DNA of 61,628 nucleotides, filler included, from Globobulimina sp. (taxonomy: Eukaryota), in assembly GCA_003354225.1 (NCBI GenBank). It is 10 parts of 10 records of this genome, joined end to end, with 100 filler letters (N's around TTAATTAATTAA, not from the genome) between each part and the next. Parts side by side here need not be neighbours in the genome. Positions count along the whole stretch, not along the records: positions 12,398 to 18,493 come from PIVH01000363.1; 9 more parts are not named here. The stretch is one strand, 5' to 3'. The notes below the pieces were generated by a model. That model saw nothing but the letters and a program-made list of their open reading frames with translations, was not told the origin of the DNA and did no database searches. The position numbers and the translations under genes are program-made. Of the stretch, positions 1 through 61,628 are shown piece by piece; the stretch's first letter is position 1, and every line of letters begins with the position of its first letter.

Positions 1-122
1 ATCCTTTAAATATTCACTATTCGCAAAGCCGCCGCTAAGTATAATATTGTGACAGTTCGACACTTCTGCATTCTGCGTCAATGCCCTTACAAACTAAAAG
101 TATAAAATGTGGCAATATGAAG

Positions 123-1358
123 CTAGGACAATATATACCTAAATACCTCAACAATTTTGCTCAAAACATTTTCATGCAGCCATAACCAACCACCTTTCCT
201 AATTTTTATATTACTACTTCCCAGTTTAAATTCCCCTGCCACCATCTCACTCTTTTCATCGATATCACTCTTTTCATCGATATCATTCTTCTCGTCCTCC
301 ACAAAAGTAGCAGCAATCCCAAACTGTTTGATTTTACGCTGTAACGCTTTGTATGTTTTATCTTTTTTTTTATTCTTTTTTTTCTTCGACAACCACTGTT
401 TCAGAAAGAAGCAAAATTCAACATTCCAAAAGTCCACATTATGAAACTGCAACGGAACATTAAATTTAGATGTCACAAACTCCTGGGTTTGCCGCACCCA
501 TTCACCCGGTTGATCCTCTTTGATTTTGTTTAAAATATCAGTTGGGAGTAAGTCATTCAATAAAGATATAAATTTGTGATCAACATCCAAACCGCCACAG
601 CGTATTCCTTCACTGAACCGCAACTCATTCACATAGCCATTTTGTGGCGATATTTCAACGCACGAAGCGTCAATGGTACCGCCACCACAATCCAGCACAA
701 TAAATTGGTTATTATGCACATTGTTGAGTTTGATATCTGTATTATGGATAACATGGAATACAGTACATGTTGGCTCAGAGCCCAGACTGAAATGTTGCAT
801 CCCTGCCTTTTCTGCACATTGTTTCATCATTTCTTTGCTCATTTCGTCCCATATGGCTGGCACAGATAAACACCAATAAACCAGACCGCAATGTATAGCT
901 GGAATACCTAATAATTTGTGGAAATCGTTAATGCATTTTAGCGAATGCATAATTATGGCTTCGAATGATTTTGTGATTAAATCTGACAAAGGCAATGCGG
1001 ATTTGCCGTCTTCACTTTTAACAGAAACGTTTTTTCTTAAATGGTCTTTGCTGTATAAAAGTGGCTTGAAATGTTGGAAGTACATGACAGTGTCATCTGC
1101 TTTTCTTTCAATTAATTTGGCATATTGTTCTTCCGCGTCATAACCAATTGCGATAGTTTCATGTGTTTGTTTGTTGATTAATAAAGCTGCGAGGTTTTTG
1201 TTTAAATCTGTAGCGGTGCGATTGATGGACCAATCTTCGACCATACGTTGCTTTTTTGGTGCGTTTGGTGGACAGAAACATGACGCAAAGCCAAAGGAAC
1301 CAAAATCGATGGATACTATTTTTTCGATGTCTAAATGTTCGTAAGGTGAGGCAGCCAT
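123..1358 (-). CDS. HSPA12-like atypical Hsp70-family protein (first exon; continues past an intron towards the contig edge)
   Basis: Actin-like ATPase motifs SIDFGS, LSVPAIW, SEP and VLDCGGGTID; ORF runs into a GT donor near 137. Confidence 0.8.
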   Translation of the reverse strand: MAASPYEHLDIEKIVSIDFGSFGFASCFCPPNAPKKQRMVEDWSINRTATDLNKNLAALLINKQTHETIAIGYDAEEQYAKLIERKADDTVMYFQHFKPLLYSKDHLRKNVSVKSEDGKSALPLSDLITKSFEAIIMHSLKCINDFHKLLGIPAIHCGLVYWCLSVPAIWDEMSKEMMKQCAEKAGMQHFSLGSEPTCTVFHVIHNTDIKLNNVHNNQFIVLDCGGGTIDASCVEISPQNGYVNELRFSEGIRCGGLDVDHKFISLLNDLLPTDILNKIKEDQPGEWVRQTQEFVTSKFNVPLQFHNVDFWNVEFCFFLKQWLSKKKKNKKKDKTYKALQRKIKQFGIAATFVEDEKNDIDEKSDIDEKSEMVAGEFKLGSSNIKIRKGGWLWLHENVLSKIVEVFRYILS

Positions 1359-1446
1359 TGCGACGGATGACTACGGCCAAGCCGCCAACTTGAAGGGTTG
1401 CAAACAGTTCGAGATATTAATTATATAACGTGAATTTGATAATTAT

Positions 1447-3353
1447 TCAACAATCACAACAATAATCATCACAATAACAGTCGCAGTCACCACAAAAACA
1501 TTGAAGACACTTTTGAAGACAAAAAAAGAGTGCAGCAAATATTGCAACAATAATAAATATCGGCAAGCCAATGAGAATAAACGCAGCAACGATTAATATT
1601 CGATTTAAGCATTTTGGAAAACAAGAAGGACAGCGACAAAATCGTGCAGTATACTGCCCGCCGGGACATCCAAATATATTATACCATCTATAATGCTTTG
1701 AACTGTATTCACCTCTGCAAATCCAGCAAAATTCATAGCGACACGCTCGACATGTCATATGATTGCAACCTTGCGACTTTTCAATCCGTATCCTGCATTT
1801 TGGACATTTCTGCACATCCTTATTCAACGCCCATTTGGTGAATCCGAGGTCTATGTTTTGGTTACAACCAACAAAATATCCATGCCATGGCTGTCCACAA
1901 TTATAGCAAATGAGAGATGTGCATTTGGGACATTTTAATTTTCTGCGAAATTGACTTCCAAACATATATCCATCACAATCCGGTTTACAACAAAATCGCG
2001 CGTTCTCTTTTAACATAATCAATCGTTGTTTTTTGAATTTTAAAAATTTATCTTTTAACGCAGAATCGCCTAAAAATGATAGAATCTCCGCTTCGTTAAT
2101 CTGGCGATGGCAATTTGGATCAATGCAGCAGAGCTTCAATACATCGCCGTCCACTGTTTTTATCCGATAATGTTCGCGTAAACAATCAAAGCAATAATTA
2201 TGACCACATTCTGCTGAATTAAATTCTGACTCATTCTTAATTATAGAGTGTCAAATGGAGATATTATGTAATATCACGCAAGAATAATCAGATTGTGCTG
2301 TGAATACATTTCATATTTGCACTTGACAAATACCTTCAAATCAAAGCAGACCAGACATTGTTTTACATTCTCGTATTTATCCAACTTATCAGCAAATAGA
2401 TCATCATATTTAAATTGAAACATATCATTTCGTTTCATTTCAGTCTGATCGATATCAATTTTCATATCTATCAAATGTAAATATTCATCGTCATTTTCAG
2501 TATAAATATTGATCTTTTTTGCATTCTCATCAATTAGATGTTGTTTGTATAACATACCACAGACACCACACAACTCGCTATCATACAGTAAAGGAACAAA
2601 GCGATGATATTGGATATTCTCATCATTGTTTAATATAAATTCAACCGCAGCTTCGATAGATTCTGCATTGGTACATATTAAGGCTGCTTCCGCTTTATCT
2701 CTCCATCCCATTTCGCTTAGACGTACATAAAAATCGCGATATGCGTTGGAGGTCGCTTCCATTGTTAATGGCGTGCTGTACAATGGCATTTTCATCAATA
2801 TATCGCGAGCCGGTACCACAGTTCGGTGGTTGTCTTGGTTTAAATGATAATCATTGGCAGTGAACGTTTCTAGTGACGGTTCGAGCACACTCAAACTCAG
2901 ACTCAATTCCTGTGTAATGTTTTTTTGATAAATATGTGAACGGATTGATATATATTAAAGTTTAACTGATCCAAAATCAAATGAATTTTTTGGTCGGGTT
3001 CTTTGCGGCGGTAAATTTAAAGGATGAAATGAAGTGATTGTTAGGTCTTTTTTTTGAGGTACTAAGGGATCACTATTTAAATTAAATGATAATGATTGGG
3101 ACTTTAATAATGAGTTTGATGATAATAATGACAATGAATGGTACGCGTTGGTATGATGATCGTGGAAAAGTAATGGCTGATGATTGTTGCGGCGGTTTCT
3201 TCGATGTATTTTGTAGCACGGACAGCATTTACAGAGATAACAGCATAGTGATATTGTCACACATAACAAGACAAATAATGCGACGCTTGCTGATATCCAG
3301 TCGATGACAGTAAATGCTTCGAAAAAGGAAATAACGACATGCCAAAGGGACAT
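1447..3353 (-). CDS. RBR (RING-IBR-RING) E3 ubiquitin ligase with UBA-like segment and C-terminal TM helix, multi-exon
   Basis: IBR and RING2 patterns (CPKCRIRIEKSQGCNHMTCRACRYEFCWIC); RING1 split by an intron near 2240-2320; UBA-like LSEMGW..AEAAL..IEAAVEFI; the 2955-3461 ORF probably supplies the first exon (inferred). Confidence 0.8.
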
Positions 3354-3521
3354 TATCAATTTTTGAGCCCGGAGCAAGTGAGTGAAAAACGTTTGACATT
3401 GACAGAAAATTCTAGAAACTTTGCTGTGGGGAAATATTTTTATATAATATTGGTATCCCAAACTTTATAATATTACTAATTTTCAAGCAATAAATGTGAT
3501 AATAATTACAAGTCAATATCT

Positions 3522-5099
3522 TCATTGCGTTAATCTTAAATGTGTTTCATAATCACCATTTGGATTATTTTTCACATAATTTGCGAACCATTTCGCAGAC
3601 TCCTTGGTATATCTGGTTAGATTTTGCGTATAATTTACAAAATGAATCCCAAATCTGCGGGAATAGCCATCTCCCCATTCAAAATTATCCATCAATGACC
3701 AAGCAAAATATCCCCGAACATCAATCCCTTCCGACTTTGCTTTTGTAACATTCCCAATATATTGACTATAAAAATTTATTCGAAATGTATCATTTAGCAC
3801 TTGCTCCAATGCCATATCATTCTCACCTGGCACATCCACGCCATTCTCCGTCACATAAATCGGCGGCGCATCATATCGATCATTAACCCACCAAATCATA
3901 TTATAAATACCATACGGCACCACATAAAGCCATGAACTGTCCGCTTGGACTCCAATCAGAGTTCCATTGTACTGATTTTTGGCATTTACATCCGTCCTTT
4001 GATCCGTATTCCAATCTGGTACACTTCCATTATACGCAGCTGTATCCTTTACCCATGCCGTTGTGTAATGATTCAAACCAAAGAAATCATGAGAACCTAT
4101 GTACACATCACACATATACAAAGAACTACTACTTCCAAACTGGAAATGTATACCTTTTAAATCTTGTTTTTGCTGCTCAGTAAATTGCGGCAATCTGTCA
4201 CCAACATTGTCTTTCATAATTTGGGGATAATCGCCAAAGAATACAGGGTCCGCATACCAGGCACATTGCCATATTAATTTCCGTTGAGCCGCCTCATAAT
4301 CCGCTCGTGCATCAGACGCAGGTTCCGCCCAATCCACATTCAATGTAATACCGATTTCTCCGCCATCTTTGTCATAGCCTTTCTGTCGAAATAATTTAAC
4401 TGCGGCGGCATGCGACAATAATACATTATGTGTACATAAATAAGGTTCAGTTGAACTGTTACCAATGGGGCAATGTTGTACCCCTTTGATATTCGTACAG
4501 CGTCCAGGAGCATGAGTACCGACATCATAACCTTGCACACAAAAAGTCCATGGCTCGTTGAAGGTTAACCAGCGTTTAACAGAGCCACTAAAAGCGCTAA
4601 ATACAGCATCTACATATTTCACATAATAGTCCACAATGGATTCATTAATCCAGCCACCGGCAGTAGCTTCATATACAGATTGAGGCAAATCCCAATGATA
4701 TAAGGTGACAAAGGGTTGGATGTCATTGGCTAATAAGGCATCAAGTACTCGTTGGTAATGTTGGATGGCTGCTTGGTTTATGGTTTTGCCATCGGGTAAG
4801 ATACGGGGCCAAGCTAAGGATAATCGATAATTGGATAGGTTTAAATCTTTCATTAATTGGATATCTTCTAAAAAGCGATTATAATCATCATCTGCTACCT
4901 CACCTGACTCGTTCATGTAAACTTTGTTGGAATCTCGACAAAATATGTCCCATATAGAGGGTAAACGACCGTCTTTGTCCACAGCGCCTTCCACTTGATA
5001 TGATGCTGTTGCTGTACCCCACGTGAAAGATGGCTGCTGACTTTTGCATAATGTCAATATAATGCTTGCCAGAAAGAACTCAAAGAAGGACATGATCAT
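3522..5099 (-). CDS. Secreted glycoside hydrolase family 1 beta-glucosidase
   Basis: Signal peptide; WGTATASYQVEG, TFNEP (acid/base), VTENG (nucleophile), WSLMDNFEW; 57-nt in-frame intron 4097-4153. Confidence 0.95.
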   Translation of the reverse strand: MIMSFFEFFLASIILTLCKSQQPSFTWGTATASYQVEGAVDKDGRLPSIWDIFCRDSNKVYMNESGEVADDDYNRFLEDIQLMKDLNLSNYRLSLAWPRILPDGKTINQAAIQHYQRVLDALLANDIQPFVTLYHWDLPQSVYEATAGGWINESIVDYYVKYVDAVFSAFSGSVKRWLTFNEPWTFCVQGYDVGTHAPGRCTNIKGVQHCPIGNSSTEPYLCTHNVLLSHAAAVKLFRQKGYDKDGGEIGITLNVDWAEPASDARADYEAAQRKLIWQCAWYADPVFFGDYPQIMKDNVGDRLPQFTEQQKQDLKGIHFQFGSSSSLYMCDVYIGSHDFFGLNHYTTAWVKDTAAYNGSVPDWNTDQRTDVNAKNQYNGTLIGVQADSSWLYVVPYGIYNMIWWVNDRYDAPPIYVTENGVDVPGENDMALEQVLNDTFRINFYSQYIGNVTKAKSEGIDVRGYFAWSLMDNFEWGDGYSRRFGIHFVNYTQNLTRYTKESAKWFANYVKNNPNGDYETHLRLTQ

Positions 5100-5271
5100 G
5101 ATGCACTGACAGAAAAACTGTTTTACATCTTATAACAAAAATAAAACTATTCATACTTTTAATCTAAATTCCGATTTTGAATGTTTTAAACTCGGCAGTT
5201 GTGACGATTTATCTTTATCTTCTTTGGTATTTAACAGCGGAGTACTTAATTAATAAAAGACTCGAAATTAA

Positions 5272-6099
5272 ATGGGTAATAAGCAGCAGGTGAGTAAATC
5301 TGAAATAATAGATTTATCCCGTAATAAAGAATTGCAGTTTCCAGTAAACCTCAATATTTCGAGGCTGTCCGGTACAAAATTCAATAATGTTAAAAAAAGA
5401 GCATTAGAAAGAGGAATTAGCCATGTTTGTGATATTCAATTTTACGAACATATTAATTGTTTTGCATCATTATCATCCGATGGGACAAGATCGTTTGATG
5501 TGTATTACGGCAAAAAACATATGCCATATGATGTAATGTTGTGGAAATATACAAAATTAGAAAACGATCGGTATGAATTTAGCGTTGTTACCCAATATAT
5601 GATGGGTGGAGGGGTGTTATTTTTACATCATACATTGCCAGCTGTCATTAAATTTAATTCTGCGCAGTGGGAAATATGGACCATAAAACCATATAAATTG
5701 TCAGTATCTTTTCCATGTTACACTGGCAGAAAGCATCCCAGTGGACATTATAAAAGATTTTCAACCATCAAACAGTACGGTTACTGGCAACATTCATTGA
5801 CTGATAAACATTATAAACCAAATGGATTTCATTGGATTTTTATCATTGGATTTGATGGTACTGTATATGTTTATATGTATAAATTAGATTTGCTGCATCG
5901 CAAAGAAAATGGATATATTAACTATGGCTCAATCAGTTTATGTGATGGAAATATAAAAATTTGTGACGCGAGCGCTTATTCGGAGGATGGAAGAAATAAA
6001 ATTGTATGTTTAGTCCGGCGATATGCAAACGAGAAACAAGGCGTAGTCGAAGGATATCAAGTGTTTGTGGTTGAAAATGATGATAAATTATGCAGTCAT
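5272..6099 (+). CDS. Hypothetical protein, truncated by contig end
   Basis: ATG-initiated ORF of about 276 codons open to the gap; no recognised motif. Confidence 0.55.
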
Positions 6100-6199
6100 N
6101 NNNNNNNNNNNNNNNNNNNNNNNNNNNNNNNNNNNNNNNNNNNTTAATTAATTAANNNNNNNNNNNNNNNNNNNNNNNNNNNNNNNNNNNNNNNNNNNN
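6100..6199. other. Artificial contig linker (N44-TTAATTAATTAA-N44); also at 12298, 18494, 24681, 30848, 37013, 43176, 49329 and 55480
   Basis: Identical 100-nt spacer with stops in all six frames; flanking contigs decrease steadily from 6099 to 6049 bp. Confidence 0.98.
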
Positions 6200-6424
6200 G
6201 AACATGTTTCTGTTTCCCTATCAAACCGCTGTCCCAACTGGCCGGAAATGTGTTTTATTAAGGACTTATTTTGGGGCGAAGAGGACGAAGTTGTTCAATT
6301 TCATCCGAAAAAATCCATGTATGTAAATTATCACCCCTATTGTTTGCATTTATGGCGCCCGGTTGCCATCATAATCAAGACGCCGCCGTCCTGGATGGTC
6401 GGGCCGGTGATCGAGGCGCAATAA
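6200..6424 (+). CDS. Conserved phage protein (DUF7694-like), 5'-truncated; not in the ORF track
   Basis: Frame from 6200 reads EHVSVSLSNRCPNWPEMCFIKDLFWGEEDEVVQFHPKKSMYVNYHPYCLHLWRP, a pattern typical of a widespread phage family. Confidence 0.75.
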   Translation, partial: EHVSVSLSNRCPNWPEMCFIKDLFWGEEDEVVQFHPKKSMYVNYHPYCLHLWRPVAIIIKTPPSWMVGPVIEAQ

Positions 6425-6548
6425 AAAAACCGCTTGCGGTGCCCGTGCCGCTGGTTTACAAAAATAAGGCGGGGCGAAGCTTGAACGCTACTCAGCGTCA
6501 ACTTGTTGATTTTGTGTATTTGTTCCTTTCAGGGTTTCGCCCCCACCT

Positions 6549-6589
6549 AAAAACCCCGCCTTGGCCTACCCAGCCCGGCGGGGTTTTTT
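6549..6589. terminator. Bidirectional intrinsic terminator
   Basis: AAAAACCCCGCC-loop-GGCGGGGTTTTTT. Confidence 0.75.
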
Positions 6590-6611
6590 ATTGGTTCGCC
6601 GCTTACAACAT

Positions 6612-6641
6612 TTGACAAACTATAATGCACGTCCTTATGGT
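6612..6641 (+). promoter_or_regulatory. Sigma70-like promoter for the 6672 gene cluster
   Basis: TTGACA-18 nt-TATGGT upstream of RBS AGGGGA and ATG 6672. Confidence 0.5.
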
Positions 6642-6671
6642 ATCAATTCAACTTAATGCTAGGGGAACAAG

Positions 6672-6965
6672 ATGAGATACACAGAAGAACAAGCAAATAA
6701 ATTAGAGTTACCAGAAGAATTAACAAAGCAATTAAAATTCGGGCGCAAGTTTGCAGGCGGCATGAGCCTTAAAGTATTAGACATAATAAAAACCTCCAAT
6801 ATACCGCTATCGTTAAACGATTTAGTCATTGAAATGTATAAACGTCATAATCAAATTTCCCCGCGCGGCAGTGTGCAAAGTGCCGTTTATAAATTAAAAA
6901 AAGACAAGCTTGTCGATAGCAATATGTACGGTGAATGGGAAACGGTAAAAACGAAAACCAAATAA
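6672..6965 (+). CDS. Small winged-helix-like DNA-binding protein
   Basis: RBS; VLDIIK..PLSLNDL...SVQSAVYKLKKDKLV...GEW pattern. Confidence 0.6.
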   Translation: MRYTEEQANKLELPEELTKQLKFGRKFAGGMSLKVLDIIKTSNIPLSLNDLVIEMYKRHNQISPRGSVQSAVYKLKKDKLVDSNMYGEWETVKTKTK

Positions 6966-6992
6966 CAACCGGTGTATTGAAAGGCACGCGGT

Positions 6993-7334
6993 ATGTCAGA
7001 GCCGGATTTTGCTAAAAAAAAATTGGAAACTGTCCAACTCCACATTGCTTCTTTGGAATTGCTGGTTGATCTTCAAAAAGACCAGATTGCGCACTTGGAA
7101 AAGATGAATAACCTTTTGAACAAAAGCAACCAGGAAAATTGGGCAAAGCTGATTTTCCTGCATGATAAAACTGATTATGTTTTATATACCTGCTTAAGCA
7201 TCGCAATTTTTTGCATATTTTTGTTTAATAAAGAGGTTGCCGCCTGGATGACGGGGGCTTTTTGTTACCTCTTTGCCAAGGAAATCATGCTACTGGTCAA
7301 AAAAGTTTTCCCAAAAAAGCAAAAAGATATATAA
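6993..7334 (+). CDS. Hypothetical membrane protein (coiled coil plus 2 TM)
   Basis: ORF within co-oriented cluster; two hydrophobic stretches. Confidence 0.6.
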   Translation: MSEPDFAKKKLETVQLHIASLELLVDLQKDQIAHLEKMNNLLNKSNQENWAKLIFLHDKTDYVLYTCLSIAIFCIFLFNKEVAAWMTGAFCYLFAKEIMLLVKKVFPKKQKDI

Positions 7335-7356
7335 TCGGCGATGAAAGGAACACACA

Positions 7357-7623
7357 ATGAAATTCATACCCTTAATATTAATCATGCTTGCACTGGCAAA
7401 TTGCACGTCAACACAGATGACAAAATTTGGTAATGGCCTGCAAGCATTCGGTGACGGTGTAAACAGATATCAGCCGAATAACGAGCGGTTTAAAGAGATA
7501 CAGGCATATAACAGCCAACAGAGAATAATACACCAGAACAGCCAGATATTAGACAATCAAAGAAGAATGCAAATTCAGTCGGATATGGAAAAGATTAAAA
7601 AGACATACAATCTCAGATATTGA
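7357..7623 (+). CDS. Putative lipoprotein
   Basis: RBS AAGGA; signal peptide ending in lipobox-like LANC. Confidence 0.65.
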   Translation: MKFIPLILIMLALANCTSTQMTKFGNGLQAFGDGVNRYQPNNERFKEIQAYNSQQRIIHQNSQILDNQRRMQIQSDMEKIKKTYNLRY

Positions 7624-7912
7624 TAGACGAAAGGCGTGCAAGATGCCCTTAAAATTTCGACATATCAAAACAACAAGCCGCAAACGATTTTAAAGATTTT
7701 ATGGCGCATAATCCGGGCGCCATGACTTACGACGTATCAAAAAAGAAATATGTGTCGAATGAAAAAAATGATTAAAAGAATTATTGATTTTCATAAAAAA
7801 CATGACGCGGTTATCACTCTTTGCCAGAGCGCCGCGTTATTTGCCATCGTTGCGGCCAGCCTTTACCAATTGGAAAGGCTCACTGCTTTAAAATGCCTGC
7901 CAGGGGGATAAA

Positions 7913-8446
7913 ATGAAAACAAAAACGCGTTCGTCTAATAGTACAAATATTGGAAATGCTGGTGAGCATTTGATTATGGCGGAATTACTTGCTAGGGGGT
8001 GTCATTCTTTCATGGCTGACCGTGGAAATCCCGCGTTTGATATTGCAGCCATATTAAACGACAAAAGACAAGTGAAAATCCGTTGTAAAACATGTAGTAC
8101 AAACAGAACATTTCAATATAGTGCTAAAAAATCTGGTGATATATTTTTGGACTTTGATATCGAGGATAACACTGATTTTGTTGCGTTAATTGCTCCTGAA
8201 AAAGGTCAACCATTTACGAGCATAACGTCTCAAATTTGGATTTTACCAACTAAAATAATGAATACTAACCTTTTGCAAATGAACAAAGAATATTATGCAA
8301 CAAATAAGCGTGACGGTACGCCACGAAAACAACAAAATCAAAGCTGGTTTACAATGCGTCTTGACGGTCCTGCCAATTCATCACCCTTAAATGGTTGGTC
8401 TGAAAAACTAGAACAGTGGTGCGACAATTGGAATTTCAAGTTTTAA
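7913..8446 (+). CDS. PD-(D/E)XK-family endonuclease
   Basis: GNAGEHLIMAELLARG ... FD ... KIRCKT, the helix1-E / D / xK arrangement of restriction-like nucleases; RBS GGGGG. Confidence 0.7.
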   Translation: MKTKTRSSNSTNIGNAGEHLIMAELLARGCHSFMADRGNPAFDIAAILNDKRQVKIRCKTCSTNRTFQYSAKKSGDIFLDFDIEDNTDFVALIAPEKGQPFTSITSQIWILPTKIMNTNLLQMNKEYYATNKRDGTPRKQQNQSWFTMRLDGPANSSPLNGWSEKLEQWCDNWNFKF

Positions 8447-8502
8447 GCCATATTCTAATAAAACTAATTTTCCATAAGATAAATTATGCGCGAAAACAGC
8501 AT

Positions 8503-8541
8503 AAAAAAACCGGCCTGGGTAGAGCCAGAACCGGTTTTTTC
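8503..8541. terminator. Bidirectional intrinsic terminator between the convergent nuclease and methyltransferase genes
   Basis: AAAAAAACCGG-loop-CCGGTTTTTTT. Confidence 0.7.
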
Positions 8542-8567
8542 AATCATCAAGTAAATGCACCCCCACC

Positions 8568-9290
8568 CTACCCGCGTCCGTGCTGGTTGTCCACAGGAAA
8601 AACCAATTCGTCCTGTTTCAACTTTCTAGGGGGTTCAACAAATAAATCCGGCTGCTTGTAGGCGTCCTCGATGCGCTTACAGGCTATCTCAAAATAATGC
8701 GGGTCCAGCTCTATCCCGATGAATTTGCGGCCTAGCTTGGCGCATGCAACGCCTGTTGTGCCCGATCCCATGAATGGGTCTAGGATTGTTCCTGTGTTTT
8801 TTGGTAGTTTTTGGATACACCATTTCATAACTTCATAAGGCTTTTGGGTTGGATGGACTCGCTTTTCTCTCTTTCCAATCAGGCCGTTAAATTCATAGGT
8901 AAGAAGTTTTACAGATTTGCGCTCTATATTTGTCCATACCAACTCGCAATCGCTAAAGGTTGGCATTGTGTTTTTTTTATCCCAAACAAACCAATGTTTA
9001 CCAACTGGTAATAGGTCAGTAAAATAATTACCACCAAAAATAATTGCATTGTCAGATATAGATATTATTAAATCAAATGTATCCTTACATGGTCTTTCAC
9101 TATCCCATTCACCGGGGTATTGTTTACGCGCGATAGGGGCACCAAAGCCACCAAAGCCCTCAAAGCCCTTATCCTGTTTAATACCATAAGGAGGATCTGT
9201 AACCACAGCATCCACCTTGCCGAGCGTTGGCATGATTTCCAGGCAATCCCCAAGGTATAGAGTACAATCGCCAATAATAACCGGGTTCAT
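8568..9290 (-). CDS. DNA N6-adenine/N4-cytosine methyltransferase, beta class (phage type)
   Basis: LYLGDCL, motif IV DPPY, HPTQKP, then motif I DPFMGSGTTG and GIELD. Confidence 0.93.
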   Translation of the reverse strand: MNPVIIGDCTLYLGDCLEIMPTLGKVDAVVTDPPYGIKQDKGFEGFGGFGAPIARKQYPGEWDSERPCKDTFDLIISISDNAIIFGGNYFTDLLPVGKHWFVWDKKNTMPTFSDCELVWTNIERKSVKLLTYEFNGLIGKREKRVHPTQKPYEVMKWCIQKLPKNTGTILDPFMGSGTTGVACAKLGRKFIGIELDPHYFEIACKRIEDAYKQPDLFVEPPRKLKQDELVFPVDNQHGRG

Positions 9291-9685
9291 TATTTTGCCG
9301 CCCCTGCCCTACCCGCGCCCGCCGTGGTTGTCTACAGAAAAAAAGCGCCGTCACTAACCGGCGCTTTTTCCCTACCTTGACCAGGGAACTCGCAATTTCC
9401 TGATACAAAAGCATACCATAAAAACCAATTGTGGTAATATAAGTTTTATGTAATATATTATTACAATGGAACATGTCAGCAACTTATTCAACGATTGCCG
9501 TTTGTGCGGCGGTGAAAAAATTGTATATTTTCCATTGGATGCCTGCCCGGTATGCGCCTGGCTCTCAGAGGTGCAATACCAGAATGGTCTACAGGGACGG
9601 AATGACGAGGTTTTTGATTGGTTACCCCCTAGCTTTATCGGGCCGCGTTGTTCCCTACCCCGTGTAAATTGGGTAGTACAAGATT

Positions 9686-9868
9686 ATGAAGGTAAACCAT
9701 AAAAACCCCTTTCTCAAAGCGACTTTTACGACGGCCCGAATTGCCGTTGTTAAGGCAAGCCTTAAAATCCCCTTTCGCAAAACGTGCTTAACGCTGGCCC
9801 TGGTTGCCGTTAGCCTTGGCTTATGGACGGGTTTTTTAATGGGGCTTCTATATATTTTCATGAAGTAA
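9686..9868 (+). CDS. Small single-TM hypothetical protein
   Basis: 60-aa ORF with hydrophobic C-terminus. Confidence 0.35.
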   Translation: MKVNHKNPFLKATFTTARIAVVKASLKIPFRKTCLTLALVAVSLGLWTGFLMGLLYIFMK

Positions 9869-9879
9869 ATATATATATA

Positions 9880-10012
9880 ACATAGCTATTTATCATAGAT
9901 ATATTACTTAGCTATATATCTTAATAAACAACCTATCTATTTAAACAATATATAAATGTTTGCTATATAGCTTTGATGGCTATATAATATATATAGCTAT
10001 GTAATATAGCTT
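9880..10012. repeat. AT-rich array of (A)TAGCTA(T)-like palindromic repeats upstream of parA; putative centromere/operator
   Basis: About six TAGCTA/TGCTAT/GGCTAT copies (near 9882, 9909, 9961, 9978, 9993, 10006) directly before the parA RBS. Confidence 0.55.
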
Positions 10013-10030
10013 ACTTAAATAGGGGGTTTT

Positions 10031-10666
10031 ATGTTTATTATAAGTTGCTTGTCGCAAAAGGGTGGTGTTGGCAAAACAACGCTTGTTGCGCATTTATCCG
10101 GCTTTCTTGCACAGCAAGAGGGGAAAATCCTGATTATTGATTTAGACCCACAACAAACCTTGCGCGAATGGTGGGACACCAGAGAAGCCACAAATATAAC
10201 GTTTGCCGAAGCGAATTTTGATGACTTGCAGGCGACCATTAACACCGCGCGCGGCGAAAAATTCGATTATGTATTTATTGACACGCCGCCGTCGGTCTTT
10301 TCCGAAAGCAAAAAAGCGGCGGACGTTGCCGATTTTGTCATTATGCCGACCAGCCCCAAAATATTTGACCTGCGGGCGCTTGCCAGTACTGTCAAAATCG
10401 TGCGTGAAGCGGGCACGCGCGGGCTTGTCATCCTCAACCGATGTAAACCACCGGTAAACGGCCAGGCGGCGGCCAGCGTTGCCGAGGCGCGCGCGGCGCT
10501 TGCCGTCTATGAAATGGATATATCTGATAAATACGTATGCGAACGGGTGGCATTTTCAGATAGCGTTTTACACGGCCAGACAGTGGGCGAATTTGAGCCA
10601 CGCGGCAAAGCGGCCCGCGAAATTTCCGATCTTATGCAAAGAATTGAAAAGGTGATTACATGTTAA
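10031..10666 (+). CDS. parA: ParA/ParF Walker-type partition ATPase (type Ib)
   Basis: KGGVGKTT, IDLDPQ, FIDTPP; short protein without an N-terminal HTH. Confidence 0.92.
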   Translation: MFIISCLSQKGGVGKTTLVAHLSGFLAQQEGKILIIDLDPQQTLREWWDTREATNITFAEANFDDLQATINTARGEKFDYVFIDTPPSVFSESKKAADVADFVIMPTSPKIFDLRALASTVKIVREAGTRGLVILNRCKPPVNGQAAASVAEARAALAVYEMDISDKYVCERVAFSDSVLHGQTVGEFEPRGKAAREISDLMQRIEKVITC

Positions 10667-10893
10667 ATAAGGCCGAGAAAAAAAAATCAATGCTGAAAAG
10701 CTCCGTTAAAAAACCGCTGCCCGTTGAACGCAAAGCAGACACGCCCGAACCAGTGATTAAAACCGTGCTGGTCAAATTGCCCTATGCCTTATGGGAAGAA
10801 ATGCGCCACACGGCACTTGAACAGAAAACCACCGGGCAAAATTTGCTTGTTGACGGGCTTAAAAGCGAACTTAAAAAACACCGGAAAGGGTAG
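10660..10893 (+). CDS. ParG-like ribbon-helix-helix centromere-binding protein
   Basis: Overlaps the parA stop; flexible N-tail then KTVLVKLPYALWEEMRHTALEQKTTGQNLLVDGL (RHH pattern). Confidence 0.75.
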   Translation: MLNKAEKKKSMLKSSVKKPLPVERKADTPEPVIKTVLVKLPYALWEEMRHTALEQKTTGQNLLVDGLKSELKKHRKG

Positions 10894-11078
10894 GGGGCGC
10901 CGATGGGGGATAGGATAATATTTGTTATTGCCGCAATCTGCATTGCGTTTACCATCTATTTAAAGATTTCGGGTAAGGATGCCAATATACCGTATTCGGA
11001 TTATGACTACGAAATTAGAAGACGGTAAAATTAGGTGAATGTTTATTTAGATACTATCAACAATATTTGGAGAAAAAA

Positions 11079-11336
11079 ATGTCAATCGTAAATAAAATAG
11101 AAAGAATTTCGCTGTCTGGCGGGATTATTGGTCTTCTCACTACAAACCCAAGGAAAGCACTAGAGGATACAATTAATAAATATAATAAAGTTGGATTTAA
11201 AGTGGTTCACTTTGCGGAACATAAAACAACAAACATGTTAGTCATTATAATTCAATTGGTAGTTTTAATGCTCACCTTGGGACTATGGACGTTTGGAGCC
11301 GGTTACATGGTTCTGTTTGAAAAAGAAACTGAATAA
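11079..11336 (+). CDS. DUF4177-like small membrane-associated protein
   Basis: LEDTINKYNKVGFKVV and YMVLFEKE pattern; RBS GGAG. Confidence 0.55.
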   Translation: MSIVNKIERISLSGGIIGLLTTNPRKALEDTINKYNKVGFKVVHFAEHKTTNMLVIIIQLVVLMLTLGLWTFGAGYMVLFEKETE

Positions 11337-11418
11337 CGCACCTCTTTTGCAAGCCTGATATTCCCCTGTCTGTTCCTGTATATAGACAAGGGTATTAACA
11401 AACACAGAAGAAAATAAC

Positions 11419-11736
11419 ATGATTAAGCTCTACATGACCAGCATCCCGCAAGTACAACATTTGGTAAATTATGCCGAACTATTCCCGCAATTGTTTGACT
11501 TAAAACAGCCGTGGTATGAAATCCACCTTCACCAGAACCAGACTTATGATAGTTTTTGTCATGGCTTGCGAAGTAAAAAACGTAAACCGCTCACTGATAA
11601 CGCCTTGGCCGAACTAATCACGCTGGTGGCAACGGGCCGGTTTTCAATGAATGTTGAGAAGGCGGCCTATGTTATGCCGGGTTGGCCAAACTTAAAACCG
11701 CCGACAATAACCATTTGTGCGGACGCGGAAAAATGA
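11419..11736 (+). CDS. Hypothetical phage protein
   Basis: 105-aa ORF with ATGA overlap into the next gene. Confidence 0.55.
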   Translation: MIKLYMTSIPQVQHLVNYAELFPQLFDLKQPWYEIHLHQNQTYDSFCHGLRSKKRKPLTDNALAELITLVATGRFSMNVEKAAYVMPGWPNLKPPTITICADAEK

Positions 11737-12134
11737 GCGGGATACGTAAAATCTTTTGCACTGGTTGCGCATGTACCGTTAAGGCCAGGCTTGCGGATGG
11801 GTCCGAGATTTATCCGCGCCGCCGCGATTTGCACAAGTTGCCCTTTTGGATTTGCAATACATGCGGGAATTTTGTGGGCTGTCACCACAAGACCAAAGAT
11901 AGAACGCGGCCTCTTGGCTGCATTCCAACGCCTGAAATCAAGAACGCTCGACAGCATATTCATAGGATACTTGATCCTATATGGCGGTTGAAGAAAATGA
12001 AGCGGTCGGCGTTGTATGCGCGTATTTCTGAACAGATAGGCCGGGATTTTCACACCGCCGAAATTGACAGTGTTGAAAATGGCCGGGATATTTACCGGAT
12101 TGTTCGAGAAATAAGCAAGGAAGTAGGATTATGA
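11733..12134 (+). CDS. Phage zinc-finger protein (DUF3268-like)
   Basis: CxxC...GSEIYP...FWICxxCGNFVGCH...PLG...ILDPIW...HTAE. Confidence 0.8.
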   Translation: MSGIRKIFCTGCACTVKARLADGSEIYPRRRDLHKLPFWICNTCGNFVGCHHKTKDRTRPLGCIPTPEIKNARQHIHRILDPIWRLKKMKRSALYARISEQIGRDFHTAEIDSVENGRDIYRIVREISKEVGL

Positions 12135-12297
12135 AATTTCGGGAACATCGCGGAAGCCTTGCGGAATCAATGAAAACCGTTTTTGAATTTAATACACCTT
12201 TCGAATTGCTACAGCATATTAACGATGTTATGTGGCTGAATAATCCGATAACAGATATCAAAGCGGAACCTTACAGCGGCGAAGATGACCGCATTGG
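12131..12297 (+). CDS. Phage hypothetical protein, truncated
   Basis: MKFREHRGSLAESMKTV; ATGA-coupled to the upstream gene. Confidence 0.6.
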
Positions 12298-12397
12298 NNN
12301 NNNNNNNNNNNNNNNNNNNNNNNNNNNNNNNNNNNNNNNNNTTAATTAATTAANNNNNNNNNNNNNNNNNNNNNNNNNNNNNNNNNNNNNNNNNNNN

Positions 12398-12516
12398 AAT
12401 TATGTGTTTTGTGGAACTAAAGGGACAAAACACAAGTTCTGTAGGAAAACTAACTAAGCAGTCCAGAAAAGCGTTTCTGGAAACACCACATAATATTACA
12501 TAATTATGACGTCATC
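12398..12516 (+). repeat. 119-bp exact direct repeat, copy 1 (copy 2 at 18375-18493)
   Basis: AATTATGTGTTTTGTGG...ATGACGTCATC is identical at both contig ends. Confidence 0.95.
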
Positions 12517-12614
12517 ACATTACATAATCACATCACATTTCACATCCCCTTCTACCTTCACAATCTTACAATAAAATTTTTTTAGGATACGCGCTTTCGC
12601 AAATAGTAAATCCA

Positions 12615-13274
12615 ATGAATGTAAGATTATTCAGGAAAAGGAAAAGAAAGATAAACGAAGTCGAAGGACTAGACGTTTTCGAAAAGATAATCAAAAAGAA
12701 AACCCTCAAAGCCCTTAGTCGACATAAGCCCTTACGGCAAACAAGCAGACAAACTAAATTTGCTGATTTCGAGCAGATAAAAGAGAAAATAAATTCAATT
12801 GAAATGGATAAAAAAGAAGCGATATTAAATACAAATGAGGCAATCAATACGAGAAATAAGATGGTATTGAACACAATGAACGATCGAAAATTAAATTGTT
12901 TAAGAAAGATGAATTGCAGCGATGTAGTCGAATTACAGGATTTGATCGAAAAAGAAGAAGAAAAAACAAAAAATGCATTAAACGATTTAAAAACGATCGC
13001 AAAAAGAACAAAAATCTCGAAATTAACCGAGGAATTAAGTTACGACGATTTGGTGCAAAAATTAGCAAAGGACAATGATATGAAAGGTTTAGTTTACGCA
13101 ATGGCAAAAAACGCAGAATTACGAGCAAAAGATGCCATGGCCGAGATCGAAGAAGTCGACGCAATGCAGCGAGATATGGAAAAAATCAATACGGCAAATA
13201 TCGAATTGCGACGAAATTTAGAGAAGGAAGCATTGGATGCGGCGAATAACAGTTCAGCCGGGAACCAAGTATGA
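12615..13274 (+). CDS. Retroelement ORF0: basic N-terminus plus coiled coil; probable first exon of gag (donor at 13269)
   Basis: 219-aa ORF; NLS-like RKRKRK; ends CAA|GTATGA. Confidence 0.75.
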   Translation: MNVRLFRKRKRKINEVEGLDVFEKIIKKKTLKALSRHKPLRQTSRQTKFADFEQIKEKINSIEMDKKEAILNTNEAINTRNKMVLNTMNDRKLNCLRKMNCSDVVELQDLIEKEEEKTKNALNDLKTIAKRTKISKLTEELSYDDLVQKLAKDNDMKGLVYAMAKNAELRAKDAMAEIEEVDAMQRDMEKINTANIELRRNLEKEALDAANNSSAGNQV

Positions 13275-13556
13275 TTTCTATACACTTTCCTAACTATAAA
13301 TATCTATAACTTGCACTTGTCAGAAACAAAATTTTCATTGTTTCTGTGCGAATTTCCGTGTTGACTGAAGGCCTTTACGTCAGAGCGACGTACACAGAGA
13401 AGGCAGAAGAGAGCGATATTGAGCATCAAAAGTCTGATCGCACGGAATTCAGACAAAAAAGCGGGGTTTAAAGGAATTTACACTACGACCCACGCAGTGG
13501 TTTGATCAGCATTTTAGTACGGCAATACATTGCCAAATGTATCCTAATATACATAG

Positions 13557-14525
13557 TTGGGAAAAAGCGAGGTGCAGGACATCATTGTATCGGCGACAAA
13601 GGTGGCAGCAAAGGAGATGGCTAAAGAGAGAGATTTAGCATCGAATGCAATTGATTTAGATGGAATTGGAGCAAATTTAGAAGAATTGAAGAAGCAAAAC
13701 ATCCTAAAACTAGTAAAAGCGCAGAAAGAGAAAGCTTTGGAGACGGTGACAATAAATTGGTTGAATGAGAAGCCATTTGGAGAGAATGTAGCAAATATTT
13801 GCGCGATGAGACATGACTTGGATAAGAAATCCAAGCGGAAGAGAGAGAAAAAGATGGATTTTAATTTGAAGCATTTCCAAGAAATGTATTTGGTTTTGAG
13901 AGCGGTCATGGATAAGAAAAGCAGTGATTTATTAATCAGAGAGGCAAATATATTGGAAACTATCCAATCTGTCGATGAGTTATCGGATTTGAAAGCGGAT
14001 CAATTATTGTATACCGCCAAAGTGTTATATTGTTTGGTGGATCATTATAAAAATAATATCATCGAACCAATGGATATATTGATGATGCATTACATTTTAG
14101 ACCATCGATCAGCGCCAGCCACGGCTCTGATGGCTTTAGAACAATTTATAAAGAAACGGAATTTGAAAACGAGTGGATTGGGAGTTTTAGAGAGTTTGGG
14201 AGTAAATGAGTTGAAAGTAGACAAAATCTTGGAGCAAATTAACATTTTAAAGAATTTGAATGAGAAAAATGTGAGCTTTGCAACCGTGGCAACATCGGGA
14301 ACAAAGAAAAAGAGACCGAGATGCCCGGAAGGTAACAATTGCGTAGTTTTTCAACATCCGGACGCAAGATGTAATAATTGGCATCCATTGGATCCAAATA
14401 TATATTGGAGAAGGAATACTGGACAGAGTTTTAATAACAATCAGCAAGGACGAGGAGGATACGCCAACAGAGGCGGAAACCAAAGAGGCAGAGGAGGAGC
14501 AAACAATAATTGGAATAGATTTTAA
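13557..14525 (+). CDS. Gag-like protein with CCCH-type zinc finger and RGG tail
   Basis: CPEGNNCVVFQHPDARCNNWH then GRGGYANRGGNQRGRGG; frame opens directly after acceptor CATAG (13556); lies before pol. Confidence 0.75.
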   Translation: MGKSEVQDIIVSATKVAAKEMAKERDLASNAIDLDGIGANLEELKKQNILKLVKAQKEKALETVTINWLNEKPFGENVANICAMRHDLDKKSKRKREKKMDFNLKHFQEMYLVLRAVMDKKSSDLLIREANILETIQSVDELSDLKADQLLYTAKVLYCLVDHYKNNIIEPMDILMMHYILDHRSAPATALMALEQFIKKRNLKTSGLGVLESLGVNELKVDKILEQINILKNLNEKNVSFATVATSGTKKKRPRCPEGNNCVVFQHPDARCNNWHPLDPNIYWRRNTGQSFNNNQQGRGGYANRGGNQRGRGGANNNWNRF

Positions 14526-14567
14526 CCAATAATAATACAAAGAATATAGGGAAAAATTTGATTTTAA

Positions 14568-16556
14568 ATGCAACGAAATCTTGCATTATATTTATATAAT
14601 TTAAATTCAAATAATCACTTGTTTTTCTTTCTTTTTACAACACAGAAATCGCGCGAAAGAAAATTCAAAGCCACTGACTCAGCTTTGGAAAAAGACCCGG
14701 TCATAAAAGCGTTTCTAGAAAAATGGAAAGAAGAAAAACCGTCAGAAGAACCGCCAAAGTGGCCGTTAAATGCGAAATTATGGAAAACGTTATTGAAAGA
14801 TAACGAGTGCTCGGACAAGAGCGAGTTTCTGAGGCAGCTAAAGGAGGGAATGGACCTCACAAAAAACAAAGAGATAGAATGCGATCAAGGGAAAAAGTCA
14901 TATAAAATGACATTGGAAGAGTGGCGTTTCGTATGCGAGAAAATTGACGACTACCGAAGCGAAGAAAAAAACTGTGTCTGGGGAGCTTTCACAGAAACAG
15001 ATATAAAGAAGAATAAAAGGTTAGAAGGGCATAGAATTATGCCACATTTTGTAGCACATAAAGTGAGAGAAGACGGCACCACAAAGATGCGAGTCGTAAC
15101 AGACGCATCGAGCGCTGAGCCAGGGGGCAAATCTTTCAATGATAACGTTGAAAAAGACGAATCAAACCTAAAATATACTCACATTTATGAGATAATCGCA
15201 ATGATAGTCGCTTGCAATTTAATATGGCTTGTTATGGCAGACGCAGTCAATGCCTTTAACAGAGTGCCAATAAGCAATAAATACATAAAATACTTCGGAA
15301 TCCAAGTATCGGGATTCGTGTTTTATTGGACGTGTGTGGTATTTGGGGGCTCTTCAAGTTGTAGAGTCTATTCATGGTTCGCGGCATATGTGGTATGGAT
15401 AATAATATATCACAACAAAAGAATATTCATAATAAATAAAGTAATAGTTTTGAAGAATTATTTAGATGATTTTATAGCAGGGCATCCAACATATTATGGA
15501 GCCTGGCTACAATACTACGCATTGCTGACTTGGTTCGCCTTCTTGGGAATACCAACACAGATAAAAAAGATGCAAATCCCAACAAGAGTCTTGAAATACA
15601 TTGGATATACAATAAACACATTAGATAGAACCCTAATGATGCCAACCGACAAACTATTAAAAATATGCATATTAGGAAATGAAATAATAAATTTGATTGA
15701 TAATAAGCAGAAAATAAAAGTGAAACTAATCCAATCTTTTGATGGTACCACACGTTTCGCATCGCCTATTTATTATTATTTTGCGCCATTTTTAAGGAAT
15801 ATGGAGGAAGCCATACGGGGAAAAGATAAAAATGAGAAGGTTTGGGGCAATGCAGAGATAAAACAAGACATAGAATTGATAATAAACACAATAAAAGATA
15901 CAAACAGAAATAAAATATCTTGGGAATGGCTACTTTATCCTAAGGACAAAGGAGACATTGTAGTTGAAACCGACGCGTCGGGCAAATTTGGAATGGGTGG
16001 ATTAGAGAGAAAAAGCGGAGGGATCTGTTACATGGTAAGATACCAAGATATCATTGGTTGGGACTACGAGAATGAACCAGACATTGTATGGAAGGAATTG
16101 TGCGCAGTTTATATCATAAATAAGTTGCAAAGCAAAGATTGGGCCAAGAAGGCCATTTTACTAAAAGTCGACAACAAAGCTGTCGAACACATACTAATTA
16201 AGAAAAAATCCTGTTTTGAGAGGAAAGATTTGCAAATTTTGGTTAGGAAGATTTGCAAAGAAGCCATGAACTCAAATTTCTATGAATGGGTCAATTGGAT
16301 ATCAACAAAAGACAACATTTACGCCGATGGACTTTCAAGAGGAGATTGGACAATTTTGGGCAAGTTAACATACGATGTAATTGATAAAAGCGAAGAAGCA
16401 TTGATCCATGCCCAAGAAGCTTGGAATATGTACAAAAGCGCCAGGAAGCGAATGATACGAAATAATAATGACAATAAAAAATGCAGATGCAAAAATAAAA
16501 TAATATGCGATGACCAACAGCTATATTCAAAATGGAAAAAAACATGTTATTGTTAA
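14568..16556 (+). CDS. Reverse transcriptase-RNase H (DIRS-type); coding part probably starts at acceptor 14646
   Basis: RT: ADAVNAFNRVPI, VFGGSSSC, NYLDDF; RNase H: ETDASG, KELCAV, KVDNKAV, NIYADGLSR. Confidence 0.93.
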   Translation: MQRNLALYLYNLNSNNHLFFFLFTTQKSRERKFKATDSALEKDPVIKAFLEKWKEEKPSEEPPKWPLNAKLWKTLLKDNECSDKSEFLRQLKEGMDLTKNKEIECDQGKKSYKMTLEEWRFVCEKIDDYRSEEKNCVWGAFTETDIKKNKRLEGHRIMPHFVAHKVREDGTTKMRVVTDASSAEPGGKSFNDNVEKDESNLKYTHIYEIIAMIVACNLIWLVMADAVNAFNRVPISNKYIKYFGIQVSGFVFYWTCVVFGGSSSCRVYSWFAAYVVWIIIYHNKRIFIINKVIVLKNYLDDFIAGHPTYYGAWLQYYALLTWFAFLGIPTQIKKMQIPTRVLKYIGYTINTLDRTLMMPTDKLLKICILGNEIINLIDNKQKIKVKLIQSFDGTTRFASPIYYYFAPFLRNMEEAIRGKDKNEKVWGNAEIKQDIELIINTIKDTNRNKISWEWLLYPKDKGDIVVETDASGKFGMGGLERKSGGICYMVRYQDIIGWDYENEPDIVWKELCAVYIINKLQSKDWAKKAILLKVDNKAVEHILIKKKSCFERKDLQILVRKICKEAMNSNFYEWVNWISTKDNIYADGLSRGDWTILGKLTYDVIDKSEEALIHAQEAWNMYKSARKRMIRNNNDNKKCRCKNKIICDDQQLYSKWKKTCYC

Positions 16557-16701
16557 CACATTTTGACATAAATTCGAGTAATAAATAGGATACTTTCCTT
16601 GGAACGTTTTTCCGTTTCTGTATATTATTGACAAATAATTGTTAGTTTGGTTTGCAACAAATTGTTTGTTTGTTTGTTAGTTTCTTTTTTTGAAAGAAAA
16701 G

Positions 16702-16871
16702 GTGTTTGGGTCTGATCACCGCCGCAATGAACTTTGTCGACAACACAGCCATTGTTGGCCGACAGTGACTGACGTAAATTATATTTGGTGAAACGTGTTT
16801 GGGTCTGATCACCGCCGCAATGAACTGTGTCGATAACACAGCCATTGTTGGCCGACAGTGACTGACGTAAA
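16702..16871. repeat. Tandem duplication of a 77-bp GC-rich hairpin-forming unit (16702-16778, 16795-16871)
   Basis: Copies differ at 2 positions, period 93 bp, in otherwise AT-rich pol-YR intergenic DNA. Confidence 0.9.
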
Positions 16872-17153
16872 AAAAATGTGCAAACAAAACAAAACACAGT
16901 AATTCCATACATTATTTGGGGCAATTTTAGTAGTATTACTTTGTTCTTTGCGATTCGGATTTGCGTTTGAACGTAGTATCTTCTGATTGCAAATACCAAT
17001 AAATAACGCAAATACCAATAAAACCAACATAACACAAATTTGCTTCCACGACGGTGACATTGAAAAAACAGTTTTTGAAAAAGCAAAGTTAATTTTTTAC
17101 TGTTTATACAAACTAAGATAAGAAAAAGAGCGAAAACAAAGAACGAAAGCAAT

Positions 17154-18173
17154 TTGCATTGGATCCCAATGAAATCAATTATAGAATTGGCAGAGAAAAA
17201 ATTCAAGGGAAGAAACGCAATTCTAACGAACAAGCAATACAAAGGAACGCAGAAACACTACGAGATATTCTGCAAAACATACAATTTAAACCCATTAAAT
17301 GGCAGCGAAGAGCAAATAATCAATTTCATAATTTGGAAGCACCAATGTGCCAAAATAGGCTGGTCCGCAATGCACGGACACCTTTACGCAGTACGCGATT
17401 ATTTATTGAATAGAAATATTACAATAAAGACAAAATATGAAGACATGCAGAGATTGCATGGAATAATAAAAGAGGAAAAGAAAAAGAAGCCATCGAAAGG
17501 AAAAGACGCTTTAAAAGAGAAGGAATTGGAGCAAATGATAAAAACTATAAACACCGACAAAAAGATGACAAAGCACGACAAATATGCATGGGAAGCAATT
17601 CTGACATTGCCCTATTTTGGAATGAAAAGAATATCGGAATATGTACATAATTCGGACTTATCATTGGGTTTAAAAGTAAGGAATTTGGAATTTGAGAATG
17701 ATTTGAAAAGCAAAGAATTCCCCCAATCAAGTTATTGTATATTGAACAGAGAAAAAGGGAAAACATACCAGTTTGGTGGAGATTTATACGCAGTGTTCAT
17801 ATGCACCTGCAAAGTATCAAATTTTTGCTTTCTATGTGCAATAAAAAGATATTTAAAATGCAGACAGAAAAAGAAAGCCAATTTAGCGGAGGAAGACCTT
17901 TTTGTATTCAAAAACGGAAAAAAATTGAACAAGTATATAATGGGAAAGAAAATAAAAGATTTAGCAAAGAGAATAGGTCTAAATCCGGACAACATAGCCG
18001 GACATAGTTGGAGAAAAGGTGGAGCACAATGGGCTGTCAAGAAAAATTTGCCAGCAACAACTATTATGAAACAAGCAGATTGGAAATCATTCCAATCACT
18101 AAAAAGATACTATGACAACATTGATCGATTGGATCAAGTTGAGATTTTCAAAAGTAATTTAAAATCTATTTAA
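17154..18173 (+). CDS. Tyrosine recombinase (DIRS/Ngaro-type integrase)
   Basis: Catalytic residues: GMKRISE (R), GKT (K), GHSWRKGGA (HxxR), ADWKS (W), KRYY (Y); N-terminal core-binding helices. Confidence 0.93.
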   Translation: MHWIPMKSIIELAEKKFKGRNAILTNKQYKGTQKHYEIFCKTYNLNPLNGSEEQIINFIIWKHQCAKIGWSAMHGHLYAVRDYLLNRNITIKTKYEDMQRLHGIIKEEKKKKPSKGKDALKEKELEQMIKTINTDKKMTKHDKYAWEAILTLPYFGMKRISEYVHNSDLSLGLKVRNLEFENDLKSKEFPQSSYCILNREKGKTYQFGGDLYAVFICTCKVSNFCFLCAIKRYLKCRQKKKANLAEEDLFVFKNGKKLNKYIMGKKIKDLAKRIGLNPDNIAGHSWRKGGAQWAVKKNLPATTIMKQADWKSFQSLKRYYDNIDRLDQVEIFKSNLKSI

Positions 18174-18595
18174 AGAATATAAAACAGTAACGATTGGTTG
18201 TGAAACGTCCGGGTAACGTTTGGTATATTAAAGGTTGATATTGCGGTTCTGTAATACTTCAGAAGTACTATCCAGTACATCTGACGAACCACAATAGAAA
18301 CCTAGATATCTCCGAACCTGTCACCAACCAATCGTAGGTATCGAAAGATACCCAAACCTAAGTAAGACGAACAGAATTATGTGTTTTGTGGAACTAAAGG
18401 GACAAAACACAAGTTCTGTAGGAAAACTAACTAAGCAGTCCAGAAAAGCGTTTCTGGAAACACCACATAATATTACATAATTATGACGTCATCNNNNNNN
18501 NNNNNNNNNNNNNNNNNNNNNNNNNNNNNNNNNNNNNTTAATTAATTAANNNNNNNNNNNNNNNNNNNNNNNNNNNNNNNNNNNNNNNNNNNNTA

Positions 18596-21121
18596 GTTCC
18601 TGGCGATCCGGTTGCATCCACATCGTATCTGGCCGACACACATAATTGCGCCACCTCAAATGTTGAAACTTATTTTATTATACAATTACGTGATTTGTAT
18701 GGCAACACAATTATTAATGACCCAAATAATAACAACACTCTTACTGCTCTGTTATTGTGTTCTCTATATTCTATTAATACCACTATCTCCTGTAACTATT
18801 ATATAAATGGCCAATATAAATGTACGTATACACCAATAAAATCTGGTTCGTGTTTAATATATGTGACCATATCAAATATTCATATTACAAATTCACCATT
18901 TTCTATATTTGTAGAAGCCGGCGAAATATCATCCACTCATTCATATATTTATGATATTAATAATGGCGCAAATATTTATAGTATCGCAGGAATAATAGAT
19001 TCGTCCTTTCGAATACAGTCACAAGATATAAATGGAAATAATTTAACCGGTGGAGAGCATACATTTATTTCAAAATTGGTCGATAAACATAATATTTACC
19101 CGGATGTAGCAGCTGAGATAACAGATAACATGGATGGAAGCTATATAATAAATTATATCACACAATTTGCAAATGTTTATGAAGAATTAAATGTTCAATT
19201 AAAAAATTCTGGTGGTTTAACGGCCATATACTACACAGATTATTCCTTTACAAATACATACGACATTCAAGAAAATATAATTGATTCAATCATATCGTTT
19301 GATTGGGGATATAACGAACCCGTTACAAAGCTGGTTACAAATTTCCCAGCTTGTGATTATTTTAGTATTGAATGGTTTGGTTATTTATATCCCCCATATT
19401 CTGAAACATACACAATTTATACCAATATTTACGCTGGAACCGGCGTTCAATTATATGTCAACAATGAGCTATTGATTGATGAATTTGACCCTTTGGATGG
19501 CGAATCTGATCCATTTATAATTATACAACTAACAGCAAATACATTTTATGATATAATCATTAAATTCCGGGAACAAACTGGACAAAGTAAGATATCATTA
19601 GAATGGCAATCTGCGACCATAACCAATAGAATACCCATTCAGTCTCAGTATTTATATTATATCGCTGATATTGGCAATAGCAATATATCTGTCATACCAT
19701 CGGATAGTTTAGCAACTTCATCCACTGTCATTAATATGCAAAATACTGTAATTGCTGGCATGCAAAATGAATTATTCATTATTACAAAGGATATATACAA
19801 TAATATACAAACACATGCTGGAAATGAAGAGTCAGCATTTAAATTATATTTAATTGATGACAACAATAATCAAATAAATGGTACAGTGCAACAACAACAA
19901 TATGATAACGGTGAATATATTGCAACCTATACAATTACAAATACATCGTCACAATATATATTATACATGACATACAATGGAATAAATGTTGATGAATCGC
20001 CGTATATAATTAATATATTGCCGGGCAATTTAAGTACCACACAAAGCAATGCAGCATTATTTAATGGCCGCGCTGGGGAGTTCCAAATATTTTCATTATT
20101 TATTCGTGATTCGTATTCAAATTTAATTTATAACCGTGATGTATCAATATCGTTAATATTGACTCATATGATGAGTGGAATCACCGTAACAACAAATAAT
20201 ATGACATATAATGGAGATGGCGAATATATAATAACATACAATACCACATTATCTGGACAATACGATATAAATATTACATTAAATAACACATATTTTTTAA
20301 GTCCATCATCAATTGATCCAAATCCTCCAATAATAAATATTTCCACAGCAATTGCATCATCATCAAAATCATATATTATTGGATGGTCGTCGGGTGTACC
20401 CAGTACGCCGCCAATCTCTTCATTTGCAAATATTCAAAAAACTATTCAATTAATTGATATATATTCAAATCCAATTTCTTTTGGTGATGGACATGGTTAT
20501 AATTTTTATGTCGTGTTACAAAATGCAAGCGACAACATTGTAAACCAAGGCATCATTACATTAGCTCCGAATGGTACATATTTTATTAATTTTACTGTTG
20601 CAGCAGCCGGTATATATTATTTAAATGTATTGCTAGCATCGGGCGACAAAGGTATTGCAGATGGTTTATTTGGAGAATATTTTAATAATCGATGGTTATA
20701 TGATATACCATATAATACGCAAATTGATACCAATGTGAGCTTAAATTGGGGCAATGATTTAATTACATACACTGCAAAAAACTTTGTTAGCATTCGTTGG
20801 ACCGGATTTATTAAACCTTTATATGCCGAAACGTATACATTTATAATAAGTTCAGATGATGGATCCAGACTATACATCAATAAGCAATTAATATTTGATC
20901 ATTTCTTGAGTAATGCCGGTAGCTTTAATGGAACATATACCTTCAATACGGATAATTTATTATATCCGCTTAGAATTGAATACAGAGAGAATACGGGAAA
21001 TGCAAATATCACGGTGCAATGGGAGAGCTCTTCCCAATCCATCCAAATTATTCCTCAATCTGTGTTGTTTTCGAGTGCGTCGCATATCAAATCCAGCCCA
21101 TTTACATTTATTGTTACATAA
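18596..21121 (+). CDS. Large extracellular PA14 plus filamin/Ig-like repeat protein (5'-truncated)
   Basis: Two PA14 domains (FSIEWFGYL..., SIRWTGFIKP...SDDGSRLYIN...IEYRENTG) among filamin-type repeats (DxYGN, DGSYII, SPF); frame open from the contig start. Confidence 0.85.
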   Translation, partial: VPGDPVASTSYLADTHNCATSNVETYFIIQLRDLYGNTIINDPNNNNTLTALLLCSLYSINTTISCNYYINGQYKCTYTPIKSGSCLIYVTISNIHITNSPFSIFVEAGEISSTHSYIYDINNGANIYSIAGIIDSSFRIQSQDINGNNLTGGEHTFISKLVDKHNIYPDVAAEITDNMDGSYIINYITQFANVYEELNVQLKNSGGLTAIYYTDYSFTNTYDIQENIIDSIISFDWGYNEPVTKLVTNFPACDYFSIEWFGYLYPPYSETYTIYTNIYAGTGVQLYVNNELLIDEFDPLDGESDPFIIIQLTANTFYDIIIKFREQTGQSKISLEWQSATITNRIPIQSQYLYYIADIGNSNISVIPSDSLATSSTVINMQNTVIAGMQNELFIITKDIYNNIQTHAGNEESAFKLYLIDDNNNQINGTVQQQQYDNGEYIATYTITNTSSQYILYMTYNGINVDESPYIINILPGNLSTTQSNAALFNGRAGEFQIFSLFIRDSYSNLIYNRDVSISLILTHMMSGITVTTNNMTYNGDGEYIITYNTTLSGQYDINITLNNTYFLSPSSIDPNPPIINISTAIASSSKSYIIGWSSGVPSTPPISSFANIQKTIQLIDIYSNPISFGDGHGYNFYVVLQNASDNIVNQGIITLAPNGTYFINFTVAAAGIYYLNVLLASGDKGIADGLFGEYFNNRWLYDIPYNTQIDTNVSLNWGNDLITYTAKNFVSIRWTGFIKPLYAETYTFIISSDDGSRLYINKQLIFDHFLSNAGSFNGTYTFNTDNLLYPLRIEYRENTGNANITVQWESSSQSIQIIPQSVLFSSASHIKSSPFTFIVT

Positions 21122-21725
21122 ATCGATCCAGTCATATTAAATGATTTAACACTGACACAATAAATATATTTTTAGTGACAAATTGTTCTTTTGTTTTCTT
21201 TATAGATAACTTCTTTCTGTTACAAATTCTTTTGTGTATCACCAGTTTTAGCAGCAACTAGCTGGTTTACCATTATTTTGTAGCTCAACGTTCTGTCAAA
21301 CTAAAATATTTGTCAATGACCAAAAAAACTTACAAAGATACCGCACAGTTTCGTCTCCGTCTCCGTCGCCGTCGTGATATTACTTTCATGCATTCGTCGC
21401 GGCACCGATATCAAGGTTGTCAACACAATTAAAAAGTATATAATTGTTTATTATGTCCTTTTATATATTAATATAGAAATATGGTTGACATTATTCGTTT
21501 TGACTATTAAATACTGATTGTTCGGTATTGGTTTGTCGATATTTTGTTCGGGTTTGTCATTGGTTTGACATTGCTACCTTTGGATTGTGTTTGCAGCGGC
21601 ACACTTACCGCTACTACGTAGCTATTCACCATTTCATAGGAAGCAAAAAGTTAAATACATGTACCATGATTTTAAGGTTTTTGAACTTCTCTAGTCATCG
21701 TTTAATCAGTCGAGTCCGCGCTATA

Positions 21726-22966
21726 ATGTTTTGTCGGCACTCTAAGTCATTGGGTTCAAGTTATCATTGATATGTATCCTTGCACAAAAATTGAATAATA
21801 ATATAATTTTTACTTTACATATAGAGTTAATTACCAATAATACTCGAGAATTTGCGACATCTGCATTGTCTGCTAAACTACCTCGTATATTTGGCCTCCG
21901 TGATCGTTATCTAGAGCGTCAATTGGAAGGTGATATAGCAACCGATGCCTTGTTGTCTAAGTTGCGACGTAAAGAACCTGTACGTGTGACCGTAACAGGA
22001 GCAGCAGGCGCCATTGGATATGCATTGTTGTATCGTTTATGTAATGGAGAGATGTTAGGAACGGATCAGCCGATAATATTAAATTGTTTAGAATTACCGG
22101 TTGCAATGAACGGATTACGTGGTGTGGCCATGGAGTTGGAAGATTGTGCCTTCCCATTATTGACAGAGTTAAATATCTCTGATGATCCAAACCAAGCATT
22201 TGATGGCACAGAGATTGCGTTGATGGTAGGCAGCAAACCAAGGGGACCAGGCATGGAAAGAAATGATTTATTAAAAGAAAACGGAATAATATTTCAAAAA
22301 TTAGGACAAACCTTAAATTCAGCGGCAAATAAGAACTGTAAAGTAACCGTTGTGGGTAATCCGTGCAATACAAACTGTTTAATATTAGCCAACAATGCGC
22401 CCGATTTAAAAGCGTCCAATTTCACCGCCATGACCCGTTTAGACCATGACCGCGGAGTATCAATATTGGCGCGAAAAACCTCATTACCAAACAGTGTGAT
22501 CAATTATGTGTCGATTTGGGGCAATCACTCTTCGAAATTATTTCCAGACTTAAGGTTCTGTAAAATCCATGGCGTTGAAGTGCAAGAGTTAATCGGTGAA
22601 ATGAGATTTGATCGATTTTGGAAAAATGAGTTCATACCAAAAGTGCAACAACGCGGTGCGCGCATCATTGATATCCGTGGGGCCTCTTCGGCGGCATCGG
22701 CAGCAAATGCATGCATTGCACATACAAGGGATTGGTTGATGGGTTCGGCCCAACCGGATTGGACATCGATGGCTGTTATATCTTCGGGAGAGTATGGCGT
22801 TGAGCCGGGACTGGTATTCTCATATCCCACATCTTGTAAAGCTGGCTCATATTCAATTGTTTCATATCCTGCTCCATTTGATGAATTTCAACAATATCAA
22901 ATTGAACAAAATATTGATGAATTAGTTATGGAAAGAGATGCTGTTTCTGCATATTTACCAAACTAG
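21726..22966 (+). CDS. mdh: Malate dehydrogenase (MDH1/type 2 clade) with N-terminal extension; intron 21760-21824
   Basis: [48 protein letters not shown]. Confidence 0.92.
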
Positions 22967-23157
22967 AAAGTTGTTCTGAGACGGCCGGACTTGTAAAGCT
23001 AACTGACTGCAAAAAATGTTTAATTCCGCACAAAGTCATATGATATCACAATGACACAATCTCACTTTCTTAAAATCTATAACCACCGTTCTCGACTCGG
23101 CTCGGCTCGACTCACTAAACAATTTTCCTTTCACTGCACTGCAGTCTCGCTCTCACA

Positions 23158-23722
23158 ATGCAATCCTCCTCTAATGCAAGTCATGTTGGACAATCAGAGT
23201 CATCATATGTTGAAAATACAAATGATGGCATTGCCAGTAATTACACACCAAATAAATTAAAACCTGCAATGATGACTTTATCTGGTCATTCTTGTGTTAA
23301 ATCACCTGCAAATTTGGCACCACTTCCCATACATTCAAAGAAATCAAATCAGTTTAAAACACAAAAAGATGCTGAATATCTTGCAACTGGTTTGTGTATG
23401 ATTTAATTATATAATTACAAACTTCTCACCTTGTATATTTTCAAAAAGATGATTTTGCAGAATTTGAAGACTTCGAAGACTTTGAAGAACATGGTGATCA
23501 TAATGAGGATAATACAATTATTCATACACCACCTTCGAATATAACTGATAATAACAATAATTATCAACAACAACAACAACAACAACAACAGCAATATAAT
23601 ATAAATAATTGTTATTATGGTGGTGGTGGTGGTGGTTATAATAACAATAGTAATGACACACAGCAATTTTATCATCACTCACAATATCAACCAAATCCTA
23701 ATCAATACACTACAAATAATCC
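23158..23722 (+). CDS. 5' part of a low-complexity (Q/N/G-rich) eukaryotic gene, intron 23390-23448, cut off at a chimeric junction
   Basis: Phase-1 splice joins ...YLAT-D-DFAEFEDF...QQQQ...PNQYTTNNP, then bacterial sequence follows. Confidence 0.6.
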
Positions 23723-24680
23723 ACTTGTTTTTTAATGGCACCGTTTTCTTTTATTTTCTTTTCAACCGTACTTATTGAATGCATAATCGTGGCATGATAT
23801 CTGTTAAAACACTTTCCAATGGTCTGCAGAGGCTGGTCAGTATACAGTCTTGCAAGATAGATCGCTATCTGTCTTGGAAAAACTACAGACTGCCTGCGGG
23901 AACGTGAGACAATGTCGTTTTTGGAGACTTTATACTGTTGGCATACAAGCTTTTTGATAACGTCTATGGTAATAGTTTTACTCTGGCTGACAATGTTTTT
24001 TACTACACTTTCAGCAAGGCCAAGATTGATAGGAGAGCCCATCAGGGATGATTTTGCGGCAATCCCCACAAGACCGCTTTCAAGCTGCCTTACATTATCG
24101 GAAAGCTCGCCAGCCAGATAATCCACTATTTCACCTGGTATCGCATAACCGTTTTCTTTTGATTTTTTCTTCAGTATCCTTACCCTTGTTCTGAAGTTCG
24201 GCGGATCAATATTTGAAATAAGTCCGCTTGAAAGTCTGGACCTTAATTGGTCGCTCATCTTGGGAATGTCTGCGGGAAGATAACAACTGGTAAAAATAAT
24301 CTTCTTTTTTTCTTCAAGCATGTAATCCAGAGCAAACGAGAGTTCGTGCTGTGTGCGCTCCTTGCCACTGAGAAAATGTATGTCCTCAAGTAGAAGCACG
24401 TCACAGTTCTTTCTGTACTTTTTTTTGAACTTATCTATGGATTTACTTTTAAAGGAATAGATCATTTCATTGGCAAAGTCCTCGGCAGTGACATAGTACA
24501 CCCTGTCAGAGGGATACTTGGACATGATATGGTGCCCCATGGCTTGTGAAAGATGGGTTTTGCCCATTCCTGTTTTGGACAATAGAAACATAGAGTTCTG
24601 GTCTGAACTCCTGTTAGATGCAAGGGAGTGGGCCAACCAGTAATCATAATCGTTGTTTTCGCCCACTACAAAGTTGTCAA
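23710..24680 (-). CDS. dnaA: Bacterial chromosomal replication initiator DnaA (domains III-IV, partial at both ends)
   Basis: FDNFVVG, Walker A GMGKTHL, DVLLLEDI, SRLSSGL, NVRQLES, PRQIAIYLAR, IGKCFNRYHAT; style resembles Desulfobacterota (inference). Confidence 0.93.
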
Positions 24681-25100
24681 NNNNNNNNNNNNNNNNNNNN
24701 NNNNNNNNNNNNNNNNNNNNNNNNTTAATTAATTAANNNNNNNNNNNNNNNNNNNNNNNNNNNNNNNNNNNNNNNNNNNNCATCATAACCACCAGCAACC
24801 TGCACCAACCACATTGAAACAATATTTGTTGATACCGTTTGTCTCGCCTTTGTTGTCCAGGCAGTTTCTTTATCCAGAAATTTCCTGTAAAATTATACAG
24901 TTCAGCACCGTCGAATGGTTGCTAATTCTTCTATGAGGTATAGATATAGATAAAGAACAATACCTGAGCTCTGTAGGTACTGTACTCATAGGGTACTCAA
25001 ACTGAACCAGGTTTTCAGCTTGGTTACATATTCTTATATTTTAGTATTCTTGTTTCTTTCATTAGCAAACAAAAAAAAAGTTACAAAACTTTTTCTAAGC

Positions 25101-26167
25101 ATGGGTTGTAAGGCTAGTTGTGACAGATGTTGTAAAACATGCAATTGTCCGCGAGAAACAGATACAGCCGAAGGACGCCGCCGATTGTTGAATGAACACC
25201 CTTTGATTATCAAACAAGAATCGGGCAAAGTCAAAATAAGCACTGAATATATTGAAAAACCAGACGGCACATTACTTTTTGGCAAATTATTTGAACCACA
25301 AAATCCAAACAATGCCACCGCATTGATTTGCCACTGTATCGGTCTCGCGGACCATGTGGATAGTTTCCCCCATCACGAAGCATATCAATTCGCTGAAATG
25401 GGGTTTGTTGTATTCATATGTGACTGGAAAGGACATGGTCGATCTGACGGAGACTTTATTCTCATTCAAAACTTTGATGTCGATATGGTTGATGAAGGAA
25501 TTTGGATATTTAACTATGTCATAAATAAATACATAAAAACAAATAAAATATATTCGGCTACAATCCACCAAAACAATCGCTATTTTTTAAGGTTCAAATT
25601 TTTTTATTATCCATGCATAATATATATATAAGTTATTGTATTTACAGTGGACATTCCATGGGAGGTTCTATCGCCATTAAAATTGCATCAAAATCACAAA
25701 TTAAATGGAAAGGACTGTGTTTGATGGCTCCTGGTCTCTGCTACAAAGAACAGCCGCCACAATGCGTTGTATCAGTGTTGAAATGTTGCTGTTTACCCAT
25801 TTGTCCCCAAGCAAAATTGGTACCAAATACTGTGAATGTCGAGAATTTGTCCGCTGAGGAATCGGTAAGGCAGCACTTTGAGCGTAACCCTGTTTGGTAT
25901 GAACAGCCATTCTCATTCGTTTCTTCCTATTCTTTGCTTCGCGCGCCACAAACAATCGAAATAGAAGCATGCAATTTGAGTTTGCCATTGTTTATTTGTC
26001 ATGGCGCTGCGGACAAAGTGGCGGATCCCGAAATGAGTAAAGCGTTTTATGAAAACTATGGAGTTAAGCAAAGCGATAAAACATTAGCTATATATGAAGG
26101 GAGAGGACATCAATTATTAGAAGAGGAACCAAATTGTATCGTTGATATTGCACAATGGTTGAAATGA
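25101..26167 (+). CDS. Monoacylglycerol lipase/lysophospholipase-like alpha/beta hydrolase; intron 25592-25647
   Basis: DWKGHGRSDG; spliced FLSGHSMGG nucleophile; HGAADKV; GRGH; MGC N-terminus. Confidence 0.9.
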
Positions 26168-26791
26168 TTTAAAGATTTATTTTTTATTTAGTGTTTTTGT
26201 TTTATTTTTGTAGAGTTACTATGTATGTTTTGTATAGAGTTATCATTAAAAGTCATCGTTGAGGCTTTTCGAGCTGCTGTGATAATGCTTTGTCGACATA
26301 CTGTAGTTAATTACTTCGTGAATTACCACTGATTATTGTTGACTAGTCACAATATCAGATTGTATACATATTATCCTTGGACATGCAGGCGGCATTATGC
26401 TGTTTCTTTCCTCATGAAAAAAAAATAAAATTGTACATAAATTGAAAACTCAAAATAAAATAAAAAAACGACGTGTTTGATCGAGCCTCGATACAACAAG
26501 ATTCAACACAAAAATTGTACAAGATACACATAATAAGGACAATATCAATTTGATGAGACGTAAATAAAAAAATTATTCACATATCCATCAGATTGTAGAC
26601 ACAAATTATGTACAACACAAATAATAACTAACCAGAAAACCAAATCACAGACAAAACTGTATTATATTTATAATTTCTATAAAGCCATCAAAAAACACTA
26701 TTAAAAATAATATATCTTTTATCAAATTGCAAAAAAAACAATGAAATCGTTAACAAACAAAAAAAACAATTGCAAAAACAAAAAAACAATC

Positions 26792-28309
26792 TCACAGACA
26801 TAATCTGAATTGGTTATAATCCAAATCAAGCGAATCAGTTTGAAACACTTTATTTGCGCACACAAGTTTCCATTTTTTATCATTTGTCCTCAAATCATAA
26901 GATTCGATCGAATTTGAATACGAACAGCAAATATTGACCACATTCGGAGCATCCACATCTTTCCATAAACTTGGATAATATTTATGCGGTAATTGTGTAT
27001 TGGGCAAATTATACCATTTATCCTTACAAACATCATAATACTCCACACTCTGTGTAGCATAATCACCGCCGCCTAAATACAACTTTTCCTCCATATTATC
27101 ATAGATTAAGCCGCCAAATTTCCTCGCAATATTACACGAGGACAACCCTCGCCATTCTCCATCCCCATCCCCATTCAAGTCAAGCCACTCCACACTGCAC
27201 AATGGATCATGATCTGCCGACGAACCCGCCATAGCAATCAATTTGTCATTGACCACACAACACGACGGAAACCATCGTATTTCTCGCATAGCCGGTAACT
27301 GCTCCCAGATCCACGCATAATTCTGCTCAAAATATGCCTCACCACCAAAGGATAAATTATACACTTTGTCCGACTGATATCCGCCAACAGAGAGCAATCC
27401 ATATTTCGCATCGAAACACACCCCGTTCCCACCGGTTTTGATTGGAAACGCAGGTAAATGCCAATTAAAACCGATTATTTCCTCCATGGCGGAGTTATGC
27501 AAATGTCCCTCATCGATAACCACTGCGGTACAGACATCAGACCAGCCGCAGGTGCCCGAACCGCACAGTTTGAACATAATGTTATATTCACGCATTATAT
27601 TATCGTTTCTCTGCAGGTTTGTACGTTTGTACGCTTTTATAATATCACTGTGTACGCCGCAGGGCAATAATATGTTTTTTGTGCTGCATAAAGCGGCAAA
27701 TTTAACGATCCATTCCTCGGTGAATATGGATAATTTGTTGGTGTGTGCTAGTTCATAGATATTGGCGCAATATTTGTGCATTGGAGCGAGTGTATGCGAT
27801 ATGTATACACCGTAATTGTTGAATAAATACTCGTTGTGTAGGTCGTCAGCGTCATCGTCAGAGTCCAAGGAAGGGAACGTTTTGGTGTCGCTATGTTCGG
27901 CGAGTAGATATATGTAATTCTGATGATTTGTGAGTGTGTAATAATAGCTAATGCATAGACAACGTATAGGCGATAGGTCAAAGTGGAGATTTGTATGTGT
28001 TGTTGTTTGTGTTTGCGTGTTTTTGGCGAGAATGTGATGGAGAAAGCCAGAGATTAATAGGAAATCTCTATCATTTATATCTAGATGCGGATGGTGAGGG
28101 TGTTTGCGATTTAGTTGGCTCTGATCGTGGTGGTTAGATTCATTGTCGTCTAAGGTACTCATTTTGGCAATGTCGCGTAATTTCGATTCTTGCGGGTCTT
28201 GCAATTGTAAGTCCTTTACGTCGGTGGTTGGTGCACAGCATGTGTTGGTCATTGAGTTCACAAAATAGGAAAATAAGTTCACCACGAAATCTTTAAATAT
28301 AAACGTCAT
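26792..28309 (-). CDS. Kelch-repeat protein
   Basis: Repeated GG...W...L.M..R kelch blades (LSVGGY, WEQLPAMREIR, YLGGG..SVEYYD..KW). Confidence 0.8.
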   Translation of the reverse strand: MTFIFKDFVVNLFSYFVNSMTNTCCAPTTDVKDLQLQDPQESKLRDIAKMSTLDDNESNHHDQSQLNRKHPHHPHLDINDRDFLLISGFLHHILAKNTQTQTTTHTNLHFDLSPIRCLCISYYYTLTNHQNYIYLLAEHSDTKTFPSLDSDDDADDLHNEYLFNNYGVYISHTLAPMHKYCANIYELAHTNKLSIFTEEWIVKFAALCSTKNILLPCGVHSDIIKAYKRTNLQRNDNIMREYNIMFKLCGSGTCGWSDVCTAVVIDEGHLHNSAMEEIIGFNWHLPAFPIKTGGNGVCFDAKYGLLSVGGYQSDKVYNLSFGGEAYFEQNYAWIWEQLPAMREIRWFPSCCVVNDKLIAMAGSSADHDPLCSVEWLDLNGDGDGEWRGLSSCNIARKFGGLIYDNMEEKLYLGGGDYATQSVEYYDVCKDKWYNLPNTQLPHKYYPSLWKDVDAPNVVNICCSYSNSIESYDLRTNDKKWKLVCANKVFQTDSLDLDYNQFRLCL

Positions 28310-28504
28310 TTTTTGTCTGGATTGAACAAATAACAATTGGTTGGAAAGTAGAAATAAATTAAGTAAATAAATTGGATGTTGAGCTCGAGATAAGTAAGTT
28401 CGGTAAGTTTGGTATGCAACGCGCCGTCGATTGCGCGTGATGGAAATGTTAGTTTTCACTTCTTCGGTTTTTTTCAGTGCACATCATGTCTCTCAGATAC
28501 AGAG

Positions 28505-30847
28505 ATGGTTCTAAATCTGAGTCGCTTTTGGGTATATTTATCATATTTTGTTTTCATGTCTTTCTCAATGTATATGACATCTTATTTGATAGGTGCAAAC
28601 AGATCGAAAGCAATCAGCCCCCATGGAAGCAACAGGAGTTTTTCAAACTGTATCAAAATACTGCGAACAATCGTTTTATGGATTGAATTCATTGTATTTG
28701 TTATGATTTGGTCTCTGTATATAACCAAATCACAAAATGATGTGGTCAATAAACATTTATTCGACCACTCAAACTTTAAAATAACATATTTGAGAGCATA
28801 CTATTTGATTCAAATTATAGTACAAACTACAATGATCATACTGTGTATGGTGTTTTATATTGAATTTGTATTATACACTGACAATGATTGGATAACTGCA
28901 GTAAAACAAGCAAAAGAAGCAGCAATACTAAAATTAGAACATCTGTCTGACTCTACGGATGTGGATGGTTTCCCAGTTCAAAAATACAGCAAACAAAGAG
29001 CTGGTAATTATAAGCAAAAGGCTCAATCCATAATCGACGATTGTAACATTTGTAGCAGATTATGTTCATTTTCATTTTGTTTTAGAAGGATTGGTGTTGG
29101 CATTGCCAATGTTTTCACTCTGACTTGGTCTGAATTGCATGTATTATGTATGCTGTCATGTATTTATTATTTGTTATCAGCAATGTTGAGATTATATCAT
29201 TTCAATCCAATCAAAGAAGAGCATCAATTCCTATTCACAGTAAGTGATATATTGACTGCATTTGGTATAATATTACCTCCGTTGGCGTACAGTTTAAGCT
29301 TACGGTTAAAAATGATTTATGATCGAAAAGGCACTGTCTCTGATATCACACTTGCTGGCTCGCAATGGGAAACACGTAAAAACAGAGAAAGTTATTGGTA
29401 TCAATCACATGCATCATCGCAAATGTTATGTATGATTCACTTGTTTTTTTCTACAAAATATCAGTATTTGTAAATGAAACAGGTCCATTGTCCAGGCATC
29501 AAAATCTATATTGAACGATAAAACGATAAAGCTCTGGATGTTTATTACTTTTTCATTTCAGTTGTTTATATTCGTTATGGATCCTGTTTTTGCGGCGAGC
29601 AAATTCCGATATTATTTGCAATCAATGTATGATATTTGTGATCAGGATTCAACCACTTCGCAATTGCAAGTTGTGTTTATTGTACATGTGTTAATTATGC
29701 GTATTGCTGTTCCATTATTGTTACTAAACACTGTTTTTTCATTCACTCCAAAATCATCTCATTCTGCGCAAATTATGCATTACTGTTATTTTCATCATAT
29801 CATAACGCCATCGTCAATTATCCTGATTACAATGATTGCATTTGTAACAAACTATGTTCTATCATCACATCCTGTGCTCGTGACATGGATTGGCATCATA
29901 GGCAGTGTACTCCTCTCCATATGGCAAATATTTGTGTTTGTGAGTGTGCTGAGTTTGGCTGACCACGCACAGAATGATCAGGAGCAATTTTTTGGATTTG
30001 CGCAACTATCAAAGGCTTCATTATTCAATTACTTTTCGAAAGGGATTGTTTATGTTTTTCTATGGTTTGTATCGTTTGGTGCCTTGTTAGTGGCAAATAG
30101 TATATCAACAGCACAAATTATTAAGGCACATGGACAAATTCCAAGTGTTATATTTGGTACAACGTCAATGTTTTTGCTGGTTCCTCTGCAAAAAATAGCA
30201 ATTTCACCAACATATAGAAAGTTATATTAATATATTTTATCCATCAAATATAAATACTTTTGATTTTATTAAGTTATAAATAGTTATTTTGGAAGGAAGC
30301 AGAGGACAAAATATCTGGTAACTTTCCATGTTATATGTTTACTTTCAGCGCTGTTTATTGTGCAGAAATTTATTTTTGTGACAACATTTTATTATGATAT
30401 TTTGACGAATGTTGATGATATGAAAGATCCGTCATTCGCAACATCATTTTCATTGTCATTTGCTTCCATTGGATTTTTTATATGGCTTTTTGGTAAATAC
30501 TGTGGTATTTTGTACCCGATTGGACCTAAATCATTGAAGGAGAGTGGTTCCATAACGGAAATGTCGGAATTTATTGGAAATAAAAGTAGAAGGAAATCGG
30601 ATGAAAAACGAAAAGATTCGAAAATGTCATTAACTGCTTTACATAATATATATATACATACTCCATCCATAAAATTATATGATTCAAATGAAGAATATGA
30701 TGATTTAACAGCTGATAAGATTGGATATGATAAATCAAAGAAAGTACAAAAAGCGATATCTATTTCACGAGGAAAGTTGAGAAAAATGGGCGAGAATAAA
30801 CGTGAAGATTCGCATTCCATTGTATCTCCGACATATGATGCTGCAGC
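28505..30847 (+). CDS. Polytopic membrane protein, multi-exon, 3'-truncated
   Basis: Three consecutive hydrophobic ORFs separated by short AT-rich GT-AG gaps. Confidence 0.6.
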
Positions 30848-30947
30848 NNNNNNNNNNNNNNNNNNNNNNNNNNNNNNNNNNNNNNNNNNNNTTAATTAAT
30901 TAANNNNNNNNNNNNNNNNNNNNNNNNNNNNNNNNNNNNNNNNNNNN

Positions 30948-33100
30948 ACTTTTTCGTGGATTCTATCGTATAACATTGCAATGGTAAATACCTTTGAAAT
31001 GGAAATAGCAGATTTGTAATCATCACTTAATTTAAATTGAAGCTTTACCTCATCGGCCTCATCCACTGTGGGCATCCGCGTATTTTCAAAACGTGAAAGT
31101 GAAATTGGTGAGACATCATCGTCAAACTCAAACTCATTGGATATAGTCTTGACTTTTCTCGGTGTTTTTGTGTTGATTGATTCCTGATAAATTATATCGT
31201 AGTGTTTGTAAAGCTCTTTAATGACTTTATATGGTTCATTATGTTTGCAATTGCCATCAATATGACCGCCATCATTTAATTGATGCGGTATACATTCCCG
31301 ATCGATATAATATGTATCATCAAACCGCAGTTCTTTGCATAGCATATTTACTAATTCTTTCGCAGTGCATTGATTTTGCATTTTATTTGGATGAAAGGAT
31401 GTATATCGTTTTAATTGTTGATAAATGAATTTCAATGTTTCTTCATTTCGAATTATGTGTTCGATGTAATAGTCGTTGATGGTCGTAATGGATATCTTTG
31501 CTTTGTCCTTTGTTATATCAAATATGACATTGATAATATCCAGCAATGATTGTTTGGTAATTTTAGATTTAAAAAAAGCTTTCATATTCAGTTGGGAGAG
31601 CGAGGGCAGTTCAAATTGCATACTTTCTGCATATTTTTTATTATTCGGTGAGAAATCCGTCTCAGTCCAAACCAAATCATGAACGGTTGATTTCATTTTG
31701 CCATATTGTAGCAATGGAGATGTGTTCTCATCATCAGACTCCAGCTCATTGTCATCGCAAAGTATGTGTTTGGTTGCAGCTCGCGCCAATTTACTCATTT
31801 CTTTTTTTGGATCACAGTGCTTTATTTCTTCAATATTGTCATCAATCAAACCGTCATCATCAACTATATCGTTTGCTCGCTGTCTGAGTATTAATGCAAT
31901 TAATTGCTGTTTATTAATGCGAACAGTACAATGTTTGTGCAATAATTCGTGTTTCACTGTCTGTCGTAAATAATCAATACACATCAAAATATTCCGAATA
32001 TCCCATAAAAATATTTTTTTGCAATCCCTATACTTTCTAGTTTTTGTGCAATTGCAAATGTTAATAAATGCGGTAAATACTGGAATAACTAACATTGCAT
32101 TCAAATCTTGACAGACAAATTGCAACTCTTCGGCTGAAACTAGTAAATCAATGCCCCGCTCATCCATTGTCGTCTTAATATCTCTCAATAAAGTTTTTAT
32201 GGTTTTTTCTTGAACCAACGACTCAATGTCATACAGGTACTTCATGAGTTTATGATACATATTTTTTTCGTTTCTGTAAATGTCAGATTCGTCAATTGAC
32301 CGCAATATAAATTCTCTCTCGAGCTTATTCGTGCAATTCAACAGTTTTACCTCATCCATAATCCCCGCAAATTGTTTCCAATCACATTGCATCAAATGAA
32401 CTGGAATTTGTTTGTATTCATCATCATATGCATCCATATTATATTTGGTTTCTTCTTCCAATTTCTCGTCTTCTTCCATCGCATTCCTGCTTTTCAATAA
32501 TTTGGGTCTATATTTAACCCATCCTTGCTGCAAATCGTTTAATATGAAACCAGTGTCAAAGGGATATTTTATAAATAAATGCAGCGGGATTTTATTGTCA
32601 ATCGTTTTTGTAATATGACTATATATTGTTTCAGCTAATTTCTCTACGTCTTGAATGTTCTGCACTTCCTTAATCCCAACATATTCCTCCAAAAATACGT
32701 ATTCAGTCAATGGGTTATCAGTTGTTATGGTCATCATATGATCATTAATATCCTGCTTCAATTTAACAATATCAATTGCACGGTTTGCTTCATCCAAAAA
32801 CTCCCAAACATCAAATGCTCTCTTTTCATCAAATAAAAAATCCTCTTCGCTCTGTGTTTTTAAGCTTTCATTTAATTGTGAATCATAATAATAACTGCAA
32901 TATGCATTGTCCTTTCTATTTAGGTCAAATAATTTATGCAAACAGCCGTTTTTGCCATGATCTAACCGATTGGCAATACATTGCTTCCAATGCTTAACAT
33001 AAACAACCGGACTGGTTAAGACCACTAACAATCCAAATATAGCAACTAACAGTGGACCAACCAGAACATAAAATATCCATAGCGATAACACCTCAGACAC
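30948..33100 (-). CDS. Hypothetical protein with N-terminal TM segment; possibly the downstream exon of the TRP gene
   Basis: More than 700 open codons to the contig edge; no ATG start, acceptor-like sequence upstream. Confidence 0.6.
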
Positions 33101-33208
33101 TAACTGATATCTCTGCTCTTCTAATCTTACTCTAAAACAATTATTGCATATCTAACAAATATAAAAGACATTAATAAAATACTTATATTATATGGAGAAG
33201 AAAGTAGG

Positions 33209-36200
33209 CTAAACTTTTGGATTTAAGGCACGTACTACATCCAATTCGACATTATTTAACTTCAAAACCTCTCCCAACCACATTAGAGACACTCTCGATT
33301 CCTTAACATAGGATCGGCAGAAGCTACATATCCAATATGGCGATGTTGCAGACTCGTTTCTGGCATAAAAACTGCAGGTCATTAATCTCCACCATCTAGA
33401 ATTCATAGATCGATGTGCTTTATTCACCCATATTTGATCTACCTTCTTTGCAAATTGTCCGAGATCGATCAAATTGTCATTGTTTACTGCAAGATCTAAT
33501 AAATCAAGCTGCCATTTTTCTTGTTTCAATACATGTGGTTCAATGGTTACAGCGCGGGGAAACTCGACTGTATGTTTCATTTTTTGTGCATCATATGATG
33601 TGATTCTACACTTAGTTGGGCCTTCATTTGTTTTCATCATCCACGGCCATTCATCTTTGTCTTGTTGGCCAACGGATACAATCTGATCATCCAACCTATT
33701 GACAATAAATAAAAAACAAAAAACATTAAAATAACAAACAGATCTAAATGTACGTACATACCCTAATTTTCTTAGTCGCAGAACATTTGGCATGATTCGC
33801 AATGATAAGTCAAAGATTTGAAATTCAGTCTTTCTTTTTCTTCTACACAAATGCCACAATAATCTCATCCAATTAATGACTAATTCGACGGTTTTAAATA
33901 AAACATGCAATGCCATGGCTAATATATTTAATGGAGGCTGCCGTACACAAATAACAATATTGTAAATAGGGGAACATATGACATGAATATGTAACTTAAC
34001 TGGCATTGTTGCTGTAGATGTGCTGTAATTTAATGCTAACTCGAATTTTGAAAATATGACAGTTGATGTTGTATCGTCGTGGACGATATCAAACGTTTTC
34101 TGTTTAATATCGTTTGTAAATATGTACAGAATTAATACTTAAATATATATACTTAACAGCCATCCTGTGTACGTATGTGAGTGTGAAATGTAACATAAAA
34201 CATAATAAATTCAATATAGAATATAGATATACTTAACATAGCAATCAAAATGTTCAAAAGTACTAATGCTGCGACAATTAGATATATGATACAGAATATA
34301 TGCGCTGCCGCTAAGACTCCCGCATTGCTCTCTGTAACAGGAACAAAGCCATCAAATGAAAAGTCGCCTAACAAACCACTGAATAATGTTATAAATGATG
34401 AGGGGAAATCATCGAAACCTTCATGGATTCCGTCCATTAAAAACATTAATGCTATGCATACATAATACACATTCAATGTACTGTATACAAATAAAATCAA
34501 CAAAATTAAAACTTAACAGATCACAAATCCAGCAAATATACACATCATAATAATAAAAAATGTCAACTATTTATATATATATATATATTATGTAGTTACA
34601 AATTAAATCTGTGGGTCAATAAAAAATAGGCAAACATATGACATACAATATCATCTCCCATATTGAAAATAATCTGAACCATAGGACCTAAGGTTCTGCT
34701 CAACACACAAAATAACAACAATCGGACATACAACAGCACGCAGACAAATGACCAAAGTATTTCAAACAGTATGCTTTCGAAAGAGTACACCCAACATTCT
34801 TGTTCAGCGTCTGGCTGAGTCTCACAATGTGGACCATCAATATATGTATGTCCCCTCACATAAATACCGATTATAAATACCAACGATATGATGGTATCGA
34901 AATCTATATATTATACAGTTGAAGTTTATTATACATAGTGGCATATATATTACATACAATTTGATGTTTTACTGTAATATTTTTCGACCCCTTCCGCATA
35001 AAATTGAATAATTTCGTACACCACATATCCCATATTGAACACCCAAAATAAAATCTCAGGCGGTGTCATGGGATCATACAACATAAACTCTGAAAATGAT
35101 AACCTTGTAAAGAGGCCCAAATAAATGATATACAAAAAAACAGTGGTAATAAAAGTGCCCAATGGAGTAAAATAAAACGAATCATATGAATGCCACAATT
35201 TGGACCAAATTAAATCAACGGATAAAGGGTTAATTTCAAAGGAAAATTCCTTATTTTCAGGCGTCAAAAACTCAAAATCATTCATCATCGAAGTGGTTAT
35301 TCTCTCCACAGTATCATTGCAGACAAATGATGTTAATTCGTATTGGATGCACATATCCAAAGCACTCAAACCATTTATATCTGATTTAACGTCCAATAAA
35401 ATTGTTGCCAAATGGTCAGATTCGATGATACTTAAATAATTAAACGCAGCTTGAATGTAAGTTTGCTGTACTTCCAAGAATAAGTTTGCTGAACAAATAT
35501 ATATAAATTAAATGTCTGTATACATTGATAAAAACAGTGAGTGAGTAACAAACCTCTGGCAACATCCAATCCAGCTCTATCTTTGAACCATTTTGAGATG
35601 CGTAAAGCAGTGGGAATTGGATATTTTGAGCCAATGCATATTTTTTCAGTCACTTTATTTAGTTCTTTTGCCTCAAATCGGGTCAAATCCATTTGATATT
35701 TTTGCAATAAACGAATAGATATTTTATGCGGTGTAATCAGAGCAACTCTGGCAAATATTAGCCATAACGCTTTGGATGGATAAGATTTGAGTGATGTTAT
35801 TATTAAATACCACCAAATCAAACAATCATTATAAACATCAAAGTTACAGAATAATTCATATAAATCTTTTTTTTTATATCGGTCCATATTCTGATAGTAT
35901 TCCAGGTATATTTGAGCCAAAGGCATTGATAAACTTAGTTCCAATGCAATAGTCTCACTCGTTGGTGTTTGATTATTTATTTCTTCATAATGTTTGATCC
36001 AAATAATTTTATCCCATTTATCTTGAAATTCTTTTATTCTTCGTTTCATTTCATTCACTTGAAATAATTGTGTTTCTTGAGGTTTTGGCCACGCGTTTTC
36101 TAATATGTGTAATTTGGAGATTTCCCTTTTTTTGTGTGTGTTTTTGTTGCATTTTATATGCATATGTAACAGTATACAATATCAGAGGAACAAACCGAAA

Positions 36201-36470
36201 TAATTTTTCGTTGTCAGGATATTCATATTCGTTAAACACATCGGGATTTAACTGCAACAACGCTTGGCCGCTATTGATTTGTGGCAACGAATGAAGCCGT
36301 TTCTTTTTCAACCACGATCGAACTGTATTTTTATCCCATTTGCTTGGATGAGCATTGATGTGTGTATTGTTGTTATATTTTTTTTCATCACATGGTTGAG
36401 ATGGTGATGTTTTCAAATGTAATAATTCCTGTCCTTTAAGCTTTGCGTATTTTTTTGATTTGCGTGACAT
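33209..36470 (-). CDS. TRP-family (TRPM/TRPC-like) cation channel with N-terminal SAM-like domain, multi-exon
   Basis: S4-S5 linker SRTLGPMVQIIFNMGDDI, pore TLFSGLLGDF, S6 VLLNILIAM; SAM-like PSKWDKNTVRSWL...SGQALLQL. Confidence 0.8.
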
Positions 36471-36831
36471 GATGTAAGTAAGTAACACTTTCGTTTTTTT
36501 TTAAGGTGTTTAAGCTTTTAAGCATGTAATTGTAATTCCAAACAGTTAGATCCGCAATCCGCATATTGTAGAAACTCTTAAATCAGAATCAAATATAAAA
36601 TAAAGGCCCTTGATCCTGAAAGTGAAGTATTACAACAATAAAACAAGGAACAATACAAAGCAAAAATACAATAATGCTAAAAACGTTTAAATAATTTAAT
36701 GTCAATAATACAATAAGACAAAAGCAAAAAAGAAAAATGCATAAAATTAAAAACAAAATAAGTAAATCACTATAAAAACGTTGCGTGAGTAAATATCAAT
36801 TTGTATTGTTTCCCGTATTTATCATTTAATA

Positions 36832-36989
36832 TTTAATATGGATACCCATTGTAACCACCGTATCCTCCATAACCACTCCATCCGCCTCTTCCCCGATACC
36901 CACCATAACCGCCACCCCATCCTCCTCGGCCACGATATCCGCCGTATCCTCTGCCCCGACCCCGTCCTCTTCCTCTTCCGCGTCCTCTC
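36832..36989 (-). CDS. Last exon of an RGG/GY-rich RNA-binding protein
   Basis: Minus strand reads RGRGRGRGRGRGRGYGGYRGRGGWGGYGG...YPY-stop after an AG acceptor. Confidence 0.65.
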
Positions 36990-37469
36990 TGTATACACAA
37001 CAGATATATGAANNNNNNNNNNNNNNNNNNNNNNNNNNNNNNNNNNNNNNNNNNNNTTAATTAATTAANNNNNNNNNNNNNNNNNNNNNNNNNNNNNNNN
37101 NNNNNNNNNNNNTATTTTTTTATTTAATGATAGGTGGTATGGGATTGCCTCTCGTTTGTTTTGTTATGGATGCTCTCTACGACTTTTTCCACCATTCGTA
37201 TTTACCTTTAACTTATGATTTATTTAATGTTTTTTGTGTAGAGACATTTCGATTCGATTCGTATTTTTTTAATTTTGTTTTCATATGTTCGGATTCTTTG
37301 ATTTTTTGTTTTTCATGTTGGCTCCCGCAAAACCATTAAATTCATCAAGTTTCTTTGATTTATATTTCTTAACAAGTTTATATTTCTATAACCACGGTTC
37401 TCACGGCTTAATATTTGAGTCAAAGGCTTAATATTTGAGTACATTTTCAAGTAGAAAAGTATAATTTCA

Positions 37470-40130
37470 ATGTCAATCTCCAATTTATTTGTGTTGAATA
37501 ATTATTCTACAAATATTCAACCTGACTATAATCAATGTGGTGACAACAAATCGATAGAGACTTGTAACCATTTATGCTCATTAATTGATGTTATGAATAA
37601 ATACATGCTCGACAATAAAAATATAAATAATAATATCAAGATACTGGACATATTAAATGATTATTTACATTTAATCGATAAACATAATGATGATCAGCAA
37701 TTTGAACAAATTGTCAATAAATTTCAATATCGCGATATTAACAAATGTGAACCATTCAGAAGAAATAATCGAAACAGAAACATATCAATAGACAATAAAC
37801 AAAAAAAGAAAGACAATAATGTTTCGGTCCAGATATTAGATAAAATACATTGTTATTTATGTCATTCTTATGATGTAGGAAATCGATTATCCGTCAAAGA
37901 CAAAAGTATAATTTTAAAGGATGAGGACAGTAAAATTGATGGTAATAATCCTCACAATTTAATCAATCAACAAATATTAAAAATTAATAAAATATTATTT
38001 GAAAAAAGAAAAAAATACAATGTCGACAAAAGAATAAATACCAAATTCACTCAATTATTTCAACCAAACAAAGAGGAACAAAAAAATCAGCAAAATGATG
38101 CTCATCAACAATGTCAATCTAATAAAATCTTTGAATTTGGATATAAATTCGAATACGATGAAAATGCCCCATATATGGGAGGCGATGACATTATTCAAAT
38201 TGTTGCAAAATATTCAAATTTAAAGGAAGAAATAACGACAAACAAATTGAGTGTATTAACTATTGAACAATATAACAGTGAATATGGTAAAGCACAAATC
38301 CATTTTAATTCTGCGTATAATAAAACAAAATTTCTTGATGAATATAAGGATAAATGTGTCCCTTTGCAGTTGCAATATATATTATCATTAATGATTTATT
38401 GTAATTATGATGGATTGCAACATGAATTCAGCAAAACCTACAGAGAAGACAACGGTAGGCAGCATAATAACTTTTATTTTTTAGCAAAATATCTAAAAAT
38501 ATCCATCCATCAGTTCGGTGGTGATGAGGATATCCATTCATTTTATCATGGAATTTCTCAACAATTAGTATTTCGATCATATATTGGCGAGCATACTCCC
38601 GGTGTCATAATTAATGGGCCTTTATCTACGTCCTCATCCTTTGCAGTTGCAGCTAATTTTGCGAGTTTAAGCGGATTGATTGTAAACTTTGGGCCTAACA
38701 CTTTTAGTAATTATTTTTCAGTTTCGTGGTTATCTGATTATGCCAATGAATCTGAATATTTATTTATTCAGATTTTCTCCAGTTTGCTAATTAATGATAT
38801 TGTTGACACACACACTGCTTTTGAATATGGTCCGATTTTACAACTTTTAGCTAAATTTAATGATATTTGTGATAATATTTGTGATATTGATGAGTCAGAA
38901 CAAAGGTTACTGAGTGCTATAATATGCAATCAATTATCATATAAATTACCAAAATATAAAGCATTTAATTCATTGAGTGAGTATGGCAAGAAATTATGTA
39001 ATGTATACTGCGAAAATAAAAAAGAAATCCATATGAGTGTTTTAAATTTGTATAACTCAAATCAGAAATTTGTGTTCAAATTGCTTTTTCATTCAAATTG
39101 TGAATGGATTGATTTGGTTTTAATCACTGCATTGTTTCCAAATATGAAAAAGATTACAATGTGTGATGTATATTTATGTGCAACAATATTTGGTCATATT
39201 TTATCGTATTTAAAGCAGAAACAAATTGGATCCAATTCCAAATTAAAAGAAGTGCTGATTTTTGCCAAAGAACAAGACATCACACATTTTTTAGTTGAAT
39301 ATACTGAAATACTAAAAAAACATAATGCGTTTTTATTTAAGCTTAATTCATCATCGACATGTATTTATATTCAAATATGCAGTGATGTTGAATTCATAAT
39401 AAAGTTGATTGAACATATTAATTACGGCATTTGTTTTAAAGACATAAACCAGGAAATAACCAATTTAATGGACAAGTTAATTAATATGCAATTATCAGAC
39501 ACTAATAACATTTCAGATGCTTATGACTATGATCAGCATTTATTTAATGATTACTGCTCTAAAAAAACAAGTATAGATTTTAATTGGAAACAATTGAGTT
39601 GCAATGCAGACACATATTTATTTAAATTATTTTGTCATTCAAAATATGAATGGATACAAATTGGAACAATAAATCAATTATTTGGAAATCTTCAAGTGTT
39701 GAGAGTTAGGGGGATAAATTTAGATCCATTGGCAATGGAGAATATTTTGAATCATTTGAGTGAAACAGAAACAAAATTAAAACATATTGAAATCAATGCT
39801 TCTTCTGACAGTAATTTAAGAGTCTCAATTGCTGCTACAAAATATAAAGATAAATTAGAGGTTTTTAAATATAAATTGTATGATGGAGATGCTGATTATG
39901 CAGCAGATGAAGATTATGGAGATACAGACGATGAAAATGAAGAGATATTTACAGACGATGAAAATAATGAAATTTGCCAAGAGAATGATGATAATATATT
40001 GGATACAGATTTATGTGATGAATATATAGATAACGTCACAGTCACAGAGGAGGAATATAATTCATTGTATATTCAACAAGTGAGTTGTTCTCATTGTAAT
40101 CCTAATAATAGATGTTTGTGTTTCGGTTAA
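37470..40130 (+). CDS. Large protein with an ADP-ribosyltransferase-like domain and two tandem C-terminal repeat domains
   Basis: FYHG...LSTSSSFAVA..F...NESEYLF; duplicated EWI...LFxNL module. Confidence 0.65.
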   Translation: MSISNLFVLNNYSTNIQPDYNQCGDNKSIETCNHLCSLIDVMNKYMLDNKNINNNIKILDILNDYLHLIDKHNDDQQFEQIVNKFQYRDINKCEPFRRNNRNRNISIDNKQKKKDNNVSVQILDKIHCYLCHSYDVGNRLSVKDKSIILKDEDSKIDGNNPHNLINQQILKINKILFEKRKKYNVDKRINTKFTQLFQPNKEEQKNQQNDAHQQCQSNKIFEFGYKFEYDENAPYMGGDDIIQIVAKYSNLKEEITTNKLSVLTIEQYNSEYGKAQIHFNSAYNKTKFLDEYKDKCVPLQLQYILSLMIYCNYDGLQHEFSKTYREDNGRQHNNFYFLAKYLKISIHQFGGDEDIHSFYHGISQQLVFRSYIGEHTPGVIINGPLSTSSSFAVAANFASLSGLIVNFGPNTFSNYFSVSWLSDYANESEYLFIQIFSSLLINDIVDTHTAFEYGPILQLLAKFNDICDNICDIDESEQRLLSAIICNQLSYKLPKYKAFNSLSEYGKKLCNVYCENKKEIHMSVLNLYNSNQKFVFKLLFHSNCEWIDLVLITALFPNMKKITMCDVYLCATIFGHILSYLKQKQIGSNSKLKEVLIFAKEQDITHFLVEYTEILKKHNAFLFKLNSSSTCIYIQICSDVEFIIKLIEHINYGICFKDINQEITNLMDKLINMQLSDTNNISDAYDYDQHLFNDYCSKKTSIDFNWKQLSCNADTYLFKLFCHSKYEWIQIGTINQLFGNLQVLRVRGINLDPLAMENILNHLSETETKLKHIEINASSDSNLRVSIAATKYKDKLEVFKYKLYDGDADYAADEDYGDTDDENEEIFTDDENNEICQENDDNILDTDLCDEYIDNVTVTEEEYNSLYIQQVSCSHCNPNNRCLCFG

Positions 40131-40202
40131 AAGATCTGATTCTTAGTTCGAAGATAGATGACAAAATAGAAAAAAAACAGTGACTGTACTAACCAACAAC
40201 TG

Positions 40203-42953
40203 ATGTCGGCTGAAGCAGCAAGTGATGAGAAGAAAGAGTTTGTAATATGGAAAGAATGCACATTGTTACAAACCCAAATGAAGAAACTACTAAAATCATC
40301 AAATAATCCATTTCGAGACGAAATTGAGAAATTACGCTTAAGACTCCGGGAAAACTATTTATTTTTATTAGAGGAACATGGTGAATTCTCCTTTGATGAT
40401 AAGGATATCTTAGTAAATTTATGGAAATTTGTATTTTATAAACAAATTGAATTTTGTCGTAAACAGTTAAGAAAAAAACAAAATAATGAGGAAAGATTAG
40501 AGTTAATCAACAAATTGACCGATATCATTATACCTGATGCTAAATCGGTATACAATCAATTATTAAATAAACATTTAAAATATGCACACATTACGCCATC
40601 AATCGACGATGCATTATTATTAAAAACAAAAACAGACAAAAATATAACTACAATACAAATGCAATTATCTGTACAAATCGCGCATAAATCATTAATATAT
40701 ATCGGCGATTTAGAACGATATAAAGAAACTTATTTAAATCAAAATTATGAACAAGCCAAGCTATCATATTGCAGAGCATTGCAATTAATGCCAATCCGCG
40801 GCAATCCCCATAATCAGTTAGCTGTACTCAACCAAATGCAAAGCAATTGCGATTTAGCTGCCATTTATCGATATGTTTTGTCATTGTTTGTCAAGGAGCC
40901 TTTTATGACCGCAAAAGAGAATTTGTTATTATTATTTAAAAAAACAATCTCAATCATTGACAAAACACAGACACAAACACAGTCATTGCCATTACATAAA
41001 ATCATCAGAAACAAAGCAAACACATTTAAAGATATACAGATATATATTATTTATATATTTGCCACATTTAAAACTGCCAAATATCATAAAATAATTCATA
41101 AAATACAACCAATTATTTTAGAGAAAATAGGTAAAATCTTAGTATTACGCGATAGTGACAAACCAGAAGAAAAAGAACAGGATAAACATGAAGAGATTTC
41201 AATTATTATTAAACAACTATGCGTTATCTCCATTTATTTAGTGATTGAATGTTTCAATGATGACAGTAATTACATTGGTTATAAACAGTCCATTTCATGG
41301 ACATTGTCATTAATTGCCACCATCATACAATCAATCATCGCAAATGCAAATAGCAATAATAAGAAGAATAAAAGCAATAAGACTTCAAAGTCATTTCGGT
41401 TGTTAAAATATGTCAATTTATGTTGTTTGTGGTTGGAAAAGAATTTTGATTTTATTGTGCCTGATATCAACGAGGTGCCATTTATTCAAATGCAAATCGA
41501 GCAACATGACTTGAAGCCAAATAATACGTTTTTCAATCACTTTGCCAAATTATTAAATCTATTACATAACAGATATAAAAATGTAAAAAACCCCAAACCG
41601 CAACACAGCAAAAATAATATTATTACACCCGAACAAATCGAATTTTATGGTGTAAAACACTTAAATTTCATTAATTTTGATGATAAGAAATATAAAAATA
41701 ATAACGATTATATATTTATTTATCACCGACGATTTTGTACAAATTTACAAGACAAATATCAAGAAAGTCAAAGTAATAAAAAAGTGTCCGTCTCCACCTT
41801 AAATTATTTACGATATTTACAATTAGTAAAATTTGCGCAATATTCATCACAAAAAATTGAAGGGGTCTTAGTATTCAATGATAATAAATGGATAGCAAAT
41901 AAATTATTAGCTATCGAAGAGCCCAGCAATGCGTCACCACCACCTTTGCCGCAACAAGCACCGCCACCGCAACGTGCCTCGCAATCACCAATATTGCCAC
42001 CCATACCAATCAAACAAAAATCGCAAGGCTCGGGCTCCCACGCCGACAATTATTATTCTCCCGGCTTCCATTCCCATGCTCATTATCGCGACCATCACTC
42101 CAATCCGCCACATTCAATGTATCTAAACCCACATAGAAATTATCCGCACTCTGCTCCATCATCGCCACGCGGCGTAAACACCCATACAAACCACCACAAC
42201 CACCATCACCATTATCCGCATCAGCAGCCATACCAACCACTACCAAACCACCATCACCAATACAATGAATATAGACAGCATCAACGCCATCAGCATCAGC
42301 AACAGCATTATGTATTTAAACAGCAACAGCCGCCGTTAATGGAATATCCAGAGAATGAGGACGTGGTTTATGACACACATGGATATCGACAGAATCTAAA
42401 TACAATCAAATCAACGCCAACTTCGCCCAATGGACATCATCCGGTTAATGCATACCGTAATTATGACGGTAATGTACCAAATAGATATCAACCGGCATCC
42501 TTATCTTATGATAATTTGTCCAATACCAATGCCAATAGCAATACAGAGGAGAATAAACAATTTTATTTAGGAATACCGAGCCATGGCGTGGCAGCCGGCA
42601 GTGGCTCGCAGTCACAGAGTGTGCATACCCCCGGCGACACCGCATTTAATTTTAGCTCTGCGTATGCACATTCAGCTGCTGCTACGAATGCGGCTTTCCA
42701 TCCGCATGCACATCACCATAACCAACCAGTGACCCAACCCACTACGCCGGTGCATCATACGTCGATATCCCAATATCACAATCATCAGCAATATCATCCA
42801 CAGCCACAGCCACAGCCACAATATGCAGCACCACCACGCAGTCCAAATAGCGGCGCAGTTTTAAATTTTAACGCAAAAGACATGAACTCGCCGCTTAACT
42901 GTGATGATATTGTTAGCGCAGTGTTTAAAGACTTAGAATTGTCACAACAATAA
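40203..42953 (+). CDS. EST1/SMG6-SMG7-like nonsense-mediated decay factor (14-3-3-like TPR domain, low-complexity tail)
   Basis: LWKFVFYKQIE, LIYIGDLERY, ALQLMPIRGNPHNQLAVL, PFMTAKENL; no PIN domain seen. Confidence 0.85.
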   Translation: MSAEAASDEKKEFVIWKECTLLQTQMKKLLKSSNNPFRDEIEKLRLRLRENYLFLLEEHGEFSFDDKDILVNLWKFVFYKQIEFCRKQLRKKQNNEERLELINKLTDIIIPDAKSVYNQLLNKHLKYAHITPSIDDALLLKTKTDKNITTIQMQLSVQIAHKSLIYIGDLERYKETYLNQNYEQAKLSYCRALQLMPIRGNPHNQLAVLNQMQSNCDLAAIYRYVLSLFVKEPFMTAKENLLLLFKKTISIIDKTQTQTQSLPLHKIIRNKANTFKDIQIYIIYIFATFKTAKYHKIIHKIQPIILEKIGKILVLRDSDKPEEKEQDKHEEISIIIKQLCVISIYLVIECFNDDSNYIGYKQSISWTLSLIATIIQSIIANANSNNKKNKSNKTSKSFRLLKYVNLCCLWLEKNFDFIVPDINEVPFIQMQIEQHDLKPNNTFFNHFAKLLNLLHNRYKNVKNPKPQHSKNNIITPEQIEFYGVKHLNFINFDDKKYKNNNDYIFIYHRRFCTNLQDKYQESQSNKKVSVSTLNYLRYLQLVKFAQYSSQKIEGVLVFNDNKWIANKLLAIEEPSNASPPPLPQQAPPPQRASQSPILPPIPIKQKSQGSGSHADNYYSPGFHSHAHYRDHHSNPPHSMYLNPHRNYPHSAPSSPRGVNTHTNHHNHHHHYPHQQPYQPLPNHHHQYNEYRQHQRHQHQQQHYVFKQQQPPLMEYPENEDVVYDTHGYRQNLNTIKSTPTSPNGHHPVNAYRNYDGNVPNRYQPASLSYDNLSNTNANSNTEENKQFYLGIPSHGVAAGSGSQSQSVHTPGDTAFNFSSAYAHSAAATNAAFHPHAHHHNQPVTQPTTPVHHTSISQYHNHQQYHPQPQPQPQYAAPPRSPNSGAVLNFNAKDMNSPLNCDDIVSAVFKDLELSQQ

Positions 42954-43292
42954 CTATTAATTCCTATATTTTATTTATTATTTACTTTTATATTTTCTTT
43001 TCAATTCTTGGCTTTGTGCTTTTATACATAATATTTGCTTTTCTTTTTTCGATTCTATTCGTGTGCTTTTAGTGTGTTTTTTGTTGTTGGAGCAGAATCT
43101 TTGTGTTATTTGTTTTAACTCTCTGATACGTCTGATTATGATATAAGGTTTAAGTGTGTATTTTTTTTGTTGTGTNNNNNNNNNNNNNNNNNNNNNNNNN
43201 NNNNNNNNNNNNNNNNNNNTTAATTAATTAANNNNNNNNNNNNNNNNNNNNNNNNNNNNNNNNNNNNNNNNNNNNTTATTAGATTTAGTACT

Positions 43293-45435
43293 TCAATATA
43301 TTTGAATCGAAACATAATCACATAATCTCTTTCTAACAACCTTCCAAAATGCAGCAATCTTAATTCCTTTTTTAACCAATAATTGATCCTCGTTGCTCAT
43401 TTTTAATAACTTATCGATGGACATTCCCATTGTTGTTTGAATTTCTATTGCAATCATTGCTGCTTTTTGTGCCCACTGTTCACATTGCAAAGGATTCAAA
43501 GCATTGTTACTTTCACTATAATACTTATATCTCGGGATTCCTGACGTACTCATAAACCACCATTTCTTCTCATTTGCAAAATATCTTACTGATCTACCAT
43601 CTTCTCCTTTTTTGTACCAACATCTACCATCTTTTTTAGTATTTTGTAGTTGATATTCACCATAATATTTTGAATCACCATAACCAGAAACATGTATATA
43701 TTCCAATTCTCCAGTGACTGCGATTGGTTTCTCATTTTTTTTGTTAAACAATGCCATTTCCATTTGATTAACAGTATTCATATAATAATGATTTAATGTG
43801 AAGGGTCTTGATTTTAATTCAACGTCGATAATATCTAATACAACGGTCTTTGCTTTATCACAATTATTACGCAATATATCATCAAATACACAGTGTAATC
43901 TTCGTAGCAAATTTGGATACTTTTGAGTCAAACATTTGATTTCTTTGCCAACTATAATATCTAAATAAGCATCAACATCATTTATTAAATCAATTGATGG
44001 CTTTTTAACTTTTTGTACCAAATCACGATGTGTTTCAACTATAATTGATGGATGTATCTCATTTGGAAATCCTTCAAAACCACGAATTTTTTTATTTTTG
44101 TCTTTAATCGTTTTCATAAAATTATCAGACACAAATTCTGACGGTTTCTTAATTGTTCTTATAGTTTGACCATATTCTTCAAACATATCCATCGTTTTGG
44201 AGCACACATACTGTTCTTTATAATCATTATCCAAATCACCTTTTGCTTTGATTAAAACATTCAATTTTTTAAACAAAGTTCTTAATATTTTTCGGAATTC
44301 GCGCTTACATTCATTTGTAGTTATTGGTTGATCGACAAATTGCTCTTTTTCATTTTCCAATGCACTGATTTTATCCTTAATTGTTTTCTTTAAAGTTGGT
44401 AATACTTCAAACATTTTATTTTTCTGTATTTTTACCAAACGTTTTGTCAATGCAATGCTACCTTTGGATGATTTGGGAATTTCATTTAAATCTTCCCTTT
44501 CTTTCAAATAATTTATCTCATTTTGTTGTACTATTTGCAAAGCGATATTCTTTTCATTTTCTCGTTGTGTTCTATTTCTAACTAAAAAAACCCTCTCTTT
44601 GGGAAAGTTTTCCTTTGTAATCAGTGAATTAAACTTCTTTGTTAATCCAGAATCAGTATACAAATCAATCTTTGTTAATACCAATAATGTCCTTTGTCTC
44701 TGCGGATCCGCATGTTTTGATAACTTTAAACTCTCTGCGTTTGCTGCTTCATTGGTGCAATTTAGCACATTGACTATTATACTTTGTTCACTTTTGATGT
44801 ATTTCTTAACCATATTTTTAATTTCCTTTTTATCAAAAATCATGAAAATGTATAATAAATTATGGTTTGATGACAAATCGAACATAAAAATATTGAAATA
44901 ATACCTGAATTTTATTATCATTATCATCATTATGTATCAGTCCCGGTAAATCAATCAATGTTAAATTTGGTAAATCTGCATCATAAATTGTCAATGTTAT
45001 TGGTTTATCTGCTACAGACTGATTACCACTATTCGGTACTAATTTGTTTGTGTATTCTTCAACGTTTTTACAGATATCCTCAAATTGTATTTGTTTATTT
45101 TGCTGTAATTCCACATCATCTGATTTTGCTGATATGTACACGCATCTTTTTGGATGTTTCTCATTACATTTTCTCAATCTTAATTCAGCAGGAACTCTTG
45201 TACAAATTTCTTGATTTCTGGGCAAATCAACGCCAGAAATTAATTCCATTAATGAAGATTTGCCATGCGATTGATCACCAATCACAACTACTGTCGGTAT
45301 TTTAATGTCTTCATCATTATTACCAATTAAATTTCTTATTTCATCCAATGTATTAAGAATATTTTGAAACTCTTTGAAATGCGACTGCAAATGGCCGAAA
45401 TTGTTGTCTTTACGTTCTTCCCTTGCTTCTTCCAT
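43293..45435 (-). CDS. Mx-like dynamin-related GTPase; intron 44826-44904
   Basis: G1 GDQSHGKSS, G2 CTR, G3 DLPG, G4 TKID; stalk PFTLNHYY; GED AFWKVVRKRLCD. Confidence 0.88.
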
Positions 45436-45619
45436 TATAATTCGTTTCAAATAATAATTAATTTTACAGAAAAAAAATCTTACTTTACGTTTAAATGAGT
45501 ACATTGCGAATTTGCGTGTATGGCAGTATAAATTGAAAGAAAGAAAGAAAGAAAGAATAACACAAAGATGTTACATTAAAGAAAAGAAATAATAAATGTC
45601 ATGTTAGAACAGCAAACGC

Positions 45620-47572
45620 TCATTCAACACCCTTACTGCATACTGTTATATTCATAAAATATGTTTTGCGATATTTAACCCCATGAATTTTGCTATTCAT
45701 ACCTCCAAAATTACCACCAAACCAAAAGGACAAATATTCATAATGTTGTTTCCGCAAAAAAAGCGGAGATATTTCAATGGTTTCCAATGATCTTAATTGA
45801 ATCAATAATTTACAAATTTCCTCTGATATTTTATCACTACACGCAATGCTTTGTTTATTTTGCTGTCGTACTTTTTTACACAGCTCATCACTTTTTGTTG
45901 GATGATCCAAATGAATATATTTTAACATATGATTTACTTTTGTTCGTTCAATTAAATATTTTAAAAATTGAATTACATTCTCATTCAAATCAACTCCCTG
46001 ACCTTTATAACAAAACGAAAGCTTTTCCAAATTTGGAAACATTGAAAGGTTAAACGTTTTCAATAAATCTTTCAACGGATCAGTCGAATACGTATCAATC
46101 ATCAACGTTTTTAACGACATAATTGGCGCTGAAATATTATTTATATTCAAAGAATTTGTATCCGTCACATTTAACGATCTCAATTTATGCGTATGGCCAA
46201 TTAAATAATCCAGTTTATTAAAATTCGGCGGTTTGTTTAGCATCAAATCATTTGTAAATAAACAAGCAAAATCTGTGAGATTGGGAGCTGAGTCTAATAT
46301 ATTGACACAAATAGCGTTCACAACATTGGTTACTTCCTCACGAATCCGTACAACTCCACTCCTGATATTCCATCGATACGCATGGTCAAATACAAGCTTC
46401 ACGCTCTTTAAACGAAGGCATTTCAATTCAAAAGATTTTGAATCAACCAACATCTGATAATATGTTTCACTTTCAAGCTCTGCAATTTTTATTTTTAGAA
46501 TCAAAGTTGTCAACATATGTAAAGAAGGCAACACATAAAGCGGATGTTTTTCAATGTTCATACGTTCACTATCCGCAATGGTCGATGATAAGTCAATATC
46601 TAAATATTGTAAAGTCTGTCCATAGTATTTCTGTCCAAATATGTCCCAAAAGTGCGGGTGATGAGAAAACGGAGCTTGGCCAATGGTCAGCTTTTGAATA
46701 TTAGGAAATAATGATTTGAATGAGTCAACATCTTCTTTTCCAAGCAAAATGGAATAATTTTTGTGTTGATGTATATTTACGGTGTCTACAGAATGAAATA
46801 GTTTACATTTCGCGATGCTGTCAATGTCCGCATTAGTTGATGCCAACCAATATGCCCACACTATAAAGTAAGACTGTTTGTTATTTTTCTCATTTCTCTC
46901 TCCATATTTATCTAAATATTTATCATTGAAAGAACTTTGGAATTGGTAGTGTGTTAACTTGTAATTCAGTGTTTTGAAATTGCGTGCTTTTTCTAAAATG
47001 TTTGATAAAATATCAAACTGCTCCATTTGAGCTGCGGTATGTTGACATTTGGAAGAGCCTGGATCTAAGAACACGAATTTAACATCGACTGTATCCAAAT
47101 GTGCGTCATAATATTCTCTGTAATTAATGGTATTGGACGCTAATGCTTCCACGAAATTTTTATCGATAATTAAATGTGATTTGGACATGGAGGCTCGGCA
47201 GAAATTATAAAAATGTTTTGAGACTAATTTGCATTTTAGTCTTTCGTGCATGTCGCAATATGATATGGTATATGCTCCTAAACAGGTTGGTAATGATGAA
47301 AGCAATGTACTGTTTTTGATATTTGTTTTATTTGATATACGAGATGGAGCATGGGGTTCTGGTTTGGTTGTGAATGTTTTGTACCACTCATAAAGTAAGT
47401 CGTCGCACCAACTCATATCCATCAATGACGTACAGAATCGTAATAATATGCGTTTTATTATTGATTCATTAATCGTCGAAATGTATGAAATAAGTTGAGA
47501 TTTATTCATTGTTGCAATTCTTTCTTTGAGGCAATGCAGGCCAAGAATATCGGTGCAATTAATTGCCGGCAT
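45620..47572 (-). CDS. F-box/LRR-like protein
   Basis: LSSLPTCLGAYTISYC...KLVSKHF F-box-like segment followed by LxxLxL repeats (FPNIQKL, APNLTDF, FPNLEKL). Confidence 0.6.
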   Translation of the reverse strand: MPAINCTDILGLHCLKERIATMNKSQLISYISTINESIIKRILLRFCTSLMDMSWCDDLLYEWYKTFTTKPEPHAPSRISNKTNIKNSTLLSSLPTCLGAYTISYCDMHERLKCKLVSKHFYNFCRASMSKSHLIIDKNFVEALASNTINYREYYDAHLDTVDVKFVFLDPGSSKCQHTAAQMEQFDILSNILEKARNFKTLNYKLTHYQFQSSFNDKYLDKYGERNEKNNKQSYFIVWAYWLASTNADIDSIAKCKLFHSVDTVNIHQHKNYSILLGKEDVDSFKSLFPNIQKLTIGQAPFSHHPHFWDIFGQKYYGQTLQYLDIDLSSTIADSERMNIEKHPLYVLPSLHMLTTLILKIKIAELESETYYQMLVDSKSFELKCLRLKSVKLVFDHAYRWNIRSGVVRIREEVTNVVNAICVNILDSAPNLTDFACLFTNDLMLNKPPNFNKLDYLIGHTHKLRSLNVTDTNSLNINNISAPIMSLKTLMIDTYSTDPLKDLLKTFNLSMFPNLEKLSFCYKGQGVDLNENVIQFLKYLIERTKVNHMLKYIHLDHPTKSDELCKKVRQQNKQSIACSDKISEEICKLLIQLRSLETIEISPLFLRKQHYEYLSFWFGGNFGGMNSKIHGVKYRKTYFMNITVCSKGVE

Positions 47573-47700
47573 CTGTACAAGGATAAATCGACGACTTTTA
47601 TGAATCGAATTAAAGTTGGTTTCTAGTCAATTTTGGTTACAATTATTTCTGGAAAGTTTTTACTATTTATTGAGCTGATCAGAGAAAAACATCTTTACAA

Positions 47701-48638
47701 ATGACAACCATGAAGCAACTAAGAAATATGCCAACTACAAAGCGTCTTGCTGGCTTAGCGTTGTTAGTGACATTGACAAGCCTAATTTTATACTGTTAAA
47801 ATACATTTATGTTGTTTTGTATGTTCATTCTCATTGTGAATACATATCATCAGACTATGTGTCAACCACAGATGAATGCAGTCAAAACCCAGAAGCTTGT
47901 CGTGATGTCCATATAAATATTGAACACCATGATGCAGACCATATACATAAAGTTACTGACAACAATAATCCAATCTTATTATTTCTACGGCATGGAATAC
48001 GTTTGGATAAAGTACCAAATGATAATATTGAATGGAACGACAGAAAGGAGAGATATTATGACACTCCTCTGTCTGATTATGATTTGCCGTTGGAAATTGC
48101 GACAAATATACTGAATGATAATAAATTATCACATTTTAAACCTTTCAAAATGATCATATCTCCGTACAGACGATGTATAGAGACCGCTGCGATTGCAGCG
48201 AATAAATTTGGTGTAAATACATTTGAAATTGACTCAAGAATTGGTGAAATATCGCATGACCCGACAAGTGGTGATGCATTATTGCCAATGGATGCACATT
48301 ATATCTCATTCGATGAAATGAAAAATCTAATCTCTAAACATTTAAGTCCGGATAAAGAAGTTGAAATTATATGGAATCATCGTGAAAAACCTGGGAATAA
48401 CCAATGGAATGAGGCTTTGAATGAATATAAAAATATGCTAACTAATAATAAACATTTAATGTTTGTTTCTCATGCTGGCATACTTATGAATTGTGGACAT
48501 AATTCTTGTTGTACGGAACTGAATGACTTGAAAATGGATTATTGTGCATGGTATGCTATCAATGCCGACAATGATGACTTAATATCGTTTGGTAATATGG
48601 GTCAAGAAATGTCACTAATGACAAAAAGTATAAACTAA
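47701..48638 (+). CDS. Histidine phosphatase (phosphoglycerate mutase superfamily) with N-terminal TM exon
   Basis: FLRHG, ISPYRRCIETA, FVSHAG. Confidence 0.85.
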
Positions 48639-48763
48639 TTTTTTAAACCAATTTCTTTTTTGATTGATCACTGACAGTCTGGCAACCTAAAAAAATAAAA
48701 CAACATAAATTATATTTACACAAAAAAAAAAAACAACAAAAAAAATTTTAGAAAATATTAAAA

Positions 48764-49328
48764 TTATACACTATCATCAATCGAATCTGAATTAATGCCT
48801 ATATCACTGGCATATTTTGACTTTGATTGAGAAATATTGGGTGATTTTGAGCGTGGTTTGGGTTTCAATCTTGTTCCAGAATTACTTCTTTGTTTTTTCT
48901 TATTTGGTTTAAATTTCCTTTTCCTGCTTTTTCTTCGACCGTCCGTATCATTGCTCTCACTCTCATCATCATCAATAATAATATCAACAATGTCACCCAT
49001 CGATGCGGGCGACGTCGGTGTTCCCATATCACCATATTCTTCATAATATTCTTCCAAGTCATCACTATGTCGACTCTCTTTGCTGCTCTTTGCTTGTAAT
49101 TTTAACAGATAATTTTTTGGCAATTTTTTTCTATGCTGATTCTTTTTATTATTCATATTCGTTCGCACTTTTTTAAGCATAATTTCATGCTCTTTTTCTA
49201 ATTTCTTATATTCATGTTCTTTATTCGCATATTTGTCATTTATTTTTTTCAAATCCTCCCTTAAATAATGCAATTTAATGGCTATGCTATTCAGAAACAG
49301 AAATAATGCGACTTCTGGTTTCCATTGC
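48764..49328 (-). CDS. C-terminal part of a coiled-coil/low-complexity protein
   Basis: Frame open from the contig edge; charged, K/R- and S/D-rich. Confidence 0.5.
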
Positions 49329-49629
49329 NNNNNNNNNNNNNNNNNNNNNNNNNNNNNNNNNNNNNNNNNNNNTTAATTAATTAANNNNNNNNNNNNNNNN
49401 NNNNNNNNNNNNNNNNNNNNNNNNNNNNCACAATCCAAATAAAACAACAACAAAAAGAAAAAGAAAACATAAAATGAACAACACACATACGACATTGAAG
49501 CTACACAAGTTAATGAAGTTATATACAAAAAATATTTCCAACATTGGCAAACAATCAAAACGATAATCATTCAGTATTTTTTACAAAAAATTGCAGCAAA
49601 TAAACGGCACACAATTAATTGAGATGAGA

Positions 49630-52600
49630 TCAAACATGAAAATCAAAATCAGAATCACTCTCAGAATTAGAATTAGAATCAGAACCAGAATTTGAATTAG
49701 CATCAGAATCATATTTGGTTGCAATTGCTTGTAATTCAATCGTTTTAATATTTGTATTATTTATTATCTCACAATCAGACCCTTCTCTTTTTTCATTCAA
49801 ATTAATATTTGTATTTTCAAATATTATCTCAACATTCAAAGTATTGTCACAAATTACAATATTATGCACACCATCAACGCTCTTAAATCTTATCTCATAT
49901 TCTTCCTTTAAACCAAAATATTTTTCAAATTTATTTTTTAAAGATTTACAATGTTTTTCATATAATTTTATTATTTCATTTACATTCATCCCAAAATGTA
50001 CAACATATAACGACAATCCTTCACTTGCACTGACTTGCGAATTTCGAGATATTTCAATATTTTCAAGTGGAACACCAAATGTTTGGCAAAGTATCATTCT
50101 CAAATTATATGTTTTATCTTTATTTGCTGCAAATTTCGCATTTGATTGTTTATCATTTATCTGGATATAATATTTGATAATATTCGCATTACTATCATTT
50201 CTATAAAACGGTGTGCAGATAATCGATAAAACAGACATAACAAATGCAATCACCGCATTTTGTGTTAGCGTCTGAATGGATGCACTGTAAACAATTTGGA
50301 TTATAATTTGTGGAATATGTTGCAAGCAAATTGACGCAATAATCTTTATTGTATTTAGTTGTTTTAATTCATAATTTGTTAAACCAGAATTAAATGATTT
50401 CGCACCGAATATGTTTGATGATAAAAGGAGTAAAACGGGATAACAGCCGCCAGAAATAATAAATAAAAATCCAAAAATGTAATCCCTGCCTTCAAAAAAT
50501 AAAATCGCATTCACATTTTCCGTCGGTAATAATGTAACAAAATGACCCGCAAAATATGCATTTACACCATACGGAATTAATAAAAATACAATGCATAATA
50601 TCGCACAAATGCTAATCCTTACATCTGTTAAAAAATATTCATGTAATAATAATTCCGAACAAAGATTAACATCGCTCACAACACATAAAAGGCGTAAACC
50701 ATAAATCATTGCGGCAAACACTATCGCATCGTTCATGGCAATCTTTGAATGTATAAAGCCCAAAACTGAAATAATAAACAACCAAAATATAATCATACAT
50801 AATACGATCAATATTTTGGAATCGAAAATACGTACTCCAGATCCATCAGTATTTAATGCTTGCAGTTTGCCCTCGCTTTCGATTGAAAATTTCAATTTTG
50901 ATGATCCTAAATATTGTCTCAATTTATTTGTTACCAATGACTCGAATTCTTCTCCAAAACCATCAGAATTTGCTAACTTTCTACATTTAGATTGTTTCGT
51001 ACATTTAATTTTACTGTTTATAGATATTCCATTTGAAAGTGCCTGCAAAAAATGTGATTCTTGGTTTTCGTCTATATCCGCTATCTCAAAACCTAACATA
51101 TCAATTATCTCTAATTTAAAAAACTTAATTTGTACTCCACTGGATTCAACATATGAGTCTTGGATAAATTCCATCATTTCATCAACAATTTGCAATATAT
51201 TACTCACCAATATTGAAACGTATATATTTTCTAAATCTTCGATTAAATATATTATGTTAAAAAATGTATCAAACTCTCTTGTTGAGCTTGGAGAGATCGT
51301 TGGTTGTCGTGTTGGTGATGATGTTGGATTATATGTTGATTCGCTTGGTACTAAGGTCGGATTTCGTGTTGGAGTTTCTGTTGGAAATATAGTTGGGTCA
51401 AATGTAGGGGTTAATGTCGGATTTAGTGTGGTGGGTTCTGTAGGATCTTTGGTTGGATCTGTGCTTGGATCCGTAGTTGGGATTGTTGTGGGGATTGATG
51501 TCGGATAAATAGTAGGATCCAATGATGGATGGTATGTTGGGTTATTTGGGATTTGAGTGGGATGTGGTGTTGGGATTGAGGTTGGATAATTTGTTGGATA
51601 AATAGTAGGATCCAATGATGGATCGTAGGTTGGGTTATAAGTGGGTATTTGAGTGGGATGTGATGTCGGATAAATAGTAGGATTCAATGATGGACGGTAT
51701 GTTGGGTTATAGGTTGGGCTTTGAGTGGGATAATTTGTTAGATAAATAGTAGGATTTAGTGATGTCTGGAAATCAGTTGGAATATGAGTTGGATGTATTG
51801 TTGGAAGATGCGTAGGATCAGCAGTCTGGAAACATTTATGTTGCGATAATATATCGTTATTAAAAAATGAAATACCATTATTTGCAGCTGGCAAGTACAA
51901 TATAGAGGAATTTATAGCTACCACACAAGGACCACCACACTGATTATTTATAAATTGCGTTTCAAACATATATATATTTTCAAAATTTGGAAACGACAAT
52001 AAATTGTTTATATTGTTATTATCCGAAAACACACTATCCACAATTTTAATATTTGATGAATTATAAGATGCAGATAAACAGTCATTAATTTGATGGGGGG
52101 CACGTCTGCTCATATCATCATAAAATATAAAAGGCATAGAGTTGTTACTAAACTGTGTGGACGAAATAATTAATGATGAGTTTGAAGATGAATTAATTGA
52201 TATTAACGGTGTATAAACAATTGGATTATAAGAATTTATATTATTTACGAAATATGAATTTTCAATGAAAATATTTGAAATTGTTTGCGAATATAAATTA
52301 ATTGATATGGCTGAACAATTACAATTCGATCCATTAAATTGAAAGCTATTAAATTGAAATCGAACATCATATGTTGACTTAATTGAAATGGACGAGTACG
52401 AAACACGTGGAGTAGGCAGACACAATGAGTCAGAAATAAGCCAATCACCATCCATTGTTACTGATTTATTGGAGCCATTGCCGTTGTATGGTATTTCTAT
52501 ATTAATATCAATCGATGTCGTGCAAGTATTGATGTTTTTATTATCAATAAAAGTCAACGAATTACCATAAAAACTACCATTAAAAACGTTAATTACATAC

Positions 52601-54112
52601 ACGTTCATCGTCAGTAATAATACGTTTGTAAACTTTGTATTTGTAATCTGTAGCGGTTGATTTGCATGGAAATAAGTTGCATGGTTTATTACGCCGAGAC
52701 AAACATTAAATGTATCAAATACGCTGTCTTTAATTATCAACAAAGCACCGCTTATATCAAATGTATAATCATTGCAATTTGTATTCGTGATATTATAGAA
52801 TGTGCTGTTGATAAATAGCAATTTACCTATTTTTGAACTGTCAGCACTGAATAAATTGAAAAAATTGGAAACGATTAAATTGCTGAAAAGCGTATCTGTA
52901 ATGTTTAATACAAAGCCGTCGTAATTTAGCTGCATAATATTAAATAAACTTGCTCCAATTTGCGTATCTTGAATTATAGAATTAATAATTCTAATATTGC
53001 TGGCATTGCATGCTTTGTTTTTCGCGTTTCCCAAATCAAACAATCCATATATTGAGCTATCAGTTAATTTAAAACCATCCAATAATATCTCATATCCAGC
53101 ACCAATGCATTCCTTTTTTGGGTCAATTTTAAAAACATATTTAGTGCCAGCACTCGTATCAATATTCACAAACTCTGTGTTAATAATATGTATTTTCCAG
53201 GTTTGTGCGCTTAATTCCTTGCCTTCATTCAACGAAAATAGTTTATAATCTGAATGTACAATGTTGCTGAACATACTGTTTCTTAATGTTAAAAACGTGT
53301 TTTCCTGAATTACCCACTTAATCTGCGGAATGTTATTATATGTTATGTTATCAAAATATATCTCTCCTCCATAAAATTGAATTATATCATTCGTGCCGGG
53401 AATGTCAGAAAAAATGCAATTCTTAGCTGTGAATCTGGCGTCTGTCCCATTGACATACCAAACCACAGCATATTGCGAAGCCCACGGCATCATCCATTTA
53501 TTTATTAAAACATCTTCTAAATAAACAGTCCCTTTTTGAAATACTTGAATCATAGGAATTCGCGAGAATGTACAGCCATCGACGCCGGCTGCTCTTGTGG
53601 CTAATGCTAATCGCTGCAAACTTACATAACAATAACTGTCGCTATCACAGCCTATCCAGCCATTATACGTTACCGCTTCCAGCCATGGCGCGCAATGTCC
53701 TGAGGGTTTATAATTACAAATATATAATTAGTTTGATAATTACTTTGGTGGTTCGATGTTGAAACATGTACATACCAACGAAATGAGTGGTTATTTTCGT
53801 TTTCAATGTTCCTTGGCCAATGATTGTAAGTTGAGCCGCATATGAAAAATATAATGATTCAACCGAAGTATAATTACCTTCGCCTAATACAATCGTTGCA
53901 TTATTTATCGGATCTGTCTGAACTAAACCTAACGCATAATCAATATTTTGACATGGATGTGATGCGTTTTTACATGTATTTAATGGCGGTGATGTATCTG
54001 ATCCGCTGTTATCAACATATAACCATTCTAATGACAATACAGACATGTGGTTGTTTAGAAATACAAATAAGAAAACATAATATGGCAATAACAACATATC
54101 CGAGAATGACAT
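49630..54112 (-). CDS. Large cell-surface protein: beta-helix-like ectodomain, PT-repeat stalk, multi-TM C-terminus (two or more exons)
   Basis: Signal peptide and YVDNSGSD...PCQNIDYA in exon 1; N-rich parallel beta-helix repeats; PTxx repeats; about 6-7 TM helices. Confidence 0.8.
51295..51820 (-). repeat. Coding PTxx (Pro-Thr) tandem repeats
   Basis: PTIYPTNYPTSIPT... 12-nt period. Confidence 0.85.
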
Positions 54113-54199
54113 TGGAATTCTAAACGTACGCTAACTTTCAAAAGAACAATTGTTGTTTTACTTACTTACGTTTTTTTTGAAGATCCCTATAACATAATC

Positions 54200-55294
54200 A
54201 TGGAAAGATTTAAAAATCGAATTCATTGTGTATTGTCAAACTGGGTAAAGACAACAAGAATCTTTCATTCTCGTTCATATATATTTGATAATAATTTTGG
54301 TAAAATGTCATCTGTGATTAAGACCAAATTGGTGGAAACATTGAAGCAATTTGATATTGATAACGAAGGCTCTTTGTACAATTCAGAGGTTGTTGCTGGA
54401 TTAGCAATGATATGCGATTACCAACAACTGATGGATGACATTGAGACACTCTTCGAAACTGTAGACATTAACGAAGACAAAGCCACAATCATTGACATTG
54501 TGGATGGAATTATATTCGACAAAACTAGCCAAGACATAAAACGTTTGAGGGAGCAAATCATTCAACACTTAAACTTAGATTTTATTCATTATGACGTAAA
54601 TAACGAAGATTGTATAAATTGCAATTTCCTGTTAAGTGATGACTGTATCAAAATGATCATGTTATACCTGTTTGGCAATAATGATTACAATGCGTTTCTG
54701 GATAAATACTTCAAATTATCATCAACAACGCAGCAAAGCAAAGGTGTTGTATATAAATCAAAGTCTGGTCGGAGTACTTTGAAACTGTATTTGAAAGACA
54801 ATAGATGTCGCTACAAAAAAGAAACGGAATCAAATATATATGGTTCTGGCATATGGATGATTTTGGATGCAGAGAGATTGTCGATTTCAATCAAAAACAA
54901 GCAGGCGTTTGTTAGCGATTACTTTTTTAAGCTAATGGACACACCATTTATTCAAATAACATTCTTTGATAACGGCATGTTTTTCAATTCAACGAGTGGT
55001 GTAGATATCGCTGATGACTTCGGCGGAAAAGCATATGATACAGTAGGCTCATCTAGAGCCTTGTCTGATATAGAAGGAATAACAGCATCCCTAACAGCTG
55101 CAATAAACAATACTGTTGAGTCTATAAAAAGAACGACAGATGAAGACACTCTAGATACAGAAAAGCTTGATAAAGCTAAGCTTGTAAGTGTTGATGTTAT
55201 TAAGGGTGTAATTACTGCTGTGATAGATGTGTATCCAATAGAACTAGAAAGCTTGACCCTTCCAAGGTTTAACGTACCAATTATAAGTAGGTAA
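54200..55294 (+). CDS. Probably chimeric ORF: eukaryotic EF-hand-like N-terminus fused to a phage baseplate-wedge-like C-terminus
   Basis: FDIDNEG and VDINED loops; after ~54980 the codon style shifts and the protein reads GVD...FGG...EKLDKAKLVSV. Confidence 0.45.
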   Translation: MERFKNRIHCVLSNWVKTTRIFHSRSYIFDNNFGKMSSVIKTKLVETLKQFDIDNEGSLYNSEVVAGLAMICDYQQLMDDIETLFETVDINEDKATIIDIVDGIIFDKTSQDIKRLREQIIQHLNLDFIHYDVNNEDCINCNFLLSDDCIKMIMLYLFGNNDYNAFLDKYFKLSSTTQQSKGVVYKSKSGRSTLKLYLKDNRCRYKKETESNIYGSGIWMILDAERLSISIKNKQAFVSDYFFKLMDTPFIQITFFDNGMFFNSTSGVDIADDFGGKAYDTVGSSRALSDIEGITASLTAAINNTVESIKRTTDEDTLDTEKLDKAKLVSVDVIKGVITAVIDVYPIELESLTLPRFNVPIISR

Positions 55295-55299
55295 TCGAG

Positions 55300-55479
55300 A
55301 TGATTGATTTTATCCAATTCATAAGAAACAGAATGAAAGATGTATCAAATTCTGGCGGTAAAAAAGGCTCAACTGTTGATGAGCTTGCAACTAAGCCTGT
55401 AGGTGTTGTATTAGTTGACTTCTACAACATGATTGTTGCAGAGAAGAAAGTTAATGATGCAACTCGCTGGGAAGATATG
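55300..55479 (+). CDS. Possible phage baseplate J-like protein N-terminus, truncated
   Basis: 5-nt spacing from the upstream stop; FIRNRM...GSTVDELATKP pattern. Confidence 0.4.
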
Positions 55480-55582
55480 NNNNNNNNNNNNNNNNNNNNN
55501 NNNNNNNNNNNNNNNNNNNNNNNTTAATTAATTAANNNNNNNNNNNNNNNNNNNNNNNNNNNNNNNNNNNNNNNNNNNNTAT

Positions 55583-56018
55583 TAGATATCCGGCGTTTAT
55601 CTGACTCTGAACTAGTCAGATTTCACATGAGTTCAGCTGAGCTCACATTATTTCGAGTGCGGTGATTGAGCCTTAAGGAGTTTTGAGCGTAAATCTTTTT
55701 TCCCTGATCGTGCAACCATCGAGTCAGTCGGTATAAGCATTTATGCATTAACGCAGGATTATAATTATCATGGTTGCATGCACTGTTATTGCAACTTATT
55801 GCTATGGATAAAATCCTATGAATATGATGAAAGAAAAGGTGAAAGAAATGCTTATACCGACTGACTCGATGGTTGCACTCGATAGGGAAAAAAAGTGACT
55901 CGATCAGGAAAAAAAGATTTACGCTCAAAACTCCTTAAGGCTCAATCACCGCACTCGAAATAATGTGAGCTCAGCTGAAGTCATGTGAAATCTGACTCAG
56001 ATAAACGCCGGATATCTA
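55583..56018. mobile_element. MITE/foldback element with ~160-bp terminal inverted repeats
   Basis: 55583-55742 is the near-perfect reverse complement of 55846-56018 (two indels); both ends TA; no coding capacity. Confidence 0.8.
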
Positions 56019-56214
56019 TTTAATTGAACCTCACTCACTTTTGTCGGTTGTTGTTTGGCCTGTTCACGTGTTGTTTGTTTAATTCGTCTTTTATTCGTTT
56101 TTTCGTCTTTTTTTTATATTCACATTTATAGCTAATATACAAGTAGCTCTAATTATGATATTTTTTGTACAAGGAACAAAATGCTAAAAACGTTAGAAAC
56201 AAGCAAACATAATG

Positions 56215-57836
56215 TCATTTTCGTAATGATTGGAAATGTGCAAACAGTGATTTTTTATCTTCATAATCAATGCATCCAAGCCTATGAATGTCATTTTTAT
56301 CCAAATCAATTAAATGATACCCTTTGATATTTTCTTTTTTCATATTTTCTTTTAGAATTTGCTCATATTTTTCAAATTTCCCGGCATCTAAATATGCGAT
56401 CCAATAAACAATATCCTGATATGCCCAATTTCTATAATTTGATGTATCATTCAGTGTTTTTCTTTTTTCGTTCTCTAACAAAACTTCATATTTTCCATGC
56501 AATTCCTTATAATCTTCGTTTATTTTTAACAATTCTTCATCTGTTTTAATAAAATTTTTATTCAATTCATCATACGCAATTTGCAATGTTCTCAATCGCT
56601 CACTTAATTTCTCGTTCTCGTTTAACAGAAAAATGTTTCCACTTTTCTCCTCATTTAATTTCTCTTCGTTTTCGACTTTCTGACAAGAATATTGCTGAAT
56701 TTGTTGTGATAATATACGCGTTTTCTTTTTTTCCTGAATCAAACACGCTTTCAATGAAGTAATAATAGTCAGATCAATTTGAGATTGCGTCTTGTTTTCA
56801 CATTTCGTTCTCGAATTTCTCTCTGAATATTTAGGCATAATATCGGATAATTTCATTTTCCAATGGCTCCCTTTATTCATTTCAAACAAATGAATATCAT
56901 TTTTGCTGTTTGCTACAGCATAATACATTGCTTTTTTAGGACATTTAATGTCTGATTTGGTCCATGTCCAATCATTTAAATCCAAAATCCATATTTCGTT
57001 AATCAGGCCGGAGATCGTTTTCCCGCCAAAAGTTATAGCCTTATTGCCATATCTTTCATTGTTAGTTACTATATAACCAAAGTAGAACCTATATGTGATA
57101 TAATATTTGAATAAGTTAACTTTATCAACATACAAAATAACATTTTATGCGGCATTGTAACATCTTTTACTTTGTGCCACTGCATATGTTTCACATTACA
57201 GATCCAAATATCTTTTAAATAGCCACCAAACATAATACTGTCATTGCCGCCTAACATTACCAATTGATTTTGCGATTCAATTTTAATTAAAGCATGGCCA
57301 TATAATGAGGTCTTTGAAGGTCTGTTGGAAATTGGATATTGCTTAAACATATGAACTGTATCATCGCTCGGATGCCATACTGAATGATAACAGTTCGTAT
57401 ATCCACCAATTGCATGCACTGAGCCATCTATATTTGACAGCAAGGCACAACCTCCAGATTCATTGCCTAATCCTTCTGGTAATCCATGCACAGTGCCTCT
57501 ATATGCTGTATGCGCTTTGGTTTTGATATCAATCTCATAAAAACAGTCACATCCAGAGATTGATGTGTTATACAGATATATTTTCGACGCACGCTCATCG
57601 ACTAATATACTATGCCGCAATGGTTCCACACCGAGGGGATATTTCCAGATTAAATACCATTTATTTTTAGACACATGATATGAATATAAACCTTCATCAT
57701 TACTTGAACTCGCAATAATGACATAATCATCTTGTAAAAATGCAGGAGCAGCAAACTTACTCATCTCCATTTGAGGATATTGCAACCATCGTAGTCCTGA
57801 TTGTTTTGGACTTTTTGGACTTTTTGGTTGTGCCAT
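56215..57836 (-). CDS. Kelch-repeat, coiled-coil and SAM domain protein (two exons)
   Basis: Kelch blades (HAIGGY, MLGGN, TFGGK..IWILDL..W); C-terminal SAM NWAYQDIVYWI...ENIKGYHL..LDKNDIHRLG. Confidence 0.82.
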
Positions 57837-57922
57837 GTTCCGAATTGACTAAAGTCAACTAACTTTATTATTAAAAAAGTTTTTTTAAGCTAGTACTAAA
57901 AAAAGTCAAACTCAATACTCAA

Positions 57923-59206
57923 ATGGCTCTACACCCATCACAAGCCAAATTGCGGATTAAGTATTTAATTACGATTATTCATTATATTGCAGTGTTCACT
58001 GTATTGAATGCAACTTTTATACTCATGAACATGGCAATTAACCGCAACAATTATGAATTGTACATTCAAAACAATGCTTTAACATTACTTAACAATACGA
58101 GTTATATTACTGTGCCAGTCCCATTATTGAGAAATAATCCCAATTCAATGATATTCATTAAAACACATAAAACCGCGTCATCCACCATCACTAATTTATT
58201 ACATACATTGACTGTGAGGCATAACAAATCATGCATTATTACCAACATTCCCCGATGGGATTTTGCAATCAAACAAATCGCACAAAACAACAAAAGTAAA
58301 AGAACCGGAACACGGAAACAAATTTTTCAACAACATACATGGAATGGGGACGCAATAAATATATGGTTACAACATGTCATATTTGACCCATTTTTATATG
58401 ATTTAGTTCCAGATTCAAAAAATCAAATTTTTTCAATTGTGAGAGATCCAAACCAAAGATTGCTATCAGCTTTGTTTTTTACTCATAAATTGAAAGCGTT
58501 TCAGTATAATGTCTCAAAATTCGTCGATAGCGCTATCGCAGAATATGACAATAACACTGAACACGAAAAAAATAATATATTTGAGATGACACAGTTTAAC
58601 TCAATGTGCAGGGAAATAATACCAGAATATGTAGACACAAATGAGGATAAATATGGTAATTGGCAGCGAATTCGATCTGGAGATTTTTTGTTGTTAATAA
58701 CCGAGCGTTTGAATGAATCATTGCTAGTTTTCAAATATGCGTACAACTTAACATGGGATGATTTGTTCCTTAATTCTATGAAAGTTGCACAACAAACATA
58801 TTCATTAACATCCAGAGATGAAATGTTGTTGAAAAAATTAAATTATTGTGATTGGAAATTGTACGAACTTGCAAATGAAATTTTAGATTACCGACTGTAT
58901 CAATTGTACCAAGGAAATAACACAAAATTAAAACATGATATAGCTCTTATGTCTAAAGCACAATATTTGCAGCAATCACAATGTGATGAATACTTAAGAA
59001 ATATAACAGCATCAACCCACAATTTAACAGACACTCAAAAGTTGATTTGTCAGTCGCATGTATTAGATAACTCGCAATGGAATAAATGGGCTGCAAAAGT
59101 GCGCAAACACACAGCTTCATACTTGGACAGTGACAAAAACAATTTTGATCTCATGAAACACCGAATGGAAATGAAAAGAAAAAAAGAAAAAATCAACAAT
59201 TTATAA
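57923..59206 (+). CDS. Galactose-3-O-sulfotransferase-like Golgi sulfotransferase
   Basis: Type II TM anchor; 5'-PSB FIKTHKTASST; 3'-PB IVRDP..R..S; ERLNESL; LNYCDWKLY. Confidence 0.87.
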   Translation: MALHPSQAKLRIKYLITIIHYIAVFTVLNATFILMNMAINRNNYELYIQNNALTLLNNTSYITVPVPLLRNNPNSMIFIKTHKTASSTITNLLHTLTVRHNKSCIITNIPRWDFAIKQIAQNNKSKRTGTRKQIFQQHTWNGDAINIWLQHVIFDPFLYDLVPDSKNQIFSIVRDPNQRLLSALFFTHKLKAFQYNVSKFVDSAIAEYDNNTEHEKNNIFEMTQFNSMCREIIPEYVDTNEDKYGNWQRIRSGDFLLLITERLNESLLVFKYAYNLTWDDLFLNSMKVAQQTYSLTSRDEMLLKKLNYCDWKLYELANEILDYRLYQLYQGNNTKLKHDIALMSKAQYLQQSQCDEYLRNITASTHNLTDTQKLICQSHVLDNSQWNKWAAKVRKHTASYLDSDKNNFDLMKHRMEMKRKKEKINNL

Positions 59207-59779
59207 GCTTTCATAACTTTATTTTATTTTTTATTTTTAATTCTTTCTTTCTTTCTTTGTCTTGTTCTGGTTCGGATTATCTTTTCAATTAATTCAGTTC
59301 TTTCATACGTTATAATATATAAAAATTCAATATCGTCAATAAGAGCATCCGGTTTTCAGCGTCAGATTTTTATTGTTTCTGAGATACGAAGGCAAACCTA
59401 TATGTTTTTTTGTTTTTTTTTTGTGTGCCCCCTTGAGTTTTACAGTTTTTTCGTGTTCTTAGACTTTAATAGCACTTACAAATAGTGTTTTTCGTTTCTA
59501 TTTTGTTGCGTTACTTTGGAGGCTTAGGTTCGTTAAAAATAATAGTATATTATTCATATTATATATGTGTCTGGTAAAGTGGTTATTCGCACTATATTTG
59601 GTGAATACAACCATACAATTAATTCATTATTAAATGTTATATTTGTGACGGCATTACATGCGCTAATAATGATGCAAATAAAATCAAAATTCACTTGAAA
59701 CATGATTACGTGCAAATATACTCAAAAATAAGTCTCAAAATCCACATAATTTTGACCGAAAAACTTTATAGCATCGATC

Positions 59780-61352
59780 ATGGTTCGACAAATCAGAATA
59801 TCAGTGCCTCCCGAAAAAGCAAGTGGCGTTTGTGACATATTGACAAATCAAAAGATCGTGCATCATTTAGAAGCATATCATGGAGAAACGTCAACTTTGA
59901 TCATATGCAAAGTTGTAAATAAAAAAACTGATGAAATATTGCAATTATTAAATCGATATAGTATAGGTATTCGCTATGGGCACATTGATGTTATAGCATT
60001 AACCTCGACAAAACCACGCCTTCCAACATTTCGAGGCACCGCACCAAAAGGAAAAAAATATGAGGTAACAGATAGAATGTCGTACGATGAAATGGTTGAT
60101 TTTATTGATTCACAAATCCATTTAACATTTGATTATTTAGCATTAATTGCTGTTGGCGCATTGATTTGCTCTGAGGGATTGTTAGTAAATTCCCCAGTCA
60201 ATGTTGTTGCTTCTATGGTTTGTACATTATATTGTATACAACCAACAAATGTGTGCTTCTGTATAAAACATGACATATCACAGTTGGTGTCACCTTTACT
60301 GGGACCTATTGGTATGTAATGTAACTATGTGCTTATCATTTATGTCCAATGTATTTTAATTTCAGTTGGCATGACATTTGGTACCATTGTGCGCGATAAA
60401 AAAATGTTTTGGGTTTCATTTAGAAACGAATGTTTAGGATTATTTACGTGTTGGTGCTGTGGAGTTGCTGTTGGTTTCTTAGTGGGCACATTCTTTAATG
60501 CAGAATCTCAAGATGGTCCATACGGACATAACACTGAGATGTCTTCGCGAGGATCTTTTACTGGCTTAGCCTGGGGTGCTGCCACTGCAATCCCCTCCGG
60601 TTTAGGCGTGGCATTAGGCGTATCGTCGTATATTATATCTGCATTAATAGGTGTTGCAATATAACCTGCATTATTGCCACCGTTATGTACTTACGTTGCA
60701 TATAAATCTGACGTACATATATGTTGTATTAATTGTGCTATATAGGATTGTGAATTCCGGCGTGTGTTTAGGTGCATCCTTTATTATGTATTTGATGCCA
60801 TCTCAGGCAGATAAAATTGTGGTACACCATTGGATTAAAACTGGAGTCATATCATTGGGATTATTCCTATGCAATTGGGTGTTGGTGTACTTTTCAGCAT
60901 TGATTATGTTTAGGATAAAGAATTTACATTATCACGCCAACGCAGTTACGAAAGGGGCAAAGTTGGCTCACTTTTCCAAATTACTCGATGACCAATCCGT
61001 TACTGCGAGCACTGTGGATATTGGCGGCAGCACAGATAAGGGACACGGACACATACTATCTACGAACATACAAAGTAGCTCAACCGTATTAAAGACGCCT
61101 TTATTGACAGATTCATTTGAATTACCAAATGTTTTTGAGGAAAACATGAATTCGCCAAATGCGAGAAAGACTTCTTACAGAAAAAAAAAGAAACGTTCAT
61201 CGGCAAATATAATCGGCTGTGCAATCAATCAATCGCTGAGTGCAGAGACTGCAGACAGATTGAAACAAAGTGTAGGTGCTAATAATGCTAATACTATATA
61301 CCCAAAAGTCGATGGTGGTAAATCGTTGAAACTTAGGAAAGGTAGTAAATAA
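59780..61352 (+). CDS. DUF389 multi-pass membrane protein, multi-exon, with one in-frame stop at 60662
   Basis: FDYL...GL..NS...VVASM-LVSPLLGPI, EMSSRG, AIPSGLGVAL, ALIGVAI*PALLPP. Confidence 0.8.
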
Positions 61353-61628
61353 ATCTTATTGTTCTGTGTTTGTCAATTGATGGCTTGATACAATTGTATA
61401 TTTGACAAATTTAATTATTATATATCGACCTTAATATTAGAATTTTGTTTTTGTTGCTTTTAAAAGTGTTGCTAATGTTTTCATTTTGTAAATGCTATTG
61501 ATATTATAAAGCATACACCAATATCAACTAGAACTGTCTAGAAGTGAGTGTAAAAGTGCCATTACCTGACAAGTTAAACCTTCGAAGTTCGAACTTAATT
61601 TATTTTAATAAAATCCGTCCTTCTTTCG

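Follow-up and report, generated by a model that had tools for sequence, protein, structure and literature searches.

Possible splicing of a leading open reading frame onto downstream genes in a tyrosine-recombinase retrotransposon of an AT-rich microbial eukaryote

How does a retroelement whose genes neither overlap nor follow one another by frameshift reach its downstream proteins? To our knowledge, the way in which elements of the DIRS order translate their downstream ORFs is unsettled, and one contig in the window, the whole stretch of 61,628 nucleotides analysed here (about 10 contigs of 6.1 kb with N linkers between them), raises the question directly. A sequence-only reading of this contig had proposed that a single splice donor at the end of a leading ORF0 is joined to in-frame acceptors ahead of gag, pol and the tyrosine recombinase (YR). 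Our examination of this proposal is comparative; its material is the DNA of one relative, L001, together with protein matches. L001 is the sole such relative (metagenome scans gave 0 loci and then 1); protein scans for further relatives returned 0 from 98 stretches of genome contigs and 0 from 63 of viral contigs.

The contig (12398-18493, plus strand; bounded by N44-TTAATTAATTAA-N44) represents a member of the tyrosine-recombinase (DIRS) order of retrotransposons and comes from a microbial eukaryote with AT-rich DNA. It closes on itself through an exact overlap of 119 nt (12398-12516 = 18375-18493), giving a circularly closed assembly with a unit of 5977 bp. Read from the ORFs, the gene order is ORF0, gag, RT/RNase H and YR, with spacers of 42-522 nt, no overlaps and all four ORFs in one reading frame. 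A variant genetic code was rejected, as the four long ORFs and neighbouring ORFs of 800-1300 codons run without in-frame stops. The pol ORF (14568-16556, plus strand) has a reverse transcriptase and an RNase H-like part: all 16 aligned members matched RVT_1 (best E 3.8e-14; the window pol alone gave 26.8 bits, under the cut-off of 29.6), YxDD is present as YLDD, and RNase H-like motifs of the ETDAS, E510, D535 and D587 type, spotted by eye in the alignment, are invariant. Pfam RT_RNaseH matched one of the 16 members (E 0.0059) and a profile search of PDB sequences gave no match. The YR ORF (17079-18173, plus strand; first ATG 17169) matched Phage_integrase with 39.8 bits (cut-off 27.1; E 5.4e-10), and H309-x-x-R312 and Y344 are invariant in 5 of 5 aligned sequences. 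Among Pfam families neither an integrase nor a protease was matched in the element, and pol runs on for about 70 residues past the RNase H motifs, where Pfam matched nothing more, and has no methyltransferase-like domain. Ngaro-like elements, as against DIRS-like and PAT-like ones, have no methyltransferase-like domain after RNase H and show the order gag, RT/RH, YR. Judged from its ORFs, our element has a Ngaro/PAT-type gene order: with the Ngaro-like and PAT-like members of the DIRS order it shares gag, then RT/RNase H, then YR and the absence of integrase and protease, whereas it differs in the extra ORF0 preceding gag and in ORFs that are spaced instead of overlapping, the comparison being one of features.

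The termini are likewise consistent with the split direct repeats (A1 ... B1 A2 B2) reported for Ngaro, PAT-like and VIPER elements in PMC6681497. The terminal-repeat region (18222-18493 and on into 12398-12584, plus strand; boundaries inferred) probably carries such repeats, B then A, and one contig of sequencing run X1 connects 12584 straight to 18222, as an A2-to-B2 passage would predict. A block at about 18370-18420 that includes GTGGAACTAAAGGGAC is conserved with L001 (alignment against L001 2200-2420). This 16-mer also occurs at 44 genome and 18 viral loci; these were rejected as relatives and taken as chance matches, since by tblastn 0 of the 62 encodes one.

ORF0 (12615-13274, plus strand) encodes 219 aa, with a basic N-terminus (RKRKRK), a helical and charged remainder and a Val-stop end. 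It matched no Pfam family and nothing in Atlas, and an exhaustive search of representatives found a single homologue, P0019, 52% identical over the last 80 residues. Re-reading the sequence bore out the proposed donor: the peptide ends ...AGNQV, and in the candidate 5' splice site CAA|GTATGA (13269-13274, plus strand, phase 0) the GT at 13269-13270 falls on a codon boundary ahead of the TGA at 13272-13274. The 5977-nt unit holds a single GTATGA, that of the ORF0 stop, against about 2.5 expected from composition. Moreover a valine codon and stop close all three known ORF0s, as GTATGA in the window, as GTTTAG in L001 (AAA|GTTTAG, the hexamer being unique within L001) and as ...NKV in P0019, where the terminal V is kept although the residues just before it have diverged. 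By general consensus GTTTAG is weak; both it and GTATGA also head candidate short introns in neighbouring contigs. These sequence comparisons favour the last codon of ORF0 being a real 5' splice site.

Downstream of this candidate donor lies the gag-like ORF (13557-14525, plus strand), which counts 322 codons from the point where the frame opens and has its first ATG at 13617. It carries a C-x-C-x-C-x-H-like Cys/His motif and an RGG tail. Domain leads were weak (zf-CCCH/CCHC, Atlas scores at most 0.87), and among 2434 candidate homologues examined none was significant. The frame indeed opens right after CCTAATATACATAG (TAG 13554-13556), in phase 0, and the 20 codons that precede the first ATG (13557-13616) are coding-like, their score being reached by 0 of 255 stop-free spacer windows and by 3.4% of off-frame windows. 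The proposed intron 1 (13269-13556, plus strand, 288 nt) contains CTAAC at 13290, CTAAT at 13544 and, at 13375-13382 on the minus strand, a CRE-like TGACGTAA; an ATG at 13537, out of frame, begins a 33-codon ORF overlapping the gag ATG. The comparative evidence favours an in-frame splice acceptor at gag, and ORF0-gag would be the strongest link of the proposed scheme. One could stop there and take ORF0 and gag as one gag gene with one retained intron (13269-13556; L001 3081-3187), pol and YR being expressed otherwise. This reading, which we consider improbable, draws on the gag junction as the best supported of the window, with a frame that opens at TAG|, is coding-like at once and runs 20 codons without an ATG, on the L001 candidate intron (3081-3187, 107 nt, with ACTAAC and a phase-0 CAG) and on own ATGs of window pol and YR that look usable. 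However, it leaves the ATG-less pol and YR of L001 to be explained, and L001 gag has an ATG of its own at the second codon. Nor is there ORF0 or gag homology between window and L001 by which to place exon edges: Smith-Waterman scores lie within those of shuffles, with no detectable similarity, and the edges are thus not alignable.

At pol the description of the acceptor held on inspection: from a frame opening at 14568, the sequence leads through the tract TTGTTTTTCTTTCTTTTT and then ACAACACAG to 14645, in phase 0, and the candidate acceptor, a pyrimidine tract plus ACACAG (14614-14645, plus strand), would start an exon at 14646. Conservation among the pol relatives starts at this candidate acceptor. 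Of 5 pol sequences reaching upstream of it, 4 have a Q, possibly encoded by CAG, immediately before the point where similarity sets in. Of three separate pyrimidine-rich tracts on the plus strand of the element, one stops 4 nt before the pol AG. The AG-free stretch that ends at this AG measures 94 nt, second longest of 434 gaps, and 193 of 5000 local shuffles lacked an AG, in a region picked after seeing the data. Signals of this kind we judge to be above chance because of the independent check that L001 provides. Its pol is 33-44% identical to that of the window and its four ORFs are all intact. The first in-frame ATG of its pol is at 4485, and 26 codons upstream of it match the N-terminal profile of the window-group pol at 18.2 bits, a score equalled by 0 of 2000 shuffles, and the frame opens just 9 codons further up. 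A 105-nt AG-free stretch, third longest in L001, ends at the candidate AG. L001 offers phase-0 AGs at 3187 (gag), 4406 (pol) and 962 (YR); two of its four ACTAAC motifs precede the gag and YR candidates by 22-25 nt. In window pol, L001 pol and L001 YR alike a single AG, in phase 0, lies between frame opening and start of conservation. The conservation of donor and acceptor position and phase that had been named as a check in related copies was found in the DNA of L001 and, for the donor end, in the P0019 protein. Phase 0 itself, correctly claimed for all sites, is nearly automatic in the window and carries little weight, as all four ORFs share one frame. The comparison favours an in-frame acceptor at pol, a link supported mainly by L001. 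The 18 pol homologues, all at most 673 aa long, include no fused ORF0-pol form. Readthrough or frameshifting from gag to pol was rejected for the window, where four in-frame stops lie between 14523 and 14568, and for L001, where the frame changes and stops intervene.

The YR link is the weakest part of the splicing proposal. Three candidate acceptors lie at 17070-17141 (plus strand): a CAG ending at 17071, out of frame, where a stretch of 93 nt without AG comes to its end 98 nt ahead of the YR ATG, and AAGs ending at 17117 and 17141, both weak by general consensus. The frame opens at 17079 and CTAAG ends at 17117, a site already presented as a weaker acceptor and the weakest of those proposed; it may be a branch-like ACTAAG and not an acceptor. 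By coding score 17118-17168 passes for coding sequence and 17079-17117 for non-coding, and the AAG at 17139-17141 occupies the position homologous to the L001 CAG at 962. The conserved part of L001 YR has no ATG ahead of it, and the gene caller chose a TTG at 990.

The window pol and YR also bear on a different explanation, in which no in-frame fusions are made and each ORF has its own start codon and its own mRNA, through internal promoters in the spacers or through a leader, non-coding and free of AUG, that is joined by splicing or trans-splicing to acceptors ahead of each ATG; the GT of the ORF0 end would then be a coincidence. Here ATG 14568 is the first codon of the pol frame and looks usable as a start as well; a 196-nt ATG-free stretch ends exactly at it and one of 290 nt, the longest in the element, ends at the YR ATG 17169 (44 of 5000 and 17 of 5000 local shuffles, respectively, lacked an ATG, again in regions picked after seeing the data). 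These stretches resemble scanned leaders for initiation at the ORFs' own ATGs, and P0020 YR starts with M near the beginning of conservation. An AG-free stretch ending in AG also lies 30 nt upstream of the ORF0 ATG, like that 98 nt upstream of the YR ATG, and GTAAAT is found 4 nt before the ORF0 ATG. CRE-like TGACGTMA is confined to non-coding spacers, with 4 distinct sites located in the terminal-repeat/leader region that precedes ORF0, between ORF0 and gag and between pol and YR (7 of the 8 matches in the window fall in the retroelement contig); the pol-YR spacer holds two tandem 90-nt repeats, 92% alike (16698-16880, plus strand), each with TGACGTAA. Such sites could be internal promoters. 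A sigma-70 promoter and terminator scan is not meaningful for this eukaryotic element. Against separate starts stand L001 pol and YR, with no ATG before conserved coding sequence, and window gag, coding-like ahead of its first ATG and preceded by the out-of-frame ATG 13537. Past the pol acceptor the first ATG (14723) is moreover out of frame, and the Val-stop of three ORF0s out of three is left unexplained. We regard separate starts as rather unlikely.

The sizes of the proposed introns (288, 1377 and 3849 nt) count against the splicing scheme, being far above those of the candidate introns in the neighbouring eukaryotic contigs of the window, which measure 31-71 nt with donors GTATGT, GTATGA and GTTTAG and one of which has Kelch repeats on both flanks. 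One may then imagine that the ORFs have no functional link, that the donor serves a host-sized intron or is never used, and that L001 is a decaying copy which has lost its start codons. A 55-nt intron at 13269-13323 would fit, with GTATGA, CTAAC and GTCAG, and L001 YR has its TTG where relatives show M, or an ATG within 3 residues. But this intron adds just 14 codons to ORF0, and they score as non-coding; four intact ORFs are unlikely in a decayed copy; and the acceptor-type signals are common to two elements as divergent in pol as these. Such a lack of any link seems very unlikely to us.

We come back to the shared-ORF0 scheme, for which comparison lends support to the donor and to the gag and pol acceptors, while the YR part is less secure and the usable-looking ATGs of window pol and YR weigh on the other side. 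Splicing of ORF0 onto later genes, from one donor to phase-0 acceptors at gag and pol and less certainly at YR, is plausible if still tentative. Full-length RNA would be translated to ORF0 only, with its last codon GTA, followed by TGA, doubling as the 5' splice site; a fraction of transcripts would be spliced from 13268 to 13557 (gag) or 14646 (pol), and some, less certainly, to 17118 or 17142 (YR). Translation of the downstream proteins would accordingly begin with the ATG of ORF0, so that each bears the basic, helical ORF0 module, for which the earlier reading suggested a possible role in co-assembly. As happens in retroviruses, the RNA left unspliced would still serve reverse transcription as template. 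That this forms a family-wide programme, with the last ORF0 codon as sole donor and three phase-0 acceptors grafting the module onto Gag, RT/RNase H and recombinase, is a more doubtful extension.

Among retroviruses, avian leukosis virus has an env mRNA that begins with the AUG and first codons of gag, joined in frame, and foamy viruses produce Pol from a spliced mRNA. The proposed scheme would share with retroviral splicing one 5' donor with several downstream acceptors, an unspliced RNA serving as genome and first-ORF mRNA, and an upstream exon that gives the start codon. It would differ in that the shared exon is a whole ORF of 218 codons, not a leader or a few codons, and is fused to Gag, Pol and recombinase alike, in an element without env or an LTR-integrase system. 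Spliced subgenomic gag RNAs are described for the LTR retrotransposons BARE (PMC3735527) and Arabidopsis Ty1/Copia (PMC5580714), where splicing sets the ratio of structural to enzymatic protein from one transcript, as would be the case here; there it removes pol and raises Gag from a single ORF, whereas here no downstream ORF would be reached without it. For DIRS-1, the only splicing treated in the part of PMC7192593 that was covered is that of an artificial marker intron, and the literature searched (subscription papers and supplements being outside its scope) held no report of natural splicing in the DIRS order. If real, the scheme is a new variant of retrovirus-like splicing. It would explain the expression of non-overlapping downstream ORFs in this order, some of them lacking start codons, and would be the first case in which an entire protein module serves as shared exon and is fused to Gag, Pol and recombinase alike; a real ORF0 donor would mean that a one-donor, many-acceptor scheme evolved in these elements. 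Otherwise this is an ordinary Ngaro/PAT-type retrotransposon that has one more ORF in front. The junctions are directly testable, as are the junction peptides AGNQ|LGK and AGNQ|KSR, which follow from the confirmed coordinates.

A search for sequencing runs gave three (X1-X3), all from one sample and with no RNA run among them, and X1 contains 0.94 of the words of the stretch. Contigs of these runs held no joint at 13268^13557, 13268^14646 or 13268^17118; the joints that they did hold were four, at 12444>12548, 12584>18222, 17381>17754 and 17381>18048.

The element lies on the contig at 12398-18493, whose first and last 119 bases are identical; this contig is therefore an assembly, closed into a circle, of a repeated unit of 5977 bp. 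Its pol frame encodes a reverse transcriptase (RVT_1 in all 16 aligned relatives, best E 3.8e-14, Pfam; taken by itself, the window copy reaches 26.8 bits, under the cut-off of 29.6) followed by RNase H-type motifs (ETDAS and others) read by eye from the alignment; Pfam RT_RNaseH matched weakly, in only one of the 16. The YR frame encodes a tyrosine recombinase (Phage_integrase, E 5.4e-10, over the cut-off) with HxxR and Y invariant in all five aligned sequences, and Pfam gave no family match for ORF0 or gag. One contig of X1, a sequencing run whose contigs contain this stretch, links 12584 straight to 18222, as would fit the A2-B2 junction of split direct repeats. Since the order is gag-RT/RH-YR, integrase is absent and no further domain follows RNase H, the element is, judged by gene order and domain content, a Ngaro/PAT-type member of DIRS order, the group features being those in the accessible text of PMC6681497. 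A block of about 40 nt in the terminal repeats (18370-18420, equal to 12398-12443; including ACAGAATTA and GTGTTTYGTGGAACTAAAGGGACWAAAC) recurs at 2290-2340 of L001, the contig of a distant relative; it is near-identical in the two elements although their pol is only 33-44% identical, and could serve in recombination or priming. An X1 contig diverges to L001-like sequence directly after this block, at 18422.

The sequence-only reading had proposed that ORF0 is spliced from one donor at its end onto Gag, Pol and YR, and its sequence statements were all correct when the window was re-read. ORF0 extends from ATG 12615 to ...AGNQV, and its end reads CAA|GTATGA, where the GT (13269) begins a codon; the gag frame is open from 13557, right behind CCTAATATACATAG; the pol frame is open from 14568 and continues through TTGTTTTTCTTTCTTTTT and ACAACACAG, the latter ending at 14645; the YR frame is open from 17079, its CTAAG ending at 17117. 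All four ORFs share one reading frame (12528-18173; chance about 1 in 27), so that phase 0 at every site is near-automatic and carries little weight alone. The single frame, probably a coincidence, is not found in L001, the one relative with retrievable DNA (pol homologues number 18, 15 of them 43-60% identical, all on short contigs). L001 is a 5623-bp contig, self-closing via a 119-nt overlap, with the same ORF order: ORF0 (ATG 2502, stop 3084-3086), gag (frame from 3113), pol (from 4380) and YR (from 924; 37% identical to the window YR), ORF0 and gag having no detectable likeness between the two elements. The ORFs of L001 occupy more than one frame, which makes it a fair independent test, the sole comparative one at hand, and the splice model passed it.

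At the donor, ORF0 ends in Val-stop in three of three cases: GTA TGA in the window, GTT TAG in L001 and ...RKNKV in P0019, the only ORF0 protein homologue, whose residues ahead of the terminal V have diverged. Neither hexamer has a second occurrence: GTATGA in the window element and GTTTAG in L001 are both confined to the ORF0 stop. The same hexamers head candidate introns of neighbouring contigs. Those introns, inferred from ORF continuity, measure 31-71 nt, with donors GTATGT, GTATGA and GTTTAG. Eight of them (31-63 nt; most with donor GTATGT or GTATGA, the acceptors being TAG, CAG and, once, AAG) lie at 57089-57133 on the minus strand, where the ORFs on both sides carry Kelch repeats, and, from ORF continuity alone, at 2910-2966, 33152-33214 and 34904-34957 (minus) and 23396-23448, 29430-29482, 60312-60365 and 60620-60650 (plus). 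Counted against the splice model are the sizes of its introns (288, 1377 and 3849 nt, where the candidates nearby measure 31-71 nt) and the weakness, by general consensus, of the GTTTAG donor and AAG acceptors. An alternative intron of host-like size, 55 nt at 13269-13323 (GTATGA ... CCTAAC ... GTCAG), would extend ORF0 by just 14 codons before a stop, and those codons score non-coding.

The neighbouring contigs also carry long eukaryotic ORFs (Filamin+PA14, Est1, Kelch, lactate/malate dehydrogenase, Gal-3-O-sulfotransferase). Pairs of 44-N runs around TTAATTAATTAA recur every ~6.1 kb in the window, including 6100-6199, 12298-12397 and 18494-18593, which makes it about ten contigs of like length from several loci rather than one, and features cannot be read across these joints. 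The neighbours are AT-rich (28-38% GC); the stretch at 6200-12297 is higher (38-45%) and perhaps derives from a different organism.

For gag, the codons at 13557-13616, before its first ATG, score like in-frame coding sequence, at a level that 3.4% of off-frame windows reach and no stop-free spacer window does (0 of 255). An out-of-frame ATG at 13537 starts a 33-codon ORF that spans the gag ATG. In L001 the gag ATG is at codon 2, which was counted against the splice model, and two of the four ACTAAC motifs sit 22-25 nt 5' of the candidate AGs of gag (3187) and YR (962). A reading with an intron between ORF0 and gag only would leave pol and YR to be expressed by another route; we regard it as improbable. 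At pol, the 35 codons of L001 from frame opening to the first in-frame ATG (4485) match an N-terminus profile built from the window, P0001, P0002, P0003 and P0006 (18.2 bits; best of 2000 shuffles, 12.0), the homologous part beginning 9 codons past the frame opening. Window pol, L001 pol and L001 YR each have one AG between frame opening and start of conservation, all in phase 0. Conservation in related copies, proposed as a check on the splicing, is borne out in L001 and P0019 for the Val-stop end of ORF0 and in L001 for the phase-0 AGs of gag (3187), pol (4406) and YR (962). The AG-free stretches leading to the pol AGs (94 nt in the window, 105 nt in L001) are the second and third longest of their own elements, and local shuffles lacked AG in 193 of 5000 (window) and 12 of 5000 (L001), the regions being picked post hoc. 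One of three separate pyrimidine tracts on the plus strand of the window element is at the pol acceptor site. At the protein level, Q immediately precedes the first similar residues in four of five upstream-extending pol sequences, which would fit a read-through CAG. Against the splice model, window pol has an ATG as first codon of its frame (14568), at the end of a 196-nt ATG-free stretch; an ORF0-pol fusion was absent among the 18 pol homologues (longest 673 aa). In L001 (4485), P0012 and P0015 an M occupies one shared pol position (M-E-T-P or M-T-P) that is K in the window group. This M may give that subfamily an alternative start of its own; in L001 it is preceded by an ATG at 4444 in another frame.

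Of the three predicted ORF0 links, that to YR is the weakest; those to Gag and Pol are favoured by the L001 comparison and by donor and acceptor signals. L001 YR has no ATG ahead of ~70 conserved codons, and its database protein P0022 begins at TTG. The AAG at 17117 lies within ACTAAG, similar to the ACTAAC of L001, and may be a branch site, not an acceptor; in BLAST, CAG|AAT of L001 (962|963) aligns with AAG|AAC of the window (17141|17142). A 93-nt AG-free stretch is followed by its first AG at 17071, in the wrong frame and running into a stop. Two observations were counted against splicing: the YR ATG at 17169 closes the element's longest ATG-free stretch (290 nt), and P0020, a YR homologue, begins with M at most three residues from this ATG and the L001 TTG. 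Stretches free of ATG typically mark scanned leaders, and local shuffles lacked ATG in 44 of 5000 for the pol leader and 17 of 5000 for the YR leader (post hoc).

Each ORF could have its own ATG and mRNA, and no fusion be made. Four distinct CRE-like TGACGTMA sites (12507-12514, 13375-13382, and 16770 and 16863 within a 90-nt tandem repeat at 16698-16880, 5' of YR) all fall in non-coding spacers of the element, and its contig holds seven of the eight window matches; confined in this way, the motifs may be internal promoters or enhancers and keep this alternative live, possible but rather unlikely in our view. That the ORFs have no functional link is very doubtful. The splice model would explain the ATG-less ORFs, which these rival readings do not, and our tentative reading, held at somewhat less than an even chance, is that the donor at the end of ORF0 is used in frame with gag and pol at least.

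Retroviruses follow a pattern of one donor with several acceptors, in which an upstream exon provides the AUG (env of avian leukosis virus and Pol of foamy virus are examples). It is proposed here from sequence comparison; if true, the splice model would be a variant on it. In LTR retrotransposons splicing raises Gag output, according to the accessible parts of PMC3735527 and PMC5580714. Full-text searches turned up no account of natural splicing in elements of the DIRS order, on which subscription Ngaro/DIRS papers and supplements may bear; in the text at hand, the splicing of PMC7192593 concerns an artificial marker intron and the word 'intron' has no occurrence in PMC3783388.

Near the ORF0 start, a second, consensus-like phase-0 donor (ATG AAT|GTAAGA, 12615-12626) stands behind codon 2 and has no conserved counterpart in L001; GTAAAT lies 4 nt ahead of the ATG. 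The longest AG-free stretch of both elements (window 12472-12585, 112 nt; L001 2357-2483, 125 nt) ends in a T-run and AG just 5' of the ORF0 ATG, an acceptor-like site that could reflect an intron in the leader, trans-splicing or mere terminal-repeat composition.
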